Assembly: GCA_964548365.1 (NCBI GenBank)
Contig: CAZJRD010000011.1
Location: 4,425 to 68,424 of the forward strand
Length of the DNA stretch: 64,000 nt
Direction: 5' to 3'
DNA from: an uncultured Desulfobacteraceae bacterium
GTDB lineage: Bacteria; Desulfobacterota; DSM-4660; Desulfatiglandales; Desulfatiglandaceae
In this document: positions 1-64,000 of the stretch, one piece after another
Position numbering within the stretch: the first letter of the stretch is position 1
How the letters are laid out: each line of letters begins with the position of its first letter
Made by a program: the position numbers and the translations under genes
The notes under the pieces: generated by a model
What the model saw: the letters and a program-made list of their open reading frames with translations, nothing else
What the model was told of the DNA's origin: nothing
Databases searched by the model: none

Positions 1-3
1 AAG

Positions 4-42
4 AGAACCAAACCCTGCAAAGAACACCAAGGGTTTGGTTCT
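4..42 (-). terminator. Perfect 13-bp stem-loop about 170 nt downstream of the hdrB-like stop; possible end of the sat-apr-qmo-hdr transcription unit
   Basis: agaaccaaaccct (4-16) pairs perfectly with agggtttggttct (30-42), with a 13-nt loop. No clear U-tract is visible before the window edge. Confidence 0.3.
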
Positions 43-214
43 GATAAAGGGCTTAAATCGTGCCCATTCACAAATGAGATAGTTTGATCGAGATCAAGGC
101 ATGGGAAAATTTTAACCACAGGAATACAGTGAGGTATTTCGAGGATTAAAATTTGAGCATAACGACGATATCGGGCAAAATAGCCATTTATGGATGGGCA
201 CTGCTCGCTCTCTA

Positions 215-1093
215 TTACCCGATGGCCTCTTTCAATATGCCCTCAGGTGGAATGACGTTGCGGTTTAACGCAGCATCTTTCTTCAAATCCATTCCAAAAG
301 CCACAGCCATCAACTGGGTGAGGTATACAATCGGCACATCCAGCTGGGTCCCGTATTTTTTATTGATCCGGTCCTGATACATCTCCAGATTCATGGCACA
401 CATGGGGCAGACCGTGGAAACCATTTTCGCCCCATGATTCAGAGCATCTTCCAGAATCGTCTTCACCAGTTCCAGGCAATAATCCATTTCCGGGAGGAAT
501 ATTCCCGACCCGCAACAGAGCATCTTCTTGGGAAAAGGGACGGCCTCGGCCCCCAGTGCTTTCAGGAGACGGTCCTGGACCACGGGTTTGACTGTGCTGT
601 CATATTCCCCGTAGGGCCGAACGGACTGGCAGCCCACGTAACCGGCTATCTTCAATCCATTCAGAGAACTGGTTACCCTCTCCCGTATTTTATCAACACC
701 TACATCATTATAAAGAACATCCTGTATGTGTCTGACCTTTATGCTGCCTTTGTAGTTCAGCCCCCCCTCTGACAAGCATTCATTCACCTGTTTCAGAACC
801 GCAGGGTCCTCCTTGATTTCGTGGTTCACCTTGATCATCTGGATATAGCATGAACTGCAGGGGGCGACAATATCGTAGCTTGCCTTTGCCTCGGCAAGGG
901 CAAGATTTCTGGCGTTGAGGACCTTGATGGCAAGGTCGCTTGCGCCCGCGTAGGAAACGCTCGCGCCACAGCAATTCCAGTCCTCGATCTCCTCAAACTC
1001 CATGCCCAGTGCCTCGCAGACGGGCTTGAGTGACAGCAGAAAATTGGCACCGGTCCCTTCCAGGCTGCATCCCCAGTAAAGATAGTATTTCAT
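215..1093 (-). CDS. hdrB: Heterodisulfide reductase subunit B-like CCG-domain protein
   Basis: 292-aa ORF with two CCG-type cysteine clusters (DWNCCGASVS; KMLCCGSGIF, plus CPMCAMN). ATGA start/stop overlap with the upstream hdrC-like gene. Lies directly after qmoAB. Confidence 0.8.
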   Translation of the reverse strand: MKYYLYWGCSLEGTGANFLLSLKPVCEALGMEFEEIEDWNCCGASVSYAGASDLAIKVLNARNLALAEAKASYDIVAPCSSCYIQMIKVNHEIKEDPAVLKQVNECLSEGGLNYKGSIKVRHIQDVLYNDVGVDKIRERVTSSLNGLKIAGYVGCQSVRPYGEYDSTVKPVVQDRLLKALGAEAVPFPKKMLCCGSGIFLPEMDYCLELVKTILEDALNHGAKMVSTVCPMCAMNLEMYQDRINKKYGTQLDVPIVYLTQLMAVAFGMDLKKDAALNRNVIPPEGILKEAIG

Positions 1094-1692
1094 GCCACAC
1101 CACCCCCTTTCGCCATCTTTTCCGCCTTATCAAGCATCTTTCTGAGTGGCTGGATCCCCTTTATCTTTTTCTCGGGCAGAAGTTTCATCCTCCCGTGGAG
1201 GAGTAATTTGATTCCCACATCCATGAAGTTCATGGTACTCTTTATCCCGCTTACCACTCCATCTGCAAAAAAGACGCGCCTGGGCAGGTCTTTTTCATCA
1301 ATACGGCCGAGCTTATAGACCTGGTTCCAAAACTCCCTTCCAAAGTTTGCCGTATCCTTTCGCGGTACATACCCCTGTTTCAGGGCATAGTGTGCCAGAC
1401 CGTGCATCACGTCCATCACCGGAATGTTTCTGGGACACTTGACCACACAGGTGTAGCAGGATGTACAGAGCATAATGGACTGGCTGTTCAGGACCTCCTC
1501 CCTCTTTCCAGCCCTTATCAGGGAAAAGATCTGTCGAGGAGGATAATCCATGTGGTCGCGCAAGGGACACGAGCCCGCACAAACGCCGCACTGCATGCAC
1601 ATCTTTATCTCGTCCCCGAAATCCACATTTCCAGAGACTTCCTGCGCAAAAGAGGGTTCATAGGCAGCCATATTCTTCACCTTCCTCATCAT
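1090..1692 (-). CDS. hdrC: Heterodisulfide reductase subunit C-like 2x[4Fe-4S] ferredoxin-domain protein
   Basis: 200 aa with two CxxCxxCxxxCP motifs (CMQCGVCAGSCP, CTSCYTCVVKCP). No hydrophobic TM stretch by eye. Translationally coupled to hdrB-like. Confidence 0.8.
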   Translation of the reverse strand: MMRKVKNMAAYEPSFAQEVSGNVDFGDEIKMCMQCGVCAGSCPLRDHMDYPPRQIFSLIRAGKREEVLNSQSIMLCTSCYTCVVKCPRNIPVMDVMHGLAHYALKQGYVPRKDTANFGREFWNQVYKLGRIDEKDLPRRVFFADGVVSGIKSTMNFMDVGIKLLLHGRMKLLPEKKIKGIQPLRKMLDKAEKMAKGGGVA

Positions 1693-1727
1693 TGTATGCG
1701 GCCCCGGTCAATCGGCCGCAATGAACA

Positions 1728-3959
1728 TTACCATCCCTTATAGGGGTTCGGACCAACCTCTTCGATGGCTTCCATAAACTCGTCAATAATCCCAGGGATT
1801 TTATCATAATCCGTAATACTCACTTCCACATACTTGACCCTGGCAGATTCCAGGGCAAGACGATCCAAGGTTTCGGATACCTTGCTCAATCGCGTTTCAG
1901 CCAGTTCGCTTCCCTTGATAAAATGGCACTGGTAGTCATCGCCGTGCCGACAACCCAGGAGAAGAATGCCATCGATCCCGCGGGACATGGCATCAGCTAC
2001 CCAGACCAGGTTTACAGATCCAAGGCACCGGACCGGGACAAAACGGATATAGGGGCTCCATTTCATCTTCTTGATGCCGGCCATATCCAGGGCCGGATAG
2101 GCGTCATTTTCACAAACAAGTGCGAGAACCCTTGGCTTTTCCTCGTCTTCTTCAGGCACCTCAATCGCCTTGAGCATATTGCCAATCATGCCAACAGAAT
2201 AATTCTTGAATGAAATGATCCTTTCAGGACAGGCCCCCATACAAATGCCACACCGCCGACACCTTGTCTGGTTTGGGAGCGGGTTGGCCTTCTCATCCTC
2301 GTTGATAGCGCCAAATGGGCATTCTTCCGTGCACCGCTTGCACTGGGTGCACCGCTGCATCGCAAATTCAGGATAGGACATGTCCCCTGCGCGGGGGTGC
2401 ACTGCGATACCCTGTGCTGTGGCCTCGGCACACTGGATAGCCTTCATGGCCGCGCCAGTGGCATCATCGATCGCCCTTGCAGTCTCCATGGGCTTTCTCA
2501 CACATCCCGCTGCGTAAATACCGGTCCGCCTCGTCTCATATGGAAAACAGATAAAATGAGAGTCAGGGAACCCGTATTTCAGAGTCGGCAGTTCAGGGCC
2601 CTGTCGATAGTCCAGATGCAAGGCTGGTGTCCCGAAGAAACCTGAATCCGGAACAACCTCTATCATCCCTTCCTCATCAGCGCCCTCGGCATCGGCCGGG
2701 GCCTTGATCCTGGGCGTCACTTCCGGCTTCGCAGCCGGCACCATGCCAACCGCTAAAACCACCAGGTCCAATTCCTCTACCTTGACCTTCTCTCCCAGGA
2801 GTTCATCGTCCGCTTCCACATAGAGTTTTCCCCCGGACTCCCCGACGTCAGAAACGGTCCCCCTGATAAAGATGCCACCGTCATTCTGGCTTTTCCGGTA
2901 AAAATCCTCGGCTTGTCCCACCGTACGCACATCTTTATAAAGGATGTAGTTCACTGCCTCCGGGTCCTGTTCTTTGACATAAGCCGCCTGTTTCAGGGAG
3001 ACCAGGCAACAAACTGAGGAACAGTAGGGCAAGTGTTCGGGGTCTCGGGAACCGGCACACTGGACGAAAAGCACGTTTTTCACCTCTTTGCCGTCCGAAG
3101 GCCGGGCTATCTTCCCGGCAGCGGCCATCTCCTCCATTTCAACATTGGTGACCACGTCTTTGAATTTCCCATATCCCAGATTGTCAAGCTTGTTGGCATC
3201 ATAGGGAACCCAGCCGGTCGCCTGAACGATGGATCCCGCCCGTTCGCTTTTCACATCTCCATTAGACTTAATATCAACGGCAAAGAGTCCAGGGCCTCCG
3301 ACCACCTTTTCCACAGTTGATCCAGTATAAATCTTGATCTTGGGGTTCTCTTCAACCGACTTGATCAACTCGTTCAGACCGGTGTCACTGAGTTCCTTGT
3401 ACGGGAGTGTTACCAGGCTCTTCATCTTCGACATGAAGCCACCAAGATTCTCTTCCCGTTCCACCAGAATAGCCTGATAGCCGGCCTTCGCCGTTTCCAG
3501 CGCCGCGGTCAGCCCTGCTACGCCACCCCCCACCACCAGGACGTCCTTGGAATATTCTTCCTCGGCCTTGAACGGTTCAGGCAATTGCGTGTCATTGGCC
3601 TTGACACACCCCATCCGGAGATTGTCTTCGGCCAGCATCTGCGTGTCCTCATCCCCCGGCTCATGGCTCCATACAACCTGTTCCCGGATGTTTACCCGTT
3701 CTACAATTCTATCAGGGCCAAAATCGAACACATCGTAATTGACCCGCTGGGAGCATGCAACGATGATCGCGGTATTGATACCCTCATCTTCCATATCCTT
3801 TTTGATCAGCGCCACTCCCTCCGGACCGCAGAGAAAGGGATGATTCCTGCAAACCGGGACACTGTAATCATCAGTGGCTATCCCTGAGAGTTTTTCAATA
3901 TCAAGGGCATCTCCTATGCCGCAACCGGTGCATATATAAACTGCCGTCTTCTTATCCAT
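1728..3959 (-). CDS. qmoB: Quinone-interacting membrane-bound oxidoreductase complex subunit B (HdrA-like flavoprotein with MvhD-like C-terminus)
   Basis: 743 aa. Dinucleotide fold VVGGGVAGLTAA, ferredoxin motifs CTQCKRCTEECP and CRRCGICMGACP, Cys-rich C-terminal domain. Positioned after qmoA downstream of aprBA. Confidence 0.85.
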   Translation of the reverse strand: MDKKTAVYICTGCGIGDALDIEKLSGIATDDYSVPVCRNHPFLCGPEGVALIKKDMEDEGINTAIIVACSQRVNYDVFDFGPDRIVERVNIREQVVWSHEPGDEDTQMLAEDNLRMGCVKANDTQLPEPFKAEEEYSKDVLVVGGGVAGLTAALETAKAGYQAILVEREENLGGFMSKMKSLVTLPYKELSDTGLNELIKSVEENPKIKIYTGSTVEKVVGGPGLFAVDIKSNGDVKSERAGSIVQATGWVPYDANKLDNLGYGKFKDVVTNVEMEEMAAAGKIARPSDGKEVKNVLFVQCAGSRDPEHLPYCSSVCCLVSLKQAAYVKEQDPEAVNYILYKDVRTVGQAEDFYRKSQNDGGIFIRGTVSDVGESGGKLYVEADDELLGEKVKVEELDLVVLAVGMVPAAKPEVTPRIKAPADAEGADEEGMIEVVPDSGFFGTPALHLDYRQGPELPTLKYGFPDSHFICFPYETRRTGIYAAGCVRKPMETARAIDDATGAAMKAIQCAEATAQGIAVHPRAGDMSYPEFAMQRCTQCKRCTEECPFGAINEDEKANPLPNQTRCRRCGICMGACPERIISFKNYSVGMIGNMLKAIEVPEEDEEKPRVLALVCENDAYPALDMAGIKKMKWSPYIRFVPVRCLGSVNLVWVADAMSRGIDGILLLGCRHGDDYQCHFIKGSELAETRLSKVSETLDRLALESARVKYVEVSITDYDKIPGIIDEFMEAIEEVGPNPYKGW

Positions 3960-3963
3960 CGAG

Positions 3964-5232
3964 TTACCTCCTCGCGATTGATTGGATGGCCTTCAACGCT
4001 GCTGCTGTCCCATCCTGGACACAGGATGCAACGTCCGTCGGCCTCCTTACACAGCCGGCACCGTAAATCCCGGCCTTCTCAGGGTCGTTGCTCAAAAAGC
4101 CATATTCGTCATAGGAAACTTCCGGAGAGGGTTCAATATCCATTTTATTGGGAACCATGCCCGTCGCCAGGACCACCAGATCAAATTGTATTCTAATTTG
4201 TTCACCGGTGCGTGTATCCTCTCCTTCCACCAGGAGATCAAGGCTTTCCTCATTTTCTGTGATATTTGCAATCTTACTCTTGATGAAGCTGACTTTTTCA
4301 TCCTCCTGTACCCTGATGTAAAAGTCTTCCAGTCGATCAAGGGCACGTATGTCAATAAAAAATATCGTTACTTCACAGTCGGGATACTGCTCTCTCAGGT
4401 AGGTGGTCTGTTTGAGCGAAGCGAGGCAACAGATACCGGAACAGTAAGGCAAGTAATTCTCATCCCTCGAGCCGGCACACTGGATAAAAGCCACATTCTT
4501 GACTTCCTTCCCGTCCGAGGGACGAAGTATCTTCCCTCCGGTGGGCCCGTTGGGAGAGGCGAGCCTTTCCATCATTACATTGGTGATGACATTCTTGTAT
4601 TCGCCAAATCCATAGTATTCTATTTTTTCCGCTTCAAACGGAGTCCATCCGGCGGCCCACACGATAGATCCGACGTTCAAGTCGAAGGTTGAGTCTTTCA
4701 TATCCAGATCAATGGCGCCGTACTCACAGACCTCGTGGCATTTTTTCCCTTCCTCCGTTCCAACGATGGAAGGATCAAGAACGTATCGCATGGGAAAGGC
4801 AAACTCATGGGGCAAATAGGCGGCCTTGATCTTGCCCATCCCGTAATTGAAAGGGTTATCGATCTCCGTTTCGCAGACTCCGGCGCATTTTCCACAGCAG
4901 GTACATTTCTCATTCACATACCGGGGCGAAATTCTTACCTTGACATCGTAGTCCCCTTCCTGCCCTGTAATCCCTGCAAGCTCGGCCATGGTAAAAAAAC
5001 GGATTCTCGGATTTTGCTTCATCCTTCTGAAATTGATCTCGAGTCCGCAGTTCGGGGGGCAGAGCTTAGGAAAATAATGATACATCTGGGCTACACGACC
5101 ACCCAGATAGGGGTTCTTTTCAATGAGAACCACGTCATACCCGGTTTCTGCAGCTTCCAGGGCGGCTGTGAGGCCGCTCATGCCTCCGCCAACCACTAAT
5201 ATACTCTGGTTCGTTGTGTGTGCATCTACCAT
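3964..5232 (-). CDS. qmoA: Qmo complex subunit A (HdrA-like FAD flavoprotein)
   Basis: 422 aa. VVGGGMSGLTAA FAD fold, CTCCGKCAGVC cluster motif. 4-nt gap to qmoB. Canonical position after aprA. Confidence 0.85.
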   Translation of the reverse strand: MVDAHTTNQSILVVGGGMSGLTAALEAAETGYDVVLIEKNPYLGGRVAQMYHYFPKLCPPNCGLEINFRRMKQNPRIRFFTMAELAGITGQEGDYDVKVRISPRYVNEKCTCCGKCAGVCETEIDNPFNYGMGKIKAAYLPHEFAFPMRYVLDPSIVGTEEGKKCHEVCEYGAIDLDMKDSTFDLNVGSIVWAAGWTPFEAEKIEYYGFGEYKNVITNVMMERLASPNGPTGGKILRPSDGKEVKNVAFIQCAGSRDENYLPYCSGICCLASLKQTTYLREQYPDCEVTIFFIDIRALDRLEDFYIRVQEDEKVSFIKSKIANITENEESLDLLVEGEDTRTGEQIRIQFDLVVLATGMVPNKMDIEPSPEVSYDEYGFLSNDPEKAGIYGAGCVRRPTDVASCVQDGTAAALKAIQSIARR

Positions 5233-5401
5233 TGTCTCCTCCAGGATTTTGATGTTATGTTGTGTAACTCGTCAATATCCATTTTTCTTCCAGGAACGCA
5301 TCTCTCCCGGAAATGTCCATTGACCAGGCACACAGCGCGGTCCGTCTCGGAAAGGGGTTTTTCTCCTGAGCATCTGCAGTGTTATCAGATCTGGAGCAAG
5401 G

Positions 5402-5440
5402 AAATGCACCAGGCATCAAAAAGCGCTGCCTGGTGCATTT
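5402..5440 (-). terminator. Strong intercistronic stem-loop between aprA and qmoA (partial terminator or RNA-stability element)
   Basis: aaatgcaccaggca (5402-5415) pairs perfectly with tgcctggtgcattt (5427-5440). Flanked by an A-run and T-run, so it resembles an intrinsic terminator in either orientation. Confidence 0.45.
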
Positions 5441-5457
5441 TTTGTTGCGGTTAATGT

Positions 5458-7341
5458 TTAGACACCCGGAATGTTCCAGACATCCCGTTTCATCATTTCC
5501 CACTCACCGGTAGCGGGGTCCCATTTGCAATTGGCAAAGCAGTGCCAGTTAGCTTCGTCCATCTTGGGGGTATCGGCCCTGAAGTAGTACCCGGGCCACC
5601 TGGTTTCCTCCCGGAAGAGGATGGTGCGCACATGGACCTCGCCCTGCCACATCCTCTGGATGTTCTCCCAGCACCTTTCCAGTTCATACAGGTCCCGGGC
5701 ACCCAATTTCTCCGAGTCTTCCCTCAAGAATACGAACAGCTCCATAGCCCTTTCGAGCAGGGATTTGCTGGTCTTGAACGCCGAGGTCACACCGCCGGCA
5801 TACTCGTCCATGATCTTCTGGAGCCTGAACATGAACTGCCTGGGCAGGATATAGTTTGTATTGACTTCCGGATCCGTGGTTTCGTTACAATGGGCCTCGT
5901 AAAGATCCAGAGGTGCCAGGATCCTGGCCTTCAGCTCTTCCACCTTGGCCATATCCACCGCAGGCGCCGCGCCTTTTTCAACAATGTACTTGATAGCCGC
6001 CTTCCCGGCGATACGTCCTTCAGCATGCGAACCGGAAGAGAACTTGTGACTTGACGCGCCGGAGGCATCACCAACAGCAAAGAGGCCATCAACGGTCGTC
6101 ATATTTGCATACCCCCACTTGTAGGGAGTATCCAAGTCCTCGGGTCCGCTCACCCACGCACCGGAAGCGCCGGAGTGGGAACCGATAAAATAGGGCTCAC
6201 ACGCGGCGATCTCGGAATGTTTCTCTTCAGGCTTGACATTCTGGGAAGCCCAGAGGATGGCCTGAGAAATGGTCATATCCAGGAAGTCCTCCCATGCCTC
6301 TGACTCCAGTTCCTTCATCTTCTTCTTGAATGCCTTGGGGTCTTCCTTATACTGCTCAGCAATTTTAGCAATGGCCTCACTGGTCTCCATGTACAGGGGA
6401 CCCAAGCCCTCGTCCATATCCAGCATACCGAGGTAGTTCCTCAGGTTTGCGGGAATCGGCTTGGCCAGGCCATAGGGGGCCCAGTTCTGGAGTTCGTCTT
6501 TCCTCACTGCCATGTATTCCCCACCCTGGGCACTGATGGCCCTGGACTTGAAGAGCAGGAACCATGCACCGACAGGCCCGTATCCATCCTTGAACCGCAC
6601 CGGAATAAACCGCACCTCCTGGCAGGTCATCTCGGCACCGGCCCTGAGGGTAAAGTACGCGCTGGAACCGCTGTTGAAGGGCGGATACCAGGAACGACCC
6701 AATCCCTCGCCAACGGACCTCGGGCGGAACACGTGTACTGCACCGCCCATCCCGGCGATGACTGCCTTTGCCTTGAATACATAGAACTTATTCTCGCGGG
6801 TGCTGAAGCCTAAAGCACCGACGACCTTGTTGTTTTCAACCAGGGGCTCGGTGATAAAAACCCTCTCATAGACCTCACCGCCGGCATCTGCCAACGCGTT
6901 CTTGGCTGCCTCAGCAATGATGATCTTGTACGATTCACCATTGATCATGAGCTGCCAGCGGCCCTCATGGACATATTTGCCCTCTTCATCTGTCCAGATC
7001 TTGAGGCCCCATTTCTCAAACAAATGCACGGTGGAATCCACATGGCGCGCGATATTGTAGACCAGATCCTCTCGGGAGATTCCCATGAGATCCTGACGCA
7101 CGTAACGGACATAGTCCTCTACTGTATTGTCGCCGTCTTTTACGCCCACGTACTGGTTGATGGCCGAAAGACCCATGGCCACGGCGCCGCTTCGATCCAT
7201 GGCCGCCTTGTCCACAATGGTAACCTTCAGGCCGTTCTTCTTGGCCCAATATGCCGCCTCAACGGCAGCTCCACATGCTCCAAATCCCCCACCAACGATC
7301 AGGAGGTCGGTGCTCACTTCTACTGTTTCAAAATTTGCCAT
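5458..7341 (-). CDS. aprA: Adenylylsulfate (APS) reductase alpha subunit
   Basis: 627 aa. N-terminal FAD fold LLIVGGGFGACGAA and a fumarate-reductase-like flavoprotein body. Directly downstream of aprB, with sat upstream. Confidence 0.95.
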   Translation of the reverse strand: MANFETVEVSTDLLIVGGGFGACGAAVEAAYWAKKNGLKVTIVDKAAMDRSGAVAMGLSAINQYVGVKDGDNTVEDYVRYVRQDLMGISREDLVYNIARHVDSTVHLFEKWGLKIWTDEEGKYVHEGRWQLMINGESYKIIIAEAAKNALADAGGEVYERVFITEPLVENNKVVGALGFSTRENKFYVFKAKAVIAGMGGAVHVFRPRSVGEGLGRSWYPPFNSGSSAYFTLRAGAEMTCQEVRFIPVRFKDGYGPVGAWFLLFKSRAISAQGGEYMAVRKDELQNWAPYGLAKPIPANLRNYLGMLDMDEGLGPLYMETSEAIAKIAEQYKEDPKAFKKKMKELESEAWEDFLDMTISQAILWASQNVKPEEKHSEIAACEPYFIGSHSGASGAWVSGPEDLDTPYKWGYANMTTVDGLFAVGDASGASSHKFSSGSHAEGRIAGKAAIKYIVEKGAAPAVDMAKVEELKARILAPLDLYEAHCNETTDPEVNTNYILPRQFMFRLQKIMDEYAGGVTSAFKTSKSLLERAMELFVFLREDSEKLGARDLYELERCWENIQRMWQGEVHVRTILFREETRWPGYYFRADTPKMDEANWHCFANCKWDPATGEWEMMKRDVWNIPGV

Positions 7342-7364
7342 AATTTAGATACCTCCTTTTCTCA

Positions 7365-7799
7365 TTATAGGGTCGGGACTGCATCGAGCCCCAGGGATGC
7401 GGGCTCCGTTGCCAGGGCCTGGCTGTTCAAATCATCATGAGTCGCGAAACCACCTAACGGATCCGCAGACCCTTCCTCATTGGTCCTGATGGGGAATTTG
7501 AACCTTTTCAGGCTGCCGTCACGGAACTTCACCGTCCACATGATATCCTGTGAACCCCTGAGCGGCGTCGCACTTGCTCCCAAAGGAACAAAGTCGGCAT
7601 ATCCGCGTACATCCATGGCCTGCTGTGGGCACAGCTTGACACAGCACATGCACTCCCAGCACATCATGGGATCCCGGTTGTAGGCCTTCATTTTGTCCAT
7701 GTCCAAGACCATCAGGTCGTTGGGGCAGATATATTGACATGCAGTCTTGTCCTGCCCTTTGCAACCGTCACATTTTTCAGTTATAACATAACTCGGCAT
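7365..7799 (-). CDS. aprB: Adenylylsulfate reductase beta subunit (2x[4Fe-4S])
   Basis: 144 aa. MPSYVITEKCDGCKG start typical of AprB. Cluster motifs CDGCKG..CQYICP and CWECMCCVKLCP. Confidence 0.93.
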   Translation of the reverse strand: MPSYVITEKCDGCKGQDKTACQYICPNDLMVLDMDKMKAYNRDPMMCWECMCCVKLCPQQAMDVRGYADFVPLGASATPLRGSQDIMWTVKFRDGSLKRFKFPIRTNEEGSADPLGGFATHDDLNSQALATEPASLGLDAVPTL

Positions 7800-7956
7800 T
7801 ATTTTACCTCCTTCATTTACAAGTTCAAATAGTGGTCAACACCTTTGCAAAACGCCTGAATCGCACCTCCTTTCCATGATTGATGACTACCGGTTCTTCT
7901 GTTCTTGTTCGAATGATAAAGCGTATTTCCGGCTTCAAAAAGTCTTCTCTGTCCCG

Positions 7957-9174
7957 TTACTTCTTCACATCCCCTGTTGCCGCGCCATGGAGCTTGATTT
8001 CCACTTTCTCCTCAAGATTCTGATAGTATTCCTGAAGAATGGCCACGACCTCCGGGCGTGAAAATTCCGCGGGGAGATCCCCTCCCTCGGAGAGGGTCTT
8101 CCGGACCATGGTCCCGGACAGGAGAAGCCTGTCGTCTTTCCCGTGGGGGCAGGTTCTCATGGAGGCCATGCCGCCGCATTTATAGCAATGAAATGTCCAG
8201 TCGATATTCAGATTTTCACACTTCAGGCCGCCTTTCGGGATCTCGTGGAAGATCTTCTGGGCATCAAACGGGCCGTAATAATCGCCCACACCCGCGTGAT
8301 CACGCCCGATAATCATGTGACTGCATCCGTAGTTCTGGCGGAACGTGGCGTGAAGCAAGGCTTCTCGGGGGCCGGCATACCGCATTTCCATGGGGTATCC
8401 TCCCTGCACCACGGTCCCCTTCACAAACCAGTTATCCACCAAAGCCTCAATAGCGCGCACCCGGACATCCGCCGGGATATCTCCCGGTTTCAGCTTTCCC
8501 ACCAGCTGGTGGATATACACGCCGTCCATCACTTCCACAGCTATCTTGGCAAGAAATTCATGGGAACGATGCATGGGGTTTCGCAACTGGAGGGCCGCCA
8601 CCCGGCGCCATCCCAGATCTTCAAACATCTTTCTTGATTCTGAAGGCCACTGGTAAAGGCCCTTAAACTCCTCGGGATAGTAGCTTTCGCTGATCACCTT
8701 GACCGGGCCGGCCAGGTTGTACTTTCCCTGTGCCATCACCTTTGCCGCGCCGGGATGCTCTGTGTCCGTCGTGGTAAACACGGACTTGCACTCATATTCC
8801 TTGTCGATGGTGTACTTTTCCGAAATCTGCATGGTGGCAATAGTAGTCCCTGTTTCTACATCCACCAATGCAACTTCATCGCCTTCCTTGACGTCTTCAT
8901 CGTCTGTTGAAAGGGTAATGGGGATTGGCCAAAAGGTCCCGTCGGCCATGAGAAACTTGTCACAAACTCCCTGCCAGTCAGCCTTGGTCATAAAACCGGT
9001 CAAAGGGGTGAACGCCCCGATTCCCATCATGATGAGATCGGACGTCTCTCTGGTGGTAATGGTCAGCTTCTTGAGGTTTCCAGCCTTTGCGGTCTCTGCC
9101 TGGAGCGCATCACCTTCCAGCATCAGAGGCATCAATTTTTCTTCTTTTCCATGGGGTGAAATCAATTTTGACAT
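7957..9174 (-). CDS. sat: Sulfate adenylyltransferase (ATP sulfurylase)
   Basis: 405 aa. [11 protein letters not shown] and GRDHAGVG motifs. SD aaggagga precedes the ATG. Confidence 0.93.
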
Positions 9175-9277
9175 ACCATATCCTCCTTTTCACTTCTGCT
9201 CGTTTCTGTTCACTTATGTTCAGCACATCAGGGCCATCAAGCTTTGGGCCCTTCCATGACCCTCTTTCCCTACATCC

Positions 9278-9295
9278 TTGTGCATTTTGGCACAA
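9278..9295. promoter_or_regulatory. Rex-type palindromic operator candidate overlapping the predicted sat transcription start
   Basis: TTGTGCATTTTGGCACAA is a perfect TTGTGC-N6-GCACAA palindrome. It resembles the Rex consensus TTGTGAA-N4-TTCACAA. Confidence 0.4.
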
Positions 9296-9300
9296 ATGTT

Positions 9301-9328
9301 TTTATATCTTATTTCTGGCTCCTGTCAA
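9301..9328 (-). promoter_or_regulatory. Sigma70-type promoter candidate for sat
   Basis: On the minus strand: TTGACA (9328-9323), 16-nt spacer, TATAAA (9306-9301). About 120 nt upstream of the sat ATG. Confidence 0.5.
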
Positions 9329-9576
9329 GAAAAATATATAAAGAATTCCAAGATTTTTCGGCAACCGGAACAAGCACTCCAAACCTGCCTGGAAGAGGGG
9401 CAAAAAGGAACGTCATTATGGCTTTATTGTTTCATGCTGTGAACAATCAGACACCCTCTTTCAGCTTGCAATTCCGGGTAAGAAAAGACTGGACTCGTGT
9501 CCTCATGAAACCTTTTCAAAAAATCAGGCCTTCAGGAAAAAGTCACACATATTGTATTTCTCGGATCCGGGTATTC

Positions 9577-10554
9577 CTAGTGGTGGCGTTCTATGATAAA
9601 ATGGTTGAGTTCCAGGAGGTTCTCTCGAGCGGGCGAATTAGAAAATCCATCCAGACAAAGGGCGGCTTCGTCGACGTACTTCCGCGCTTCCGACCGCACC
9701 ATCTCCACCACCCCGTTCCTGCGGACCAGATCGATCAGGTCCTGGTATTCTTCATCTGAGGGCTCTCGCTGATCAAACAGATCCTGTATCAGCTTCTTCT
9801 CCGCATCTGCCATCTCCTGCATGGCGTATATGAGGGGAAGGGTAATCTTGCCCTCCCTGATGTCCTTGCCGACCGGTTTTCCAATGACCGCCTGATCAGA
9901 GGTATAGTCCAGGAGATCATCTATCATCTGAAAGGCCATCCCCATGAGATGACCAAACTTCTGAAGAGCTTGCACATCTCTCTTATCCGCGGACGAGAGG
10001 ATGCCGCCGCCGGCGCAGGCAGCGGAAATGAGCACGGCAGTTTTTGCTTTGATGATATCCAGGTACACTTCCCTGCTCATGTTCCAATCGTTCGTGTGGA
10101 GAAGTTCCAGGATCTGCCCTTCCGCCATTTGGGTGGTCGTATCAGTAATCAGCTTCAAGAAGGAAACATTATCGGCCTCAACGGCCACGCAAAACGATTT
10201 GGAATACAGGAAGTCTCCCTCCAGGACCGCTGCGTGATTACCCCAGAGACGATTGGCGCTGGGTTTCCTCCGACGGGTATTGGCGTTGTCCAGGACGTCA
10301 TCATGGAGGAGAGAGGCGGTATGGATATACTCGAAGATCGTGGCAAGCCGATACAGCCTTTCATCATGAAATCCGCAGAGCTCACAGGAAAGGATAAAGA
10401 AAAGGGGTCGAAGCCGCTTGCCTCCTCCCAGGAGCGTATGCCCGCCAATCTCTTCAACGAGTGATATTCGAGAGTTCAGGGCCTTTTCCACTTCCCTGTC
10501 GATCTTCTCAAAATAAGGCTGGTATTTTGCCAAAATTCTCTTATCTGGTTCCAT
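9577..10554 (-). CDS. Polyprenyl diphosphate synthase (hepta/octaprenyl, IspB-like)
   Basis: Two Asp-rich motifs (LLHDDVLDN and FQMIDDLLDY). The ATG at 10554 gives the typical length. An alternative TTG at 10608 has a better SD (aaggaaaatcta). Confidence 0.85.
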   Translation of the reverse strand: MEPDKRILAKYQPYFEKIDREVEKALNSRISLVEEIGGHTLLGGGKRLRPLFFILSCELCGFHDERLYRLATIFEYIHTASLLHDDVLDNANTRRRKPSANRLWGNHAAVLEGDFLYSKSFCVAVEADNVSFLKLITDTTTQMAEGQILELLHTNDWNMSREVYLDIIKAKTAVLISAACAGGGILSSADKRDVQALQKFGHLMGMAFQMIDDLLDYTSDQAVIGKPVGKDIREGKITLPLIYAMQEMADAEKKLIQDLFDQREPSDEEYQDLIDLVRRNGVVEMVRSEARKYVDEAALCLDGFSNSPARENLLELNHFIIERHH

Positions 10555-10689
10555 AAAAAAAACAGGTAACAGTTTGCAGGGATCAGGGGGCTGCGGGCTT
10601 TCTCTCAATAGATTTTCCTTGCTCCTGAACTATCCTGCCAATTTGTAATATTTATAAACTTTCAGTTTATGAAGAAAGGGCAAGGCTTG

Positions 10690-12054
10690 TCAAAAGAATT
10701 CTTCGCCGGGATCTTCCACGATTTCCCCGACCAAATCATACGTATGCGCCTCGGTGATACGAACAGGCATAATCTCCCCGGTAACACCCTTACCCTTATT
10801 GATCAACACCCGTCCATCCACATCCGGCGCCATGGCGGCTGTTCTCCCGGAAAGGAGAAGCGGCGTCTCTTCACACTGCCCCTCCATGAGCACCGGGACG
10901 GCCTTTCCCACAAAATCCCGATTCAACTCCAGGGAAACAGCCGCCTGATGTTCCAGAAGGATCGACCTTCTCTCTTCAACTACATCAGGGTCCACTCTTG
11001 GTTCGAAACGGTATGCACCTGTCCCCTTTTCGGGGCTGAAGGCGAACACCCCCAGGTGATGAAAGCACGCTTCCTCTATAAACGAGCATAACTCCTGAAA
11101 CATCGCCTCTGTTTCACCCGGAAACCCGACCATCAGCGTTGTCCTGAGATATATCTTTCGATTCAAAGCCCGGATTCTCTGCACCAGCTCATGGGGGGAT
11201 TCTTCATGAATCGGCCTCTTCATTGCCTCCAGAATTTCGGGATTCACATGTTGGAAAGGCAAGTCCAGGTAAGGACAGATCTTTTTCTCGGATTCCAGTA
11301 ATGCCAGCAGATGATCAGAAATCCTGTCAGGATGACAGTAAAGCAGCCTGACCCACTGCAAGCCCTCTATTGCCACCAGGTTCTGCAACAGGTCCTCCAG
11401 CGAGCATTCCTCTCCGCAATCGTTTCCGTAAAAGGTCGTGTCTTGGGCCACCAGGTTTATCTCCCTGACCCCTGCAGCAATCATTTCTTCCGCCTCACAA
11501 AGGAGGGAATCAAGGGTACGGCTGCGATATGGCCCTCTCAACCGGGGGATCATGCAGTAAGAGCAGTGATGAGAACATCCTTCAGCTATTTTCAGATAAG
11601 ACAGGTAGAACGGCGTGGTCCGTATTCTCGGAACCGTGTGATCAGCAAGGTAGTTGGGCCTGGTCACGAAGCACTGCCCGGGGTCTGCGCCGGTGCCGCT
11701 TGCCACTCCCTGGACAATTCTCTCTACCTCAGCGGTCCCCAGCCACGTGTCCACCTCGGGAAGTTCTTTTCGCAGCTTATACCCGTATCGCTGCACCATA
11801 CATCCGGTCACGACTACCCTCTTGAGCTCCCCTTTTCTCTTCAATTCCACCATCTCGAGGATGGTATCAATAGCCTCTTCCACCGCGGATTGGAGGAAGC
11901 CGCAGGTGTTGACCACCGCCACATCAGCGGCAGCGGGACTCGTGGCAAACTCGAACCCTGCCTGCCCCAGGAGCCCGAGCATATTTTCGCTGTCCACGAG
12001 GTTTTTCGCACAACCAAGGCTTATCAGGAATATCTTTTCTTGTTTCGGATTCAT
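10690..12054 (-). CDS. rimO: Ribosomal protein S12 methylthiotransferase RimO (radical SAM plus TRAM)
   Basis: ISLGCAKNLVDSE N-terminal motif, radical SAM CSHHCSYC, C-terminal TRAM-like end. The ATG at 12054 is chosen because the ORF-track extension to 12150 runs through repeat DNA. Confidence 0.88.
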   Translation of the reverse strand: MNPKQEKIFLISLGCAKNLVDSENMLGLLGQAGFEFATSPAAADVAVVNTCGFLQSAVEEAIDTILEMVELKRKGELKRVVVTGCMVQRYGYKLRKELPEVDTWLGTAEVERIVQGVASGTGADPGQCFVTRPNYLADHTVPRIRTTPFYLSYLKIAEGCSHHCSYCMIPRLRGPYRSRTLDSLLCEAEEMIAAGVREINLVAQDTTFYGNDCGEECSLEDLLQNLVAIEGLQWVRLLYCHPDRISDHLLALLESEKKICPYLDLPFQHVNPEILEAMKRPIHEESPHELVQRIRALNRKIYLRTTLMVGFPGETEAMFQELCSFIEEACFHHLGVFAFSPEKGTGAYRFEPRVDPDVVEERRSILLEHQAAVSLELNRDFVGKAVPVLMEGQCEETPLLLSGRTAAMAPDVDGRVLINKGKGVTGEIMPVRITEAHTYDLVGEIVEDPGEEFF

Positions 12055-12071
12055 ATCATTCCTAAGTGGGT

Positions 12072-12107
12072 TAGCCCGTTGAGCCCGTTGGCCCGTTGAT
12101 CCGGTTA
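12072..12107. repeat. Tandem GCCCGTT(G) octamer/nonamer repeats in the rimO leader
   Basis: gcccgtt at 12074, 12083 and 12091, plus a degenerate tccggtt at 12100. Complementary to part of the box at 12142-12157. Confidence 0.6.
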
Positions 12108-12139
12108 TCTTCCAAAACTCCTCCGGCTCTTCCCTACTT

Positions 12140-12161
12140 CTCACGGGCAAACGGGTTAACC
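12140..12161. repeat. Intergenic box CTCACGGGCAAACGSGTYAACC, copy 1
   Basis: 20 of 22 nt identical to 14726-14747. Both copies lie 90-150 nt upstream of minus-strand start codons. Confidence 0.55.
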
Positions 12162-12202
12162 GGCTAAACCTAATAAACCTGCGACATAGACCTTGTGATC
12201 CA

Positions 12203-12466
12203 GTGAATCTCCCCCCGCACAGTAGCAGGCATCATGAAGCTCCCGAGAGGCGCCGGGGGAGAAAGCCCTTTTTCAAGTGACCGGTGAGAGGGCGCCGTTC
12301 TTTTCGTGACGTATCTTTGGGGGAAACCGCAGCCAGCCCGAAGGGTGGAATGCGGAGGGGGCAATGCTCCCCCGGAGATACGTCACAGAAAAGACCAGCC
12401 CGGAGCCTCGGAATGGAAAAAAGGTTTTCTCCCCGGATCCTCTATCAGAAGTGGGGGATCATCAAA
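12203..12466 (+). ncRNA. Unclassified structured repeat element, copy 1 (candidate ncRNA or REP/MITE-like element)
   Basis: Collinear with 25719-26017. Invariant blocks alternate with helices that differ in sequence but stay complementary. The G-U wobbles fit the plus strand only. Confidence 0.45.
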
Positions 12467-12511
12467 AGTAAGGCTATCAAATCGCATGAGCAATCGTGCT
12501 TTGAGAAGGAA

Positions 12512-13912
12512 TCAAAACTCTTTCTGGTTACTCCTGGCGAGACGAGTAAGCAATGTGACGGCGAACTGCTTTAAGAATTGCAATTGGATGGACTCGGAGG
12601 AACGGTCGAGCAACGTCGCACTGATGCGCATCATGATGCAATCCGATGCGGCAACCACAGTGGCGGCACGGGTCTGTCCGCTCAGGTAGGACATCTCCCC
12701 AAAACACTCTCCCCGGGTAATAACGGCGATAATATGGCCCCCTTTCTTGACCGCCGCCTTCCCGCTCAGAATGATGAAGAAAGAATCATCAATTTCTCCC
12801 TCACTCACCACGACCCTTCCTTTCCTCACCTTCACCAGGTTGCTGGCCATCAGGATCTCCTTTACCTGGTCCCTGGTGAAGTTTTCAAAAAAAGGTACAT
12901 GATGCACATAATCTACCACATCTTCCACCTTGGATTTCTTGACAACCCCCCTCAGTCCCCGGAGCGCAACTCGGAGGTCATAGGCAAAATCCATGCACGT
13001 CTGATAGCGGGCAGCGGGGTCTTTGGAAAGGGCCTTGTGGATAATCCGGTCAAATATCTCCGGAATGCCTTTCCGAATATGTGAAATAGAGATTGGCTCT
13101 TCGTGGGTGATCTTGTAGAGAATCGAAAAATAGTTGTCTCCGGAAAACGCCCGTTGTCCGGTCAGCAGCTCATACATGACACATCCGAGGGAAAAAATAT
13201 CACTCTTGTCCTCTATTGGTTCCTCTTTCACCTGCTCGGGCGACATGTAACAAGGTGATCCCACGAGCCCCCTCTCAAAAGGCACCTCTGTTTCAATATA
13301 GGCTATCCCGAAATCCGCGATCTTGATCGCACCGGTGCGGCTAACCATGATATTGGATGGTTTGACGTCACGGTGTACTACCCCATGCCGGTGTGCATAA
13401 TCAAGGGCCTTGCACGCGGCAAACATAATTTCCGCCACTTTACTGGTCGGCAGAAGATTCTCTTTACGGCAGAACTTCACCAAGGTAGGACCATCCACAT
13501 ATTCCATCGCAATATAGCAAAACTCCCGATACATACCGGCATCGTAGATTGCGATGATGTTCGGATGCATGAGCCGCCCGGCGGACTGCGCCTCGGTGAA
13601 AAACCGTTCCCGGTATTTCTCGACCTTGTATCCACCCAACTCTCCGGAAGGGCTGGAAATCTTAATGGCCACATCCCTCCGTATGAACGGATCCCTCCCG
13701 AGAAAAACCATGCCCATACTGCCCTGGCCCAGTCTATCCAGGATCTCGTAGCGTCCCACTCTCCGGATGTCGGACAACTCAGCGACAAAGGCATCATCCA
13801 CCCTCCGGGCATCTTTGTTTACCCCGAAGAATCTTGCCTTGAGCCAGCTGGTAAGACCGTGTTTCGGCTCTTCCGGGATTTCCTCTTTCCTTGCTTGTTC
13901 CATATTCCTCAC
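12512..13912 (-). CDS. Ser/Thr protein kinase with C-terminal cyclic-nucleotide-binding domain
   Basis: GQGSMGMV glycine loop, AIK lysine, HRDVKPSN catalytic loop, DFG. C-terminal cNMP fold (FFIILSGKA..GECFGEMSYL..RAATV). Start is GTG 13912 or ATG 13903. Confidence 0.88.
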   Translation of the reverse strand: MRNMEQARKEEIPEEPKHGLTSWLKARFFGVNKDARRVDDAFVAELSDIRRVGRYEILDRLGQGSMGMVFLGRDPFIRRDVAIKISSPSGELGGYKVEKYRERFFTEAQSAGRLMHPNIIAIYDAGMYREFCYIAMEYVDGPTLVKFCRKENLLPTSKVAEIMFAACKALDYAHRHGVVHRDVKPSNIMVSRTGAIKIADFGIAYIETEVPFERGLVGSPCYMSPEQVKEEPIEDKSDIFSLGCVMYELLTGQRAFSGDNYFSILYKITHEEPISISHIRKGIPEIFDRIIHKALSKDPAARYQTCMDFAYDLRVALRGLRGVVKKSKVEDVVDYVHHVPFFENFTRDQVKEILMASNLVKVRKGRVVVSEGEIDDSFFIILSGKAAVKKGGHIIAVITRGECFGEMSYLSGQTRAATVVAASDCIMMRISATLLDRSSESIQLQFLKQFAVTLLTRLARSNQKEF

Positions 13913-13962
13913 GTTACGCAGTTGCCGTCATCTCCCACCGCAAAGGAAACAAATCCAGATTT

Positions 13963-14583
13963 TCAGAGGATCCGACCTTGCTCAAACAATCTCTCTACAT
14001 TCAGCCTGTTTACAGCATCCGTAAATAGCTCTCCAAGGGCCTCATCAGCTCCCTTCTTGCCGACTACCTTGTATCGTTCCGTCTGAGCACTGATGCTCTG
14101 TGTAGCAAGAAGCTTGCCATTATCCAGGAGTCTGGCCTCATACCTCATACTTGCGAGCCATTTGCGGTCGAGAAAATTCAGTGAGAACTCCTGGAGCACA
14201 ATGGTCACCTGTGGTGCGGAAGTTCCCGGAGCAGTCAGAACCCGGAAACCCATATTTTCAAGCCGCCGCTTGAAACCATCCTTTACCATATCCATCAATT
14301 GATAAGGTCCAAGCCTGAAACCCGACTGCTGGTACTTTGCGATGCTGTAGATAATATTTCCGGGGAAGTTTCTGAGTTCTCTCCGGGCGCCTTCCCCCAG
14401 GATATTCCTTGAGGGTCGGGCATCTTCCAGGACGAAATAAACTTCGCGGCCTGAAAACTGGCTTGAATTCTGGGGAAGCCGGTAGAGCACTTTCAAATTG
14501 GTTATGGACGCGCAGGAAACCAGCAAAGCCGTCAACAAAAAAGCACCGGCCAGGGCTCCAATCATTCGATTTTTCTTTTTCAT
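13963..14583 (-). CDS. Lipoprotein of unknown function
   Basis: Signal peptide with lipobox LLVSC. SD aaaggag. No recognisable catalytic motif. Confidence 0.7.
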   Translation of the reverse strand: MKKKNRMIGALAGAFLLTALLVSCASITNLKVLYRLPQNSSQFSGREVYFVLEDARPSRNILGEGARRELRNFPGNIIYSIAKYQQSGFRLGPYQLMDMVKDGFKRRLENMGFRVLTAPGTSAPQVTIVLQEFSLNFLDRKWLASMRYEARLLDNGKLLATQSISAQTERYKVVGKKGADEALGELFTDAVNRLNVERLFEQGRIL

Positions 14584-14725
14584 GGCTCTTTTCTCCTTTC
14601 AATGAAGCCGCAGTCCCTCGCAAGGCGTCGGCTTCTTTCTTTGGTTTTCGGTCTCACGTTCCAGTGATCAGCAAAGACTTGTCCGACACCTGGAATCAAA
14701 TCCTTCACCTGCCTCTCATTTGCTC

Positions 14726-14747
14726 CTCACGGGCAAACGCGTCAACC
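14726..14747. repeat. Intergenic box CTCACGGGCAAACGSGTYAACC, copy 2
   Basis: Matches 12140-12161. Lies about 145 nt upstream of the lipoprotein ATG. Confidence 0.55.
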
Positions 14748-14941
14748 AACTAACTTCATCAACCCATCATAAGGTATCTTCTCATGCGCGTATGTCAAGA
14801 AAAAGAAAAAACCCTTTCATGGGAAACAACCAAGGAAGATCATCACGCAAGTCACTGATAACACGATCAAGAAGGTAAATAAAGGGGACCTCATGACCCG
14901 CCGGTAATGAAAAATCAAGCAGCTCAAAAAAGGCTTTTCCG

Positions 14942-14970
14942 TTGACACACGACACTGTTTTCAATATTTT
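14942..14970 (+). promoter_or_regulatory. Sigma70-type promoter candidate for the IscU-like / cNMP-PAS / mla plus-strand genes
   Basis: TTGACA (14942-14947), 17-nt spacer, TATTTT (14965-14970). Confidence 0.35.
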
Positions 14971-15118
14971 CCTCAAATGAAGGGAGTATTTCATTGAAAC
15001 CTCCGGGTCAATTCAACTCCAGCCGGGCAGATCACTTTCCGCAAAATCATGGAAGACCTGGCGGAAAACCTCTGGCCCGGGTTCTCTCGGTAATGCCTCC
15101 ACCTGGAGCAGGAACGTC

Positions 15119-15577
15119 ATGCTGCATCAAATCTTATGGATCCTCCTGGGGTGCGGGCTCCTTTCCATCATCGTGGTTCTGTGGTTCCTGGCGTACTACC
15201 TCTTCACTCCCCATGTGGAGAATCCTGACGCAAAGGCAAAAATAACAGGAACCTGCGGGGATACCATGGAGATACGCCTGAAGTTCAAAGGAGACCGGGT
15301 TGTTGAAACTTCTTACTGGACCGACGGATGCGCCCACAGCATGAATTCCATCTGCGCCGCTGCTGAGCTGACGAAGGGCAAGAACCCCGATGAAATCATG
15401 CAAATCGATGCCGCCATGATCCGGGAATCAGTGGGAGGCCTCCCCAGTGACCACCTTCATTGTGCGCAACTGGCCGAAGAGACCCTGCAGGCCGCCTTGC
15501 ACAATTACATGATGGATTCGAAACAGGAAGCGAACAGGAGTCCGAACGGCAAGGCCTATCCCTCGCCTCCTCAGTGA
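15119..15577 (+). CDS. Membrane-anchored NifU/IscU-like Fe-S scaffold domain protein
   Basis: N-terminal hydrophobic helix (ILWILLGCGLLSIIVVLWFLAYYL), then three IscU-type Cys contexts (GTCGD, DGCAHS, LHCAQLAEE). Confidence 0.75.
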   Translation: MLHQILWILLGCGLLSIIVVLWFLAYYLFTPHVENPDAKAKITGTCGDTMEIRLKFKGDRVVETSYWTDGCAHSMNSICAAAELTKGKNPDEIMQIDAAMIRESVGGLPSDHLHCAQLAEETLQAALHNYMMDSKQEANRSPNGKAYPSPPQ

Positions 15578-15586
15578 GATCTTCCT

Positions 15587-16906
15587 ATGGAAAAAACCGC
15601 CCTGGAATACATGCTGAAAAGCCCGAAAGTGCAGAGCTACCTGACCCCTATTAGACCCGGTCAGGTTCTGTTCAACGAGGGCGACTTCACCCAGGATCTC
15701 TGCGTCCTTGTATCGGGAAGGCTGGAGGTCTTCCGAGGGGATCAGAAAATGCAGGAGATCACCGAGCCGGGGGCCGTGCTCGGAAAAATCTCCTTTGTAC
15801 TCGGGAGCAGGAGAACCGCCACCGTACGGGCCATAGATGAGACGCAGGTCCTCTTGGTCCCCCAGAAGGAAGTGGGAGATTTTCTGAAGGAGTTTCCTGA
15901 AATTGCATGGGATATTCCAAGGCGCCTGGCACAGGAAGTTGATGTGGCAAGTCATGTCCTTTCCGGGATGAAAGAACTGTGCGACCACCTCCCTGATGCC
16001 TTCCTGATGAGCGACAGGGAGGGAAAAATTCTTTCCTGGAACAGGGCAGCAGAAGAGCTTTTCGGATGCGACTGGGAAGGCATGTATCAAAAACCCGCCG
16101 AAATCCTCTTCGAAGACAGAGAAGAGTTTCGTAATATCCTGGATGAGATTCTCTCAAAGGCCCCGGTCAAGGAAAGGATTCTCAGGATCAACCACCCCCG
16201 GAAAGGGATCCGTTACATCTCCACCAGTACGAACGTGCTTTCAGGCGGACACAAACAGTTTCAGGGAGTTGTTTTCCTGTGCCGGGATGTTACCGCTACC
16301 ATCACTATAGAAAAAAAGCTGCGTCGTCTCTGGCTCTGGCTCCTCCCGGCCGGATTTCTCACCATGCTTTTGGCAGCCGCTTTCCTCTGGTCCTCCCTTT
16401 TTCCCTGGAACAGGCAGGAACGGCGTGATACGGATAAGATGGAATTGCAGAGTCTTATTTCAAGGGACAGATTCCTGCTTGGCTCCTCCCTGGGGTCGGC
16501 TATGCGAGCCGGCGACCAGAGAAAGGCAATCCTGGCCTTAAATACCTTTTTTCAAAACCGCCGTGGCAAAAACGGGCTCTATGAAGGCATCGTCGTACTT
16601 GATGAGGGGAAAAAGGTCTTTGCCTCCAGGGAGGCAAACGGATCAGGAGCGGTGAGTAAAGCAGGGACGAGTTACGCGGCCATCCAATTTGAAAATATTA
16701 GCGGATCAACCCATTGCGTGCTCACCCTTTTTCGCCCTGATCCGGCCCATCCCATGGGCCGAAAAAGGGTTGATCTCGCTTTTCCCTTGAAAAGTGACGG
16801 AAAGCGAACGGGATGGCTCCTCTTCCAGATGAACATGGAAATTCTCAAAGGAAAATACGGGATTGATGAAAAGGCACTTAACCGACTGCGATTCAAGGAC
16901 CTCTAG
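15587..16906 (+). CDS. cNMP-binding plus PAS domain membrane protein without a recognisable output domain
   Basis: N-terminal cNMP fold (FNEGD..LCVLVSGRLEV..RTATVRA), a PAS segment (LPDAFLMSDREGKILSWNRAAEELFG), one TM helix (LWLWLLPAGFLTMLLAAAFLW), and an extracytoplasmic C-terminal region. Confidence 0.75.
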   Translation: MEKTALEYMLKSPKVQSYLTPIRPGQVLFNEGDFTQDLCVLVSGRLEVFRGDQKMQEITEPGAVLGKISFVLGSRRTATVRAIDETQVLLVPQKEVGDFLKEFPEIAWDIPRRLAQEVDVASHVLSGMKELCDHLPDAFLMSDREGKILSWNRAAEELFGCDWEGMYQKPAEILFEDREEFRNILDEILSKAPVKERILRINHPRKGIRYISTSTNVLSGGHKQFQGVVFLCRDVTATITIEKKLRRLWLWLLPAGFLTMLLAAAFLWSSLFPWNRQERRDTDKMELQSLISRDRFLLGSSLGSAMRAGDQRKAILALNTFFQNRRGKNGLYEGIVVLDEGKKVFASREANGSGAVSKAGTSYAAIQFENISGSTHCVLTLFRPDPAHPMGRKRVDLAFPLKSDGKRTGWLLFQMNMEILKGKYGIDEKALNRLRFKDL

Positions 16907-17124
16907 CCCGGGTTTCTCACCGATCTTCGTCGCGAGACGGTGGAGAGTCCCATGAATAGCAAGTTGAGCTTGCGAAATCCCGCTATCGGGAGCGCGTGCA
17001 GGAAAATGGCCGCAGGCATACTTGGAGTACGTCGAGGTCATTTTTCAAGCGCAACGCAGTAGGCATGGGGCTATCCGCCATCGTAGTCCCGCGCTTCGCG
17101 GGATTGGTGAGAAATCCGGGCTAA
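16904..17124. repeat. 220-bp long imperfect hairpin with 23-nt terminal inverted repeats (REPIN/MITE-like)
   Basis: tagcccgggtttctcaccgatc (16904-16925) matches the reverse complement of gattggtgagaaatccgggcta (17103-17124) with 2 mismatches. Pairing continues inward (acggtggagagtcccatg / catggggctatccgccat). Confidence 0.6.
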
Positions 17125-17141
17125 CAATTTCAAGAGACCAC

Positions 17142-18296
17142 ATGAAGACGGAAAACAGTACAGGGCAACCGGAAGATTCCGACTACACCTTGATGCCGAC
17201 CGGTGAGGGAACATTGAGTCTTCACCTTTCAGGATGCATGGACTATCGCTGTGCCGGGTTCATGTTCAAACGACTATTAGCTGACGTAGAAAAACACCAT
17301 CCATCGTTCCTGTCAATCGATCTTTCCGGAGTTGCCACCATGGAGGATTTTGGTATCGCGGTGATCTTTGCACTAAAAAGGATGATGAGCACATGGGATG
17401 GTCATATCGAAATAACAGGAGCAGATAGTCAGGCAAAAGAATTGCTGGAGATGCTCCCTTCGGAACACTTTGATGACAGCGCTTCATTCTTCAAACAGGA
17501 ACCCCTAGGTCTTGTTGTCCGGCTCGGAGGGGCGTCAATAAAGGCGGCGAATGATGTCAAATTCATGGTATCCTTCGCAGGGTCATTGTTCCTGGCATGC
17601 ATGCACGCTTTCAGGCACCCCGGAAGGCTTCGATGGGGCGATATGATCTCCTCCATGGAAAGGGTGGGCGTGGACGCCGTCCCGATCATAGCCCTGATCA
17701 GTTTTCTCATGGGCCTCATCATGGCTTTCATGTCTTCCGTGCAATTGCGGGAATTCGGCGCCAATATCTATGTGGCCTCCCTGGTGGCCCTCGCCATGGT
17801 GAGGGAGTTGGGTCCCATCATCACGGGCATCATCGTCGCAGGCAGATCCGGGTCCGCCTTTGCGGCAGAGATCGCCACCATGGAGATTTCAGAAGAGGTT
17901 GACGCCCTTCACGTTATGGGCATGAATCCGATCCTGTTTCTGGCATTCCCGAAACTCATTGCCAGCGTCATTGTCTTACCCATACTCACGTTGCTGTCCG
18001 ATCTCTTCGCCATCGCCGGGGGCCTGCTTGTCGGCGTCTCCATGCTGAACCTGACCCTGAGCGCTTACGTGGACCAGACGCTTCGGGCTGTTACGCTCTA
18101 TGATGTGGGATGGGGATTTATCAAGAGCGCTGTCTTTGCCGCCTTGATCTCCTGGATCGGATGCATAAGGGGATTTCAGGCCCATGGCGGGGCTGAAGCA
18201 GTAGGAACGGCGACCACTTCCTCCGTGGTGACCAGCATATTTCTTATCATTTTGGCCGACTCGATTTTCGCGATCATCCGCACGTACTGGGGGTAA
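17142..18296 (+). CDS. mlaE: MlaE-family ABC permease with fused N-terminal STAS-like domain
   Basis: About 110-aa STAS-like N-terminus, then the MlaE core (VALAMVRELGPIITGIIVAGRSGSAFAAEIATM). ATG at 17142, after the hairpin element. Confidence 0.85.
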   Translation: MKTENSTGQPEDSDYTLMPTGEGTLSLHLSGCMDYRCAGFMFKRLLADVEKHHPSFLSIDLSGVATMEDFGIAVIFALKRMMSTWDGHIEITGADSQAKELLEMLPSEHFDDSASFFKQEPLGLVVRLGGASIKAANDVKFMVSFAGSLFLACMHAFRHPGRLRWGDMISSMERVGVDAVPIIALISFLMGLIMAFMSSVQLREFGANIYVASLVALAMVRELGPIITGIIVAGRSGSAFAAEIATMEISEEVDALHVMGMNPILFLAFPKLIASVIVLPILTLLSDLFAIAGGLLVGVSMLNLTLSAYVDQTLRAVTLYDVGWGFIKSAVFAALISWIGCIRGFQAHGGAEAVGTATTSSVVTSIFLIILADSIFAIIRTYWG

Positions 18297-18303
18297 CCAT
18301 CAT

Positions 18304-19077
18304 ATGGGAACAAAGGCGATCATCCAGGTACGGGATCTGCAGGCAAAGTATGGAGACAAGCTCATCCTGGACAGGATTCATTTTAATGTCTATGAAAGAG
18401 AAATCCTGGCAATCCTGGGGGAAACCGGGTGTGGGAAGAGCACCCTGATGAAAAACATGATCGGGTTGGTGGAACCCACCCGGGGAGAAGTCATCATTGA
18501 CGGTGACAGGATAACAGGAGCGGGCGATGAAACCTATGGACGGATCCTGCGAAAAATGGGGGTCCTTTTCCAAAACAATGCCCTTTTGAGTTCCCTGACC
18601 CTGGCCGAAAACGTGGCCTTGCCCATGCAGGAATATACCGAATTACCCAAGCAGGCAGTGAATGCGCTGGTGAGATTCAAGCTGGGTATGATGAAACTGG
18701 ATGGGTATGAGCATTTTTTCCCATCCGAACTGAGCGGCGGAATGAAAAAACGTGCGGCACTGGCAAGGGCCATGGCCTTGAACCCAAGGATTCTTTTTTT
18801 CGATGAACCTTCGGCGGGGCTCGACCCCATATCTTCTGCGGAGCTGGATTTTCTCATTGATTACCTGAACAGGACATTTGGAACAACCATGGTCCTCGTA
18901 ACGCACGAATTACAGAGCATTCTAAGAGTGGCCCACCGGGTAATCATGCTGGATAAGCAGACCAAGGGAATCATCGCCGAGGGGGATCCCCATGATCTGA
19001 AGGCGCACAGCCAGGATCCCTTTGTGAGGCGGTTTTTCAACAGGTGGACCGAGGCCGATGCACAGAGGCACAGGTGA
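18304..19077 (+). CDS. mlaF: MlaF-like ABC transporter ATP-binding protein
   Basis: Walker A GETGCGKST, signature LSGGMKKR, Walker B ILFFDEP. Confidence 0.9.
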   Translation: MGTKAIIQVRDLQAKYGDKLILDRIHFNVYEREILAILGETGCGKSTLMKNMIGLVEPTRGEVIIDGDRITGAGDETYGRILRKMGVLFQNNALLSSLTLAENVALPMQEYTELPKQAVNALVRFKLGMMKLDGYEHFFPSELSGGMKKRAALARAMALNPRILFFDEPSAGLDPISSAELDFLIDYLNRTFGTTMVLVTHELQSILRVAHRVIMLDKQTKGIIAEGDPHDLKAHSQDPFVRRFFNRWTEADAQRHR

Positions 19078-19079
19078 CC

Positions 19080-20093
19080 ATGACTACGAAGCGGACAAAA
19101 TTTGCGGTAGGACTTTTCGTCCTGGGCGGAACCATCCTCACAGCCGCGCTTCTCATTTTTCTCGGGGCAACGCACCTCTTCCAAAAGGGACTGTATTATG
19201 CCGCCTATTTTGATGAATCGGTGCAGGGCCTCATGAAGGACTCACCGGTGAAATACAGGGGTGTGCCCATCGGTCGCGTGGAAAGTATCAGCGTGGCACC
19301 GGACGGGAAGTTGATCCGGGTGGTCCTGAAAATCGAATCAGCTCAGAAACTGGATCAACGCATCGTTGCCCAGTTGAAGGCCGTGGGTATCACGGGGTCC
19401 GTGTTTGTGGAACTGGAACGGAGAGCGAATGGGGAACCCGATCAATCCCCAAAAATCAACTTCCCGACGCGGTATCCGGTGCTCGCTTCCAAGCCCTCCG
19501 AAATCAGCAATCTGATGAGCGGTTTTTTAGATGTACTGCGCCAAATCCAGGCCTCGGACCTCGAAGGGATCTCCAGCAGGATGAAGCACGCCCTGAAAAC
19601 CTTCAACCAGAAAATGGCTGACCTGGACCTCAAGAACCTTTCCAATAAAATGGACAGCGTGCTGGACCATGTGGACGCCCTGACAGCACCAAAAAAATGG
19701 GATGCCCTCATTCAGTCTTTTCAGGCATCTGCCGGGGCGCTGGAACAGACCATGAACCAGGCCGGCAAACTGGTCAAACGGATAGCCCTTCTCACAGACC
19801 AGACAAACTTGATCCTGGCAGAAAACAGGAACCAGATCAAAACAGCGCTCTTCAATTTCCGGAGGTCCATGGAAAAGGCGGATAAACTCATGGGGAACAC
19901 GGACGCATTGATTCTAAAGACTGATTTGCGAACCCAGGATGTTTTCCAGCGTGTCCAGGCAACGGCCCACAATCTGGAACGGGCCAGCGAGGAACTGCAA
20001 CAACTCCTTGATCTGATTTCCGCCCAACCTTCGCTTCTGCTCTTTGGGACCCCTCCCCGTCCCAAGCCCCCTATGCATGAGAATAGCCAATGA
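19080..20093 (+). CDS. mlaD: MlaD-like MCE-domain protein
   Basis: N-terminal TM helix, MCE core (VKYRGVPIGRVESI), long helical C-terminus. ATG lies 3 nt after the mlaF stop. Confidence 0.85.
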   Translation: MTTKRTKFAVGLFVLGGTILTAALLIFLGATHLFQKGLYYAAYFDESVQGLMKDSPVKYRGVPIGRVESISVAPDGKLIRVVLKIESAQKLDQRIVAQLKAVGITGSVFVELERRANGEPDQSPKINFPTRYPVLASKPSEISNLMSGFLDVLRQIQASDLEGISSRMKHALKTFNQKMADLDLKNLSNKMDSVLDHVDALTAPKKWDALIQSFQASAGALEQTMNQAGKLVKRIALLTDQTNLILAENRNQIKTALFNFRRSMEKADKLMGNTDALILKTDLRTQDVFQRVQATAHNLERASEELQQLLDLISAQPSLLLFGTPPRPKPPMHENSQ

Positions 20094-20131
20094 ATACTTC
20101 AGGGAAAAGAGGCCTCGTATCACTGAAGCAA

Positions 20132-20770
20132 ATGGCGAAGAGCTTTTGGCTGATAATCGCTCTCATAGCACTTCTGTGCCTGGGGGGATGCTTGAACCTC
20201 AAACGGAAAACCCCCGCATTTTATTACTACACCCTGGAATATGCCGCTCCCCAAATTCCAGATCTCAATCCCCTGAACGCTGACATTTATGTTGAGCGGT
20301 TTGTTGCGGTCCCTCCCTTTGATACGGATCGCATGATTTACCGCCGTAGAAAATTCGGGAGGCATGCGTATCTCTATCACCGCTGGCAAACGAGGCCGGC
20401 TGGAACGGCCTCGTTCCTCCTGGCAAGGGATCTGAGAGAATCCCATGCTTTTCATCGGATATACCGGGAGTACCTTCCACCAGCCGGTGCGTACAGACTG
20501 AAGGGCGTGGTTGAAGATTTCCTGGGGTGGGACTCCCCTGACCACAGGGAGGCCGTTCTCCGTCTGAGAATCATCCTCTCCAAGGGCAATGGATCAGACG
20601 AAAAGGAAACCACTCTTTTTGAAAAAACCTACCTTGCTCGCAGAAGTACGAAAAGTGAGGACCCAAGGGGCCTGGCCCGGGCCATGAGCCAGGCCTTGAA
20701 AGAGGTATCCGCCAGGCTCATAAAGGATATCCACCGTGTCATCGAGAGACAAAACCTATCTGGTCAATAG
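20132..20770 (+). CDS. ABC-transport auxiliary lipoprotein (Mla/Pqi-associated type)
   Basis: Lipobox LCLGGC. Size and position after the MCE gene. An alternative upstream ATG is at 20090. Confidence 0.65.
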   Translation: MAKSFWLIIALIALLCLGGCLNLKRKTPAFYYYTLEYAAPQIPDLNPLNADIYVERFVAVPPFDTDRMIYRRRKFGRHAYLYHRWQTRPAGTASFLLARDLRESHAFHRIYREYLPPAGAYRLKGVVEDFLGWDSPDHREAVLRLRIILSKGNGSDEKETTLFEKTYLARRSTKSEDPRGLARAMSQALKEVSARLIKDIHRVIERQNLSGQ

Positions 20771-20849
20771 ATAGAGGGTAACTACACAGGTTCAAAGTCC
20801 CCAGGTTCACGGTTCAGGGTTGATGAAAGTCTTCTGCTCCATCAACACA

Positions 20850-21140
20850 TCAAGAAAGTTTGCTGTCCCGCGGAGCAAGCTGCTCTGCATGGTTCCCGGT
20901 GAAAAAGAGCGGGAGGCACTTCCCGTCCAGCGTTTCAAGATTGTCCTCCAGGACCATGCGGGCCGAAGGATGAACACTGCTCAGGTTGCTCGTATGGATA
21001 AATGCTCTTGTGGCCCACCGGCAGTTTTTCTTCAGCACCTCCAGCAGTTCATGTGCAGACAAGCCGTTGATATCGCCCTCCAGCCTCAGGTGCACACTAT
21101 CGCAACTCGGATGGACATGAATACGAAAAGTCGAACCCAT
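20850..21140 (-). CDS. Small STAS-like protein (hypothetical)
   Basis: 96 aa from an ATG with SD ggaggaggg. The beta-alpha pattern (FRIHVH, VHLRLEGDINGLSAHELLEVL, IHTSNLSSVHPSA) resembles the anti-sigma-antagonist fold. Follows the receiver gene. Confidence 0.5.
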   Translation of the reverse strand: MGSTFRIHVHPSCDSVHLRLEGDINGLSAHELLEVLKKNCRWATRAFIHTSNLSSVHPSARMVLEDNLETLDGKCLPLFFTGNHAEQLAPRDSKLS

Positions 21141-21183
21141 TTTATCCCTCCTCCGAGACTGCCTAGCATAAGACACGCTTCAC

Positions 21184-21612
21184 TCACCCATGAATAGCTT
21201 CTCCTGGAGCAGGTCTAGCTGAATTTTCCGGGGCGTGCACCATTCGCTTTAACGAAGCCTCAAGAGCACTGGAAGTGAAAGGCTTTCGTATAAAATCGCG
21301 GATACCTATCCCCCGAGCCCTGGTAATAACATCTTCGTTTCCATACGCGGTCACCAGGATCCTCTTTGCCTTTGGGCAAATCCCTCGAATTAACCGAAGA
21401 AATTCCAGCCCGTCCATGCCTGACAGCCGATAATCCGTTATGACAATATCGAATTCCTGCCCCTTTACGGCCTCCATCCCTTCCTCTGCGGTCTCCAGGG
21501 CAAGAATATGGCATCCCTCTTCCTCGAAGTATAACCCCAGTGAATGCCTGATCCACTCATCATCATCGACGAGTAATACTCTTAAATTTTTCAACTCAGA
21601 GAAAAAGTCCAT
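21184..21612 (-). CDS. Stand-alone response-regulator receiver protein
   Basis: VLLVDDD, phospho-acceptor context VITDYRLSGMDG, conserved Lys in IRKPF. Start moved to ATG 21612 because a sigma54 promoter lies inside the longer ORF. Confidence 0.85.
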   Translation of the reverse strand: MDFFSELKNLRVLLVDDDEWIRHSLGLYFEEEGCHILALETAEEGMEAVKGQEFDIVITDYRLSGMDGLEFLRLIRGICPKAKRILVTAYGNEDVITRARGIGIRDFIRKPFTSSALEASLKRMVHAPENSARPAPGEAIHG

Positions 21613-21828
21613 CTCGCTGGTTTCTGGTAAGGTGGAATCTGCAATCTCAGTTAATTTTTTCAAACAACTCCCTACCAAACTTGATTTAGCATAAAATATG
21701 CCACCTTCATTTCGGAGGCTAATAACCATAAATACAAGGAGTTATATGAGCTGAGCTGACAGACAGGGCGGGTTAGAGGAGAGGAATTTCGAGAAATTCC
21801 AAAACGTCTTTTCCCAAAATTGAGAAAC
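21548..21828 (-). repeat. Promoter plus receiver-5'-end module, copy A (direct repeat of 37924-38192)
   Basis: Collinear similarity to 37924-38192. It covers the first 21 receiver codons, the -24/-12 promoter, tandem GAGAAATTC-type decamers, and CTTTTCCCAAAATTGAGAAA. Confidence 0.85.
21688..21703 (-). promoter_or_regulatory. Sigma54 -24/-12 promoter (receiver operon)
   Basis: Minus strand TGGCATATTTTATGCT, with GG and GC at the consensus spacing of TGGCAC-N5-TTGCW. About 65-nt leader to the ATG at 21612. Confidence 0.7.
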
Positions 21829-21898
21829 TGCGCGTAACTTGTGAAAATACCCACTTTTTGAGACAAACACTATCAAATCCTAGCCGCCATTGAACACC

Positions 21899-23140
21899 TC
21901 ACCGCTCTTCGGCTGATTGCAGAATGGCATGCAGCAGGGTGTTTGCGCCGGCTTCACAATCCTCCCAACTGGTGTTTTCCACCTCAACATGGCTGCGTCC
22001 CCCAATGCTCGGAACAAAAATCATGGCGGTGGGGCAGACCTGGTTCATATAGCTTGCATCGTGCCCGGCACCGCTAACCATGTGTAGATTGGGGTAGCCC
22101 AACTGGTCGGCGGTATCCAGGATGCGCTCGACCAGTTTTTCATCAAAGGGTGAATGCTGGACTTTCCAGGTTTCTTCCATGGTTATTGGACAGCCCCTTC
22201 GTGCCGCAATCCCTTCAAAATCCTCGCGTAACACTTCCCACGCCTTCAGGGCATGATCGTCATCCCAGGAGCGAATATCCACGGTGAAGTGCACTTTGTC
22301 AGGAATGATGTTCCTGGAGTTTGGATAGTTCTCTATTTCCCCAACCGTTGCTACTAGATTGCCTCCCATATGTTCCGGGAGTTCATTGACCTTCAGAATC
22401 ATTTCCGCTGCAGCGCACAGGGCATCATGCCGTCCTTCCATGGGCGTCGGCCCCACCTGGTTTGCCTCCCCCTTCAGATTGACATCATACCAGTGCAGAC
22501 AGACGATTCCTTTTGGCGCCCCTATGACTCTTCCTTCCGTTTCCAGGATTGGGCCCTGTTCGATGTGATATTCATAGTAACAGTGAACCGGCCATTTTTC
22601 ACACTTTGCCTCTTCCTTGTAACCGATACGGATCAATTCCCCTTCAAACCTTCTGCCGTCTATATCGGTTCTACTATAGACCCAGTCTCTCTGCAGAGCG
22701 CCCGTCCAGACGCCCGATCCCACCATGGCCGGAGAAAACCGGGAGCCCTCTTCGTTCGTCCAGTCCACAATAACGATTGGACGTTCGGTCACAACCTGGT
22801 TTTCATGCAAGGTTCTCAATACTTCAAGGGTACCCATGACCCCGAGGATGCCGTCGAACCGACCGCCGCTCGGCTGAGAATCCATGTGCGACCCGCTCAT
22901 GACCGGAGATAGGCTGTTGTTTCTGCCTGGTCGACTACCAAAGATATTTCCCATCTCATCTATGGTCACATGGAGTTCCAGGTCATTGAGCCAGGTAATA
23001 AGAAGATCCCTGGCCTCCTTGTCCTCGTCGGATAGGGCCAATCTGTGCACCCCCTCGCCCGGGGTTGCCCCGATTTTTGCCATGCGTTCCAGGCTTTCCC
23101 GGAGCCTTTTGCCGTTGACTCTCAACTCCTTGATTTGCAA
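21899..23140 (-). CDS. N-carbamoyl-amino-acid / allantoate-type amidohydrolase (M20 family, AmaB-like)
   Basis: GSHMDSQPSGGRFDG metal-ligand motif and family-typical N-terminus (RLRESLERMAKIG). TTG 23140 with SD gggaga is preferred over the ORF-track TTG 23242, which overlaps the thiolase gene. Confidence 0.8.
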   Translation of the reverse strand: MQIKELRVNGKRLRESLERMAKIGATPGEGVHRLALSDEDKEARDLLITWLNDLELHVTIDEMGNIFGSRPGRNNSLSPVMSGSHMDSQPSGGRFDGILGVMGTLEVLRTLHENQVVTERPIVIVDWTNEEGSRFSPAMVGSGVWTGALQRDWVYSRTDIDGRRFEGELIRIGYKEEAKCEKWPVHCYYEYHIEQGPILETEGRVIGAPKGIVCLHWYDVNLKGEANQVGPTPMEGRHDALCAAAEMILKVNELPEHMGGNLVATVGEIENYPNSRNIIPDKVHFTVDIRSWDDDHALKAWEVLREDFEGIAARRGCPITMEETWKVQHSPFDEKLVERILDTADQLGYPNLHMVSGAGHDASYMNQVCPTAMIFVPSIGGRSHVEVENTSWEDCEAGANTLLHAILQSAEER

Positions 23141-23178
23141 TCTATTTCTCCCTGTGGCAGATTCTCCGAAATTGGGGC

Positions 23179-24381
23179 TCAGGAGCACCACTCGATAATC
23201 GTCGCGACGCCCTGCCCCCCTCCGACGCAGGCTGCTGCACAACCATAACGGCCATTTTTTTCCTCAAGGATCCGGGCAAGCGTCCCGACTAACCTGATCC
23301 CGGTGGCGCCCATGGGATGACCGATGGCGATTCCACCTCCTTTGATATTGACCCTTTCCGGATCAATCCCCAATTCCTCAATACAGTTCAGCACGACCAC
23401 GCTGAAGGCCTCGTTGATCTCCCAAAAATCCATGTCCTTGACCTGAACATTTCCCTTTTCCAGTGCCATCTGAATAGCCGGAACCGGTCCTGCTCCCATG
23501 ATAGTCGGGTCCACCCCGGCAAACCCGATGGACCGAATGGCAGCAAGAGGTCTGATCCCCTTGCTCTCGGCTGTCTTTCGGGACATGAGTACCATGGCGC
23601 CGGCACCAGCATTGAGAGGAGACGAGTTTCCCGCCGTGATGACCCCATCCTCAAGGAACACGGGCTTCAGTCTTGCCATATCATCCATTGAAACCCTCTC
23701 ACGGACCGCCTGGTCGCGATCCACCGTCATCATAGTCCCATTAGCCTGCTCGGCCTCAATGGGGAGTATCTCACCTTCAAAAAAACCTTCCTTCCTTGCC
23801 CTGGAGGCCAGTTGATGGGAACGTATTCCCCATCTGTCAAAATCCTCACGCGAAAAAGAAGTTTGGGAAGCAAGTTTTTCAGCCGTGAGCCCCATATTCA
23901 TCGTCACTTCCATATCCCAGTGGTTGTAACTGGTTTCCGAATACAGGCGTGGATTGAGCGAGATAACCTCCTTCTCAAACAAGGTGGGTCCCATGGGGAC
24001 ACGCGTCATATGCTCCATCCCGCATGCCAGCACAATGTCAGCGAACCCGGTGGCAATCTCCATGAATCCCACGTGAACAGCCGCCATGCTGGACCCGCAC
24101 TGCTGGTCAAAGAATTTGGCGGGTGTCTTCTCCGAGAGATTGGCCAGGAACAGGGGCGTTCTTCCCCCATAGGTCCACTGCTCACTCACGCCCATTGCAG
24201 AGCCCACGAGGAAATCGTTGATTTCATCAGGATAGATTTCCACCCTGCCGAGGAGTTCCGGTATGAGCCTCCCGAGCAGATCATCGGCCCTCAATTTGTG
24301 AAACCAGTCCTTGGCCGGATCACCCGGCTTGGATTTCGACTGGGCTGTCCTCAAATAGCCCGCGATGACAACTTCATTCAT
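23179..24381 (-). CDS. Acetyl-CoA C-acetyltransferase (thiolase)
   Basis: 400 aa. Nucleophile Cys context QQCGSSM, C-terminal GCAAACVGGGQG. SD ggaggag. Confidence 0.9.
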   Translation of the reverse strand: MNEVVIAGYLRTAQSKSKPGDPAKDWFHKLRADDLLGRLIPELLGRVEIYPDEINDFLVGSAMGVSEQWTYGGRTPLFLANLSEKTPAKFFDQQCGSSMAAVHVGFMEIATGFADIVLACGMEHMTRVPMGPTLFEKEVISLNPRLYSETSYNHWDMEVTMNMGLTAEKLASQTSFSREDFDRWGIRSHQLASRARKEGFFEGEILPIEAEQANGTMMTVDRDQAVRERVSMDDMARLKPVFLEDGVITAGNSSPLNAGAGAMVLMSRKTAESKGIRPLAAIRSIGFAGVDPTIMGAGPVPAIQMALEKGNVQVKDMDFWEINEAFSVVVLNCIEELGIDPERVNIKGGGIAIGHPMGATGIRLVGTLARILEEKNGRYGCAAACVGGGQGVATIIEWCS

Positions 24382-24423
24382 TTTTCTTTCTCCTCCATTC
24401 CGTTGAACGGCCAGGAAGTTATC

Positions 24424-25698
24424 CTATTCCACAAGGCCACACCAGCGCGATATGAAGAGGGCATATGCTTTCGCAACATGGACGATGCTCTCAATATTGA
24501 CCCGCTCGTTTGCCGCATGGATGTTTTCGGCCACCGGTCCGTAGCAGGTGGCTTGGCCGGACCCGAACAGGGTGAAGACCCTGAGATCCGTCGTACAAGT
24601 GGCGATATATTCCCTCGCATCCTCCCCTGTGAGCGCCCTGTGGCATGCATTCAGGGCAGAAAAAGCAGGGAGGTCAAGAGCCAGGCTGTGACCCTCGGAC
24701 CGGAATCCATAAAAATCGATCAGGGGCGGGTTCTCTGAAAGCCAGGGGTCTCTTTTCGCGGCGTTCTCTACGGTCTCGATAATGCGCGCACAAATTTGCT
24801 CATAGGAGACGCCCGGGAAAAAAGAAAGCCTGCCATGGAATTCGGCGGTGGCCGGAACGGTGGAGGGCCAGTCACCCCCTTTGAAGATCCCGATATTCAG
24901 GTTCAGGGGATGCACCATGTCTTGATACTCGGGTGGGACATCAGAGAGGTTGAGTTCCGCTTCCAGTTGTCGCAGCGCATCGATAACATGATAACTTTTT
25001 TCAATGGCATTGGTACCCGATCGCGCGGACTGCACGTGAACCGGGACACCCCGGACGGAGACCTTGAACCAGAGGACCCCCAACTGGGCGGTGAGAATGG
25101 TAGGCCCGAAGGGTTCCGGGATCAGTACAGCCTCGGCGTCGTATCCGGCTTCCAGGCACGCCAGGGCCCCGTTCCCGCAGCATTCCTCTTCTATCACCGC
25201 TTCAATGCTTACAGGTGCTTTCAATCCGAATCCCGCCTTTTCCACGGCGTGGACTGCATAGGTCATGGCCGCAACACCTGATTTCATATCCCCTGATCCG
25301 CGGCCATACAGCCAGCCGTTATTGACTATCGGGTCAAAAGGATCGTCACTCCAGAATTCCAGGGGTTCAGGGCTCACCACATCCAGGTGTCCGTTGAAAA
25401 GAAGACTATGTCCTCCCTCCGCATCCGCTTCCCGGACCGCCACCACGTTCTTGCGGCCTTCATATCCCCAAGGCACCGGTGCAAATCCCGGATGTCCCGC
25501 AAGCGTTGCCGGGACAATGGGAACGGTGACCGGTTGAAAGGAAAGCCTTTTGAATTCTTCCTCTGCCACCTTTACGGCCGATGCCTCGTTCCCGAGGGTG
25601 CTGGGTTCCCGTACCAGCCTACAGGCGTAGTCGAGCAGGTCGTCAGACAGGTGATCTACTGTCTCTATCAGCTTTTTTTCCTGTTTATTCTCCAGCAT
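24424..25698 (-). CDS. M20 peptidase, ArgE/DapE-type deacylase
   Basis: 424 aa. HLDVVS, GRGSGDMKSG, EEECCGNG motifs. Confidence 0.85.
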   Translation of the reverse strand: MLENKQEKKLIETVDHLSDDLLDYACRLVREPSTLGNEASAVKVAEEEFKRLSFQPVTVPIVPATLAGHPGFAPVPWGYEGRKNVVAVREADAEGGHSLLFNGHLDVVSPEPLEFWSDDPFDPIVNNGWLYGRGSGDMKSGVAAMTYAVHAVEKAGFGLKAPVSIEAVIEEECCGNGALACLEAGYDAEAVLIPEPFGPTILTAQLGVLWFKVSVRGVPVHVQSARSGTNAIEKSYHVIDALRQLEAELNLSDVPPEYQDMVHPLNLNIGIFKGGDWPSTVPATAEFHGRLSFFPGVSYEQICARIIETVENAAKRDPWLSENPPLIDFYGFRSEGHSLALDLPAFSALNACHRALTGEDAREYIATCTTDLRVFTLFGSGQATCYGPVAENIHAANERVNIESIVHVAKAYALFISRWCGLVE

Positions 25699-25718
25699 AC
25701 GCTGTCTCTCCCTTCGGA

Positions 25719-26017
25719 CTGAATCTCCCGCCCTCCTATGTGCTACCGCCCAGGGAGGAAGCCTTTTCTTAAGTGACTGGTGAGAGGGTGCCGTCTTTTC
25801 GTGACTTACCAGTGGGGGAACCCGCAGCTCGACGAAGTCGAGAATGCGGAGGGGGTATAGCTATCCCACGCTGGTAAGTCGCAGAAAAGACCAGCCCGGA
25901 GCCTCGAAACGCTAGAAAAGGCTCCCTTCTTGGGCGTCAACCTTCAACTGATCTCACTATTCCAGATCCCGGATGACAGAGGCTGTCCGGGTCCGCCGCC
26001 AGAGGTGGGGGATTCAG
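25719..26017 (+). ncRNA. Unclassified structured repeat element, copy 2
   Basis: Homolog of 12203-12466 with compensatory helix changes. It fills the whole gap between the CoA-transferase B stop and the M20 peptidase start. Confidence 0.45.
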
Positions 26018-26023
26018 TTATAC

Positions 26024-26725
26024 TTAGAATCGGGGAAGGTCTTGTTGCGGGACGACCAGCGGCGCCTCCGTCTTTCGAATCACTTCATCCAGATCCACAC
26101 CCTCGGCGATTTCCCGCAGCACCAACCCCTCCGGCGTCACGTCGATCACGGCAAGTTCGGTGATGATGGTGTCTACGCACCCTTTGGCAGTGAGTGGCAA
26201 TGTACATTCCCTGAGTATTTTCGGGCGTCCATTTCGATCGGTGTGGGTTGAGGTGACAATCAGCCTCCTGGATTTTTGGGCCAGTTCCATGCCCCCTCCA
26301 ATACCGGGAGAAAATTTCCCTGGAATGATCCAGTTGGCCAAATCACCGCTTTCGGACACCTCCAGGGTACCCAGAAAGGCCAGATCCAGACGCCCACCCC
26401 GGACGAGTGCGAATGACAACGCACTGTCGAAAAAAGAGGCCTCTTTCATCAATGAAACATAGTTCCCCCCGGCGTCGATGAGGTTGCGGTCCTCTGTTCC
26501 GGGCCGGCACCTCGGACCCATGCCTAGGATCCCGTTCTCCGAGTGGATAAAAACGGGTTTGTCGTCGGGGAGGTACTTGGGGATGAGGGTCGGGATACCG
26601 ATCCCCAGGTTTATGACCTGTCCCGCCGCTATTTCCTCTGCCGCACGCTGTGCGATCTTCTCTTTATAGGGCGTGATGTTCCAGTACCCCGTATTCGGAT
26701 GTGATCTCTTCCATGACCACCACAT
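26024..26725 (-). CDS. 3-oxoacid CoA-transferase subunit B
   Basis: INLGIGIP and SENG (IHSENGILG) motifs. Homology starts near 26677, but the nearest canonical start is ATG 26725, which overlaps subunit A by 62 nt. The start is therefore uncertain. Confidence 0.85.
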   Translation of the reverse strand: MWWSWKRSHPNTGYWNITPYKEKIAQRAAEEIAAGQVINLGIGIPTLIPKYLPDDKPVFIHSENGILGMGPRCRPGTEDRNLIDAGGNYVSLMKEASFFDSALSFALVRGGRLDLAFLGTLEVSESGDLANWIIPGKFSPGIGGGMELAQKSRRLIVTSTHTDRNGRPKILRECTLPLTAKGCVDTIITELAVIDVTPEGLVLREIAEGVDLDEVIRKTEAPLVVPQQDLPRF

Positions 26726-27359
26726 GGTCCACGAAGGCGCCGGGCGTGTGCACATGCTCGGGGTCCAGGTCACCCGTGTCCACGATCGCTTCAACTTCCG
26801 CGATCACAGTGTCTGCCGCAGTAGCCATGAGAGGATTGAAATTCCGCGCGCTCTTCTGATAGACCAGGTTCCCAAAATCGTCTGCCATGAAGGCATGGAT
26901 GAAGGCCACATCCGCTCTCAAGGCCGGTTCAACAAGGGCCCGTTGTCCCTCGATCTCAATACACTGTTTCTCATTTTCAAGAATCGTGTCCAGGCCGATA
27001 TCCGTCAGGATACCCATCAGGCCCGCCCCGCCGGCCCTGATTTTCTCGGCCAGGATACCCTGGGGGTAAAACTCCACATCGATTTCATTGCGGTTCATCA
27101 TGCCGATGACCGTCGCGTTCAGGCCCAGGTGTGAGCAGATCAGCTTTCGTGCCCGTCCCGCCTCAATGAGCCTGGAAAGTCCCATCCCGTCTTCATTGGC
27201 CTCATTTTTAATCAAGGTCAACCCCCGCGTTCCCTTTCCCAGGAGTCCGTTGATGAGGGTAAAGGGCGTACCCGGGACACCAAATCCGCCGACCATAACG
27301 CGATCGCCGTCGCGGACACGTTCGAGTGCCTTTTCAATAGATGTACGCTTATCAATCAC
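26664..27359 (-). CDS. 3-oxoacid CoA-transferase subunit A
   Basis: 231 aa. VMVGGFGVPGTP motif. GTG start. Confidence 0.88.
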   Translation of the reverse strand: MIDKRTSIEKALERVRDGDRVMVGGFGVPGTPFTLINGLLGKGTRGLTLIKNEANEDGMGLSRLIEAGRARKLICSHLGLNATVIGMMNRNEIDVEFYPQGILAEKIRAGGAGLMGILTDIGLDTILENEKQCIEIEGQRALVEPALRADVAFIHAFMADDFGNLVYQKSARNFNPLMATAADTVIAEVEAIVDTGDLDPEHVHTPGAFVDHVVVMEEITSEYGVLEHHAL

Positions 27360-27444
27360 TCTTCCCTCGCCAACGCTGTTCGTCCATGGATTTCCGGAGA
27401 TTCACCGCCCGCTTCGCTCAAGACGCAAAGACCGCAAAGTTTTT

Positions 27445-28776
27445 TCACAGCTTGTTCATGGTTCGCTTCAATGCCCGATCCAGACGATCAAGGATCTCGC
27501 CCACCTGATCCTTCTTCACGATTAATGGCGGTGCAACCAGGACGTGATCTCCTGACAGCCCATTGATGGGCCTGCGCGGATAGATAATGAGACCCTCTTC
27601 ATAGGCCATATCCGTGAGGAGCAAATTCACTTCCTTTTCAATGGGAAACGGCTCTCGGGTATCTCGATCCTTTACCAGTTCCACCGCGAGGAGGAGCCCT
27701 TTTCCCCTGACCTGGCCGATCATCTCGTAGCGTTCTGCAAAATCCTTCAGCCCGGCCTTGAGAAGCCGTCCCATCTCAGCGGCATTTTCCGAGAGGTGTT
27801 CCTTCGTGATGACTCTAAACACCTCGAGACCTACCGCGCAAGCCATGGGATTTCCCGCATAGGTATGACCGTGGGCAAAGCCCCCTTTACTTACCACTTC
27901 ATCCACTGTATCGTCGCGCACCATGATCGCTCCCAACGGGTAGTAGCCGGAGGCCATCCCCTTGGACAGCGCCACGATATCCGCCTCGATATCCCAATGT
28001 TCATAGGCAAAGAGCTTCCCGGTCCTGCCGAATCCGGTCATCACCTCATCAAGGATCAAGAATATGCCGTACTTCCTGCACGTTTTCTGGATAACCGAAA
28101 AATAATCCTCTGGAGGAACCAACGCGCCGATGCTGGCGCCGACTATGGGTTCAACCACGAAGGCGGCAACGTTCTCCGGTCCCTGTTCCAGGATGGTCGT
28201 TTCGAGGGCCCTCGCGCATTCCAGGTCACAGTGCGGATATTCCTTGTGAAACGCGCAACGGTAGCAATAGGGGGCCGGGATCTTCGGGTAGGTCCGTATC
28301 ATGGGCCTGAAAGGGATTTCGAGCGGGGCATAGGAAGTAAGCGCCAGGGCTCCCAGGGTGCTGCCATGGTAAGAGGGAACACGGCTGATGAACAGATAAC
28401 GGGAGCCTTCCCCCCTGTTGTAGAAATACTGACGGCAGAGTTTCATGGCCGATTCCACGGCCTCGGAACCACCGGACACATAAAAGACCCTATTTAGATG
28501 CGGGGCTGAATATTCGACCAACTCCGTGGCAAGGCGGACCGCAGGCTCATTCTCAAACTGGGTGCGATAGGCAAAGAAGGTTTCATGGGCCTGCTCAGCA
28601 ATCGCGTTCGCGATTTTCGGATTGCCATATCCGATGTTGCAGATTACGGCACCGGAACATGCATCAATATATTCCTTCCCCGTATGATCCCACATATATA
28701 TGCCCTCCGCCTTCTTTATGAAGGGCAATTTCTTTCGTGTTTGATAGAAGAGGTACTCCCTGTTCAAATCTTCCAA
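27445..28776 (-). CDS. Class III (omega) aminotransferase
   Basis: 443 aa. SGGSEAVE, DEVMTGFGRTG, PLP-lysine context ALSKGM. TTG start with a G-rich SD. Confidence 0.88.
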   Translation of the reverse strand: MEDLNREYLFYQTRKKLPFIKKAEGIYMWDHTGKEYIDACSGAVICNIGYGNPKIANAIAEQAHETFFAYRTQFENEPAVRLATELVEYSAPHLNRVFYVSGGSEAVESAMKLCRQYFYNRGEGSRYLFISRVPSYHGSTLGALALTSYAPLEIPFRPMIRTYPKIPAPYCYRCAFHKEYPHCDLECARALETTILEQGPENVAAFVVEPIVGASIGALVPPEDYFSVIQKTCRKYGIFLILDEVMTGFGRTGKLFAYEHWDIEADIVALSKGMASGYYPLGAIMVRDDTVDEVVSKGGFAHGHTYAGNPMACAVGLEVFRVITKEHLSENAAEMGRLLKAGLKDFAERYEMIGQVRGKGLLLAVELVKDRDTREPFPIEKEVNLLLTDMAYEEGLIIYPRRPINGLSGDHVLVAPPLIVKKDQVGEILDRLDRALKRTMNKL

Positions 28777-28838
28777 TGATTTTCCCTTTCCCGAGATAAT
28801 TGATTGTTGCTCAACGGAAGCCGCATCCGTCTGCCGGC

Positions 28839-30479
28839 CTATGATCGTTGAAAGACAATTCTCCCGTCAAAGATCGTTACATCCACCTTCGTCTCAATGA
28901 TTTTCATAGGGTCAATGGCGTAAATATTTCTGTCCAGGACAACCATGTCAGCATATTTGCCCGGCGTAATGCTTCCCATTCTATCATCTACCCCGTAACA
29001 CATGGCGGGTACAATGGTATACCCTCTCACTGCTTCCTCAACGCTGATCCTCTGGGAGGGATACCACCCTCCGCTCGGCGTGCCGTCTCTCCTCTGCCGG
29101 GTCACTGCAGCGTGAATACCTGCAAGGGGACTCGGATCACAGACCGGTGCATCGGAACTGAAAACAACACTTATGCCGGAATCAAGTAAATCACGGTAGG
29201 GATACGTCCACTTTCCCCGTGCTCCCACCGACTCGTCGATCATGGCTATATCCAGAACCAGGTTATGGGGCTGTACACAGGCCACGATATCCAATGCAGC
29301 CAGGCGGGCCAGGTCCTCGGGCCGTATCATCTGGACATGTTCTATTCGATGTGAGACTGTTGGACCGGGAGCAGCCGCTCCACCTGCACCTTTGCGTTGC
29401 TTTCTTAGACCTTCGAAGACTGTTATGAGCTCCCGGTTTGCCCGCTCTCCAATGGAATGGATGGCAACGGCAAGTCCAGCCCGGTCCGCCTGTTGAAGGC
29501 ATCTCTCCAATTGATCCATCGGGGTCAAAGGCATGCCACAGTCGGCATCCAGATACGGTTCCAGCATCCATGCGGTGCGGGCACCCATGCCTCCGTCCGC
29601 GAAGTACTTGACGTGCCCGATCCGCAGGTAGTCGTCGCCGAAACCTGTTCTGAGTCCCAGGGAAACCGCCTCCTCAAGACGCTCCCCCGGAATGCTCACC
29701 CAACACCGCAATTCCAGCGCGTCAGCACTCCTCAGGCGCTGCCAGGTATTGAAAGCAGGTGCGCCTTCCTCTCCCCCCATTAACCGGATGTCTTCCAGTC
29801 CGGTAAGTCCCAGAGAATGGAACGTATGGATACCGTCCTGCATGGCCGCATATATCTCGCCATCGTCCGGAGGAGGGATGACGGCCCTGACCAGGTTCGA
29901 GGCAAATTCCCGGAGAATACCATTGGGCCTCGCCGAGGCGTCCCGGGCAATAACCCCATCAGGAGGATCCGGGGTGTCGTCGGTAATGTGGGTCAGTTCA
30001 AGTGCAAGGGAGTTGACGGACGCCAGATGCAGATCACAGCGCCAAAGGGCCACAGGATTCGCTGGAGCGGCCCTGTCCAGGTCGCCCCGCATGGGCATTC
30101 GATGCTCCGCCCAGTCGGCCTCGTTCCATCCCTGCCCCAGAATCCACTTCCCGGGTTCCGCGGTTTCCGCGGCCGCGGAAACACGATCGAGGAGTTCGCG
30201 CAATGACCGGACGTCGGCCAACATCAATTGCCGTCTCCCCAGTGCCCACGTATAGTAATGAAAATGAGAGTCCATCATCCCTGGCAGGCAAAGCCTTCCA
30301 CCAAGGTCGATTACCTCGGAATCCGGACCGGCCAGCGATTGTATCTCTTCGTCATTGCCCGTTGCCAATACGCGCCCGCCACCGATAGCCACTGCTTGGA
30401 CCAAGGGCTTTCTTGTGTCCTGGGTTCGTATGGTGCCGTTTATCAGGATCGTTTCGGGAGCGCAAGCATCCTGCTTCAT
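28839..30479 (-). CDS. Amidohydrolase-3 family (YtcJ-like) metal-dependent hydrolase
   Basis: 546 aa. MMDSHFH metal motif near the N-terminus and a C-terminal GSITPGKYADMVVLD motif. ATGA overlap with the upstream gene. Confidence 0.8.
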   Translation of the reverse strand: MKQDACAPETILINGTIRTQDTRKPLVQAVAIGGGRVLATGNDEEIQSLAGPDSEVIDLGGRLCLPGMMDSHFHYYTWALGRRQLMLADVRSLRELLDRVSAAAETAEPGKWILGQGWNEADWAEHRMPMRGDLDRAAPANPVALWRCDLHLASVNSLALELTHITDDTPDPPDGVIARDASARPNGILREFASNLVRAVIPPPDDGEIYAAMQDGIHTFHSLGLTGLEDIRLMGGEEGAPAFNTWQRLRSADALELRCWVSIPGERLEEAVSLGLRTGFGDDYLRIGHVKYFADGGMGARTAWMLEPYLDADCGMPLTPMDQLERCLQQADRAGLAVAIHSIGERANRELITVFEGLRKQRKGAGGAAAPGPTVSHRIEHVQMIRPEDLARLAALDIVACVQPHNLVLDIAMIDESVGARGKWTYPYRDLLDSGISVVFSSDAPVCDPSPLAGIHAAVTRQRRDGTPSGGWYPSQRISVEEAVRGYTIVPAMCYGVDDRMGSITPGKYADMVVLDRNIYAIDPMKIIETKVDVTIFDGRIVFQRS

Positions 30480-31513
30480 AGCAGGAACCCCCCGGGAAAA
30501 GGATCTCTGGGATCAAGCACGAATTCGTGAAAGCCGGTAATATAGGCACTGCCTCGGATCTCCGCAACCACTCCGGGAAGGCCGCCGATTTCTGTTTCCT
30601 CCACGACCCTTCCTTCAAAAATGCTCCCGAGGGGACCGGTATTGATAAACGTCTGATTGATGTCCAGCAAACCCTGCCGATGGAGAAGCGTCATTTTGGC
30701 TGCGGTACCGGTGCCGCATGGAGAACGATCCATGTGCGCCTCGCCGTAAACCACCGCGTTTTTCCCGCGTCTCCGGAAATGATTCGAGGAATCATAGAAT
30801 TCCACCACATCCACGGTGTTCACCTCAGACCGGGTTGGGTGACGGACCTCCAACTGCTGATTCGCCGCTTCGATTACCGTCATGCCCAAGTGAATCAATT
30901 CAGGGCTGTTCTCCGGAACCAGGTCCATGCCGATTTGATCAGCGGAGACCATTACAAAGAACCCTCCGACGCATACCGTATCCACAATGAACTCACCCAG
31001 ATCGGGAACTTCCAACGCCTTGTTTTCCTCATAAACAAAGGAAGGCACCATTTTGATACCCACCGATTCAACCAGGCCGTCCTTGATCCTTGCAGAGGTT
31101 TGCATGGGACCGGACGGGGTATCCACAAGCACCGTGGCTTCTGATTCTCCGCATTCAAGCGCGCCTGTCTCGAGAAGGGTGGACACGGCACCGATGGTGG
31201 CATGGCCGCACAGAAAGGGATATCGCCGGGCATCCATGTATACCAACCCGAAATCGGCTTTTTCAGTGACCGGTTCGGTCACTATTGCTGCGAATATGCC
31301 CCTGTGGCCACGCGGTTCCCGGGTCAACCGCACCCGCACGTGATCCAGGTTTTCCATGATGTAACGACGTTTGGCCTTCATGGTTTCACCCGGAATGGGA
31401 CCTGTTCCGCCCACGATGAGCCGTGTCGATTCTCCGGCCGTGTGTGAATCCAACGAGACAATCCGGGACGGGAACAGGTCCGGGATGGCCCGGGCGATCC
31501 GGGTAAGGTTCAT
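30476..31513 (-). CDS. Proline racemase / 4-hydroxyproline epimerase family enzyme (Cys-Cys type)
   Basis: 345 aa. DSHTAGESTR, catalytic contexts LCGHATIG and SPCGTGTAA. Confidence 0.85.
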   Translation of the reverse strand: MNLTRIARAIPDLFPSRIVSLDSHTAGESTRLIVGGTGPIPGETMKAKRRYIMENLDHVRVRLTREPRGHRGIFAAIVTEPVTEKADFGLVYMDARRYPFLCGHATIGAVSTLLETGALECGESEATVLVDTPSGPMQTSARIKDGLVESVGIKMVPSFVYEENKALEVPDLGEFIVDTVCVGGFFVMVSADQIGMDLVPENSPELIHLGMTVIEAANQQLEVRHPTRSEVNTVDVVEFYDSSNHFRRRGKNAVVYGEAHMDRSPCGTGTAAKMTLLHRQGLLDINQTFINTGPLGSIFEGRVVEETEIGGLPGVVAEIRGSAYITGFHEFVLDPRDPFPGGFLL

Positions 31514-31527
31514 TTCATCTCTCCACT

Positions 31528-32634
31528 TTATCTATCCTGTCGCGGCAATAATCCGCACTGTTGCGGAGGCACCTGTAAACGAACGTCCTGTCCCCGGCGA
31601 AGCGGTCGGGATTTACTGGTGTCTATCACATTAATCACAACCTTGTTCCCTATTTCAACAAAGTAGCTCACCTCACCGCCCATGTAACTTCGCTCCGCGA
31701 TCTTTCCATGAAAAGAGTTGATATCTCCCCCTGCCTTTTTTCCCTCCTCAGGGGCGATTTCGAATTTCTGTGCACGTACCACAAGCTCAATCCGATCCCC
31801 GACGTTCCAGGCCCCGGGTTGCTGGACCAGCACTTCATTTCCGTCATCAAGTTTGACCTTGACCTGATCACCCTTGGATTCGATAACCGTTCCGTCAAAA
31901 AAGTTCGAATGCCCCAGAAAGTCGGCAACGAAGTGGTTGGCCGGATAGTTATAGACCACTTCAGGATTCCCCTCCTGCTGCATGATGCCGTCCTTCAGCA
32001 CCACTATTTTATCCGACATGGAAAGGGCTTCACGCTGGTCATGGGTGACGAATATGGTTGTTATGCCGATGATATGCTGGAGGTTATCTATCTCCCGCCT
32101 CATCTCCTCCCGAAGGTTCTCATCAAGGGCGGAGAGCGGTTCATCCATCAGGAGAACGACAGGCTCCATAACAATAGCCCGAGCAAGGGCTATTCGTTGC
32201 TGCTGGCCGCCCGATAACTGTGAAGGCATCCGTTTTTCAACCCCGGGGAGGCGCACCATCTCCAGGGCCTGTTCCACCTTCTTCTTGATCTCCTCCTTCG
32301 GGACGCCCTTATATTTCAGTCCAAAACCAACATTGTCAAAAATGTTCTTGTGTGGAAACAGGGCATAGTTTTGAAAGATCATCCCAAGGTTTCGTTTGTG
32401 AATAGGGATGTCGTTGACCAGATTCCCCTCGATATAAATCTCCCCCTCTGTCGGCGTCTCCAAGCCGGCAATCATCCTCAGAAGGGTGGTCTTGCCGCAA
32501 CCGGAAGGACCCAGGAGGGTAACAAAGGAGCTCTCTTCTATCTCCAGGTTCATTCTTTCAACGGCAACCAGTTTGTCAAAGCATTTGACGACGCCTTTCA
32601 ACTCCACTGCCGGGGGGCGAGGATTTTTTTCCAC
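31528..32634 (-). CDS. ABC transporter ATP-binding protein (PotA-like)
   Basis: Walker A GPSGCGKTT, LSGGQQQR, LLMDEPLSALD, C-terminal TOBE-like tail. GTG start. Confidence 0.9.
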   Translation of the reverse strand: MEKNPRPPAVELKGVVKCFDKLVAVERMNLEIEESSFVTLLGPSGCGKTTLLRMIAGLETPTEGEIYIEGNLVNDIPIHKRNLGMIFQNYALFPHKNIFDNVGFGLKYKGVPKEEIKKKVEQALEMVRLPGVEKRMPSQLSGGQQQRIALARAIVMEPVVLLMDEPLSALDENLREEMRREIDNLQHIIGITTIFVTHDQREALSMSDKIVVLKDGIMQQEGNPEVVYNYPANHFVADFLGHSNFFDGTVIESKGDQVKVKLDDGNEVLVQQPGAWNVGDRIELVVRAQKFEIAPEEGKKAGGDINSFHGKIAERSYMGGEVSYFVEIGNKVVINVIDTSKSRPLRRGQDVRLQVPPQQCGLLPRQDR

Positions 32635-32752
32635 AGCTTGAAAGCCTCCTTAAAGTCATCAATCTTGTCTATTGCGGGCCAGGGGGATGCGCAACAACAT
32701 GCCTCATCCCCGAGGCCTTTCCCCTCAGATCCCGCAACAAACAATTAACTCA

Positions 32753-33913
32753 TTACGCTCCTGCCTTTACCTTGTCCCATTTCTCGGCCCATTCCTGCTG
32801 GTGACCGTTCCAATAGTCCGGATTGGCAAACAGGTAACCCTTCAGTTTTCCGGTCGGATCGAAAGCAGGCAGTTTCTTGACCGCTTCCGGCATCTGTACT
32901 TTCGTCGGATCGAGACTGGAAGGATACTTCTGTCCAACAGCGACGGCAATGGAGGCCTTTGGAGCAAGCATAAAGTCGAGCAGCTTTTGGGCCACTTCCA
33001 GATCAGTCCCCTTCAACACAAAAATACACTCCTGCCACGAGTAACAGTTGTAAGGAGAGAGAAAACCAATGGGATGTCCCTGGGTCTGGAGTGCCTCTAC
33101 TCTCCCCGACCAGGCTACTGTTGCGTAGATTTCCTCATTGGCCAGGAGACTCATGAGCTCAGCCCCCGATCCCCAGTACTTTTTAATCATCCCGCGCTGT
33201 TCCCGCAAGGCATCCCACACGGCTTTCATATCCTTTATTTCATTTGGATTTTGCCCCGTATACAGGGCTCCATACCAGATATTGGTGCGCCAGTCCCCCC
33301 AACTGCCGAGCTTGCCCTTGAGGTCCTTGTCCCAGAGGAGGGCTGCACCCGCTTTTTCCGCCTTTGCCTTGGAGATGTATTTGGTGTTATAGGCAATACC
33401 GGTCTGGCCATAGTCATATGGCACAGCGGAGAGTGTGCCGTTTGTAATCGCCCGGTAGGGCGTCATCATGGCCGCCATTACATTTTTTAGATTCGGGATC
33501 TTGCTTTCATCCAGAACCACACTGTAGCCCAGCTTCACATACCTGGCGTAATCAAAAACACCGCTCAGATGAGCGAGATTGAATTCACCACCCGGGGGAA
33601 AAGAGGCCTTGACTCTCGTCAGGTAGGTATCCATGTCTCCAAACTCGCCATCTATCACCTTAATGCCGGTTGCCTTCGTGAATGGGTCAAAGGCGTATTT
33701 GCGAAAGGCCTTGGAGACCACACCCCCCCAGCCGTCAAAGCGTATGGAACCGCCTGCCCACGCTTGCCGGGGAAGAAATCCGAATGGGCCCCCGACCAGG
33801 CCTATCGAAGCACCGGCTATTCCCAGGTACTTAAAAAAATCACGCCTGCTTATGTCTCCATTACTGTAGCGATCATAAACCCTGTCGAGTCGTTCTTTCC
33901 AAACCTTGGCCAT
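32753..33913 (-). CDS. Periplasmic substrate-binding protein (PotD/PotF-like family) with Tat-like signal
   Basis: 386 aa. RRDFFKYLGIAG twin-arginine-like signal. Family-1 SBP size and context. Confidence 0.8.
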   Translation of the reverse strand: MAKVWKERLDRVYDRYSNGDISRRDFFKYLGIAGASIGLVGGPFGFLPRQAWAGGSIRFDGWGGVVSKAFRKYAFDPFTKATGIKVIDGEFGDMDTYLTRVKASFPPGGEFNLAHLSGVFDYARYVKLGYSVVLDESKIPNLKNVMAAMMTPYRAITNGTLSAVPYDYGQTGIAYNTKYISKAKAEKAGAALLWDKDLKGKLGSWGDWRTNIWYGALYTGQNPNEIKDMKAVWDALREQRGMIKKYWGSGAELMSLLANEEIYATVAWSGRVEALQTQGHPIGFLSPYNCYSWQECIFVLKGTDLEVAQKLLDFMLAPKASIAVAVGQKYPSSLDPTKVQMPEAVKKLPAFDPTGKLKGYLFANPDYWNGHQQEWAEKWDKVKAGA

Positions 33914-34031
33914 GTTCCTACTCCTTTCTTTGATTAATAGTTATTAAAACAAGGACCCATCTCATGTGTCCCATCCCGGCCTTCTCTGTCCAGCGTTCCA
34001 ATCAAAACAGCTTCTCCACGTGCAATTTTCG

Positions 34032-34832
34032 TCACAGGTTACTTGTTGAAAACCTACGGATCACATAACCTGCCAAGAGTGGTATCGCGACCGTGAGGAT
34101 AACCATAATCGTTCCCAGTGCGTTTATTTCAGGACTGATAGAATTCCTGAGCATTCCGAATATCTTGACAGGAAGGGTTTGATTCTGAGCGGTAGCCCAA
34201 AACAACGTGGCCGTAATGTCGTCCAGAGATATGGTAAAAGAAAAAAGGACTCCTCCCAGTATGGCCGGTGCCAAGAGGGGAAAAGTGATCTCTCTGAACG
34301 TCTGGAATGCGTTGGCACCCAGGGACTGGGCCGCCTCCTCATACTCTTTTTTGATGCCCACCAACCGCGCCTGCACGATCAAGAGCACATAGGGCAACGT
34401 GAGGACAACGTGCCCTATCACAAGAAGCGCAAAAGACTTGGGTTGCTGAAGCCAACGGAGGAAGAGAAGCAGGGCCACACCGAGAATGACTTCCGGAATC
34501 ATAATCGGCGCCAGGAGAAGAGTGTTGATGGTGTTTTTGCCGGGAAAATCGAACCGAACAAACGCCATGGCCGCCAAGATACCTATGCCTGTAGAAATCA
34601 CAGAGGTAAAAGCCCCCAGGATCATGGAATTCTTAAATGCAGTTAAAATAGCATCGTCATGGGCCAGTTCCGCAAACCACTTCAGACTGACACCTGTCAT
34701 GGGAAAGCATCCGAATTGTTGGGGATTAAAAGACAAAACCATCACCACAACAATAGGGACAAACATGAAGATATACACCAATATGGTGTACAACCGAATG
34801 AGTGACCATCCTGTTACCTTCACCATACCCAA
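34032..34832 (-). CDS. ABC transporter permease (PotC-like)
   Basis: 266 aa, six hydrophobic segments, EAA-type loop (EEAAQSLGANAFQTFREITFP). Confidence 0.85.
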   Translation of the reverse strand: MGMVKVTGWSLIRLYTILVYIFMFVPIVVVMVLSFNPQQFGCFPMTGVSLKWFAELAHDDAILTAFKNSMILGAFTSVISTGIGILAAMAFVRFDFPGKNTINTLLLAPIMIPEVILGVALLLFLRWLQQPKSFALLVIGHVVLTLPYVLLIVQARLVGIKKEYEEAAQSLGANAFQTFREITFPLLAPAILGGVLFSFTISLDDITATLFWATAQNQTLPVKIFGMLRNSISPEINALGTIMVILTVAIPLLAGYVIRRFSTSNL

Positions 34833-34836
34833 TACC

Positions 34837-35697
34837 TCATTGCAGAGCTTTGAATATCTGGTTAATCCCCAGATAACGGTTATAGGTCCACACTATGATC
34901 AGCAGCAGCGTCAGCAGCACAACGCTGATAGCAGAACCGAAAGGCCAGTCCAGGGTACCGATAACGCGGGCGAAAATAAGGTTGGCGATCATCTGGTTCC
35001 CGGGGCCGCCCAGGATCATTGGCGGCAGATAGGTCCCTGCCGTCAATACAAAGACAAGCAGAGAGCCCGCACTGAGGCCTGGAAGGCTTAAAGGCAGAGT
35101 CACTTCCTTGAAGGCCTGCCATTCCGTACAGCCCATACTTCTGGCAGCTTCCAGCAGACTCTTGTCTATTCCCTCCAGGCTCACGTATATGTTCAGGATC
35201 ATAAAAGGGAGGAGATACTGGATAAGACCCATAAGGACCGATCCCTCGTTGTAGAGCATGCTCAATGGGCGGGAAAGCAAATGGATTTTCACCAGGAAAT
35301 GATTGATGAGGCCTGTATCACCCAGGATATTGATCCAGCTCATGGTCCTGATAATAAAGCTGACCCAGAAAGGGAGCATAATAAGAAGCAGGAGCAACGC
35401 CTTGTTTTTCGTTTTGCTCCGGTTAAAAAAATAGGCGGGGATATATCCCATGACAACACACAGCACCACCGTCTCCAAAGAGACCCGTATGGTGCGGACG
35501 AGAATCGAAGGATAAAAGGAATCAGCAAAAAACTTGGCATAGTTTCCAAACTGAAATGCCGGGATGTCGGCACCTGACGGAGCTCGCAGCCAGAAGCTAT
35601 AAACCACGATAAAGCAAACGGGGATCACGAGAAGCAACAAAACAGCGCTCATTGCCGGTGCAAGCAGTGCTATGGGTTTCCATATCTTATTCTGCAT
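34837..35697 (-). CDS. ABC transporter permease (PotB-like)
   Basis: 286 aa. EAA-type loop (LEAARSMGCTEWQAFKEVTLP). Confidence 0.85.
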   Translation of the reverse strand: MQNKIWKPIALLAPAMSAVLLLLVIPVCFIVVYSFWLRAPSGADIPAFQFGNYAKFFADSFYPSILVRTIRVSLETVVLCVVMGYIPAYFFNRSKTKNKALLLLLIMLPFWVSFIIRTMSWINILGDTGLINHFLVKIHLLSRPLSMLYNEGSVLMGLIQYLLPFMILNIYVSLEGIDKSLLEAARSMGCTEWQAFKEVTLPLSLPGLSAGSLLVFVLTAGTYLPPMILGGPGNQMIANLIFARVIGTLDWPFGSAISVVLLTLLLIIVWTYNRYLGINQIFKALQ

Positions 35698-35729
35698 CTC
35701 TCATAACCTTTGGAAATTCAAGCTCATCT

Positions 35730-36518
35730 TCACTCGTCGTTATCCTCCCTTTTCAGCACCTCGGAAATTGAGCGAGCCAATTCAAGTATAAGGCCGGAAT
35801 ACTCCTCTTCCATCGCTTGAGCAACTTTTTGAATAATCGAAAAATCAAACGAAACCCCGCCCAATCCCCTACCGGTATCCAGATTGATCAAAGGGGCACC
35901 AATAGTGATAAGTCCGGGTAAATACTCTTCAACACACATGGCATAACCCCGGCCTTTTGTCCTTTCGATTTCCTTGAGCAATTGGTCCTTGGCGACTATG
36001 GTTTTTTTGGTTTTGGCTGTGAACTCTATCCTGGCAACTTTTTTCTTCAGAGAATCATCAGGGAGAGTAGAGAGATAAGCCTTTCCTATTGAAGTGTTGT
36101 GAAGGGAATTCCTAGCCACAGCAGGAAGGTGGTAGGTAAGCGTTTCTTTAGCCTCACGCTGATAAGCTCTCATGAGATTGTCATCCACCACAAAAGCAAC
36201 GTCTATGGTAATGTTGTACCGGTTATAAACCTCGTCGACTAACTTTTTTATAAGTCGTAAATCATCGCTTGATCGAATGACATTTGTGCTGAGTGCCAGG
36301 GATCTGATCCCCAACCTTACTTCTTTTGTCTTGGCGTCTTTTTCGAGATACGCCAGTTCCACGAGGGTATTAACGAATCGATAGGTGGAGGTCATGTTCA
36401 ACGACAAGATCCGCGAAATTTCGGTTTGAGTGAGGCTGCGAGTTTCTGTATCGAACAGGGAAAGTATTTTTAATCCTTTTTCTAATGAAATTGAAAAATA
36501 CTGCTTGTCGGACGCCAT
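35730..36518 (-). CDS. IclR-family transcriptional regulator
   Basis: wHTH (LTQTEISRILSLNMTSTYRFVNTLVELAYLE) plus an IclR effector domain. ATG 36518 chosen over the longer ORF. Confidence 0.85.
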   Translation of the reverse strand: MASDKQYFSISLEKGLKILSLFDTETRSLTQTEISRILSLNMTSTYRFVNTLVELAYLEKDAKTKEVRLGIRSLALSTNVIRSSDDLRLIKKLVDEVYNRYNITIDVAFVVDDNLMRAYQREAKETLTYHLPAVARNSLHNTSIGKAYLSTLPDDSLKKKVARIEFTAKTKKTIVAKDQLLKEIERTKGRGYAMCVEEYLPGLITIGAPLINLDTGRGLGGVSFDFSIIQKVAQAMEEEYSGLILELARSISEVLKREDNDE

Positions 36519-36647
36519 ATGTGCCCATAGGGAATTGTTTTTACTATTATCGTAATAACTTTCCGAAAATAGTAAAAGCATCTACGGATTTTGTCAAGAA
36601 AAAATTCAAGGCTCTCAGGAAAGAGGTCTCACCGGGGCGGGAACGAT

Positions 36648-37121
36648 TTAACTTACGCCCTTGTACTCTGTTTCAGGAGGCACACAGAGCACAGGCCGCG
36701 TGATAAACCGCAAAATCTTTTCGGCCGTGCTCCCGAAAAAAATGGTGTTCATATCGTCGGCCTTGCCGCAGCTCCCTATGACAATCATTTCCGCATCCAG
36801 TTCAACCGCCTTCTTGTTAATTTCCACAAAGGGCTCTCCTTCACAGACCATGGGTTCGGCCTGGATTCCGTTCTTCTCTTCCTGAGCAAGAAAATCATGG
36901 AGTCTCCTCTTGGCCTCCAGGAACAAATTCTTTTTGATCTCATTCAGTTCGCCGAGATCATGACGCACGCATTTGTCAATAAAATGATGGTCCACTACGT
37001 GGAAAGCCACTATATGACCATCCCGGCCCTTCAATAATTCATATGCCTTGCGAAGGGCCAGGCGAGAACAATGGGAAAAATCCACGGGAACAAGAATCGT
37101 CGCTGTTTTTTCATCTTTCAT
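36648..37121 (-). CDS. Universal stress protein
   Basis: 157 aa. ILVPVDFS start, C-terminal IVIGSCG..FGSTAEKI motif. SD aaggagg. Confidence 0.85.
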   Translation of the reverse strand: MKDEKTATILVPVDFSHCSRLALRKAYELLKGRDGHIVAFHVVDHHFIDKCVRHDLGELNEIKKNLFLEAKRRLHDFLAQEEKNGIQAEPMVCEGEPFVEINKKAVELDAEMIVIGSCGKADDMNTIFFGSTAEKILRFITRPVLCVPPETEYKGVS

Positions 37122-37235
37122 CTTTTCACCTCCTTACTTGCCCTCTCTGTATTTCTTTTTCCTTATGCATCATCCATAGTTACGCTCTCGAGTAGGGACG
37201 TTCGGCTTCTCTTCCCGTCATGATTGAATCCGACT

Positions 37236-37871
37236 TCACTTTCCAGCCTTGATCACGACAAATGCCCCAGAGCCACTGCCAGGACGAACAGGTTCTATGT
37301 CATTGATCTTTTCCAGTTCCATGGAAAGAGTTTGTCCTTCAGAAATGCCGGAAAACCCTGCATTCCGCAAGAGAGAACGCACTTCAGCAACTGAATAGAA
37401 AGTTGCATTTTTGTAAAAAGTACTCCCGGCCTTGTTGGCAAGATATTGCTTTCCAAGTGCACTGACTCGATCAACAAATCCAAGAATGATGGGGGCTTTT
37501 TTCTTGAGCACCCTATACGCCTCTGAAAGAGCGGCTCCAGCATCATGCACAAAACAGATGGTTGTCACAATGAGGCAGTAGTCAAAAGATGTGTTCCTGA
37601 AAGGGAGAGCTTCTGCTATTCCCTGGACACAGGAGATTCCCTTCCTGGCGGCGTAGCCGAGCATGTTCCCGGAAGGATCCAATCCGATATCCGTTCCCAG
37701 GGGGCCGGCGAATCGCCCGGTTCCTACTCCTATTTCAAGACCCAGGCCATTAAGAGGTAAGAATGCGCGCACAGCAAGCAATTCTGAAAGATATGCTGCA
37801 TGGTTGCGAATAAACCACTCCTCATATTGTTCATGATGAACGTCGAACACCTTATACAGAGCTGCACTCAT
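37236..37871 (-). CDS. Class I SAM-dependent methyltransferase
   Basis: 211 aa. Motif I LEIGVGTGRF; Methyltransf_11-like. Confidence 0.8.
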   Translation of the reverse strand: MSAALYKVFDVHHEQYEEWFIRNHAAYLSELLAVRAFLPLNGLGLEIGVGTGRFAGPLGTDIGLDPSGNMLGYAARKGISCVQGIAEALPFRNTSFDYCLIVTTICFVHDAGAALSEAYRVLKKKAPIILGFVDRVSALGKQYLANKAGSTFYKNATFYSVAEVRSLLRNAGFSGISEGQTLSMELEKINDIEPVRPGSGSGAFVVIKAGK

Positions 37872-37901
37872 AATTGCGATTATCCTCGTGCGGAATCACT
37901 T

Positions 37902-37988
37902 CTTACACCTGACATGAGGAAAGTCTGATCCATTCGTCATCATCGACGAGTAATACTCTGAGATTTTTCAATTCAGAAAAAAGGTCCA
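37902..37988 (-). pseudogene. 28-codon stub of a receiver gene (MDLFSELKNLRVLLVDDDEWIRLSSCQV*) 30 nt upstream of the methyltransferase
   Basis: The first 22 codons parallel the receiver at 21612 (MDFFSELKNLRVLLVDDDEWIR). The frame then diverges and stops. Confidence 0.7.
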
Positions 37989-38192
37989 TCTCGATAAACT
38001 TCACCACAGCAGAGTCTATACTGTCAATTGATCTTTTGAAACAGATCTCTGCTAATACCATTAAGCATGAAATAAGCCACCTTCATTTCGGAGGTTAATA
38101 AGCGTAAATACAAGGAGTTATGCGAGGAATAGACCGGGTTAAAGGCGAGAAAATTCGAGAAAATTCAAATCATCTTTTCCCAAAATTGAGAA
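37924..38192 (-). repeat. Promoter plus receiver-5'-end module, copy B
   Basis: Direct repeat of 21548-21828, 16.4 kb away. Confidence 0.85.
38064..38079 (-). promoter_or_regulatory. Sigma54 -24/-12 promoter (stub ORF / methyltransferase)
   Basis: Minus strand TGGCTTATTTCATGCT with correct GG-N10-GC spacing. Confidence 0.6.
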
Positions 38193-38241
38193 AGAGAGGA
38201 AAAGACCCGACCGGGAGATGCAGGACCAATAAGTTGTTTCT

Positions 38242-39954
38242 TCAACGTTTTACCGGCTCCTCTGATGATATTTCATCATCACTTTCCAATTGAAACAGGC
38301 AGATATCTCTCCGATGGATCACGCCAAGGAATCGCTTTTGATCACCTTTTTCAACAACCGGCAGGTAAGGAAGCTGAGAGATCTCCGACTGACGCAGGGC
38401 AAGGGCCAATGGATCATCGGGGTTTATGGTCTCAATTTTCTCGGCCACATCGCGGGCAATGATCAAGCGTGTCAGGTCCCGGTCAAAAGACAGATTACGG
38501 ATGGAACGAAGCGATAGCATTCCTATCCATTCATTGTCTCTTCCGATGACGGGCAACATGGTGTACCTGCTATTCTGCATAGTTTTTATGACCTTATCCA
38601 ATGTCGCGTCCTGCGGGATGGTATCAATATGATATCTCATAAGGTGCTTGACAAGAATCGGTCCTTCCTGCCCGCCGATTCTACAGAAAGGGGCCCTTCC
38701 AATGGCCTCCATCAACCGGTCGCGCAACAACAACAGATCGGCCTTCAAATGCCCAACTGTGGGGATTGACAATATCTTTACTATCTTAACCTCTCCTCCT
38801 CTAACCAGGCTGAGCTTGGTCAATATGGGCCCTGCTACTTCAAAGACCACAGTGGTGGCAAGGATCAGGGCGAGGAGGGGCCCGCCGATGCCGGGATTTT
38901 CCCTTGCCGCCCACGCGGAAAGGCCGATCGCGAGACCGGCCTGGGGCAAAAGCCCCATGCCCAAATAGATGCCGCTCGGTACATTCACCCCGGCAATGCT
39001 CCTTCCCAGGAGTCCCCCAAACATCTTTCCGGCGGCCCTGCCAAGAATATATATCCCGCCTGACAACCCCATTTCCTTTACCATTTCAATATGGAAACTT
39101 GCCCCGGCAAATGCGAAAAAAAGCGCATACAGCGGATAATCAACCTCGCTTAATCGTTTCACGGCTATTTTTGCCCTGTCACAGGTATTGACCAGAAAAC
39201 CTCCCATTATCAGATTCGCCAGCAGGGCAGAAACAGAAAAATAGAGAGACAATCCTACTCCCAGCAGTATCCCTGCCAGGGAAGCCAGGAGAATCTCATT
39301 CTGTTCAAGGCCCCTCCGCAGATAGTAGTGCAGAAACAGCGCGATCCCCACACCGAGAAGAATGGGGACAAGTATTCCACGAGCGACTTCTGTAGCTGCA
39401 AAAAGAAAAGTGGATCCCATGGCCGTATTTTGCGGTGCTGATGAGACCATGCTCATGGCAATCACAAAAGCGATAATGCATAGCAAGTTGTTCAAGCCGA
39501 CCAGGGCCATAATATGGTCGGTAAGGGGACCCTCGGAATCAAATTCCCGTATGACCAGAAGAGTGGCGGCCGGGGCCGTAGCAATGGAAAGTATTCCGAG
39601 CATGGACGCCATGCCAAATGCGCCCTTGATTGCAAGAAGTACCGCGAGAAAAACGATCAAAAATGTGATCGACACATCAGTTATGAAAAAAAGGGGAAGT
39701 GTTTTCTTGAGCCTCTGGAATTTCTTGCTCTCAAATTCCGTTCCAATGTAAAACGCGATGATCCCTAAGGCTATTTCACTAACAAAAGTAAAGTGGGCGA
39801 CTTCTTGTCTTGTCAAAAAGCCGGTGATGGATGGGCCGATCAGGAGCCCGGTTAATAGGTATCCGGTTACCCGCGGCAGCCGGAACAAGGAAGCGATCCT
39901 GCCCCCTGCAAGAGCCAGGACCAAAACAATGGCTAAGGTGAGAATATGATTCAT
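38242..39954 (-). CDS. CPA2-type cation:proton antiporter with C-terminal CBS pair
   Basis: 570 aa. Multi-TM Na+/H+-exchanger-like body (LPRVTGYLLTGLLIGP) plus two CBS motifs at the C-terminus. Confidence 0.85.
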   Translation of the reverse strand: MNHILTLAIVLVLALAGGRIASLFRLPRVTGYLLTGLLIGPSITGFLTRQEVAHFTFVSEIALGIIAFYIGTEFESKKFQRLKKTLPLFFITDVSITFLIVFLAVLLAIKGAFGMASMLGILSIATAPAATLLVIREFDSEGPLTDHIMALVGLNNLLCIIAFVIAMSMVSSAPQNTAMGSTFLFAATEVARGILVPILLGVGIALFLHYYLRRGLEQNEILLASLAGILLGVGLSLYFSVSALLANLIMGGFLVNTCDRAKIAVKRLSEVDYPLYALFFAFAGASFHIEMVKEMGLSGGIYILGRAAGKMFGGLLGRSIAGVNVPSGIYLGMGLLPQAGLAIGLSAWAARENPGIGGPLLALILATTVVFEVAGPILTKLSLVRGGEVKIVKILSIPTVGHLKADLLLLRDRLMEAIGRAPFCRIGGQEGPILVKHLMRYHIDTIPQDATLDKVIKTMQNSRYTMLPVIGRDNEWIGMLSLRSIRNLSFDRDLTRLIIARDVAEKIETINPDDPLALALRQSEISQLPYLPVVEKGDQKRFLGVIHRRDICLFQLESDDEISSEEPVKR

Positions 39955-40080
39955 AGAAACCCGCCGTCAACTGCTTCATTTCGGTTTCCCGTATATCAAG
40001 TATCCTGGTTAAAATAAAGCATCCTAAACATCTATACGTACCGGTTACCCGAGCCTCGCGCTCATGCTCCCATTCTCGTG

Positions 40081-40902
40081 CTACTGGGCATAACTCATTC
40101 TATTTTCGTATAGGTGAAGCCGTTTCTGGAAATTCTTGTTTGGAGGTTTTGATTTTCGGTAGGCCTCGGTTTCGACCCTGACTGCTTCTTTGAATGCCCC
40201 GCACTCGGCATAGGCGGCTGCGAGGGTATCCATCCAGGCTCCATTTTTCCCTATTTCGAGTGCTTTTTGTGCCAAGGCTATCGCCTTTTTGCAATCGCGA
40301 TACCTCGGATCCTTGGCGGTGACCAAGAGCCAGGCAAGATTATTGTAGGAGCCCCCACTCATGGGATCAATTTCGATTACCTTCTGATAATCTTTGATGG
40401 CATCTCTATACCGTTCGAGACCGGTCATGATGACCGCGCGGTTGTGCAGGTAATCAGATCTTTCAGGGCTGATGGATAAGGCGCTGTTTATTTCTTCCAG
40501 TGCCTCCTGGAGCAGCCCTTTTCTGGCACGAACCCCCGCCCGAAGGGAAAAGGCGGGTGCGAAGGACCTGTTCAATTGCAGACAAGCTGATGCATCCGCC
40601 AGCGCGTCATCGGGACGGCCGCTGTACATCTTTACCTGTCCGCGTTCAAAAAAACATTCTGCGCACTCAGGGTTCTCTTCAATGGCCTTGTCAAAGTCCG
40701 ATATGGCGGCATCATGATGTCCCATCTTGGCATACGTTATGCCCCTGTATCGAAATGCCTTGCATTTTTCTTGACTCAACTCACTCGCTTGGGTAAAGGC
40801 GCGAAGAGCATCTTCCAACTTGCCTTTTCGAGCAAGATCAAGGCCTCTTTCCAGCTCTTGTTCTGCCTCACCACTCGGGTGTTTCCTCGTCTTATCAGAC
40901 AC
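40081..40902 (-). CDS. TPR-repeat protein
   Basis: 273 aa of consecutive 34-aa TPR-like repeats. GTG start with SD agagga. Confidence 0.8.
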   Translation of the reverse strand: MSDKTRKHPSGEAEQELERGLDLARKGKLEDALRAFTQASELSQEKCKAFRYRGITYAKMGHHDAAISDFDKAIEENPECAECFFERGQVKMYSGRPDDALADASACLQLNRSFAPAFSLRAGVRARKGLLQEALEEINSALSISPERSDYLHNRAVIMTGLERYRDAIKDYQKVIEIDPMSGGSYNNLAWLLVTAKDPRYRDCKKAIALAQKALEIGKNGAWMDTLAAAYAECGAFKEAVRVETEAYRKSKPPNKNFQKRLHLYENRMSYAQ

Positions 40903-40969
40903 TACTCATCCTCTTCGGCCATGTCAGACACCCATGGGAACCTTTTCTCCGGCCATGCATCCGTATAAT

Positions 40970-41662
40970 CTAAATGTTGGCCGCATCCACCTCATTTTCG
41001 AGCTTTTTCAACAAAGCAAATGTGCCCAGATTCGGGTATAATCGGCCTTTGAGCGCCATTGATATCCACCCTTTCTCTTCAGAAACCACAATAACCAGGG
41101 CATCACTTACCTGGCTGAGACCAACGGCTGCACGATGACGAGTTCCCAGTCCGAGCCTCTCCAGTTCAACAGCTTGCGGCGCCAGGGGGAGCAGACACCG
41201 GGCTTTTCGGATATGGCCATTTCTGATAAGCGCCGCCCCATCATGGAGTGGACTTCCCGGATAAAAGATGTTCTCCAGGAGAGTTGCATTCACCTCGGCC
41301 TCAATGATGACTCCCTGCCGAAGATACTGATCCAAATCGTTTTTCTGCTCGATCACAATGATGGCTCCATGACGCTTCGAACTCAGCCGGGAAATCGCAA
41401 GGATGACCTCCCCGGGGACCCTTATGTTGGGAGAGATACAACATTTCAGATGCCTCTGGAGCAAACCCTTCTCCAATCGGGTAAGTCCTTCTCGTATTTC
41501 ATATATTTCCTGGAGGAAATTACTCAGATAAGAACACTGCTTCAGGCAGGAAAGCGCCCCGTGAAGATCGAGAAGCTGGCATTTCAGATCTACAAGCCTT
41601 TCCTTAATGGCCTCTTCCTCACTGAGAATGGGATCATACTTCGGCGGCATCATTTCACCCAC
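40970..41662 (-). CDS. Diadenylate cyclase (DAC domain) with coiled-coil N-terminus and no TM anchor
   Basis: DGA motif (PLHDGAALI) and RHR motif (LGTRHRAAVG). The start could be GTG 41662, ATG 41653 or ATG 41650. Confidence 0.85.
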   Translation of the reverse strand: MGEMMPPKYDPILSEEEAIKERLVDLKCQLLDLHGALSCLKQCSYLSNFLQEIYEIREGLTRLEKGLLQRHLKCCISPNIRVPGEVILAISRLSSKRHGAIIVIEQKNDLDQYLRQGVIIEAEVNATLLENIFYPGSPLHDGAALIRNGHIRKARCLLPLAPQAVELERLGLGTRHRAAVGLSQVSDALVIVVSEEKGWISMALKGRLYPNLGTFALLKKLENEVDAANI

Positions 41663-41725
41663 TTTTTTCCAATTCTCTCCAACCTAAGGGCTACCAACTA
41701 CAATAATATCTCCTCCATGAAAAAA

Positions 41726-42181
41726 CTATCTCCTTGTCAGTCCGGGCACCATGGCCGGCGGAATAACCAGTACGGGACAGGGCGACCACAGAAGAGTATC
41801 CATTGTCACCGCCCCCAAAGGACCTACCCGAACATCTTCTCCTGTCTGGATGGGAACTTTTGTGTCGGTACCCATGACAATAAGATCCACCGATGCGTTC
41901 CTGGCGAGCTTGACAATCTCACTCACCACATCTCCATCCGACACATTGATGGAATAATTGTCAAACCCCTGGCCCTTCATCTTGTCAACGTAGGCCTCCT
42001 TAACACGCGCTTCCGCCTTGCTTATTTCTTTCACTGTCTCATCTTTGGTTAGGTTAAGACGTCCGAGCCCATAATAAATCCAAAGTTTTGCGTTATGTTC
42101 TTTCGCCATATTGAGCGAAAAGTGCAGGATGTGTTCACAATACTCCGTCAGGCAGGTACAAAACAGAATTTTCTTGTACAT
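41726..42181 (-). CDS. Universal stress protein
   Basis: 151 aa from an ATG with SD ggggggagg. KILFCTCLT..., C-terminal VMGT-type motif. Confidence 0.8.
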   Translation of the reverse strand: MYKKILFCTCLTEYCEHILHFSLNMAKEHNAKLWIYYGLGRLNLTKDETVKEISKAEARVKEAYVDKMKGQGFDNYSINVSDGDVVSEIVKLARNASVDLIVMGTDTKVPIQTGEDVRVGPLGAVTMDTLLWSPCPVLVIPPAMVPGLTRR

Positions 42182-42205
42182 CGTCCTCCCCCCTTCCTGG
42201 ACAAG

Positions 42206-42256
42206 GGGATATCCTGGTGCGGTTTCCGTATCCTCATGCACGCACCAGGATATCCC
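42206..42256 (-). other. Perfect 16-bp stem-loop between the 61-aa ORF and the USP gene
   Basis: gggatatcctggtgcg (42206-42221) pairs with cgcaccaggatatccc (42241-42256), with a 19-nt loop. No U-tract. Confidence 0.6.
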
Positions 42257-42300
42257 TGTGAACGTATCTCCATCCCACCCGAACCACGGGATGGCACCGA

Positions 42301-42486
42301 TTACCTTCCGCCGTTCGGGAAGGCCATTTCATCGCATCTCCAGCAACCCTGCTCCCGCAGGTCACCGCCAAAATCGATGTCCTTGTCGCACAGCCAGCCG
42401 TTCCCGTCTTTGTCCTGAAAGTACTTCAAAGGACGGGCAGGAATGTGGGTATCGGTGGTAGCCTCGAGTCTTTTGTCTTCTGCCAT
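42301..42486 (-). CDS. 61-aa conserved-looking Cys-containing protein (hypothetical)
   Basis: SD aaaggag 8 nt before the ATG. First gene after a sigma54 promoter. Contains WLCD..GCWRCDE. Confidence 0.55.
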   Translation of the reverse strand: MAEDKRLEATTDTHIPARPLKYFQDKDGNGWLCDKDIDFGGDLREQGCWRCDEMAFPNGGR

Positions 42487-42545
42487 TTTCTTTTCTCCTT
42501 TGTGATGCTGAAATATTTTTTGATTCCTGTTACTTAATTACATAG

Positions 42546-42561
42546 AGCATCAAACGTGCCA
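42546..42561 (-). promoter_or_regulatory. Sigma54 -24/-12 promoter
   Basis: Minus strand TGGCACGTTTGATGCT, near-perfect against TGGCACG-N4-TTGCW. About 50-nt leader to the 61-aa ORF. Lies directly downstream of a bEBP gene. Confidence 0.8.
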
Positions 42562-42684
42562 AAAAGGAGAAAGCGTTTCTTCAAAAAAACAACCTTGTTT
42601 TTTCAATATATTAGAAATAATGAACAGGATAACAAGAAGAGAAGGGGCGGAGAAGAGTCGCAACTGTGCTACCGCAGGAATTAG

Positions 42685-44076
42685 CTAAGAGTGCATGAAC
42701 GCTACCCTGCCTTCCGGTTTGTGCCGGCCGTCCTGATCGGGCAGACGAATACCAAGCTTTTTTATCTTGCGAAAAAGGGTTGTCTTGTGGATCCCCATCT
42801 CCCGGGCCGCAGCGAGGCGGTTCCACTTGTTCTTCTTCAGCATAAAGATGATGAATTGCCGCTCCATTTCTTCGAAGGTGTCGGCGCGGACAAAGGAATC
42901 CAGGGTGGGACGTAACGAATCCGGCAGGTGTTTTACGTGAATCAGACCTCCCGGGGAAAGCACATACCCATGTTCGATAATATTTTCAAGCTCCCGAATA
43001 TTACCCGGGTAGTCATAGCTCATCAGAATATCGAAGGCGTCGTGGGAAACGGCTGCTATATCCTTGCTGTACAGGGCCGAAAAACGACTGATGAAATGGT
43101 CAACGAGCAACGGCACATCTTCCAACCGTTCCCGCAGAGGCGGGATCTCGAGCTTTATAACATTGACCCTGTAATAAAGGTCCTGCCTGAAAGTGCCGTC
43201 CGCCACCATCTTATTCAGGTCGCGGTTGGTTGCCGTAATGATCCGCACATTGGCGTTCAAGGGACGGGTGCCCCCGAGAGGCTCGTAGATCTTCTCCTGC
43301 AGTACCCGGAGCAACTTCACCTGGAGCGGGAGAGGCAGGTCCCCGATTTCATCAAGGAACAGGGTGCCTCCTTCGGCCCTCGCAAAACGGCCCTGCCTTG
43401 CCCTGGTGGCGCCGGTAAAGGCGCCTGATTCATGGCCAAAGAGTTCTGATTCGATCAGGGTTTCGGGGAACCCCCCGCAATTGACAGCGACAAACGGGTT
43501 TTTATTTCTCTGGCTCAATCCGTGAATCGCCCGGGCAAAAAGTTCCTTCCCGGTGCCGCTCTCTCCGGTTATCAGCACGGTGCTGTCACTTTCCGCTATG
43601 GTAGGAAGAATACCCAGAATCTTTTTTACCTTATTACTCTTACTGATAATATCTCCAAAGGAGTAACTCTTTTTAATCTCCTTCCGGAACTCCTCAACTT
43701 GCCTGAGGTCGCGGAAGGTTTCCACCCCTCCTCTCAAATTGCCGTCTTTATCTTTGAACACCGCAGTTGAGATGCTCACCGGGACCTGCGTTCCATGGCT
43801 GTTTTCAAGATATACAGCGAGATTCACAACCGGCCTTCCGGTCTCAATGGTATAGCGCATGGCACAGGTGTCCCTGCAGATATTTGACTTCAAGACCTCA
43901 TAGCATCGGCGACCTATTGCTTTTTTCCGTGATACCCCGGAGATGCGTTCTGCCGCCTTGTTGAAACAGGTGATCCGCCAGTCAGAATCAACCGTCATCA
44001 CGCCATCACTGATACTCTGGATCACCGCCTCAAACCGTTCGGGAGACGGGTCATCAAGGAAATATAGAGCTGTCAT
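42685..44076 (-). CDS. Sigma54-dependent transcriptional activator (PAS - AAA+ - HTH)
   Basis: PAS N-terminus, Walker A GESGTGKE, GAFTGA loop, C-terminal HTH (AAREMGIHKTTLFRKIKKLG). ATG 44076 with SD aagga. Confidence 0.92.
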   Translation of the reverse strand: MTALYFLDDPSPERFEAVIQSISDGVMTVDSDWRITCFNKAAERISGVSRKKAIGRRCYEVLKSNICRDTCAMRYTIETGRPVVNLAVYLENSHGTQVPVSISTAVFKDKDGNLRGGVETFRDLRQVEEFRKEIKKSYSFGDIISKSNKVKKILGILPTIAESDSTVLITGESGTGKELFARAIHGLSQRNKNPFVAVNCGGFPETLIESELFGHESGAFTGATRARQGRFARAEGGTLFLDEIGDLPLPLQVKLLRVLQEKIYEPLGGTRPLNANVRIITATNRDLNKMVADGTFRQDLYYRVNVIKLEIPPLRERLEDVPLLVDHFISRFSALYSKDIAAVSHDAFDILMSYDYPGNIRELENIIEHGYVLSPGGLIHVKHLPDSLRPTLDSFVRADTFEEMERQFIIFMLKKNKWNRLAAAREMGIHKTTLFRKIKKLGIRLPDQDGRHKPEGRVAFMHS

Positions 44077-44118
44077 ACACAAATTCCTTGTTTGTGAAAG
44101 GTCATTGGTTGAGGCTCA

Positions 44119-44352
44119 TTACCGTGTCATAGCAGTGCCACATTTCGGGCATCGCTGATCATAGCAGGGCATACCTGCCTGGTGCGGGACCTTTTCTCCG
44201 CAGTTCGGACAAACACAATCCCCGCCCGATCCTGCGCCGGAACCACCTCCTCGACCTCTTCCACCACCGCTTCCCGTACCTCCGCGGCCTCCCATGCCTC
44301 TTCCGGTACCGGGACCTTGCCCTCTCGGGCCTGTTCCATCTCCTCTCGGCAT
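44119..44352 (-). CDS. DUF5320-like small Gly/Arg-rich zinc-ribbon protein
   Basis: MPRGDGTGP start, a GR-rich tract, then CVCPNCG...CPKCG. SD aaggagg. Confidence 0.7.
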   Translation of the reverse strand: MPRGDGTGPRGQGPGTGRGMGGRGGTGSGGGRGRGGGSGAGSGGDCVCPNCGEKVPHQAGMPCYDQRCPKCGTAMTR

Positions 44353-44430
44353 ACTGTCCACCTCCTTTTCAATAATAATGATTGACTCCAACGAACTTCT
44401 TGAAAAATATTCTTTCTGACCTCAGCAGCT

Positions 44431-44439
44431 ATTATAGCA
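44431..44439 (-). promoter_or_regulatory. Extended -10 promoter candidate (TGcTATAAT) for the DUF5320 / bEBP unit
   Basis: Minus strand TGCTATAAT. The -35 is weak. Confidence 0.3.
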
Positions 44440-44533
44440 CAGAGTACTTTGGACCTCCGCCACCCTCTGGTGGAACCCATGTGATGTTTTCATAAGGATC
44501 TTTAATGTCGCATGTCTTGCAATGAAGGCAGTT

Positions 44534-44566
44534 AAAAGAGAGGGCAGAGATTCCAATCCACTGCCC
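44534..44566 (-). terminator. Intrinsic terminator candidate after trxA
   Basis: Minus-strand stem GGGCAG / CTGCCC with a 13-nt loop, followed by CTCTCTTTTAA. Confidence 0.45.
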
Positions 44567-44601
44567 CCAAATCCCTTGGAAACCCCTTTATCAGCTACTG
44601 C

Positions 44602-44919
44602 TCAAAGAATGGACTCGATTTTCTCTGTAATCATTGATTCCGGGACCGCTCCTATGATTTCATCTATCCTTTTTCCGTCTTTGAAAAACATCAGCGTGGG
44701 GATGCTCATGATCCCGTAGTTCATTGCCGTTCCTTGGGCTTCATCAACATTCATCTTACAAAACTTGAATTTGCCGTCGTAATCCCCGGAAAGTTTCTCA
44801 ACAGTCGGCGAAACCATGTGGCAAGGGCCACACCACGGTGCCCAGAAATCTACAAGGACCGGCATTTCCGATTTCAAGACCTCTTCCTCAAAATTCTGTT
44901 CAGTTATTTCGTTCACCAT
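44602..44919 (-). CDS. trxA: Thioredoxin
   Basis: 105 aa. WCGPC active site. Confidence 0.93.
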   Translation of the reverse strand: MVNEITEQNFEEEVLKSEMPVLVDFWAPWCGPCHMVSPTVEKLSGDYDGKFKFCKMNVDEAQGTAMNYGIMSIPTLMFFKDGKRIDEIIGAVPESMITEKIESIL

Positions 44920-44951
44920 TTTTTCTTTTCCTTTCTTTCCTTTTTGAAAAA

Positions 44952-45608
44952 TTATGCGTTATGCAGTTTATTCGCCTGATCAACGAGCAAGGATTTCAAC
45001 CGATCCAGGCTAATGGCATATGGTTGGATAGGGATGCCCATCCAATCGGAATATTCAAGGAAATCCTCGGGACGTTCCGCCATATAGCGGTCAATGTAAC
45101 CGATGCCGTCCAGGACGATCGCCCCTCCTGTATGCCGCGGGAAATTTTCATTCGCGAGCCCCTGGTCCCACCCCTTGAACACGTAGTGCCGAAATTTCAC
45201 CCAGCCCGGTGTCATCCACCAGACCTTTTCTCCACCTGCCAGTTCCTGGGCTATCCGCTCCCGTTCTTCTTCACTGGCCAGCATGTCCATGCAGTGGGTC
45301 GCGTCTATCCTTGAGACATTCGGCCCCATCTCCTCAATAATTTTTTTCATGGTCCGGTAAGGATCGTCGCTGTTCACGTAACAGAATTTTCCCCCATAAA
45401 CCACGAGGATCTTGTCCGCTTTCTCTTTTGCCTTGTTGACCCGATAAATCAACCGTTGCTCAAGTTCTTTTGGTATTTCGTGGAGGCCCGGGGTATTGTA
45501 AAAGATGTGTCTTGCATCCAGAAAGCCTTCCTTTTGCAAGTGGCTTAACTCCAAACTTATTGTTCCACACGCTACTATGGCTATATCTGAAAAAGATACC
45601 TGATCCAT
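44952..45608 (-). CDS. DUF1638-like protein
   Basis: 218 aa from ATG 45608 (SD aggagg). Family recalled from the overall pattern (IAIVACGT..., VVYGGKFC..., HCMDML). The longer ORF-track model overlaps the ferredoxin gene. Confidence 0.6.
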   Translation of the reverse strand: MDQVSFSDIAIVACGTISLELSHLQKEGFLDARHIFYNTPGLHEIPKELEQRLIYRVNKAKEKADKILVVYGGKFCYVNSDDPYRTMKKIIEEMGPNVSRIDATHCMDMLASEEERERIAQELAGGEKVWWMTPGWVKFRHYVFKGWDQGLANENFPRHTGGAIVLDGIGYIDRYMAERPEDFLEYSDWMGIPIQPYAISLDRLKSLLVDQANKLHNA

Positions 45609-45618
45609 CACATTCCTC

Positions 45619-45981
45619 CTATCCAAAATGATGAAACCTGCGTTCAAGTGTCCGGTGAAACTGATCCGAAATTTGGGAAGGCTGTAGAGAAAGCGCATCT
45701 TCGGGACATTCTCGAACACAGTATCCGCAACCGATACACCTTTCGGTATCCACTTGGGCCTGTTCGTGGATAGTGATCGCCTCCACAGGGCAGACAGAGT
45801 CACACATTCCACATCCAACACATTTCACCGTATCTACGAAGGCCTTCCATTGGGGTTGGATCGACTGAAGCTTCCGGGCCTTTCCGATCCGCCTCTCCAG
45901 TGTTGCCAGCCGCTCCTTTATTACTCCAACCCTCGCCTTCAGCTCTTGAATCTCTTTTTCACGACCGACTTCATTTTCCAT
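45619..45981 (-). CDS. 2x[4Fe-4S] ferredoxin-domain protein with coiled-coil N-terminus
   Basis: CVGCGMCDSVCP and CIGCGYCVRECP. ATG 45981 lies 17 nt after the upstream stop. Confidence 0.75.
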   Translation of the reverse strand: MENEVGREKEIQELKARVGVIKERLATLERRIGKARKLQSIQPQWKAFVDTVKCVGCGMCDSVCPVEAITIHEQAQVDTERCIGCGYCVRECPEDALSLQPSQISDQFHRTLERRFHHFG

Positions 45982-45997
45982 TTTTCGTCCCCTGACT

Positions 45998-47908
45998 TCA
46001 CAACTGGCGAGCCAGCTCGTAGCCGCTTTGAATCGCGCTGAAAATATCCTGCACCTGATTTGCATCACCAATGATTTCTATCCTGGAGACCGCATTTTTT
46101 ATCTCCCGGTCAGGTCCTTTCGCCGAATTCATTCCCGAGGAGAGAATGACCGTCTGGAAAGGTTGAAGAGACTTCTGAAACCCGCCCTGTTCCATTTCAA
46201 CCTCTCCAGCAGAAAATTTCTTCACCGTGGTATGGGGCATAAGAGTCACCTTGGTTATTTTTGCGAGCCGCATGAGGAGTAGTTTCCTCGTGATCATCTC
46301 CATCATGCTCCCGATAGGATCTGTCCGTTTCGTGGCCACCACTTCATAGCCCTGTTTGCCCAGTTTCTCCGCGATTTCCAGCCCGACTCTTCCTGCGCCG
46401 ATCACCAACACTCTCGGCCCCAGGACCTCTTTCTCTCCTTTGAAGTATTCAAGAGACGTCAGCACTTGCTGATCCTGAAGCCCGGGGATGTCCGGGATGT
46501 TTTGCACCGCTCCGGTGGCCCACACCAGCAATTCCGGCGCCTGTTCCTGCACAAGAGCCGCATCAGCTTTCCTGTTGAGCATGACTGAAACCGGACTTTT
46601 CATGACCTGGTGCTCGAGGGCCTTGAGACCCGCTTCCATGCCCGACTTGCCAGGCGCCTGCCAGGCAAGGGTAAATTGTCCTCCCAGCTGATCACCCGCC
46701 TCTGCCAGGGTAACCTGGTGTCCCCGCTTTGAGAGGTAAAGGGCGGCGCTCATGCCCGCAGGCCCGCCGCCGGCAACAAGGACCTTCAATGGATTGACCG
46801 CCTGCTCCAATGGGGGCAACCCCACCTCCGGATTCAGGTTGCATCCGAGGGGATTTCCGCTTTTCAGACGATGGAGGCACCCCTGGAGACAGTACCCGCA
46901 GGACATGACCTCTTCTTCCCGGCTGTCCCGCCATTTTTCAACCAGATCCGGGTCAGCGATCAAGGGCCTTCCCAGCGCCACAAGATCCGCAAGGTTTTGT
47001 TCTATCACTTCCAGGACTTTTTCTTTTCTGCCCATCCTCCCGGCTGCAATGACAGGCAAGGAGGTTTGCCCGCGAACCCAGGACAGGGAATCCATCTGAG
47101 GCTTTTCAGGAAGACTGCCATGGTGGAAGTACCAGGGCGGGCTGAAGCAGGAATTTCCCATGCCCACGTGAATCGCTGCGATCTCCTCTTGATCAGCCAG
47201 GTGCAGGAGCGACGCCAGGTCTTCCCGGCTGATCCCAGATTCCGGGGACATCTCGTTTCCGGAAATCCGCAAGATGAGAGGGATATGGGGAGCCCCTTCT
47301 TTCACCTTTGACAACACCTCCCTGGCAAACAACCGACGATCTTCACCGAAGTCATCTTCTCTTTTGTTTATCTTGCTGTTAAGAAACTGTGACACCAGAT
47401 ACCCGTGGCCCCCCTGGACTTCTATCACATCAAACCTTGCGGTCACTGCCTTCGCCGCGGCAGCTCTGTATCCGTCAAGAATTTCCTGGATTTCATCCAC
47501 TGTCAGGGCTGTGGATTCCTGCCCTGTAGTGAGACACGTGATCGTTGATGGAGCCCTTGGTTGCCCGCCCGACGCCTTAGGATTTGCCGCCGCACCCGCA
47601 TGGTTCAGGTGGAGGCTCGCGAGCCGCCCTTGTCCGTGTATCACATCAACGATTTTCTGCAACTCGGCAGCACTCCCGGGCAGATGGACACAAAGCTGCT
47701 TTGGATGTTCTCTTCCGTCCGGCGTAACTGCAACGGGTTCCAGGATAATCAGGGCGGGCCCGTCTTTTGCGATCTGGCTGTAAAAGAGCAGTTGGCGGTC
47801 TGTTACTCTGCCATCCGGGTTCCCATATCCAAGCTTTATGGGTGGAAAAATAAACCGGTTCACCAGTTTCTTATCGCCTATTGTATATGGTCCAAACATC
47901 CTTTCCAT
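45998..47908 (-). CDS. OYE-like FMN oxidoreductase fused to an FAD/NAD(P) domain (2,4-dienoyl-CoA-reductase-like architecture)
   Basis: N-terminal OYE barrel pattern, CGYCLQGC Fe-S motif, GGGPAGMSAA and GAGRVGLE dinucleotide folds. ATG 47908 with SD aggagg. Confidence 0.8.
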   Translation of the reverse strand: MERMFGPYTIGDKKLVNRFIFPPIKLGYGNPDGRVTDRQLLFYSQIAKDGPALIILEPVAVTPDGREHPKQLCVHLPGSAAELQKIVDVIHGQGRLASLHLNHAGAAANPKASGGQPRAPSTITCLTTGQESTALTVDEIQEILDGYRAAAAKAVTARFDVIEVQGGHGYLVSQFLNSKINKREDDFGEDRRLFAREVLSKVKEGAPHIPLILRISGNEMSPESGISREDLASLLHLADQEEIAAIHVGMGNSCFSPPWYFHHGSLPEKPQMDSLSWVRGQTSLPVIAAGRMGRKEKVLEVIEQNLADLVALGRPLIADPDLVEKWRDSREEEVMSCGYCLQGCLHRLKSGNPLGCNLNPEVGLPPLEQAVNPLKVLVAGGGPAGMSAALYLSKRGHQVTLAEAGDQLGGQFTLAWQAPGKSGMEAGLKALEHQVMKSPVSVMLNRKADAALVQEQAPELLVWATGAVQNIPDIPGLQDQQVLTSLEYFKGEKEVLGPRVLVIGAGRVGLEIAEKLGKQGYEVVATKRTDPIGSMMEMITRKLLLMRLAKITKVTLMPHTTVKKFSAGEVEMEQGGFQKSLQPFQTVILSSGMNSAKGPDREIKNAVSRIEIIGDANQVQDIFSAIQSGYELARQL

Positions 47909-47962
47909 AAAGGACCTCCTCTTGGGACTGGCCAATTCATTTGATTATCAGCTCTCTATTAG

Positions 47963-47978
47963 AGCACAATATGTGCCA
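47963..47978 (-). promoter_or_regulatory. Sigma54 -24/-12 promoter (OYE-ferredoxin-DUF1638-trxA operon)
   Basis: Minus strand TGGCACATATTGTGCT. About 45-nt leader. Lies directly downstream of the NtrC-type regulator gene. Confidence 0.75.
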
Positions 47979-48169
47979 ATCACATACAGATGCAAAAATC
48001 AAGTGGTTTCAATTGGTTATGAAAGACCTGATCACATAATTAAGGTTTTAAAAGAAGAATATAGAAAAACTTCGAAATGGTTTTTAGAAGATTTTCAAAA
48101 TGGCTTTACTTCCCTGGTAGACAGCCGGCATTATTAAATCCCGAAAAGATGAAGCGTGCACCGTGACTC

Positions 48170-49558
48170 TTACAACCCGAGCAGTTTCTTTCTCCGGTAG
48201 CGGAAGGTGTGGTGATTCATGTTCAACAGCCGCGCGGCCTTGCTCTCATTCCCCCCGGCCAGCTTGAACGCCTGCTCAATGTAATGCCTTTCAAAGGCTT
48301 CTTTTGCCTCATCCAGCTCCATCCCTTCCTTGGGAAAGGGTGGAAAAGGCATTATTTCCCCTTTTAGTGGTCCTTGTTCCGCGCCCGGTTTTTTTGCGAT
48401 ACCAAGATTTTCCATGGTGAGGACAGGACCGCTGCCTATGAGAACGCCTCGTTCAATCAGGTTCCTCAGTTCCCGCACGTGGCCTGTCCACGTGTGGTCA
48501 AGCAGCCCGTTTTCGGCATCTTTTGACAGTGTACTTATTTTCTTCCCGAATTTTGCGGTGAATTCCAGCAGGAATGTACGCGCAAGTGGAATGATATCAT
48601 CCTTACGTTCGTTTAACGACGGGACCTCTACCCTGATAACTCCCAGCCTGAAATAGAGATCCTTCCTGAACTGACCTCTTTTCACCATGTCTTCCAGGTT
48701 TTTATTGGTAGCGGAGACCACCCTTGTCTGCACCTTGCGCTGCCTGGTCCCGCCCACCCGGTAAAACTGGCCATCTTCCAGAAACCGGAGCAACTTGGCC
48801 TGGGCCTCCTGGCTGAGATCACCCACCTCGTCAAGGAACAAGGTCCCTCCCGCCGCCTTTTCAACCAAACCGATCTTGCCCGAAGGACTTGCCCCGCTGA
48901 AGGCACCCTTCTCGTACCCGAAAAGTTCACTCTCCACGAGATCCTTGGGGATGGCAGCGCAATTGACCGTCACTATGGACCCCCGGAAATTCGGACTCCG
49001 GTAATGGATCGCGCTCGCAATCAGCTCTTTCCCGGTTCCGGTCTCTCCGATAATCAGGATAGGCGTGTCAGGGCTCTTCGCCACCTGTTCGATAAATTCC
49101 ATTACATCCTGGATCGCATTGCTTTCGCCAATAAAACAGGGGAGATTCTCCTTCAGGTACTTCTCCTGGAGCGCCTGGACCTCCTTTTTCAGCTTTACCG
49201 TCTCCAGTGCGTTCCGGATACTTACTTCCAGGGCATCCATGTGAATGGGCTTTACCACGTAATCATGGGCGCCCAGTTTCATGGCTGATATGACAGTTTG
49301 TACGTCCTCATAAGCGGTTATCATGATAACCGGTATATCGCTGTTCCCTCTCTTTATTTCTTTGAGGGCTTGTATACCGTCCATCCCGGGCAGGCCGATA
49401 TCCAGCAGGATCAGGTCAGGCGGTTCACTTCCCATGTCCTCGAGGGCGGATTCCGCCGTTGCAAACGGTTTGATGGAATACTCCCCTTCCAGGGCCACCG
49501 CTATTCCCTCCCTAATGACTTCCTCGTCGTCAATCACAAAGATGGTACACCTAGTCAT
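48170..49558 (-). CDS. NtrC-family sigma54-dependent response regulator (REC - AAA+ - HTH)
   Basis: Receiver (VIDDEE..LLDIGLPGMDG), Walker A GETGTGKE, GAFSGA loop, C-terminal Fis-type HTH. The ATG overlaps the kinase stop (TGATG). Confidence 0.92.
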   Translation of the reverse strand: MTRCTIFVIDDEEVIREGIAVALEGEYSIKPFATAESALEDMGSEPPDLILLDIGLPGMDGIQALKEIKRGNSDIPVIMITAYEDVQTVISAMKLGAHDYVVKPIHMDALEVSIRNALETVKLKKEVQALQEKYLKENLPCFIGESNAIQDVMEFIEQVAKSPDTPILIIGETGTGKELIASAIHYRSPNFRGSIVTVNCAAIPKDLVESELFGYEKGAFSGASPSGKIGLVEKAAGGTLFLDEVGDLSQEAQAKLLRFLEDGQFYRVGGTRQRKVQTRVVSATNKNLEDMVKRGQFRKDLYFRLGVIRVEVPSLNERKDDIIPLARTFLLEFTAKFGKKISTLSKDAENGLLDHTWTGHVRELRNLIERGVLIGSGPVLTMENLGIAKKPGAEQGPLKGEIMPFPPFPKEGMELDEAKEAFERHYIEQAFKLAGGNESKAARLLNMNHHTFRYRRKKLLGL

Positions 49559-51192
49559 CAAGTCTTCTGCCCTCCCTTTCGACAGGGTATTTCAATCAGG
49601 AATTCTGCGCCACCCCATTCGCTGGTCGATACACTTAAAGACCCGCCGTGATCCACGACTATTCTGTGGCTGAGGCTCAGACCGATGCCCGTGCCCCCGT
49701 CTTTCGTGCTGAAAAAGGGATCAAAAACCTGCTCCCTGAGATCCAGGGGAATTCCCGGCCCTGAATCGGCTATTCTCACAAATATGGACTCACTTCCGGC
49801 AAAAGAACTCACCTCCACTTTTCTTTTACCCTCCGTATTTCTCAGGGCCTCGACAGCATTGGTAATCAGATTCAGGATGACCTCTTCCATGAGATGCTTG
49901 TCAAAGGTACACTCTGGTAGGTCCTCCAGAAGGTTTTTTTCGAGACTGATCTGACTTTTTCTTAAGGTCACCGCGGAGAGAGAAATGGCATCTTCGATAG
50001 GGCCGTTTATATTCGCCAGAATAAAATTGGGGCGGCCAGGCCTGGAAAAATCAATGACTCTCTTCACAACCGACTCAATCTTATTCGAGGCAGATTGAAT
50101 GTGATTGAGGATATCATCGGCCTTCTCCAGATCCATTCCTCGCTCCAGAAGCCTTTCGAGGGTCTTCAGGTAGATATTAATACCAGACAATGGATTCCGA
50201 ATCTCATGGGCGATTCCTGCGGCAACACGCCCCAGAGAAGTCATCTTGTCCTGGATCCTCACCAGGTGCTCAAGTTCTTTGGAGCGGGTAATGTCCATCA
50301 TGTTGACGAGTGTTGCATCTTTTCCCTGGTAGTGTATCTGGGATGCGTAGCAATAGATCCATTTCATGCCGAGGCGGCAGTCCGGTCTGGTAACGGGGCA
50401 CAACCTGAAGTCTGCACTGAGCGTCTTAGCTTTGCCCTCAGCGACATTGTTGCACATTGTCCTGACCTTCTCCACGTCCTCGGGATGCAGGCCTTCGAAC
50501 GTTCCCAGGTCAAATGATCGGGGAAGCGGTCCCAGCAACTCTTTCTGCTGCGGATTCTGGTACACGACCTGATTGTCCTTGACAATAAAAATGCCAATAG
50601 GGCATTTCTCCAGGAGATCGCGAAAGCGTTCTTCGCTTTCAACCAAGGCCTTTGCGGCCTCCTCTTTCGCCTCTTCGAGCTCCAGGGCGCGCAAACCAAA
50701 AGCGATATCCATGGCAAGGTCTTTCAGGAGGGACTTCTCATCCTCATCATGCGTGACTTCCCGCAAAATGGAAAGAGACAAAACACCGTACACTCTCCCA
50801 TCGAGTACAAAAGGGACGGTGAGTGCCCCCCTTCCATGGTAATCCCCTGCAAGAGGGCAGCCCGTGCAGGTCGATACCGGATCATCCGTCTCCACAATAT
50901 CCTTTCTCGCCAAGGCCACGTCAAAACATGGCGGCTGATCTCCGCCGCGCATGAACGCCATTAATTGCGAAAACTTTGGGCCGATCCCGGCCTCCGCACC
51001 CATAGTCGCGTTTCCCTGTTCGTCCAGGAAAACAGCCCATGCGTTGTAGTACCCTCGATGTTGGATGAGCGCTCGGCATATACCGTTGAGGAGTCGCTCC
51101 CGGTTCTTTTCCTTGATAATAAGGCCACTCACATCCCGCATGGTCTGCAATACGAGATTGAGCCGTTCTATCTTTTTCCTATGATCTTCCAA
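49558..51192 (-). CDS. Cytoplasmic sensor histidine kinase (GAF-like, PAS, HisKA, HATPase)
   Basis: H-box AHEIRNPLSGI, G-boxes DSGPGIP and GTGIGLSLS. TTG start with SD ggaagga. No TM segment by eye. Confidence 0.88.
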   Translation of the reverse strand: MEDHRKKIERLNLVLQTMRDVSGLIIKEKNRERLLNGICRALIQHRGYYNAWAVFLDEQGNATMGAEAGIGPKFSQLMAFMRGGDQPPCFDVALARKDIVETDDPVSTCTGCPLAGDYHGRGALTVPFVLDGRVYGVLSLSILREVTHDEDEKSLLKDLAMDIAFGLRALELEEAKEEAAKALVESEERFRDLLEKCPIGIFIVKDNQVVYQNPQQKELLGPLPRSFDLGTFEGLHPEDVEKVRTMCNNVAEGKAKTLSADFRLCPVTRPDCRLGMKWIYCYASQIHYQGKDATLVNMMDITRSKELEHLVRIQDKMTSLGRVAAGIAHEIRNPLSGINIYLKTLERLLERGMDLEKADDILNHIQSASNKIESVVKRVIDFSRPGRPNFILANINGPIEDAISLSAVTLRKSQISLEKNLLEDLPECTFDKHLMEEVILNLITNAVEALRNTEGKRKVEVSSFAGSESIFVRIADSGPGIPLDLREQVFDPFFSTKDGGTGIGLSLSHRIVVDHGGSLSVSTSEWGGAEFLIEIPCRKGGQKT

Positions 51193-51222
51193 CTTTTATT
51201 CCTTCCGCCCCCCCTTCCCCTT

Positions 51223-53721
51223 TTATTGAGCTGCCAGATATTTCTGGTAAGCCAACATCATTTTGATTTCTCCATAGGAGTAGTCAGCCCCCAGGGCATT
51301 TTTTACTTCACTGAGGGAGTTATTGTGATCTGTAGCAAGTTCCTTTTCAATGGCCTGCTGTTTTTCAGGTGAAAGCAATTTGTTGATATCCAATTCGCCT
51401 TTTTCCAAAAAAAAGCTCAGATGCCCTTCAATGGTAGATTGTACCAGGCCTCTTTCTTGTGCAATCCGGGCAATAGTCAATCCGCTATTGAACATATCGA
51501 AACTTGTCTGTTTCGTGCTGATAGGTGGCGCCGCATCTTTTGCCGGAATATTTTTTTCAGGAAGTTTTTCAGGCTCCGGCAGTACGACCTTCTCTATCCC
51601 GTGTTTTTCGCGATAAGCCAAAACCAGTTTCACAAGTTCTTCACCGTATTTCTCAATGGTTTTCTTGCCGACACCATTTATTTTTAGTAGATCAACGGTA
51701 TTGCCGGGCAGGCATGCCACAATCTGGAGCAGTACCTGTTGATGTAAAACTTGAAAATGGGCGACCTCATCCTCCTTGGCCTTGCGGGAACGCCAGTCCT
51801 TCAGGGTCTGGAACAGCTCCGGATGGGCAATGTCTGATTCGGTATAGGCCGGGGGCCGGCGCTTTTTTTCCTTTTCAGGGACAAAGTCAATTTCAGCGGC
51901 TGAAATAGCACGCAGGAAACTTGACGGTGTAAATCCTTTTTCACAGCATTGCATGCCGGCTACCTTTACGGCAATTTCCTTCTTAAGATTACTCAGGGCA
52001 TTTCCAATTTTTTTGCGAAGTTCGGTATTGTCTGTTTCTACGTGCAATTTTGGCACTGACCCTTCAAAAATCTCGGCAAACTTTCCCTGAAACCATACAG
52101 ATGCCTTGCTGATCCGTTCCAAAACAGCTGCATCTGACTCGGGCAAACCGCCATCGGCAAAAATTGTGCGCAACTGCCGCCCAAAATTTTCACTGACAAC
52201 AAAAATATCTTCCGTAGCCTTTTTCTCAAGTTGGCGGATATCTTCAACGCCTGAAACCTGAACCACCCTGGCATTAGCCGGTAAAAGCCGGACAAGATGA
52301 TTGAGATGGTTGCGCAATAAGGAAAAATCGAAACAATCAAGCAATAGCTTCTGCTGATAGCTGATTTTGGCTTTCTGAAGCCGGCTTTCAGACGGCGGGT
52401 TCTGACAAGCGTTTTCGTCAAAACGCATAATTGCTTCGTCCGTTTCTATCCCCCGGGATGAGAGGGGAGAGCTCAGCACCATGCCCCCTAAGGTTTTACA
52501 ACGGCTTAAGGCCACGTAAATCTGACCATGGGCAAAAGCTGCTTTGGCATCAATAATGGCCTTTTCAAAAGTCAGCCCCTGACTCTTGTGGATGGTGATT
52601 GCCCATGCAAGTTTCAGGGGATATTGCTTGAATTTACCGATTATCTCCTCTTCAATTTCCTTCGTTTCTTCGTTCAGTGTGTATTTGATATTTTCCCAAA
52701 TGATTGGTTCAACCACGATTTCCTGTTTGTCGCCGGGGCAGATAACGCGGATGTTTTTGCTCGAAATTTTGGTTATTTTGCCGATTTTACCATTGTAATA
52801 GAGTTTTTCAGCAGAGGGATCATTGCGCACAAACATCACCTGTGCCCCCTCTTTAAGCAGAAGAGTGGCCAGGGTCGGGTAGTTCTGTTCAGGAAAATCT
52901 CCGGAAATTTCAGCTTTGAAACGGTGTTCTTTTTTGGACAGGGCCTGAAGTCTGGTCTGATTGATGGATTCGGCGCTTCGGTTGTGGGTGGTTAGGGTAA
53001 TATAACCCTGATCTTCGGCCGGTGTAAAATCCTGAATGTAACGCCGATTAAGATCCGCTATGGATGATTCATCAAGCCGGTTATCCCGTACCCGATTCAG
53101 GAGCTTGATAAAACGGGCGTCCGACTGGCGAAAAATATGCGTCAATTCAATGGTAAGCAGTTCACCCAGCCCAAGGGCTTTGCTGTTAAAAAAATAAATT
53201 GACTCATAATATTGCTCCAAAAGGTCCCATTCATCTTGTTTTGCCACCGGAGAAAGCTGATGCAGATCGCCGATCAAAAGCAACTGCACACCGCCAAATG
53301 GCTGATTACTACGGCGATGGCTGCGCAGAACAGCATCCACCGCATCGAGTAAATCTGCCCGTACCATACTTATTTCGTCAATCACCAGCAAATCAAGGCT
53401 TTGTATAATCCGCTTTTTTTCTTTGCTGAACCTGAACTGGCGCTGTTTATTGCGCTCGTATGTCTCGCTGCCCGGTACAAACGGGCCAAAGGGCAGCTGA
53501 AAAAAAGAATGGAGTGTTACCCCGCCGGCATTGATAGCCGCAACACCGGTTGGAGCGGTGACAATCATCCGCTTCACTGCGTTCTTATGGAGATTATGGA
53601 GAAAGGTTGTTTTGCCGGTGCCCGCCTTCCCCGTCAGAAAAACATTGCAGCCGGTGTGCTGAACAAAGTCGTTGGCGAGTTGCAGTTCATGGTTTGCGGA
53701 GGACATGGTTTTCCCGGTCAT
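51223..53721 (-). CDS. Pif1/RecD-like SF1 helicase with C-terminal HRDC-like and HTH modules
   Basis: Walker A GKAGTGKTT, LLVIDEISMV Walker B, HKSQGLTF motif, an HRDC-like segment (LKINGVGKKTIEKYG), terminal HTH (LTIARIAQERGLVQSTIEGHL). Confidence 0.8.
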   Translation of the reverse strand: MTGKTMSSANHELQLANDFVQHTGCNVFLTGKAGTGKTTFLHNLHKNAVKRMIVTAPTGVAAINAGGVTLHSFFQLPFGPFVPGSETYERNKQRQFRFSKEKKRIIQSLDLLVIDEISMVRADLLDAVDAVLRSHRRSNQPFGGVQLLLIGDLHQLSPVAKQDEWDLLEQYYESIYFFNSKALGLGELLTIELTHIFRQSDARFIKLLNRVRDNRLDESSIADLNRRYIQDFTPAEDQGYITLTTHNRSAESINQTRLQALSKKEHRFKAEISGDFPEQNYPTLATLLLKEGAQVMFVRNDPSAEKLYYNGKIGKITKISSKNIRVICPGDKQEIVVEPIIWENIKYTLNEETKEIEEEIIGKFKQYPLKLAWAITIHKSQGLTFEKAIIDAKAAFAHGQIYVALSRCKTLGGMVLSSPLSSRGIETDEAIMRFDENACQNPPSESRLQKAKISYQQKLLLDCFDFSLLRNHLNHLVRLLPANARVVQVSGVEDIRQLEKKATEDIFVVSENFGRQLRTIFADGGLPESDAAVLERISKASVWFQGKFAEIFEGSVPKLHVETDNTELRKKIGNALSNLKKEIAVKVAGMQCCEKGFTPSSFLRAISAAEIDFVPEKEKKRRPPAYTESDIAHPELFQTLKDWRSRKAKEDEVAHFQVLHQQVLLQIVACLPGNTVDLLKINGVGKKTIEKYGEELVKLVLAYREKHGIEKVVLPEPEKLPEKNIPAKDAAPPISTKQTSFDMFNSGLTIARIAQERGLVQSTIEGHLSFFLEKGELDINKLLSPEKQQAIEKELATDHNNSLSEVKNALGADYSYGEIKMMLAYQKYLAAQ

Positions 53722-53769
53722 GCGCGTTATCGTCGATGGCCTCGTAACTCAAAGTGATAAATACATTTT

Positions 53770-54141
53770 TCACGCTAATCCGCGATGATCCGGTTTTTGA
53801 AGTTCTGACAACAAGTCCCGACTCGCAACGGCCTCACCGATGTTGTCTTCTGTGAATAACTTTCCGGTTGGACCAATTACACGTGCGCCTTGCTCTATAC
53901 AGCGGCTCGCAAGCGGAATGTCAGTGGTGACCACGATGTCGTGAGGTTCCACGTGTTCGACAATCCAATCATCGGCCGCGTCGCATCCGTTCCCCACAAC
54001 TTCGAGTGCGATCCATGGTTCATTCGGGATTCGCATCCAGGAGTTGGCCACCAATGTGACATTAAGGCGGCATCGGCTTGCGACGCGGTATACCTCCGGT
54101 TTGACCGGACATGCATCAGCGTCGACAAAGATGTGCAGCAA
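53770..54141 (-). CDS. yaiI: YaiI/YqxD family protein (UPF0178)
   Basis: IFVDADACP N-terminal signature. TTG start with SD gggagg. Confidence 0.75.
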   Translation of the reverse strand: MLHIFVDADACPVKPEVYRVASRCRLNVTLVANSWMRIPNEPWIALEVVGNGCDAADDWIVEHVEPHDIVVTTDIPLASRCIEQGARVIGPTGKLFTEDNIGEAVASRDLLSELQKPDHRGLA

Positions 54142-54256
54142 ACGAAGATCCTCCCATCACCCCGGATCCGGTCCGAGACCCGCCTATTCCGTGCAAGGTT
54201 CAAGACCTGACCCCCGAATCCACTTTGAGATAGCAGTGTGCCTGCGGGAAGTCTCT

Positions 54257-54919
54257 TCACGCGAATCTCAGCAGATTCTCGACCGGCTCCCTCTCGCTCC
54301 TGAAGAGACTCGCTGGGACATCCGGATGCGGTGTCCCTACTGCGATGCCGATGACGACTTTCTTGTCCTCCGGAATATCCAAAATGTCTTTGACTATGTC
54401 CGGAAAGTGCATGGAAGCAGCCAGATAGATGGTCCCCAGGCCCTCCTGATAGGCCAGATAGCAGAAGGTGGTCCCTATAGAGCCGATGTCAAGGCAGGCG
54501 TAAGGTTCGTTCAGCCGGCCGTCGATGACGAAGTAGACGACGGTCGGTGCGCCAAAGAACAGGTACATGTTCAGGTAATGCTGCGTACGGGCCTCCCGGT
54601 CTCCCCGCTGAATCCCCATACTTGTAAACAGGGCCTTGCCGAGCGACACATACCGGGTTTTGTGAATCTCGGGGAATTGCATCGGCATCACGATGTCAGG
54701 TCTGGGATTGGTCCCTTTTTTCCCCTCCGCTTCGAGCGCACGCGCCAACTGTCCGGCTTTTTCTCCGTCCGCTATCACGATCTCCCAGGGCTGGGTGTTT
54801 CCCCACGACGGCGCCCAACGCGCCGTCTCCACAATCTTCTGAATTTTTTCTCGCGGCACGGGATCCGGCAGAAACGCTCGAATACTGCGCCTTCTTTCAA
54901 TCGTCTCATTTAATTCCAT
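54257..54919 (-). CDS. Nitroreductase-family protein
   Basis: 220 aa. RRSIRAF motif. SD aaggag. Confidence 0.8.
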   Translation of the reverse strand: MELNETIERRRSIRAFLPDPVPREKIQKIVETARWAPSWGNTQPWEIVIADGEKAGQLARALEAEGKKGTNPRPDIVMPMQFPEIHKTRYVSLGKALFTSMGIQRGDREARTQHYLNMYLFFGAPTVVYFVIDGRLNEPYACLDIGSIGTTFCYLAYQEGLGTIYLAASMHFPDIVKDILDIPEDKKVVIGIAVGTPHPDVPASLFRSEREPVENLLRFA

Positions 54920-55114
54920 AACTCACTCCTTCTCAAGAAAAATCCGGCAGCAGCATATGGTGGTAGGGCTTAGTGGGCAAATTCTAAATTAGGTTCGGGC
55001 CAAGCCAACACCTGCACTATGACAGATCATATTCAATCTTATTGGAAATAGAGAGCAACTTAGTTTTTTGCCGGCATCCCCATCTTCGCACATGGCCCCT
55101 TTCTTACGCGTTCT

Positions 55115-57181
55115 TCATGAATTGTTGGTGATCTCGCATTCGAAAAGACGGTGGGGTGTGCCGCCCGATACGGGGTCAAAGTTGGTATCATCCACAAGGA
55201 TGTTGATGCTGGCTTTTCCGTCCGTTGGATTTCCCCATCCGAAATCGATCCAGATATACCCCGGCTGGGTGTCTTCGGTGAGCCTTGCCTTAAGGGTGAT
55301 TTGCCCTCGGGGGCTGCTTACCTCGACATTATTGCCATCTGCGATATCTCTTTCCGAAGCATCCTGGGGATGCAGCCAGACCAGGGGATCGGGGTAGGAA
55401 CTTGTGAGGGCATTGATATTCCTGAACTTTGTGTGGACGAACTGGGCCGGCCGCTTGGTGCAGCCAAGCAGGGGAAACCTTCTGCCACTACGAAGGGCTG
55501 CATCCAAGGGTTCGCCTGCGGGCTCCGAGTAGCCGGGCAGCGGATCGTATCCCTTGTCCTCGAATATAGTTGAGTAGAACTCCACCTTTCCGGAGGGGGT
55601 GTTGAAGCCCTTTTCCTCATACTTTCGGTATCGGACCGGCGGCGTCGCGTAAACGACCTGCTCTTTATCCAGCTGTTCAAAGGAGACGCCTGTGGGCTGA
55701 ATCATATGTCTCAGCCAGCTCAGGGTATCATGAAAAGGGTATTCCTGGTGAATTCCCAATTTTTCGGCAAGGGCATATTCAACTTCGAATACGGACCGTG
55801 ACTCTCCGACTGGAGGGGACACCGGCCGCGCGAGGGCCAAAAACCCGCCCTCAGTGCTGGAATAGGCCCGGTACCCGTAACTTTCAAAGTCTGATTGGAT
55901 GGGAAGAACCAGATCGGCCAATGCCGTCGTCGCTGTTGGGAAAATGTCGGCAACCATAAGAAAATCAACTTTTTCCAGGGCCTGCCTTGTCCTTTTTTCG
56001 TTCGCTTGTATCAGTACAGGATTGCAGTGATGGACGATCATGGCCCGGGGACGACCTTCCTCTTCGCTCAGAAGGGCCTCCTTAACCGCGGGAAAAGGGA
56101 GTTCCATGAACAGGGGAAATTCCTCATAACGGAGCCTGCGCTCCCTGGACACGGCTTTTGTGGGCAGGGAGGACTGCTGCGCAAAGGGCATGAAGACGTT
56201 GCCGCCCGGCACATCCAGATTTCCTGTGAGGCCGATCAGGATCGCTACCGTCCGCACAGCATCCACGCCGTTTGCGATCATATCCAGGCCGTTGCCCTCA
56301 TAGATGGTCGCGGGTTTAGTGGTCGCATAGGTCTTCGCCAGGTTTTCAATGGCCTTTGCCGGAATTCCGGTCAGGGTCTCGGCCCATTTGGGGGTGAAAG
56401 CCTGAACGTGATCTGCCAGGGCATCAAAACCGCTCGTATAGGTCTCCACAAAGGCCCTGTCATAGAGCGCTTCCTGAATGATGACATGAATCATGGCAAG
56501 GCCGAGAGCCACATCGCCTCCCGGCTTGATCCGCACCCACTCGTCAGCCTGAGAAGCCGTCCTCGAATAAAAGGGATCGATGCTGATCATCCGTATTCCC
56601 CGCTCTTTCAGACGCGGAATGATCTGTCCCAGACCGTTATAGGCCGCATAGGCCCCGTAGCGCTCCGATGTCAAGGGGTCGCTCCCCCAGAAGAGGACCA
56701 GCCTTGTATGATCGTAATCAGGTTCCGGGCGAGTCCCGCCGGTAAGGGCCATGAAGGCCGTCATTCTTGGGACCATGCAAAGATTTGCCGCCCCCGTAAA
56801 ATTGGGTGACCCGAAGGCTCCCGTGAATTCAAGAAAACCGTCCCTGCACTGATAGGATACCGGCGCGCCGCCGCAACGGGCAAGGCTGAGGGGCCCGAAC
56901 CGTTCACGAATTTCGCCCAACCGCTCCGCGGCAAATTCAAGGGCCTTGTGCCAAGAGAGCTTCTCAAAACCCTTAGAGGTTTTCCGCAGGGGGACTTTGA
57001 GTCGATCCTCTGATGCAATAACTTCCGGAATCGCGGCTCCTTTTTGGCAGCAGCGGCCTCTGTTCATAGGGTGTCCCGGATCTCCCTTCACGGAAATCGA
57101 TCCGTCTCCACTTCTGTGGACCACAATGCCACAATTCGTATGGCAAAACTGGCATATGGAACGGTAGGTTTCACCCTCCAT
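55115..57181 (-). CDS. Cytoplasmic molybdopterin (bis-MGD) oxidoreductase catalytic subunit, substrate unknown
   Basis: 688 aa. N-terminal CQFCHTNC...C [4Fe-4S] motif, MopB-family length and pattern. No twin-arginine signal. Confidence 0.85.
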   Translation of the reverse strand: MEGETYRSICQFCHTNCGIVVHRSGDGSISVKGDPGHPMNRGRCCQKGAAIPEVIASEDRLKVPLRKTSKGFEKLSWHKALEFAAERLGEIRERFGPLSLARCGGAPVSYQCRDGFLEFTGAFGSPNFTGAANLCMVPRMTAFMALTGGTRPEPDYDHTRLVLFWGSDPLTSERYGAYAAYNGLGQIIPRLKERGIRMISIDPFYSRTASQADEWVRIKPGGDVALGLAMIHVIIQEALYDRAFVETYTSGFDALADHVQAFTPKWAETLTGIPAKAIENLAKTYATTKPATIYEGNGLDMIANGVDAVRTVAILIGLTGNLDVPGGNVFMPFAQQSSLPTKAVSRERRLRYEEFPLFMELPFPAVKEALLSEEEGRPRAMIVHHCNPVLIQANEKRTRQALEKVDFLMVADIFPTATTALADLVLPIQSDFESYGYRAYSSTEGGFLALARPVSPPVGESRSVFEVEYALAEKLGIHQEYPFHDTLSWLRHMIQPTGVSFEQLDKEQVVYATPPVRYRKYEEKGFNTPSGKVEFYSTIFEDKGYDPLPGYSEPAGEPLDAALRSGRRFPLLGCTKRPAQFVHTKFRNINALTSSYPDPLVWLHPQDASERDIADGNNVEVSSPRGQITLKARLTEDTQPGYIWIDFGWGNPTDGKASINILVDDTNFDPVSGGTPHRLFECEITNNS

Positions 57182-57280
57182 GTACTCATCTCCTTCTCAG
57201 TGTCGTGGGTTTGCGGATTTGTATCGCCCGCCCCCCCCCTGAGACATATGCTTGAAAAGACCTTGCTTTTTCGGGGATAA

Positions 57281-57309
57281 AGTATAGAGACATTGCTCTT
57301 GTGAATCAA
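57281..57309 (-). promoter_or_regulatory. Sigma70-type promoter candidate for the molybdoenzyme gene
   Basis: Minus strand TTGATT (57309-57304), 17-nt spacer, TATACT (57286-57281). Confidence 0.5.
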
Positions 57310-57549
57310 GAGAAATAACGGCAGAATATATGGTGCTTTCATGCTTCTTGGGGATTTTTAGGCCGGGAAGTGAAGCACAAATCTCAATGAGATAATCCAG
57401 ATCGGAGTAGAGATAATCCTCACAGCGGGCAGTGGGGGTCACATCTTGACCCCAAATCCCCCTACGGTGATCACGGAATGGCACTATAGCACTGCCCACT
57501 AACAGGGGCATACAGGATGTCCCCTTTTCCATGTCATTCCGGTCTCTTT

Positions 57550-58392
57550 TCACAAAGAACGGTCGGTGATCAGCCCCAGGGTTATTCCTTCCAGTCTCTC
57601 CTGGAAGGTTTTTCCCTCCGATTCGAAACAAGAGCGAGCAAATCGGATGAGCCCAAGGCGGTCCTGCTCGGAAAGCCACGAGTAAGCCTTTTCCCATTTG
57701 TCCAACAGCGCCTGGGCGTTCTCTGTCCCACCGGATATCAGCGCCTCGATGGAAAGCACAGTTTTCAAGAGAGAAGCAAGTACAATCTTCCTTGGTGCAG
57801 TATCGGCACGAACCATCTCCCAGACTTCTCGTTCCTGTTCGGTGTCCTCGATCATGTACTCCACAAGAGCCGCCTGGCTGTTGCCCAGTCCCACGCCGGC
57901 CAACCACTTAACCACCTCATAGTCCTTGACAGCCACTGAGAGAAAGTAGACACATTGCTGCAAGAGCGACAACTCCAGCCCGCAGGCATTTCCAGCTTGC
58001 TGAAGACTCCTTGAGAAGCGAAAAGTGTAGAACTCAGGACTCCCATGATGAAGCGCGTGACCTATCTCGTGGTGCAAGACTCCCCGGAGTACGGCAGGGA
58101 ATACCTCTTTCACCTTTTCCTCGCAGACGTGGATTCTCGGAAAACCTCTCCAGGCTTCATGCGTGGCCAGGAAATCCGTCTCTTCCCCTGCAACAACCTT
58201 CAGTTCTTCCTTCTCCTGTTTATAAAAAGCCTCCAATTCCTTAGAGCTTTTCCAGATAGTAATGCACAACCGAGGAGGGGCAGCCAGTGTTCCTCTTCTT
58301 TCCAGGGCCTCAGCCGCCCATCTTCGTATCCTGGTCACCAAGGCCCGGTCTGTTCCCTTTTTGGGGACTATTTTCAGCCAGGAAAGCATCAC
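57550..58392 (-). CDS. Hypothetical protein with HExxH motif (possible zinc metallopeptidase-like)
   Basis: 280 aa. LHHEIGHALHH. The start is ambiguous (GTG 58392 or ATG 58389, SD too close to both). Confidence 0.55.
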   Translation of the reverse strand: MMLSWLKIVPKKGTDRALVTRIRRWAAEALERRGTLAAPPRLCITIWKSSKELEAFYKQEKEELKVVAGEETDFLATHEAWRGFPRIHVCEEKVKEVFPAVLRGVLHHEIGHALHHGSPEFYTFRFSRSLQQAGNACGLELSLLQQCVYFLSVAVKDYEVVKWLAGVGLGNSQAALVEYMIEDTEQEREVWEMVRADTAPRKIVLASLLKTVLSIEALISGGTENAQALLDKWEKAYSWLSEQDRLGLIRFARSCFESEGKTFQERLEGITLGLITDRSL

Positions 58393-58697
58393 CTCTCATC
58401 TCGGCAATCAATAAATTGTGCGGCAGAATTCAGATGGCTCGATTGGTCTCTTTTAACAAGGGTTTGCATGGTAATCAAATACTCAATACCGTATTCAGCC
58501 ATCCTTGACAGACTATTCCGGGGACACCATCCCTAATTATTGATTCACTTGAAAGCGTTGGGCCCAGGCATTGCCGGGACCATCAGAAAGCGGGGAAGAA
58601 CGGGCAGGCCCATGGGAGATACTGGTTTCATCGAGGAAATTGAAGCAATGACAGGCTTCAGATTGAACGCCCGCAGGTTTTGCCTTCTTTCTGAACA

Positions 58698-58844
58698 GGC
58701 TGTTTCTTGCGGGGTCAATTTTACCCTTGAAACCAGAGAATCCTCACGATCCTCCTCGTGCCGGAATATCCTTCGACGTTTCGTTCCCCTGATCATGAGG
58801 TGATGTAAGACAAAGGACGTGTCAAGCCGAGCTAATTTCGGCAT
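58698..58844 (-). pseudogene. N-terminal fragment of a Y1 (IS200/RAYT-like) transposase
   Basis: MPKLARLDTSFVLHHLMIRGTKRRRIFRHEEDREDSL..PQETAC parallels the family N-terminus (MPRLARLD..VLHHVM.RG.ERR.IFRDD.DRE.FL). The remainder of the ORF is unrelated. Confidence 0.55.
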
Positions 58845-58909
58845 GCGTCAGGGCCTGCCGCAAGCTGTCAATTTAAAATCTTTGGGACGTTATATATCCA
58901 CGGGAGAAT

Positions 58910-59890
58910 TCACTTAATGAGCGTTGCAGCGCGGACAACGTCCGCCGCGAGTTCCTTTGCATCCTGGTATCCGGCCCCGGCACCCTGGGAGAATCTCAAA
59001 AGGATCTCGTTCAGCTCACGGTGGACATAGGGATAGACCATTTTCAGGTTGGCCAGTTGGCTCGGAAATACACTCTGCATATCCTCCGCCCGAAGCCTTT
59101 GAGCGATTTCCGGATGGTGGAGCCTGATGTCGCTTAAAATCAGGTACCCCTTTCCCACCACATAGGCCAGCAAGGTCCCCATTTCAAGGATATCCCGATC
59201 GAAAACGTGCTCTCTTTCCTTGTAATCATAATCAAAATCAATCCATCTGTACCTTCCCGTCCCCGTTTCTACGAAGATATGATCCGGGGTAATATCTCCA
59301 TGAATCTCGCCCATGCGGTGCAGGTCTCCAAGGGCATCATAGGCCACCCCCAGGTGTTCCAGGATATCCGGCAGATGTTCTCGATAGTATTTTTCATGCT
59401 TCCCGGGAAGAGACTGAAGAGTGTTATCCAGGCTCTTCCCTGCAATGCGGTCCAGGACTCTGACGATATTTCCACCCGAGTCCACTGCAGAAAACCCCTG
59501 CATGAAACCCCCGTGCCCTTTCACCTTTTCGAGGATACGGGCCTCCTTCTCCGGATTGCGCAGGCACGTGAAGTTCAGACCCTCGATGCTGCATGAAAAT
59601 TCTTCAAGAAAGGTGAGTTTGATGACCTTTCGCTCCCCGGTTACGAGGTCGATGCAGCTTTTTACCCAGGGTTTGGGTTCCCCTTCCAGCCCGAATTTCT
59701 TTTCCGACTCCGTTCCCCGCACGAGATAACCGATGTCATTTAGGAGAATCACATCGCCGTATTCCACTCCGTAGAAATCGGTCGTATCCTCGAGAACCCT
59801 GTGGACCTTGCAGGAAGAGAGATTCGAGATGTATTGTTCACCGATCCGGCACCAGTCCTCTGACGCCTTCGGGAAGCCGCTTTTATTCAC
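58910..59890 (-). CDS. Atypical protein-kinase-like fold protein
   Basis: 326 aa. VIKL lysine context, catalytic-loop-like IHGDITPDHIFV, DFG-like WIDFDY. GTG start. Confidence 0.6.
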   Translation of the reverse strand: MNKSGFPKASEDWCRIGEQYISNLSSCKVHRVLEDTTDFYGVEYGDVILLNDIGYLVRGTESEKKFGLEGEPKPWVKSCIDLVTGERKVIKLTFLEEFSCSIEGLNFTCLRNPEKEARILEKVKGHGGFMQGFSAVDSGGNIVRVLDRIAGKSLDNTLQSLPGKHEKYYREHLPDILEHLGVAYDALGDLHRMGEIHGDITPDHIFVETGTGRYRWIDFDYDYKEREHVFDRDILEMGTLLAYVVGKGYLILSDIRLHHPEIAQRLRAEDMQSVFPSQLANLKMVYPYVHRELNEILLRFSQGAGAGYQDAKELAADVVRAATLIK

Positions 59891-60079
59891 TTCTTTATAC
59901 CCTGCATGTCGATCACGGTTTCATCATTCCTAAACAGCCGCATGTCCCATTCCCTTCAAAGTAAATATCGGGGTCCAGCGGGCCCGGCTTTGGGCCGCCC
60001 CTGGAAGGAGCTTCAATAGCCAGAGATAGCTGACGATGCAGAGAAGCCAGTATTCAGAAGTCAGGAGCCGGAAGCATTT

Positions 60080-60907
60080 TTAGGTGACCCCTTTTCCCTG
60101 GTTCTCTGTAAACCAGTCGATCAATTCCCGGGCAATGCTGATTTTCGGGGGGACGGGGGGGAGGTTGTCCGCTGAAAACCAGCCCGCATCGGCAATTTCA
60201 GCACGATCAGCGATGATCTCTCCTTTCGAGTATTCGGCGGTAAAGGCGATCATAAGGGAATCCGGAAAGGGCCATGGCTGGCTGCCGAAGTAGCGGATGT
60301 TCTTGACTTCTATGCCGACTTCTTCTTCAATCTCTCTTCGAATGCATTCCTCAAGGGTTTCTCCCGGCTCTACGAACCCGGCAAGGACGCTGTAAAACTT
60401 GGCGGGGAAGCGTTGAGAGTGGGCGAGCAGAAGACGGTCTTCTCTGACGACGGCCACAATCACGGCAGGCGAGAGGCGGGGGTAATTGATCAGCCCGCAG
60501 CCGGGACAGACCTTGGCCCTTTCATTCGGCCTGTCTTCGGTCTCCAGGCCGCACTTTCCACAAAAGCGGTGATTTCGGTTCCAGAGGACCAGCTGGTTGG
60601 CCAGACCTGCAACCCCGATCAAAGGCTCTTCAAGATGTTCGAAAAGAGACCGAATCCCCTTGAGTGCAAATGTCGTCGGGGGAAGTATCATTGCAGGCAT
60701 CTCCCCGGCGTAGCATGGCCGCCCCTCCAGTGATCCGAGGTAACGCAAAGGTTCAGGTCTTGGATCAAGGGCCTGCAGATCCAGGAATTGTGGAATGAGA
60801 TAACGATCGCCTTGCTTCTTTGTGAGCAGCTTTTGCTCCTGAAGGAGAAAGCAGAGGGCATTTTCCGGAATCCTGGGCGGGGCTATGAAGCTCGGGTTAA
60901 AAGACAC
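60080..60907 (-). CDS. nudC: NAD+ diphosphatase (NADH pyrophosphatase, Nudix)
   Basis: Zinc ribbon CGKCG...CPGCG, followed by the Nudix box GFVEPGETLEECIRREIEEEVG. GTG start with SD aggaaagga. Confidence 0.88.
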   Translation of the reverse strand: MSFNPSFIAPPRIPENALCFLLQEQKLLTKKQGDRYLIPQFLDLQALDPRPEPLRYLGSLEGRPCYAGEMPAMILPPTTFALKGIRSLFEHLEEPLIGVAGLANQLVLWNRNHRFCGKCGLETEDRPNERAKVCPGCGLINYPRLSPAVIVAVVREDRLLLAHSQRFPAKFYSVLAGFVEPGETLEECIRREIEEEVGIEVKNIRYFGSQPWPFPDSLMIAFTAEYSKGEIIADRAEIADAGWFSADNLPPVPPKISIARELIDWFTENQGKGVT

Positions 60908-61001
60908 GGTGCAGTTCCTTTCCTTTCACTCGCCCTTCCGCCCTTTTGTGGAAATGGGCCGGTCCGGGCAGGCGGCCTGACAATAAAATTCGGATCAACA
61001 T

Positions 61002-63074
61002 TTACAACTTCCGAATTCTTTCCAAATCTTCCTGCTCTCCTACCAGTATGAGCACGTCTTTCTCATTAATCGTGTAATCGGCATCTGGAACCATGCGTTT
61101 CTCCCGGCCGTCTCCCAATTCCCTCTTGACCAGAAATACCTGGACACGATAATTGTTTCGCAGGTCCAACTGAAGAAGACTTTTTCCCACAAATCGGTGA
61201 GGCGCTGGAATCTCAACCATAGAGTAGTTGTCCACAATCTTCGTGATATCGGAGAGCGCCAGGGAAGAGTAGGCCCGTTCGAGTCCGAGTGTCGGTTCCC
61301 TTCTGGCCAGTTCCTTGTTGTATTCGTCAATAAGAATCTGCCTGGTCAGATATCCCAGCAAGAGATGACTTTTCTGGGCGTCCACCACCGGGAGTTCGCC
61401 TACACCGGACTTTCCGAATACTTTCATGACCGTGTCCAGATTTGTATCCGGTGTGATGTATGTTGGATTGGTCTCAATGAGGTCATACGCCAAAATGATA
61501 TTGTTGAGAGGCGTGGGATCGTCCATGACTGTCCGGATACTTTTCTCCGTAACATATCCGAGAAATCTGTCGTTCTCGTCCACCACACAAAAAATTTCGT
61601 GCTCGCTGTTCATAATGGTGGCGATAATATCCTTGAAGGGAGTGTCGGGCGCGAGTCTCTCGCAATCCTTTTTGTACACATCCTCGACTTTAAGAAATTG
61701 TAACACGTTGATTTCTTTCTCCTTGAAAAAGTGAATGCCGCGTTTCACCAATTTCAACGTGTAAATGGATTCGGGCTGCATTTTCGTCGTAAAAGTGACT
61801 GCAATAATGGTTGCAATCATCAGGGGTAGGATAATCGTATAGTCATTGGTCATTTCAAAAATAATGATAATCGAAGTAATGGGCGCGTGGGTGACGGCCC
61901 CCACAAAGGCGCCCATTCCCACCATGGAGTAGGCCCCCGATGAGGCCGTAATCGTCGGGAAGAATTGGTGGACAAGCATCCCCACGGCGTTGCCGATCAT
62001 GGCTCCGACAAAAAGAGAGGGTGCAAATATTCCACCGGAGCCGCCCGACCCCAAGGTAAAGGATGTGGCCACAATTTTTAACACCATCAGGATGAGCAGA
62101 ATATTCCATGAGATATGCCCTGCCAGCGATTCGTTTATCCCTTCGTAACCCACACCGTAAATTGCCGGAAAAACGATTCCCAGCCCACCGACGATTAATC
62201 CTCCGATGGCGGGTTTGATATAATCCGGAAATTTCCAGTCATCAAAAAAGTCTTCCAAGGCATACAACAATTTGATAAAAAACAGACCGGCAATGCCTGC
62301 AATCAATCCCATTCCGGCGTAAAAAATCAACTCCCAGGGGGATACGAGAGTGTATTTGGCGACTATGAAGGCCGGAAAATCTCCGAGATAATGACGTGAT
62401 ATAACGGTGGAAGTCACCGATGCAATGACGATGGGACTGAACTGCATCACTCCGAAATCGCCGAAAATAATTTCGATGGCAAAGAGTGCCCCGGCTACGG
62501 GGGCATTAAAGGCTGCCGCGATGCCCCCGGCGGCACCGGCTGCCACAAGCGTCCGCAGTTTCTCCGGCGGCAGCTGAAACCATTGGCCTATCATCGAACC
62601 GATTGCAGAGCCGATCTGCACGATCGGGCCTTCACGTCCGGATGATCCACCGGAACCGATGCAAATTGAACTGGCGACAATTTTGGCGAGTACGACTCTC
62701 GGTCGTATCATGCCGTTTCGGAGCAGGATGCTCTCCATGACCTCGGGTACTCCGTGGCCTTTGACCTCTTTGGAGAGAAAGGTGACGATCGGCCCGACCA
62801 GCAGCCCACCGACGGCAGGCATGAAAAGCTTCTGGTACCACGGCAGGCGCGCTACCATGCTCAGAGAATAGGCGACATGTTGTGTGGAAGCGACCTGAAT
62901 CAGGTGGATCAAATACCGTAAACCAAGGGCGCCGTATCCTGTTATCAACCCGACAAAGACCGCCAGGATGACCATAAGGGTGTGCTCGGCCATCTTCAAA
63001 CGGTCTACTACCTTTACAACAGATTCTCCCCATCCTCCGGACTCAAGTGGATTTTGACGATCTGGATTCTGCAT
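61002..63074 (-). CDS. ClC-family chloride channel/antiporter with CBS pair and TrkA-C (RCK_C) domain
   Basis: 690 aa. GHGVPEV, GREGP, GIFAPS selectivity motifs. Two CBS motifs and a terminal RCK_C-like domain. Confidence 0.9.
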   Translation of the reverse strand: MQNPDRQNPLESGGWGESVVKVVDRLKMAEHTLMVILAVFVGLITGYGALGLRYLIHLIQVASTQHVAYSLSMVARLPWYQKLFMPAVGGLLVGPIVTFLSKEVKGHGVPEVMESILLRNGMIRPRVVLAKIVASSICIGSGGSSGREGPIVQIGSAIGSMIGQWFQLPPEKLRTLVAAGAAGGIAAAFNAPVAGALFAIEIIFGDFGVMQFSPIVIASVTSTVISRHYLGDFPAFIVAKYTLVSPWELIFYAGMGLIAGIAGLFFIKLLYALEDFFDDWKFPDYIKPAIGGLIVGGLGIVFPAIYGVGYEGINESLAGHISWNILLILMVLKIVATSFTLGSGGSGGIFAPSLFVGAMIGNAVGMLVHQFFPTITASSGAYSMVGMGAFVGAVTHAPITSIIIIFEMTNDYTIILPLMIATIIAVTFTTKMQPESIYTLKLVKRGIHFFKEKEINVLQFLKVEDVYKKDCERLAPDTPFKDIIATIMNSEHEIFCVVDENDRFLGYVTEKSIRTVMDDPTPLNNIILAYDLIETNPTYITPDTNLDTVMKVFGKSGVGELPVVDAQKSHLLLGYLTRQILIDEYNKELARREPTLGLERAYSSLALSDITKIVDNYSMVEIPAPHRFVGKSLLQLDLRNNYRVQVFLVKRELGDGREKRMVPDADYTINEKDVLILVGEQEDLERIRKL

Positions 63075-63158
63075 GCTAAATGGTCATCTCCATTATTCCA
63101 GAGCAACCTTTCAAGATTCTAGCCCTTATCGCAAAACATATTGCGATTTGGTAAAAGG

Positions 63159-63255
63159 ATGAAAAAGCAACAACAACCTGAACCAAGGAGGTGTAACTTG
63201 GAATTGTACGCGGGAATGGATCTTCATTCAAGGAATACTTTTGTTGGTATAATGG
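63159..63255 (+). pseudogene. About 30-codon N-terminal stub of an IS110-family transposase
   Basis: MKKQQQPEPRRCNLELYAGMDLHSRNTFVGIM matches the LY.G.DLHS.N...GI start of IS110-type proteins. Similarity stops abruptly. Confidence 0.4.
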
Positions 63256-63712
63256 GTTTTGAAAATTTCCTTTTCGTTCTTATTTTACTAAAAGAAAGCC
63301 CGGTTGACGGGCGACAAACCCAAACCCACCGCCGAATTCCATTTACGTGTAGAAAGGCAAGTGGCTGGGGAAGAAACCTGATCACCGGCAAGGCATTGGA
63401 TGCAAGTCGAAGATCCCGGACTTTAGGCGGGGCGAAGGCGACGCCGTTTGAACCTTGTGAAATCCCGTTTTGGCGGGAAGATGATACTTTGGTGGTGGAC
63501 TAAGGAAAGGAAACGGTTGGGTCGCCGCCATCGGAAAAGACCTGAAAAACTGTTCGGCATTTCAGGAAACGCATCATCGTACTGTTTCGAAGTGTGGCAA
63601 TCCTGGGTCGAGAAATTGTCCAGACGATTCAATGCCGGCTCCAATTTACTTGCAATTATAATGAAAACCTTGTAAATATCCCTTGAAACTTTTTCTGATG
63701 AAGGAGGGTGGA

Positions 63713-64000
63713 ATGAAGGTACTGGTGACGTACTATTCGGAGACGGGAAACACTGAAAAGCTCGCCCGGGCGGTCTACGAGGGCGCCGGGCTGGTGGAAA
63801 AAGAGATCGTGCCGATTGATAACGCGGGGGACCTGGAAGTGTATGATCTTATTTTCTGCGGCTTTCCGGTTCATGCACACAGCGTGCCTGCAAAAGTGGA
63901 ATCCTTTCTAAAGACAATTCCGAAAGGCAAGAAGCTTGCCCTCTTCGGTACCCACGGATCCCTGAAAGGAGGACAACTGGCCATTACGGCATTCTATCAG
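63713..64000 (+). CDS. Flavodoxin-like protein (5' partial, runs off the window)
   Basis: MKVLVTYYSETGNTEKLA flavodoxin-type start. SD aaggaggg. Open frame to the window end. Confidence 0.75.
   Translation, partial: MKVLVTYYSETGNTEKLARAVYEGAGLVEKEIVPIDNAGDLEVYDLIFCGFPVHAHSVPAKVESFLKTIPKGKKLALFGTHGSLKGGQLAITAFYQ

Follow-up and report, generated by a model that had tools for sequence, protein, structure and literature searches.

The window, a 64,000-nt stretch of DNA from an uncultured Desulfobacteraceae bacterium, contains two copies of a multi-copy, non-coding repeat that is present in dozens of copies per genome in Desulfobacteraceae MAGs. These probably represent an undescribed family of non-autonomous, mosaic palindromic repeats resembling REP, BIME and MITE elements and restricted to a clade of uncultured Desulfobacteraceae. 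The repeat is built around a core of ~190 nt that in many copies is sandwiched between two further modules, referred to here as L and R. Copies are gained at new intergenic sites, mostly at the 3' ends of genes, they invert over evolutionary time, either as the core alone between the arms of its outer helix (P1) or as the whole composite, and they decay through internal deletion. Selection appears to act on the single-stranded fold, whether as ssDNA or as RNA, and on the sequence of the internal loops, and not on the terminal sequence. The initial annotation of the window had proposed a discrete RNA gene in the spacer between a kinase gene and rimO, a view that does not survive the collection of 104 cores in all and the absence of copy 1 from the same spacer in relatives. 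The element does not look like a new riboswitch, ribozyme or rimO regulator.

The segments 12203-12466 and 25719-26017 align collinearly on the + strand with 76% column identity, and the homology and invariant blocks reported in the initial annotation are readily seen (Table 1). Its two long helices are recovered in copy 1 as inverted repeats at 12301-12324/12368-12391 and 12256-12274/12416-12434, and there is an additional inverted repeat at 12208-12218/12252-12262 in the region of the L module. Module BLAST on copy 1 places L at 12202-12244 and the core at 12257-12433; a short R module like that of copy 1 is also present at loci L038 and L051. The genes flanking both copies are all on the minus strand and are functionally unrelated, encoding the RimO methylthiotransferase, a Ser/Thr kinase with a cNMP-binding domain, an M20 peptidase and a CoA-transferase subunit. 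Both window copies sit just upstream of a gene start (rimO and the M20 peptidase gene). RimO homologues are 454 aa long and an identical 454-aa product from the ATG at 12054 is recorded in 23 contigs; RimO is thus taken to be 454 aa with its start at 12054, and the true kinase-rimO spacer is ~457 nt.

Table 1. Coordinates of the two repeat copies in the window and of their component modules, helices and conserved blocks.
Feature	Position	Strand	Basis or remark
Copy 1, whole composite (L module, core and short R module)	12202..12466	+	kinase-rimO spacer; alignment to copy 2, module BLAST
Copy 1 L module, REP-like hairpin, GTGAATCTCCCCCCGCACAGTAGCAGGCATCATGAAGCTCCCGAGAGGCGCC	12202..12251	+	fits the L consensus beside many cores
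Copy 1 core	12252..12442	+	covariance-model match, 181.5 bits; reverse strand 43 bits
P1 5' arm, outer helix, inverted repeat bounding the core	12253..12274	+	inverted-repeat search, covariation
Near-invariant 5' junction block, AAGTGACYGGTGAGAGGGYGCCGT = AAGTGACCGGTGAGAGGGCGCCGT	12275..12298; copy 2, 25771..25794	+	alignment
P2 5' arm, long inner helix	12300..12323	+	inverted repeat I1, covariation helix 4
P3 (CCGCA/TGCGG) with variable apical hairpin CCAGCCC-GAA-GGGTGG	12327..12355	+	alignment, covariation
Alternative local hairpin GGGGG-CAATGC-TCCCCC	12357..12373	+	folding
P2 3' arm	12369..12393	+	inverted repeat, covariation
Near-invariant 3' junction block, CAGAAAAGACCAGCCCGGAGCCTCG	12386..12410; copy 2, 25882..25906	+	invariant in almost all homologues
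P1 3' arm	12416..12436	+	inverted-repeat search, covariation
Copy 1 truncated R module (…CAGAAGTGGGGGATCATC)	12444..12466	+	aligns to the end of the copy 2 R module
Copy 2, whole composite	25719..26017	+	CoA-transferase/M20-peptidase spacer
Copy 2 core	25748..25939	+	covariance-model match, 200 bits
Copy 2 R module, hairpins CCCGGATGACAGAGGCTGTCCGGG and CCGCCGCCAGAGGTGGGGG	25937..26017	+	module BLAST, R = 25937-26011; consensus R at many loci

An 18-mer from the 3' junction block matches 105 stretches in a species-representative genome collection, about half of them in MAGs labelled Desulfobacteraceae, Desulfobacterales or Deltaproteobacteria. Three Desulfobacteraceae MAGs have at least 15, at least 12 and at least 9 contigs bearing the 18-mer among the 80 matches listed, and it is found in six further delta-proteobacterial MAGs. 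The matches in Streptomyces, Arthrobacter, enterobacteria and other taxa are to the 18-mer alone, and the rest of the element is absent there. A scan of metagenome contigs with a 21-mer revealed 78 more loci, and in total 104 full-length cores were gathered, partly redundant between samples. A covariance model derived from 41 copies finds only the two known copies when scanned over the window. Contigs from many metagenomes and from Logan stop within the element, often at one and the same position, which is how assemblers behave at repeats. BLAST of copy 1 against a plasmid collection gave no match, and a 15-mer scan of viral contigs gave chance matches only, none of which aligns to the element. 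The initial annotation could name no RNA family to which the element belongs, and Rfam 15 likewise has no match at the gathering score across the whole window; at E <= 10 around copy 1 there is only noise, with a best E of 1.3 and unrelated structures. Literature searches found no description of this repeat family.

The core is closed by the 20-25-bp inverted repeat of P1, inside which the curated structure consists of an irregular junction helix, the long inner helix P2, and P3 with its apical hairpin. AAGTGACYGGTGAGAGGGYGCCGT and CAGAAAAGACCAGCCCGGAGCCTCG each occur exactly twice in the window, where shuffled sequences lead to an expectation of zero, and the 5' junction block pairs weakly with the 3' block (helices 2 and 3, which are mostly invariant). 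The nearly invariant blocks are unpaired or weakly paired and comprise GAAGTGACTGGTGAGAGGGCGCCG, GGGGGAAAC, GAATGCGGAGGGGG and GACCAGCCCGGAGCCTCGGAACG. In contrast to these, the apical stem is fully exchanged between the two window copies (CCAGCCCGAAGGGTGG versus CTCGACGAAGTCGAG), as the initial annotation had pointed out and as is visible in the alignment. Apical stems are replaced wholesale between subfamilies, with loops that are mostly C-GNR-G triloops and, in one copy, a GCAA tetraloop; four loci (L024, L040, L046 and L066) carry extra hairpins at fixed insertion points. The C-tract of the alternative hairpin at 12357-12373 can instead extend P2 by pairing with the G-tract at 12319-12323, such that one C5 tract has two competing G5 partners, and covariation favours neither pairing.

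The multi-helix fold is real and supported by covariation across 41 to 104 homologues. In the covariation alignment (A3; 41 copies, with the curated structure scored against 500 shuffles), 95.4% of the cells are paired, compared to 90.2% in shuffles and 42-52% when the partners are slid. Both sides have changed in 27 of the 62 pairs, a number reached by none of the 500 shuffles (13.0 +/- 2.1), and the covariation support claimed initially from two copies is thus retained with 41 homologues. P1 (helix 1) is the most variable helix, with 17 of its 22 pairs changed on both sides, and its arms at loci L082, L113b and L031 are quite different in sequence and still complementary. P2 (helix 4) has 8 of 25 pairs changed on both sides and is 98.3% paired.

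The question of which strand folds is less straightforward. Both strands fold far better than shuffles (z of -4.9 for the + strand and -5.8 for the - strand), as would an imperfect palindrome, so stability does not identify the strand. The three wobbles highlighted in the initial annotation (G12265/T12425, T12317/G12375 and T12318/G12374) are indeed G-T on the + strand, and in the 41 copies G.U cells outnumber A.C cells on this strand by 161 to 36 over all pairs and by 108 to 7 in P2 plus the junction; an independent metagenome set gives 196 versus 48 over all pairs. Among the minority variants of the latter set there are 100 G.U cells in 30 columns versus 48 A.C cells in 34 columns, and much of the G.U excess stems from a few fixed G.U pairs. 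The covariance model scores both window copies at 181-200 bits on the + strand and at 43-64 bits on the - strand. The + strand is therefore favoured as the better-pairing strand, though less decisively than the raw cell counts imply. This part of the proposal for a plus-strand RNA antisense to all neighbouring genes stands, whereas the locus-specific RNA gene does not, and the antisense arrangement is incidental, the orientation of copies being random. G.T pairs are tolerated in DNA hairpins too, and the strand data accordingly do not separate RNA from ssDNA. Loop types bear on the same question, as C-GNR-G triloops are very stable in DNA and a GCAA tetraloop is typical of RNA; we considered C-GNA-G triloops as a DNA hallmark, and they are suggestive and not decisive given the one copy with GCAA.

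Comparison of the core flanks reveals the two further repeated hairpin modules, L of about 55 nt, (A)GTGAGYCTCCTCCCGCAGAGCGGGAGGCATCAGGTGGCCCCCCGAGGGGGGCT, and R of about 100 nt, ...CTTCTAGACCCCGGATCGGTAGAACCTATCCGGGTCCTCCACCAGAGGTGGAGGGYTTAGYGACAACTAAG. Their hairpins, CCTCCCGC-AGA-GCGGGAGG in L and CCTCCACC-AGA-GGTGGAGG in R, both have AGA loops and share the same loop polarity, and the modules are headed by GTGAG (L) and CTAAG (R'). Only two arrangements are seen, L-core-R in 38 copies and a partial mirror, R'-core-L', in 24; the other 42 copies have no detectable L or R. In about 40% of the classified copies the core is thus reversed with respect to L and R, and both core orientations occur within single core subfamilies and within single genomes. 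Internal deletion derivatives are present at loci L064, L093, L077 and L010.

Inversion can be followed at orthologous positions. In the window, the core of the CoA-transferase/M20 spacer runs antisense to the genes, at loci L057, L300 and L308 of another species it runs sense, and the L' flank beside the M20 start is conserved despite the core inversion. Similarly, loci L261 and L309 align over 1.5 kb in one direction, with their cores aligning at 90% in the other. Downstream of gatB the inversion involves the whole L-core-R composite, which runs one way in L260 and L267 and the other way in L038, L051 and L250. The gatB cores have diverged less than the neighbouring coding sequence, and the apical-hairpin type of each copy is that of its own genome, where it resembles other copies. 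This points either to concerted evolution or to more than one insertion at this site. Where the flanks are about 100% identical (39 locus pairs), the core orientation is the same in every pair, and core flips appear only between genomes of about 80% identity. Assemblies report only the majority orientation state. The flips are evolutionary inversions between inverted repeats, and not a fast phase switch.

All copies are intergenic. For the 72 copies with a called neighbour on both sides, the context relative to the core is tandem-opposite in 24, tandem-same in 22, convergent in 22 and divergent in 4. Core orientation relative to the flanking genes is random, and divergent (promoter-side) spacers are clearly avoided; REP-like repeats are known to avoid such spacers. 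The L-to-R frame in tandem contexts is likewise balanced, 10 same versus 13 opposite, and with gene direction as a proxy for replication direction there is no bias of the lagging-strand type, the tandem cores being 22 same versus 24 opposite. The DNA upstream of cores varies and can be L, R' or unrelated. Neither a sigma-70-type promoter nor, outside the fold, an intrinsic terminator was found beside either window copy. Within the 8-14-kb pieces around the 104 copies there is no recurrent neighbouring ORF, and no transposase, recombinase or invertase adjoins any of them; solitary L or R modules were checked for an adjoining transposase with nothing suggestive.

The kinase-rimO locus illustrates the acquisition of a copy. 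The synteny of kinase, rimO and polyprenyl synthase genes is kept in relatives, in which the kinase-rimO spacer is 0 nt (loci L235 and L236, with 79% RimO identity), 62 nt (L238, 90%) or 143 nt (L237, 78%), compared to about 457 nt in the window. The closest relatives lack an element in this spacer, copy 1 being a lineage-specific insertion. Locus L237 is from MAG JAFDGR01, and this MAG carries the element at other places, among them L038, which is most closely related to copy 1. The filled and empty kinase-rimO spacers are too diverged for the insertion junctions to be placed in the alignment. More generally, no direct repeat is evident in the flanks of 42 copies, whose empty sites are too diverged to place junctions, and no conserved target motif, flanking tetranucleotide or cleavage motif is seen in the copy flanks. 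The initial annotation had considered that an ordinary MITE or REP would be revealed by dozens of genomic copies with target-site duplications and no strand-specific transcript; the copy number agrees with this, and no target-site duplication is evident.

A plausible scenario for a family of mosaic palindromic repeats follows from the helices, which covary, and the internal-loop blocks, which are invariant, and from which we infer that the folded top strand serves as the substrate of a trans-acting enzyme whose gene lies elsewhere in the genome. The substrate would most likely be hairpin or cruciform ssDNA, and candidate enzymes would be a REP/RAYT-like or IS200/IS605-like HUH transposase, or another structure-specific recombinase. 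Transcriptional read-through would produce the same rod-like fold in mRNA, where it could act in the manner of REP or ERIC as a 3' hairpin or insulator in either orientation; such an mRNA-level effect would be a side effect and not the reason for the element's existence. Several observations weigh against this scenario. No transposase or recombinase adjoins the copies, and there is no defined target-site duplication or target motif. With its 190 nt and about 45 invariant unpaired bases, the fold is more reminiscent of a functional RNA, and known HUH transposases need far less than a multi-helix fold of this size. Lagging-strand targeting of the IS200/IS605 type predicts a strand bias, and the copies have no orientation bias relative to gene direction as the replication proxy. 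Finally, the strand asymmetry consists mainly of a few fixed G.U pairs, and one copy has a GCAA tetraloop.

The main rival is that the element is a multi-copy structured RNA, either an sRNA- or ribozyme-like family or an ORF-less guide RNA (similar to bridge RNA or omega RNA) with its enzyme encoded elsewhere, in which the + strand is transcribed and the invariant internal loops are the functional sites. We regard this as unlikely, even though strong covariation combined with internal loops that do not vary is the hallmark of functional RNAs, and the fixed G.U pairs, the large gap in model score between the + and - strands, the variable hairpins and insertions at defined points (L024, L040, L046 and L066), the single GNRA tetraloop and the alternative folds made possible by two G5 tracts and one C5 tract all conform to it. 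A transcribed RNA is at odds with the lack of a promoter or terminator beside the window copies and, since the upstream sequence can be L, R' or unrelated DNA, there is no common external promoter. The random gene-relative orientation and sites typical of tolerated insertions also argue against it, as do the deletion derivatives, the lack of a candidate partner protein adjoining any of the 104 copies and the lack of an Rfam match, HEARO and IS605-related motifs included. More specific RNA assignments were rejected. A stand-alone ncRNA gene agrees with the covariation, but there is no sigma-70-like promoter and no terminator outside the fold beside the window copies, and no conserved context, the 104 copies lying in unrelated contexts. 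A 5' leader or riboswitch of rimO or the M20 peptidase gene does not accommodate unrelated genes, random orientation and an insertion that is absent from relatives. An IscB/TnpB omega RNA or HEARO was dismissed with flanking genes that encode RimO, a Ser/Thr kinase, an M20 peptidase and a CoA transferase, and no recurrent partner ORF; for a guide RNA of a mobile element more broadly (TnpB/IscB omega RNA or IS110 bridge RNA), there is no such ORF at the copies and the core flips relative to its flanks. Bridge-RNA-like pairing between the internal loops and the L/R termini is limited to a 7-mer match, no more than chance would give. By eye, the conserved positions of the hammerhead and hairpin ribozymes are not kept, and the spacing is wrong for a sigma-54 promoter in the 5' block. 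A related reading, which we consider quite improbable, is that the core is a mobile, structured and ORF-less nucleic acid with functional invariant loops, acting as a guide- or bridge-type RNA or as folded ssDNA used by a recombinase in trans. If so, the nested inverted repeats would let the same machinery both insert and flip the core, and the defining property of such a non-autonomous element would be a complex conserved fold in place of particular ends; to our knowledge no class of this kind has been described for bacteria.

Two DNA-level alternatives fit poorly. The presence of 20-25-bp inverted repeats bounding a core that can lie either way round between fixed flanks, also at orthologous loci, is what would be expected of an inverton, in which a site-specific invertase flips the segment between the P1 repeats and switches neighbouring genes. 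This is highly improbable, as promoter-like sequence is absent inside the core, the P1 arms covary such that the sequence of a recombinase site is not kept, the 39 near-identical-flank pairs are uniform in orientation with flips seen only at ~80% genome identity, the copies are mostly downstream of genes, and no invertase gene is nearby. A MITE mobilized by a DDE transposase would likewise be multi-copy, non-coding, intergenic, bounded by inverted repeats, variable in presence and accompanied by decayed copies, with the P1 arms or the outer L/R ends as its terminal inverted repeats and the covariation arising from template-switch palindrome correction. However, the ends of the element are its least conserved parts and the interior loops its most conserved, which is the reverse of a MITE, and the P1 arms are complementary with a sequence that is free to change, as noted for 17 of the 22 pairs. 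Conserved bulges and G.U pairs that are fixed would not survive palindrome correction either, 40 flank pairs show no target-site duplication, and no related IS lies beside the 104 copies; we judge a DDE-type MITE to be a distinctly unlikely origin. The element appears to differ from a classical MITE in that the complex fold and loop sequence are selected and the terminal inverted repeat is free to covary.

Among known repeats, the family is most readily compared with the REP, BIME and REPIN elements of Proteobacteria, for which the Y1 HUH transposase is RAYT. Like these it is extragenic, multi-copy, palindromic and enriched at gene 3' ends (22 convergent versus 4 divergent contexts), and like BIMEs it is a mosaic in which hairpin units alternate in orientation around a conserved centre, and copies within a genome appear to evolve in concert. 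REPs are recognised as folded single strands and not by their terminal sequence. The REP hairpins are 20-40 nt, whereas the core here measures about 190 nt and has three or four helices as well as long loops that do not vary; REP tags are GTAG or CGTC, in contrast to the GTGAG (L) and CTAAG (R) heads, and unlike in REP and BIME the core is found in both orientations within its flanks. The ERIC/IRU, Correia (CREE) and pneumococcal BOX/RUP repeats are MITE-like and fold as RNA, and they are imperfect intergenic palindromes of 100-200 nt that occur in either orientation; BOX is modular (A-B-C), and stems of the ERIC, Correia and BOX type carry compensatory changes and can affect the mRNA with which they are co-transcribed. 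The element resembles these in being an intergenic imperfect palindrome that lies in either orientation, is modular and has compensatory stem changes. It differs in having covarying termini and invariant loops, whereas ERIC, CREE, BOX and RUP keep conserved termini, some with TA duplications or IS relatives, and it shares no sequence similarity with them and occurs in another phylum.

Partial similarities are also seen with the PATEs, non-autonomous elements derived from IS200/IS605, in that there is no conservation of terminal inverted repeats, no visible duplication and a structured conserved interior, and the L and R hairpins have the same polarity, although many copies are without L and R. 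Unlike PATEs or omega RNA, no TnpA, TnpB or IscB gene lies beside the element copies and no conserved flanking tetranucleotide is seen, and a guide-adjacent omega RNA could not tolerate the flips of the core relative to L and R. Large structured bacterial ncRNAs such as HEARO, GOLLD, ROOL and OLE share with the element a multi-helix covarying fold with invariant junctions, sometimes in several copies per genome, but the element matches no Rfam family, exists in dozens of copies with random orientations and contexts, includes decayed copies and is present in some relatives but not in others.

The family is unreported and of a well-known kind, and it is unusual in its large, conserved fold and its nested inversions. 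Annotation of Desulfobacteraceae MAGs should mask it, as it disrupts assemblies, lengthens spacers and passes for a novel ncRNA in comparative screens. It offers an unusually clear example of a bacterial repeat selected for a complex single-stranded fold, in which the loops are invariant and the stems and termini covary, and it records repeated in-situ inversions of nested palindromic modules. The availability of about 100 natural variants provides material for tests of selection at the RNA level versus the ssDNA level, and identification of the enzyme that recognises the fold would show how structure-defined repeats spread.

The conserved core of the element, a multi-helix fold with an outer helix P1, near-invariant junction blocks, an inner helix P2, and P3 with a variable apical hairpin, contains a single C5 tract and two G5 tracts that compete for pairing with it. 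Pairing of the C5 tract with one G5 tract extends P2 and with the other forms a local hairpin, so the two folds exclude each other; both are possible in every core subfamily. In internally deleted derivatives P2 and P3 are gone, both arms of P1 remain together with at least one of the two junction blocks, and the remnant keeps its position between the flanking REP-like hairpin modules L and R. Other cores carry extra hairpins of 40-60 nt at defined points (after the G-tract, inside the 5' arm of P2, or in the apical hairpin), and CGAAG loops are again present in some of these.

Coordinates of core variants, modules and spacer features (window positions unless prefixed by a locus from another assembly)
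Feature	Position	Strand	Remarks
G5/C5 tracts	12319-12323, 12357-12361, 12369-12373		same blocks in copy 2
Internally deleted core derivatives	L064:120-260, L093:7760-7830, L077:150-205, L010:5324-5426
Cores with extra hairpins	L024:1740-1978, L040:7731-7974, L046:5413-5647, L066:5758-5959
Solitary L or R modules, without core	L018:3615-3654, L029:2305-2335, L047:6005-6051		other intergenic spacers
rimO longest ORF	10690-12150	-	start TTG 12150
Short tandem array	12070-12099		unit AGCCCGTTG, ~3 copies; between element copy 1 and rimO start
13-nt inverted repeat	12095-12107 / 12157-12169		between element copy 1 and rimO start
Unusually long inter-ORF spacers, 370-535 nt	9175-9576, 14584-15118, 37872-38241, 44481-44951, 57182-57549, 58393-58909

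L and R modules also occur alone, with no core beside them, and so count as independent repeats. At L031:2230-2560, a locus in one MAG (CAVUFY01), an unrelated 21-nt inverted repeat with arms AACGTTCAAAAGTGTTTGCAT and ATGCAAACACTTTTGAACGTT encloses a core that lacks both modules; the core may have a tendency to occupy the loop of pre-existing palindromes. At least five or six genomes (L038, L051, L250, L260, L267 and L034) carry the element in the spacer downstream of gatB. These copies vary in orientation and module content, and the apical hairpin of each is of the type found in the genome that carries it, a pattern suggestive of an insertion hot spot or of gene conversion among copies.

The rimO homologs are 454 aa long and the exact product from an ATG at 12054 is recorded in 23 contigs, and thus the true rimO start is at 12054 rather than at the upstream TTG; the kinase-rimO spacer is therefore ~457 nt. 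A ~150-nt stretch with the tandem array and the 13-nt inverted repeat is likewise missing from the short kinase-rimO spacers of the relatives. Module BLAST and covariance-model search detected neither the core nor an L or R module in the six other long spacers of the window.

Contigs assembled independently for the same organism (Logan and JGI; L003/L005/L007 and L242-L249) terminate inside the core, at points equivalent to ~25839 and ~12329 in the window, and often break off at one identical base close to the palindrome's centre. These contig ends are a practical sign that the element family fragments MAG assemblies.

Follow-up and report, generated by a model that had tools for sequence, protein, structure and literature searches.

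A multicopy intergenic repeat of Desulfobacterota with a strand-specific folded core occupies a catabolic operon of an uncultured Desulfobacteraceae bacterium

The DNA inserted at positions 25719-26023 of the window, which is the whole 64,000-nt stretch of DNA that was analyzed, is probably one copy of a non-coding, non-autonomous and multicopy intergenic repeat of Desulfobacterota, which consists of a core in a shell and would be moved mostly by ISL3. This insert, hereafter copy 2, is a dispersed mobile repeat of the MITE/ERIC/Correia kind and not a locus-specific regulator. The 325-nt gap that it fills in a catabolic operon needs no regulatory explanation, as it is a transposon scar without counterpart in some sister species. 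The repeat has two layers: an inner folded core of ~185 nt and an outer shell that supplies the terminal inverted repeats.

The insert between the CoA-transferase and M20 peptidase genes

Copy 2 lies between two minus-strand ORFs that are 325 nt apart: the M20 peptidase gene (24424-25698; Pfam Peptidase_M20, 1.8e-26), which is downstream in the operon, and a CoA-transferase subunit gene (26024-26794; Pfam CoA_trans, 1.4e-38), which is upstream. Because the corresponding junctions are empty in relatives such as G013, the insert can be delimited to ~25719/25720-26023, where an S1-type shell and its core are read on the plus strand against the gaps of relatives G013, G001 and G005. The M20 ribosome-binding site GGGAGAG (25706-25712, minus strand), 8 nt upstream of the ATG, is intact just outside the insert and aligns with TCTCC in the empty-site relatives. 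On the plus strand, the sequence of the insert contains a left S1 terminal inverted repeat, CTGAATCTCCCGCCCTCC (25719-25736), a right one, AGAGGTGGGGGATTCAG (26001-26017), which was also recognized in other S1 copies, and the S1 shell hairpin CCCGGA-N12-TCCGGG (25968-25991), which recurs in other S1 shells and in the remnant found in relative G002. The first-pass annotation listed the terminal repeat and the hairpin as extra features of copy 2; both are indeed present, but neither is peculiar to copy 2, as they are features of the S1 shell in other copies and genomes. Its description of the gap, of the long helix formed by 25795-25817 and 25865-25889 and of the T.G wobbles at 25802/25881 and 25813/25870 proved accurate in all points. 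Copy 1, the other element in the window, is also of the S1 type (12203-12466, plus strand, with the core at 12253-12435), matches the core model with 170 bits and shows 76% mean column identity to copy 2.

Folded as RNA, the plus strand of 25700-26030 reaches -152.2 kcal/mol (z = -6.7; matched by none of 100 shuffles) and the minus strand -132.6 kcal/mol (z = -3.2), and the fold strength at copy 2 exceeds chance. Scanning of both strands of 25600-26150 found neither a sigma-70-like promoter nor an intrinsic terminator with a G+C-rich hairpin and a U run (0 sites on either strand). A coding role of the copies was rejected, as their ORFs (12284-12574, 25930-26163 and others) are not conserved and length changes in hairpin P4 shift the frame. 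As a separate observation, the catabolic island holding copy 2 is bracketed by three collinear direct-repeat blocks (21542-21827 and 37919-38193) that are 86-88% identical and 16.4 kb apart.

Copy number, range and placement of the family

The two copies known from the window are part of a family of ~65 copies in the genome. In this 3.69-Mb genome of 126 contigs, copy 2 has 53 BLAST matches and, as a query of nhmmer, 69 matches, while a profile of the core gives 73 non-overlapping matches, 42 of which are near full length. Many copies are at contig ends, where a repeat that breaks assemblies is expected. Beyond this genome, a 27-nt core pattern occurs in more than 113 stretches of assembled genomes labelled Desulfobacteraceae, Desulfobacterales or Deltaproteobacteria. 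Searches of the same family with the covariance model R1 detected the core in 41 of 105 genomes, or 25 of 45 genera. When the search was extended to a sample drawn evenly from the phylum, five further families also proved to have it.

The family is undescribed, as judged by Rfam and the literature. The window has no match in Rfam 15 at gathering thresholds; at permissive settings, copy 2 yields only chance-level matches (E > 3) and three other variants yield none that are relevant. No match to the element was found in the plasmid and phage collections searched, and a full-text literature search brought up no paper that describes such an element for this bacterial group. A cobalamin riboswitch (L014 1814-2106; 65.4 bits, E = 1.3e-14), which is unrelated to the family, is ~135 nt from the core copy at C5:110200-110400, on the opposite strand. 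In uncultured sulfate reducers a genome can hold tens of copies of the family, at which the assembly breaks into many contig ends. The calling of intergenic "RNA motifs" in such genomes should include a step that masks or annotates the family.

All scored copies in the own genome are intergenic. Genes were called simply as longest ORFs, which together cover 88% of the genome. On this basis, the spacers of the 47 copies with two neighbors are co-directional in 28 cases, divergent in 10 and convergent in 9, for which the genome baseline predicts 30.2, 9.4 and 7.4, respectively (chi-square p = 0.77). Within co-directional spacers, 12 copies are in sense and 16 in antisense orientation (p = 0.57). 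The preference for 5' UTRs that had been suggested from the two window copies is therefore not found: both copies are antisense near a start codon, which is not a property of the family because no preference in placement or orientation exists genome-wide.

Orthologous junctions and other loci in relatives

The orthologous CoA-transferase/M20 junction was located in six relatives (G013, G001, G005, G004, G002 and G003). Only 20-45 nt separate the two genes in G013, G001 and G005, and the empty junction of G013 reads ...TTTGGAC|TAAAATCGGGG, with TCTCCATTTGGAC as its upstream part. The junction of G004 has the same left motif (CGAATCTCCCGC) and a reverse-complemented core, which is ~93% identical to that of copy 2 over the central ~150 nt in an alignment read by eye and 85% identical when the full alignment is counted; both have 2-3 additional nt in the P4 loop. 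The sequences suggest that copy 2 and its counterpart in G004 stem from one ancestral insertion that was followed by an inversion. In G002 the core is missing, and what remains of the shell is its left end plus the half on the right, which includes the CCGGA...TCCGG hairpin; G003 has the left end followed by a different filler that holds degenerate ISL3-type ends.

Other loci likewise include empty sites, one-armed remnants and, at the locus on contig C49, a core that is flipped in G002. Two insertions of ~300-320 nt (contig C92 at 3469 and contig C3 at 5198) are specific to the own genome and their sites are empty in four relatives, and G001 has a much shorter spacer at the position of copy 1. 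Exact insertion boundaries were sought for three more copies (contigs C10, C16 and C49), but the spacers of the relatives are too diverged to align there. The own genome also contains three truncated S1-type copies (C29:4753-4950, C94:6060-6179 and C34:12447-12505) that keep the right shell arm and at most the last 40-60 nt of the core, and all three are truncated on the same side.

These loci bear on the proposal of the first-pass annotation that copy 2 is a cis-antisense regulator or a dedicated RNA-stability element for the M20 peptidase, as copy 1 would be for rimO. Both window copies are near a minus-strand start codon with their stable strand in antisense, and copy 2 is directly upstream of the M20 ribosome-binding site. 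We nevertheless regard this proposal as highly improbable, because the insert is missing from the junction in three relatives, inverted in a fourth and reduced by deletion to a remnant in a fifth, because the ~65 copies behave as a generic repeat scattered without positional or orientation preference, and because no plus-strand promoter was found in the scan at copy 2. The other option raised at first reading, a structured mobile repeat, is borne out by the 73 core matches, by presence and absence at orthologous loci and by ISL3-type ends with 8-bp duplications.

For copy 2 as a mobile repeat, we propose that the insertion would have arisen within the genus and landed after the CoA-transferase stop codon and ahead of the M20 ribosome-binding site. 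The insert would thereafter have been passive DNA that was flipped in one sister species, probably via recombination of its inverted arms with each other, trimmed to one arm in a second and, in a third, left beside a further ISL3-type insertion. The flips could also be read as those of an inverton, in which a site-specific recombinase inverts the core as a DNA switch for phase-variable expression of neighbor genes. Inverted arms do bound the core, opposite orientations are found at two orthologous loci (copy 2 against G004 and the C49 locus against G002) as well as within each shell type, and inversion of Correia elements is on record (PMC10969869). This switch is very unlikely: no promoter was detected in the element, the arm sequences differ between copies, so that there is no common recombinase site, and long inverted repeats can recombine and thereby account for the flips with no need of an enzyme.

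The CoA-transferase gene itself deserves a remark. Its orthologue in G013 (L145, G013:C220; orthologue of window 26018-26800), a member of a different genus, is 88% identical at the DNA level, and those of same-genus relatives are only 78-82% identical. The catabolic island may thus have been transferred laterally, or the pattern may reflect a binning error.

A conserved and strand-specific core

The core of copy 2 with its inner arms (25749-25930, plus strand) scores 169.7 bits with covariance model R1 on the plus strand and 40.2 bits on the minus strand. With ~185 nt, the core is a long imperfect rod that ends in a three-way junction. The long helix P2 is formed by 25795-25817 and 25865-25889 in the MFE fold, and in alignment A4, where it is helix 5, it comprises 22 pairs with 97.3% of cells paired and 9 pairs with compensatory change. 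It leads into the junction sequence GGGGGAA (25814-25820), which is nearly invariant across the phylum, followed by helix P3 (CCGCA/TGCGG; 25822-25849), which surrounds the variable tip hairpin CTCGAC-GAA-GTCGAG (P3a), and by the hairpin P4 region (GGGGGTATAGCTATCCCAC; 25851-25869), which was delimited in the alignments and differs in length between copies. P3 itself shows a compensatory change in G033, and both tip hairpins, P3a and P4, exist in several lengths among copies. The long variant of P4 (CCCGCCTATAG...CTATAGGCGGG) was considered as an independent REP inserted in the core and rejected, as it occurs only inside cores.

The pairing is supported by several alignments, in which copies share ancestry and which were fitted to the model, so that their statistics are to be read with this caveat. 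RNAalifold predicts 51 pairs from 39 copies of the own genome, 23 of them with compensatory change. With 53 copies from several genomes, 96.6% of cells are paired and 24 pairs have changes on both sides, which is reached by 0 of 500 shuffles; when the partners are slid by 1-3 columns, only 41-52% of cells are paired. In 26 sequences from several families, 93% of cells are paired and 38 of 51 pairs are compensatory, and the covariation score is 0.536 vs. 0.19 for shuffles and at most 0.10 for slid partners. In the most distant members the whole sequence of the long helix is replaced, while the junction bases GGGGGAA, GGAGGGGGCAA and CCAGCCCG.GAG are nearly invariant.

The two strands of the core are not equivalent. 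Folding favors the plus strand by ~12 kcal/mol in 85 of 87 distinct copies, the core model yields 150-210 bits on the sense strand vs. 35-50 bits on the antisense strand, and paired columns contain 279 G.U vs. 43 A.C cells (158 vs. 43 without two near-fixed G.U pairs). This polarity indicates that the core is selected as single-stranded RNA or DNA, as a DNA palindrome that lacks a single-strand function should show no such bias. The core is a real, strand-specific structure. An invariant junction combined with replaced helices, in several shells and in both orientations, is not what a plain decayed transposon predicts and points to a function of the core.

What this function might be is a matter of weighing. 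The core may be a functional structured RNA (a ribozyme or a protein-binding or guide-like RNA) that is expressed from many copies, with the shells as mere vehicles. The conserved junction bases beside fully covarying helices across several families, the preference of G.U over A.C together with the more stable plus strand, peripheral hairpins (P3a and P4) that vary in length as in many functional RNAs, and the single copy kept among housekeeping genes in some genomes all agree with such an RNA. We consider it possible but rather unlikely, given that the promoter and terminator scan at copy 2 was negative, that orientation relative to neighbor genes is random, so that read-through would yield only antisense transcripts from about half of the copies, and that the core flips between orthologous loci while copies decay to one-armed remnants. 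Nor is there an Rfam match or an associated protein gene: near the single-copy cores of four genomes, the search for a protein partner found only unrelated housekeeping genes.

A broader suggestion, which we offer tentatively and with some doubt, is that the core represents a new class of strand-specific structured RNA or single-stranded DNA across Desulfobacterota, which is captured repeatedly by unrelated shells or inserts itself into palindrome centers, and whose junction bases are biochemically functional. The function of the junction could then be, for example, self-cleavage, recruitment of a host protein or help in transposition, and the family would be nearer to HEARO-type mobile RNAs than to junk repeats. 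If the travel of the core in unrelated shells does reflect function, the core would be a rare structured non-coding cargo of bacterial MITEs and a tractable model of cargo acquisition.

Strand-specific pairing would also be expected of folded single-stranded DNA moved by an HUH/Y1 transposase, as in REPIN-RAYT or in palindrome derivatives of IS200/IS605. The S1 ends without target duplication and six Y1_Tnp matches in the own genome fit this idea, and when core orientation was compared with GC skew and gene-strand bias, the sense strand was on the C-rich strand in 29 vs. 15 copies, which is no more than a weak trend (p = 0.065) that is not significant. We judge Y1-mediated movement improbable: all six Y1 genes are more than 4 kb away from any copy and three of them are interrupted by stop codons, the element has 185-300 nt and is not a 20-40-nt palindrome, and most copies use ISL3-type double-strand ends with 8-bp duplications. 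The three interrupted Y1_Tnp (IS200/IS605-type) matches are C5:50477-50836, C1:134252-134581 and C36:20-313; each has an in-frame stop codon, and they may be decayed.

Shells and mobilization

At least three unrelated shells contain the core, and each of them contains it in both orientations. Most copies in the own genome, approximately 40, end in GGTTCATCCGGATCTTGCGTACTTT ... AAAGTACGCTTTAGTCGGATGAACC and are flanked by 8-bp A+T-rich direct repeats, which include ATTATTTT, AAAAATAA, TAAATGAG, AAAAATAT, CTTATTTT and TTTTATGA; ~100-nt internal-deletion derivatives of these copies exist. The pattern of these ends occurs in 34 of the 105 genomes of the family vs. 0 for the reversed control. In G084, identical ends bracket an intact 1.3-kb ISL3 element with an 8-bp duplication, TACTTTCT. 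Its transposase has 422 aa with the domains DDE_Tnp_ISL3 (1.4e-72), HTH_Tnp_ISL3 and Zn_ribbon_ISL3, and the stop codon of the transposase is inside the right end. Because of the identical ends and the 8-bp duplications, these copies are ISL3-derived miniature elements. We infer from the sequences that they would be classical miniature inverted-repeat elements, with a shell of two ISL3 ends, that an ISL3 transposase would move in trans. The own genome, which is 95.6% complete, yielded 0 matches to PF01610 and nothing in tblastn with the transposase of G084, so that its ISL3-type copies have no resident partner at present in the assembly; insertion sequences are often lost from binned genomes.

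Derivation of the core from ISL3 was rejected, as the ISL3 loci L151-L155, the intact element included, give no match to the core profile. The ISL3 end pattern is missing from 28 of the 41 genomes that bear the core. Two of the ISL3 loci are of interest in their own right. In L155 (G048:C61:41750-42480), ISL3-type ends ~480 nt apart enclose a small ORF and no structured core; the ORF presumably encodes a GIY-YIG-type nuclease domain, by its looks. Since an ORF is located between ISL3-type ends there, the same shell carries other cargo in other genomes. L154 (G061:C23:250900-251500) is a deleted ISL3 that keeps the first ~40 and the last ~50 transposase codons between intact ends, and by its sequence it looks like a MITE in the making.

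The S1 shell is that of copy 2, copy 1 and about nine other copies in the own genome, where a profile of its right arm matches 9 places. Its ends (CTGAATCTCCCCC...GGGGGATTCAG; the left end of copy 2 is CTGAATCTCCC) differ from those of ISL3. The left part reads (C/G)TGAATCTCCCCCCGCACAG...GCTCAGGGAGG and the right part CCTCCCTGAGCGTCGGGATTCATCTGA...CCCGGATCGG.AGAGCCTATCCGGGTCC.CCACCAGAGGTGGGGGATTCAG, and the hairpin is conserved in other S1 shells as CCCGGATCGG.AGA.C.ATCCGGG. The left motif (GTGAATCTCCCCCC and similar) is found in copy 1, on contigs C107 and C79, at C5:113930 and in loci L064 and L054 of other assembled genomes. The AUK-labelled assembled genomes have the core inside a third shell (GTAACAGCTCAATAA...TTATTGAGGTGATAC).

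Comparison of the flanks of copy 2, CTTCGGAC and TTAGAATC, with the empty site of G013 identified no target duplication; a former 8-bp duplication may have decayed. The search for an autonomous element with S1 ends found none. Mobilization of the S1 shell is therefore putative. Copy 2 is short and non-coding and has terminal inverted repeats, dispersed copies and presence and absence at orthologous sites, as MITEs in general do; matching ISL3 ends and an 8-bp duplication, which would make it an ISL3-derived MITE, are not found at copy 2.

Comparison with known repeats and consequences for the operon

With ISL3-derived MITEs the family shares a length of 270-330 nt and a non-coding, multicopy and intergenic nature as well as, in the majority of copies, ISL3 ends, 8-bp duplications and internal deletions. 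It differs in that the interior is an unrelated, conserved and structured cargo and not the remnant of a transposase gene, that different shells, and genomes that lack these ends, contain the cargo as well, and that copy 2 has no ISL3 ends.

ERIC, or intergenic repeat units, of enterobacteria are likewise long imperfect intergenic palindromes in either orientation that are highly conserved over a broad taxonomic range and differ widely in copy number from one genome to the next. Wilson and Sharp reportedly argued in 2006 for RNA-level constraint on ERIC. The repeats described here have no sequence similarity to ERIC and belong to another phylum, and their core is longer (185 vs. 127 nt), has a three-way junction and is inside transposon shells.

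Correia (NEMIS) elements of Neisseria are also multicopy, have terminal inverted repeats and are often just upstream of genes. They duplicate TA, whereas the duplication found here is 8 bp in the ISL3 type and none is visible in the S1 type. Correia elements also carry promoters and an IHF site, whereas no promoter was found here.

The REP, BIME and REPIN-RAYT systems resemble the family in being intergenic, palindromic and multicopy mosaics of modules for which strand-specific single-strand folding is plausible. However, the unit described here is 5-10 times longer (185-300 vs. 20-40 nt), no Y1 gene is flanked by copies and most copies have DDE-type ends with target duplications.

The known systems also indicate what an insert of this kind could do to its host operon. 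Correia elements form an mRNA hairpin that is cleaved by RNase III and can invert in place, and effects of ERIC on host mRNA stability are reported (PMC10969869). Read-through of the operon would put the reverse complement of copy 2, a weaker long hairpin, into the mRNA, where it could set mRNA cleavage or stability as reported for Correia and ERIC. The insert would also remove translational coupling between the CoA-transferase and M20 genes while keeping the M20 ribosome-binding site. Any such effect on the operon would be a by-product and not the reason for the existence of the element.

Other repeats

Two further repeat families were encountered during the analysis. The window contains at 16904-17124 a different, 220-nt foldback element with the ends TAGCCCGGGTTTCTCACC...GGTGAGAAATCCGGGCTA, which belongs to a second abundant MITE-like family; nhmmer gives 74 matches over both strands of the own genome, that is, ~37 copies. 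A repeat of ~90 nt at C5:19295-19389 (TCTCGGCAGTGAACCGGCATATTCC...) represents a third family, with 32 matches in the own genome and dozens in each of G001-G005.

Follow-up and report, generated by a model that had tools for sequence, protein, structure and literature searches.

Apparent joining of an OrpR-type sigma-54 regulatory unit and a CsoR-domain diadenylate cyclase in an uncultured Desulfobacteraceae bacterium

The locus described here lies in a 64,000-nt stretch of DNA from an uncultured Desulfobacteraceae bacterium, analyzed as a whole (the window), and consists of two joined modules, a bEBP/promoter/sp61 unit and an accessory diadenylate cyclase (DAC). The best explanation overall, to which we assign a probability of roughly 0.55, is that a redox-responsive bEBP/sp61 unit and a cyclase with a CsoR-type domain have been joined and that the cyclase is co-transcribed from the sigma-54 promoter.

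Results

All six minus-strand genes listed in an earlier note on this DNA, as well as its -24/-12 promoter, were found with matching coordinates. Reading from the promoter on the minus strand, the gene order is sp61, USP, DAC, TPR, antiporter, and rpoN was found in the genome. The features are as follows.

42685..44076, minus strand: bEBP with PAS, AAA+ sigma-54 interaction and HTH_8 domains (Pfam Sigma54_activat, 5.5e-71)
42693..42705, minus strand: upstream activator site (UAS) 1, GTAGCGTTCATGC, overlapping the 3' end of the bEBP gene
42660..42672, minus strand: UAS 2, GTAGCACAGTTGC, ~100 nt upstream of the -24 element
42546..42561, minus strand: sigma-54 (-24/-12) promoter, TGGCACGTTTGATGCT
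42301..42486, minus strand: sp61, a 61-aa three-cysteine microprotein and first gene after the promoter, recognized by homologue conservation
~42271-42295, minus strand: smaller hairpin, in the same intergenic region as the next
42206..42256, minus strand: intercistronic RNA hairpin with a 16-bp stem and no U-tract, 25 nt before the USP start (fold)
41726..42181, minus strand: universal stress protein (USP) with a degenerate ATP motif (Pfam Usp, 6.2e-14)
40970-41662, minus strand: DAC gene (PF02457, 1.9e-39)
41423..41662, minus strand: CsoR-like helical-hairpin sensor domain, DAC residues 1-80, helices 11-39 and 43-76 (AF2, profiles)
41042..41398, minus strand: DAC catalytic domain, residues 89-207, with DGA, RHR and VSEE motifs (PF02457; alignment to CdaA and CdaS structures)
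40081..40902, minus strand: TPR protein (Pfam TPR families)
38242..39954, minus strand: CPA2-type cation/proton antiporter with a C-terminal CBS pair (Na_H_Exchanger, 2.2e-19; CBS, 1.5e-14)

As the earlier note had proposed, the first of these genes encodes a PAS-AAA+-HTH activator: Pfam finds PAS, Sigma54_activat and HTH_8 domains, and GAFTGA stands at residue 218. The PAS domain has Cys38 and a triad, Cys59-x-Glu61-x6-Cys68-x3-Cys72, which is kept in all orthologues and whose spacing is identical to that of the OrpR triad residues C52/E54/C61/C65 (PMC8359166). In OrpR of Desulfovibrio vulgaris Hildenborough, this Cys triad holds a redox-sensitive [4Fe-4S] cluster (PMC8359166), and by analogy low redox potential would switch the promoter in our locus on and oxidation would switch it off.

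A promoter match in a single sequence is weak evidence taken alone, and here 0.61 matches are expected by chance per window, with the observed count (2) reached or passed by 14 of 100 shuffles. Its GG/GC spacing is correct. We nevertheless consider the promoter real because 22 of 23 related loci, drawn from many genera, keep it at the same relative place, 71 to 123 nt ahead of sp61. This conservation upholds the sigma-54 promoter that had been claimed and marks the bEBP and promoter as a genuine conserved regulatory unit. Matches to GTAGC-N5-YGC number four in the window versus 0.79 expected; two of the four lie at the promoter, 33 nt apart, and tandem sites upstream of the promoter are kept in the seven relatives with enough upstream sequence, while the upstream extract of L025 has one site.

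Homologues of sp61 form 270 clusters, all unnamed, with 66 to 95% identity, and occur in 36 of the 209 genomes of the class; C33, C48 and C51 are invariant, H14 is nearly so, and neither Pfam nor NCBIfam assigned the protein to a family. Judged by gene order across relatives, it is sp61 (with TPR/USP), and not the cyclase as had been supposed, that is the conserved primary target of the promoter. The TPR gene directly follows sp61 in other lineages (seven loci), and USP orthologues come after sp61-TPR in six other loci. The widespread unit in anaerobic Desulfobacterota comprises an OrpR-type bEBP, two UAS, a sigma-54 promoter and the sp61 gene.

The order sp61-USP-DAC-TPR-antiporter, in contrast, is seen only in this genus and its nearest relatives. 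The cyclase gene is outside the unit, upstream of the promoter, in the sister lineages L007, L008 and L067, and elsewhere it is kilobases away; it is truncated in genome G053 and absent from G055, a member of the same genus, and at other loci it sits beside a Cys-PAS histidine kinase. These displacements and losses indicate that sigma-54 control of the cyclase is recent, local wiring that has not been under long-term selection, and for this genus itself we regard such control as plausible, with the balance somewhat in its favor. Here USP and the cyclase stand between sp61 and TPR, its usual partner, and from this arrangement we infer that the cyclase most likely shares the transcript that starts at the sigma-54 promoter, with TPR and the CPA2-CBS antiporter following on it. 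The proposal that sigma-54 and the bEBP drive a cyclase operon therefore holds in part: the sole interruptions are an intercistronic hairpin and gaps with too little room for a promoter, but the conserved target is sp61 and the wiring of the cyclase is genus-local.

The main competing explanation, which is possible but clearly less probable, holds that only sp61, perhaps with USP, is sigma-54 dependent, that most transcripts are terminated or processed at the hairpin, and that cyclase, TPR and antiporter are transcribed from weak, unrecognized promoters of their own; the cyclase would then be regulated solely after translation, by way of its N-terminal domain. This explanation fits L007, L008, L067 and the many other loci in which the cyclase is independent of the promoter, as well as the strong hairpin present behind sp61 in every lineage (11 of 11 loci, with unrelated sequences), although in the window the hairpin lacks a U-tract. 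The 122-nt intergenic region 42182-42303, with both hairpins, has a folding energy of -53.7 kcal/mol (z = -2.9), and in close relatives the stem of the 16-bp hairpin carries two compensatory base-pair changes, and at three positions U-A has become U-G. However, a mere 25 nt separate it from USP, and in other lineages the hairpin-to-TPR distance is 5 to 35 nt; the sp61-to-TPR gaps (67 to 101 nt) are occupied by the hairpin, which in L082 touches the start codon. Since this leaves no promoter space between hairpin and next gene, the hairpin is intercistronic, and transcription probably passes 42206-42256 into the downstream genes. In G055, a canonical terminator ahead of TPR favors sp61-only control, yet that genome has a second sp61 copy 34 nt behind USP, followed by a true terminator, and with the terminator so placed the first hairpin must be read through. 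The 63-nt USP-DAC gap of the window could fit a weak promoter, but it shrinks to ~27 nt in L005, and no sigma-70-like promoter or terminator was predicted between 42546 and 40903; in this phylum, scans for the sigma-70 consensus cannot be relied on. There could be promoters within coding sequence, or the hairpin could end most transcripts. On comparative anatomy, the hairpin would act as a partial attenuator, a 3'-end stabilizer or both, not as a full stop, giving much sp61 and less downstream product.

The cyclase had been described as soluble, with DGA and RHR motifs and no transmembrane anchor, and this description stands. The motifs DGA141, RHR175 and SEE194 are intact, giving no sign at motif level of an inactive enzyme, and no transmembrane segment was found (maximum Kyte-Doolittle 19-residue window, 1.22); these features mark the enzyme as soluble and catalytically intact. 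The top Foldseek match of the whole protein is 2fb5, over its full length, and its best NCBIfam model is CdaS (1e-50; 172 bits versus a family cut-off of 225). The genome further encodes another cyclase, of CdaA-CdaR fusion type, together with a PgpH phosphodiesterase.

The N-terminus, previously called a coiled coil, is indeed helical, but it is better described as a CsoR-like sensor domain. In an AF2 model of the cyclase (pLDDT 84.9) this domain is a helical hairpin, and its profile matches CsoR 4m1p (1.4e-8), InrS (1.1e-6), Mycobacterium tuberculosis CsoR (3.7e-5) and FrmR (1e-4) in the PDB; hhalign gives 95.6% probability against the CsoR family. PF02583 is matched by 11 of 15 cyclase family members, one of which exceeds the Pfam cut-off, and the window cyclase alone reaches E = 0.05. 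Residues C43, H71, C74 and C75 are invariant, with C43 in the window's own clade one helical turn (-3) off the canonical CsoR Cys position. On these profile and residue matches, the domain is homologous to the CsoR/RcnR metal/persulfide sensors and retains the Cys...His-x3-Cys triad, so that cyclase activity is probably gated post-translationally, and a thiol-reactive or metal signal (Cu(I), persulfide, oxidant) would do the gating. The probable signal is then less one of ion homeostasis than one of redox, metal or sulfur stress.

A conserved, signal-gated c-di-AMP ion-homeostasis module along the lines of the earlier note, in which the sigma-54-driven cyclase signals to USP and the antiporter CBS pair as dedicated receptors, is in our view unlikely. 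Some USP, CBS and RCK_C domains are known to bind c-di-AMP, the genes share one direction, and USP genes recur near the cyclase (immediately upstream in 6 of 35 loci, with matches within ~3 kb in some 16). Specific searches, however, returned nothing to back the receptor labels: the USP has neither the KdpD c-di-AMP motif SxS-x20-FTAxY nor an ATP motif, the CbpB model gives the CBS pair 31 bits (cut-off, 125), a generic CBS likeness, Pfam places no RCK_C on the antiporter, and neither a c-di-AMP riboswitch nor DarA was found in the genome. USP and the CBS pair are at most candidate receptors. The synteny check likewise did not bear out a conserved DAC/USP/antiporter linkage, as the antiporter gene accompanies the cluster in just L004, L051/L083 and L079 (three closely related genera) and stays with sp61-TPR after loss of the cyclase gene (L079, L083). 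Chance juxtaposition, with the cyclase in a rearrangement-prone stress/redox island and no tie to the bEBP/sp61 module, is slightly less likely still: gene order around the cyclase is highly variable, and 18 genomes of the class have DAC without sp61 and 26 sp61 without DAC, but in all 8 resolvable genomes that have both, the two genes are no more than 6 kb apart, despite differing orders, and Cys-rich PAS sensors (bEBP or kinase) adjoin the cyclase far above the genome-wide rate (OrpR-motif PAS sensors, 16 of 848 ORFs in DAC loci versus 3 of 5806 genome-wide, figures that overstate independence because the compared loci are phylogenetically related).

Discussion

The joining of a redox bEBP/sp61 unit to a CsoR-domain cyclase suggests a link between c-di-AMP and redox or metal stress in strict anaerobes. 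In one genus, the sp61 redox unit would also have gained a second, soluble c-di-AMP-making enzyme with its own CsoR-type domain.

The activator resembles OrpR in being a PAS-AAA+-HTH bEBP with a Cys-x-(Asp/Glu)-x6-Cys-x3-Cys triad, in the imperfect palindromes of its upstream sites, as in the orp operons, and in a cognate sigma-54 promoter adjoining its gene (PMC8359166). Its sites, GTAGC-N5-YGC, differ from OrpR's GGGCGYRTTTTGCGCCC, its targets are a 61-aa Cys microprotein, USP, DAC, TPR and antiporter instead of the orp genes, and the Fe-S cluster established for OrpR is a predicted feature of our bEBP.

Like CdaS of Bacillus (structure 2fb5), its best family model and full-length fold match, the cyclase is soluble, ~200 to 230 aa long and accessory to CdaA, and has an N-terminal two-helix domain ahead of its DAC domain. 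It falls under the CdaS family cut-off, its host is a Gram-negative anaerobe, its N-terminal domain has retained a CsoR-type Cys/His/Cys triad missing from the aligned Bacillus-like sequences, and its gene lies in a sigma-54 cluster, whereas CdaS is sporulation specific and under a sporulation sigma factor. With the CsoR/RcnR family (CsoR, CstR, InrS, FrmR; PF02583), its N-terminal domain shares an antiparallel helical architecture, a Cys near the start of helix 2 and a His-x3-Cys at the end of helix 2 that aligns exactly with the CsoR ligands. Unlike these DNA-binding repressors, it is fused to an enzyme, the linker to the DAC domain takes the place of a third helix, and in the window's clade its first Cys is displaced by three residues. 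Finally, the encoding of a CPA2 antiporter and a USP protein beside a c-di-AMP cyclase recalls CpaA/KhtTU and the KdpD USP domain of Staphylococcus aureus, with a CBS pair here in place of the RCK_C of the former and a USP without the SxS-x20-FTAxY motif of the latter.

Cluster anatomy and the conserved sigma-54 promoter

In this analysis, we found all the elements that an earlier note had listed for the cluster (activator, 61-aa ORF, USP, DAC, TPR protein and antiporter) on the minus strand at the positions claimed. Their coordinates, with those of two intervening elements and a second USP gene, are as follows.

42685-44076, minus strand: PAS/Sigma54_activat/HTH_8 activator (bEBP); Sigma54_activat 5.5e-71, GAFTGA at residue 218
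42546-42561, minus strand: -24/-12 sigma-54 promoter, TGGCACGTTTGATGCT, with canonical GG/GC spacing
42301-42486, minus strand: 61-aa ORF (sp61)
42206-42256, minus strand: 16-bp hairpin, separated by 25 nt from the start codon of USP
41726-42181, minus strand: USP
40970-41662, minus strand: DAC-domain protein (cyclase), 230 aa; PF02457 1.9e-39
40081-40902, minus strand: TPR protein
38242-39954, minus strand: Na+/H+-exchanger-family antiporter (CPA2) with a CBS pair
36648-37121: second USP (USP2), with an ATP-type motif

The promoter element agrees with the sigma-54 consensus at 11 of 12 positions; by itself such a match is uncompelling, since 0.61 consensus matches are expected by chance in a window of this size. 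A further 11/12 match, TGGCAAGCTTCTTGCT, lies at 14104-14119 (minus strand). We compared 68 loci with cyclase relatives and 23 loci with sp61 relatives, the latter spread over many genera within the window's class. A -24/-12 element is found 71 to 123 nt 5' of the sp61 gene in 22 of the 23 sp61 loci, and in 21 of them a gene for a PAS-bEBP is no more than 2.4 kb away from sp61. In addition, two candidate activator sites (UAS) of the form GTAGC-N5-YGC, kept in relatives, are located 99 and 132 nt 5' of the promoter; the window holds four matches to this motif versus 0.79 expected, two of them at this promoter. The genome carries a single rpoN gene (contig C89). On these grounds the proposal of a bEBP-driven sigma-54 promoter holds, and we regard promoter and activator as real and sp61 as their predicted conserved target. 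The sp61 protein belongs to a strongly conserved family that has no name (270 clusters), in which C33, C48 and C51 are invariant.

Other sigma-54-related features were seen nearby. A sigma-54-like element, TGGCTTATTTCATGCT, is present at 38064-38079 (minus strand) between the antiporter and a methyltransferase gene, and a similar one lies behind the antiporter and ahead of a Cys-PAS kinase in locus L004 (11495). A DUF1638 protein (44952-45821, minus strand; 6.4e-22) is encoded within a neighboring sigma-54 operon, and in locus L073 a DUF1638 gene precedes the bEBP.

The activator's sensory domain resembles that of OrpR, the Fe-S redox-sensing bEBP of Desulfovibrio vulgaris Hildenborough. Activators of the OrpR type bind a [4Fe-4S] cluster and are inactivated by oxidation. 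In their PAS domain, Cys-x8-Cys-x3-Cys is combined with an acidic residue at the second position behind the first Cys (PMC8359166). The PAS domain of the window bEBP has this pattern, as C59-x-E61-x6-C68-x3-C72, and every sp61-linked orthologue with 55% identity or more keeps it. More distant DAC orthologues have bEBPs nearby that lack the exact motif and carry other Cys-rich PAS domains.

Probable read-through of the hairpin behind sp61

The intergenic region that holds the hairpin folds at -53.7 kcal/mol (z = -2.9), and in close relatives two base pairs of the hairpin have changed in a compensatory way and three U-A pairs have become U-G, a pattern that fits an RNA structure in the sense transcript. 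The earlier note had raised the possibility that transcription ends here, and the comparative evidence favors read-through instead. A GC-rich hairpin of 13 to 17 bp, unrelated in sequence, lies 3' of the sp61 stop codon in all 11 lineages inspected, and in none of the 11 is it followed by a canonical U-tract. Where the TPR gene comes next, the entire sp61-TPR gap is 67 to 101 nt and mostly hairpin; in locus L082 the stem touches the TPR start codon, so that there is no space for a promoter. In G055, a genome of the same genus, two sp61 copies flank the USP gene (L079:7001-7975), the second lying 34 nt behind USP at the position of the cyclase and having a canonical hairpin and U-tract terminator 3' of it, so that transcription must pass the first hairpin. 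We conclude from these comparisons that the hairpin probably acts as an intercistronic attenuator or stabilizer and not as a full terminator.

The USP-DAC gap is 63 nt in the window versus approximately 27 nt in locus L005. No sigma-70-like promoters or terminators were predicted between the sigma-54 promoter and the TPR gene, and no Rfam families were found within 36000-46000. Because the gaps are short, the hairpin is apparently read through and no internal promoter or terminator is predicted, we infer from this anatomy, with moderate confidence, that the cyclase is co-transcribed from the sigma-54 promoter, which is the parsimonious reading.

Gene order and recurring partners of the cyclase

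The earlier note's proposal leaned on a conserved DAC/USP/antiporter linkage, which our synteny comparison did not bear out. Among the loci compared, the order sp61-USP-DAC-TPR(-CPA2) is limited to the window, genomes G054 and G058, and loci L005 and L006. A locus of the same genus (L007, genome G057) has the order bEBP-DAC-promoter-sp61; L008 and L067 have DAC-bEBP-promoter-sp61, followed in L008 by TPR-USP; and L025 has promoter-sp61-TPR-USP-methyltransferase-DAC. G053 has lost the USP gene and keeps only residues 109-222 of the DAC, and G055 has no CdaS-like DAC anywhere in its genome. At the junction in G053 (L051:7815-8339, equivalent to L083) there is an inverted repeat, CTTAACGTTAAAGATTGTAA...TTACAATCTTTAACGTT, resembling the scar of a deletion or of a mobile element. 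The antiporter is linked in three close genera only and remains with sp61-TPR where the DAC is gone. The sigma-54 wiring of the cyclase is thus, as judged by gene order, a local arrangement. Across 209 genomes of the class, the cyclase is found in 28, sp61 in 36 and both in 10, and the two genes are no more than 6 kb apart in all 8 double-positive genomes whose assembly permits judgement.

Among 35 to 40 orthologous loci, the commonest immediate neighbors of the cyclase are, upstream, Usp (6) and DUF1638 (6 of 35) proteins. Downstream, they are PAS proteins (6), among which four are histidine kinases and three have sigma-54 activator domains, so that at least one protein has both signatures. 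Proteins with the OrpR Cys motif account for 16 of 848 long ORFs in DAC loci versus 3 of 5806 in the window's genome, counts that come from related loci and are hence not independent. These 16 proteins comprise 7 bEBPs and 9 PAS histidine kinases, several directly adjoining the DAC, and other DAC loci have bEBPs with different Cys-rich PAS domains. Given these motif and neighbor counts, the partners that recur with the cyclase are USPs and sensors of the Cys-PAS kind rather than sigma-54 itself.

We also observed a family of PAS-HisKA-HATPase kinases of approximately 380 aa with an OrpR-type motif, CG[DE]ILQGGMCxxxC, that adjoins the cyclase or the bEBP/sp61 module (L013:5834-7120, L015:4334-5458, L020:2332-3045, L040:2619-3761, L046:2059-3183, L004:6422-7579, L005:4421-5593 and L025:1096-2247); no such kinase was found in the window's genome. 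Metal transporters are encoded beside the cyclase or sp61 at several loci, L074:5830-6855 among them (ZIP at two, Cation_efflux at one and ArsP_2 at two), and their recurrence is a weak hint of a metal signal.

An accessory cyclase with a CsoR-like N-terminal domain

The cyclase had been described as a soluble DAC with DGA and RHR motifs and no TM anchor, and this description stands. When aligned with CdaA and CdaS structures, its catalytic motifs are intact (DGA141, RHR175 and SEE194), including the catalytic Glu; the sequence contains no hydrophobic segment. In an AF2 model computed from diverse aligned homologues (pLDDT 84.9), two helices at 11-39 and 43-76 form a hairpin at the N-terminus, and Foldseek aligned the model full-length to 2fb5_A (203 columns, TM 0.68); 2fb5, B. 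cereus CdaS, is the closest solved relative.

The genome also encodes a housekeeping cyclase, a 483-aa CdaA-CdaR(YbbR) fusion (L002:1150-2601; C95:5238-5582), and a third, broken DacZ-like DAC frame (L003:836-1669; C19:36939-37091). The latter matches the DAC profile over residues 70-118 only and has apparently lost the RHR region; it may be a pseudogene. A PgpH-type phosphodiesterase is encoded as well, and neither a c-di-AMP riboswitch nor DarA was found in the genome. The window cyclase is an accessory cyclase. A role in PanDA defense, whose cyclase is a DAC of approximately 150 aa with no regulatory domain beside a 2TM effector (PMC13640721), was rejected: the window cyclase has 230 aa and an N-terminal domain, and PADLOC matched none of the genes.

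The N-terminus, which the earlier note had called a coiled coil, is a helical hairpin with detectable homology to CsoR/RcnR sensors, a family that binds Cu(I) or other effectors. Within the cyclase family, C43, H71, C74 and C75 are invariant, and a C-x24/27-H-x3-C signature is kept in relatives at approximately 35 to 47% identity and was found in 11 of 69 short representatives checked. When a profile of this domain alone was run against the PDB, eight entries of the CsoR family had E-values from 1.4e-8 (CsoR 4m1p) to 3.4e-4, and the top matches also included InrS, FrmR and CsoR of M. tuberculosis; two more entries of the family reached only about 0.2 to 0.3. In the profile alignment the His-x3-Cys falls on CsoR ligands, and hhalign gave 95.6% probability for the domain against the CsoR family. 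PF02583 was matched individually by 11 of 15 members, one above threshold (P0245, 28.0 bits versus a cut-off of 22.8); the window cyclase alone reached only E = 0.05. Against the CsoR x-C-H-C fingerprint, H71 and C75 align exactly; in the window's clade the first Cys, C43, precedes its canonical position by three residues, and those relatives that have C-x24-H-x3-C align exactly to the ligand positions. These profile comparisons identify the N-terminal domain as CsoR-like. An intramolecular C43-C75 disulfide or metal site is rejected because the two residues lie at opposite ends of a single helix of approximately 32 residues in the AF2 model; a CsoR-style intersubunit site would fit better.

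Candidate c-di-AMP receivers

The USP and the antiporter CBS pair had been put forward as candidate c-di-AMP receptors, labels that domain-level comparison does not bear out. The KdpD USP motif SxS-x20-FTAxY is absent from both USP proteins, and a canonical ATP motif is absent from the USP at 41726-42181. The antiporter CBS pair scores 31 bits against the CbpB model (cut-off 125) and is thus only generically CBS-like; Na_H_Exchanger and CBS are the only domains found on this protein, with no RCK_C. These proteins may still be c-di-AMP targets, but no feature specific to such a role was found. The ClC channel at 61002-63074 (minus strand) was confirmed as Voltage_CLC with two CBS domains and TrkA_C; no other protein in the window has a domain of the RCK_C type.

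Proposed model for control of the cyclase

The data leave room for a tentative model in which redox state, metal or sulfur would control c-di-AMP in strict anaerobes at two tiers, to which we assign a probability of about three in ten. In the first tier, an OrpR-type Fe-S sensor would set accessory-cyclase transcription via sigma-54: the predicted Fe-S cluster of the bEBP would stay intact at low redox potential, and the bEBP would occupy the two UAS and switch on sigma-54 RNA polymerase. The transcript would yield much sp61 and, past the hairpin, less USP, cyclase, TPR protein and antiporter. In the second tier, the CsoR-like Cys-His-Cys site would be a further and direct gate on the cyclase, so that Cu(I), persulfide or oxidant would set the level of c-di-AMP synthesis. 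If this is extended to the CdaS class, the autoinhibitory N-terminal domain of its cyclases would be a degenerate CsoR-like sensor.

To our knowledge, the signals that control c-di-AMP synthesis are a long-standing gap, and we know of no input signal for CdaS-class enzymes. A regulatory domain homologous to metal and persulfide sensors of the CsoR/CstR type would give this cyclase family a concrete, testable input, and its repeated siting beside Fe-S-type PAS sensors, here apparently within a sigma-54 operon, a second. If true, the model ties c-di-AMP to the redox physiology of sulfate-reducing and aromatic-degrading anaerobes. A 2023 catalogue by Galperin reportedly lists 22 DAC architectures, and the CsoR-like-DAC architecture may already be among them; our literature search, outside which that catalogue lay, found no paper tying sigma-54 or CsoR-like domains to diadenylate cyclases, and a Chlamydia review mentioned sigma-54 and DAC only separately.

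Comparison with OrpR and CdaS

The OrpR regulon consists of the orp operons, whereas the genes downstream of the window bEBP are sp61, USP, DAC, TPR and CPA2; we therefore consider this bEBP OrpR-like by its predicted sensor domain and not an OrpR orthologue. NF038328 (CdaS) is the best family model for the cyclase (1e-50), but at 172 bits it falls below the cut-off of 225, and PF10372 (CdaS_N) matched two relatives in each of two separate scans, always below cut-off. CdaS has been described as limited to Bacillus and one Clostridium in a 2017 review (PMC5575661) and as found in Bacillota only in a 2026 gut-genome survey (PMC12901056). The window cyclase has the architecture typical of CdaS, in which a two-helix regulatory domain precedes the DAC domain of a soluble protein, and extends CdaS-like enzymes beyond spore-forming Firmicutes.
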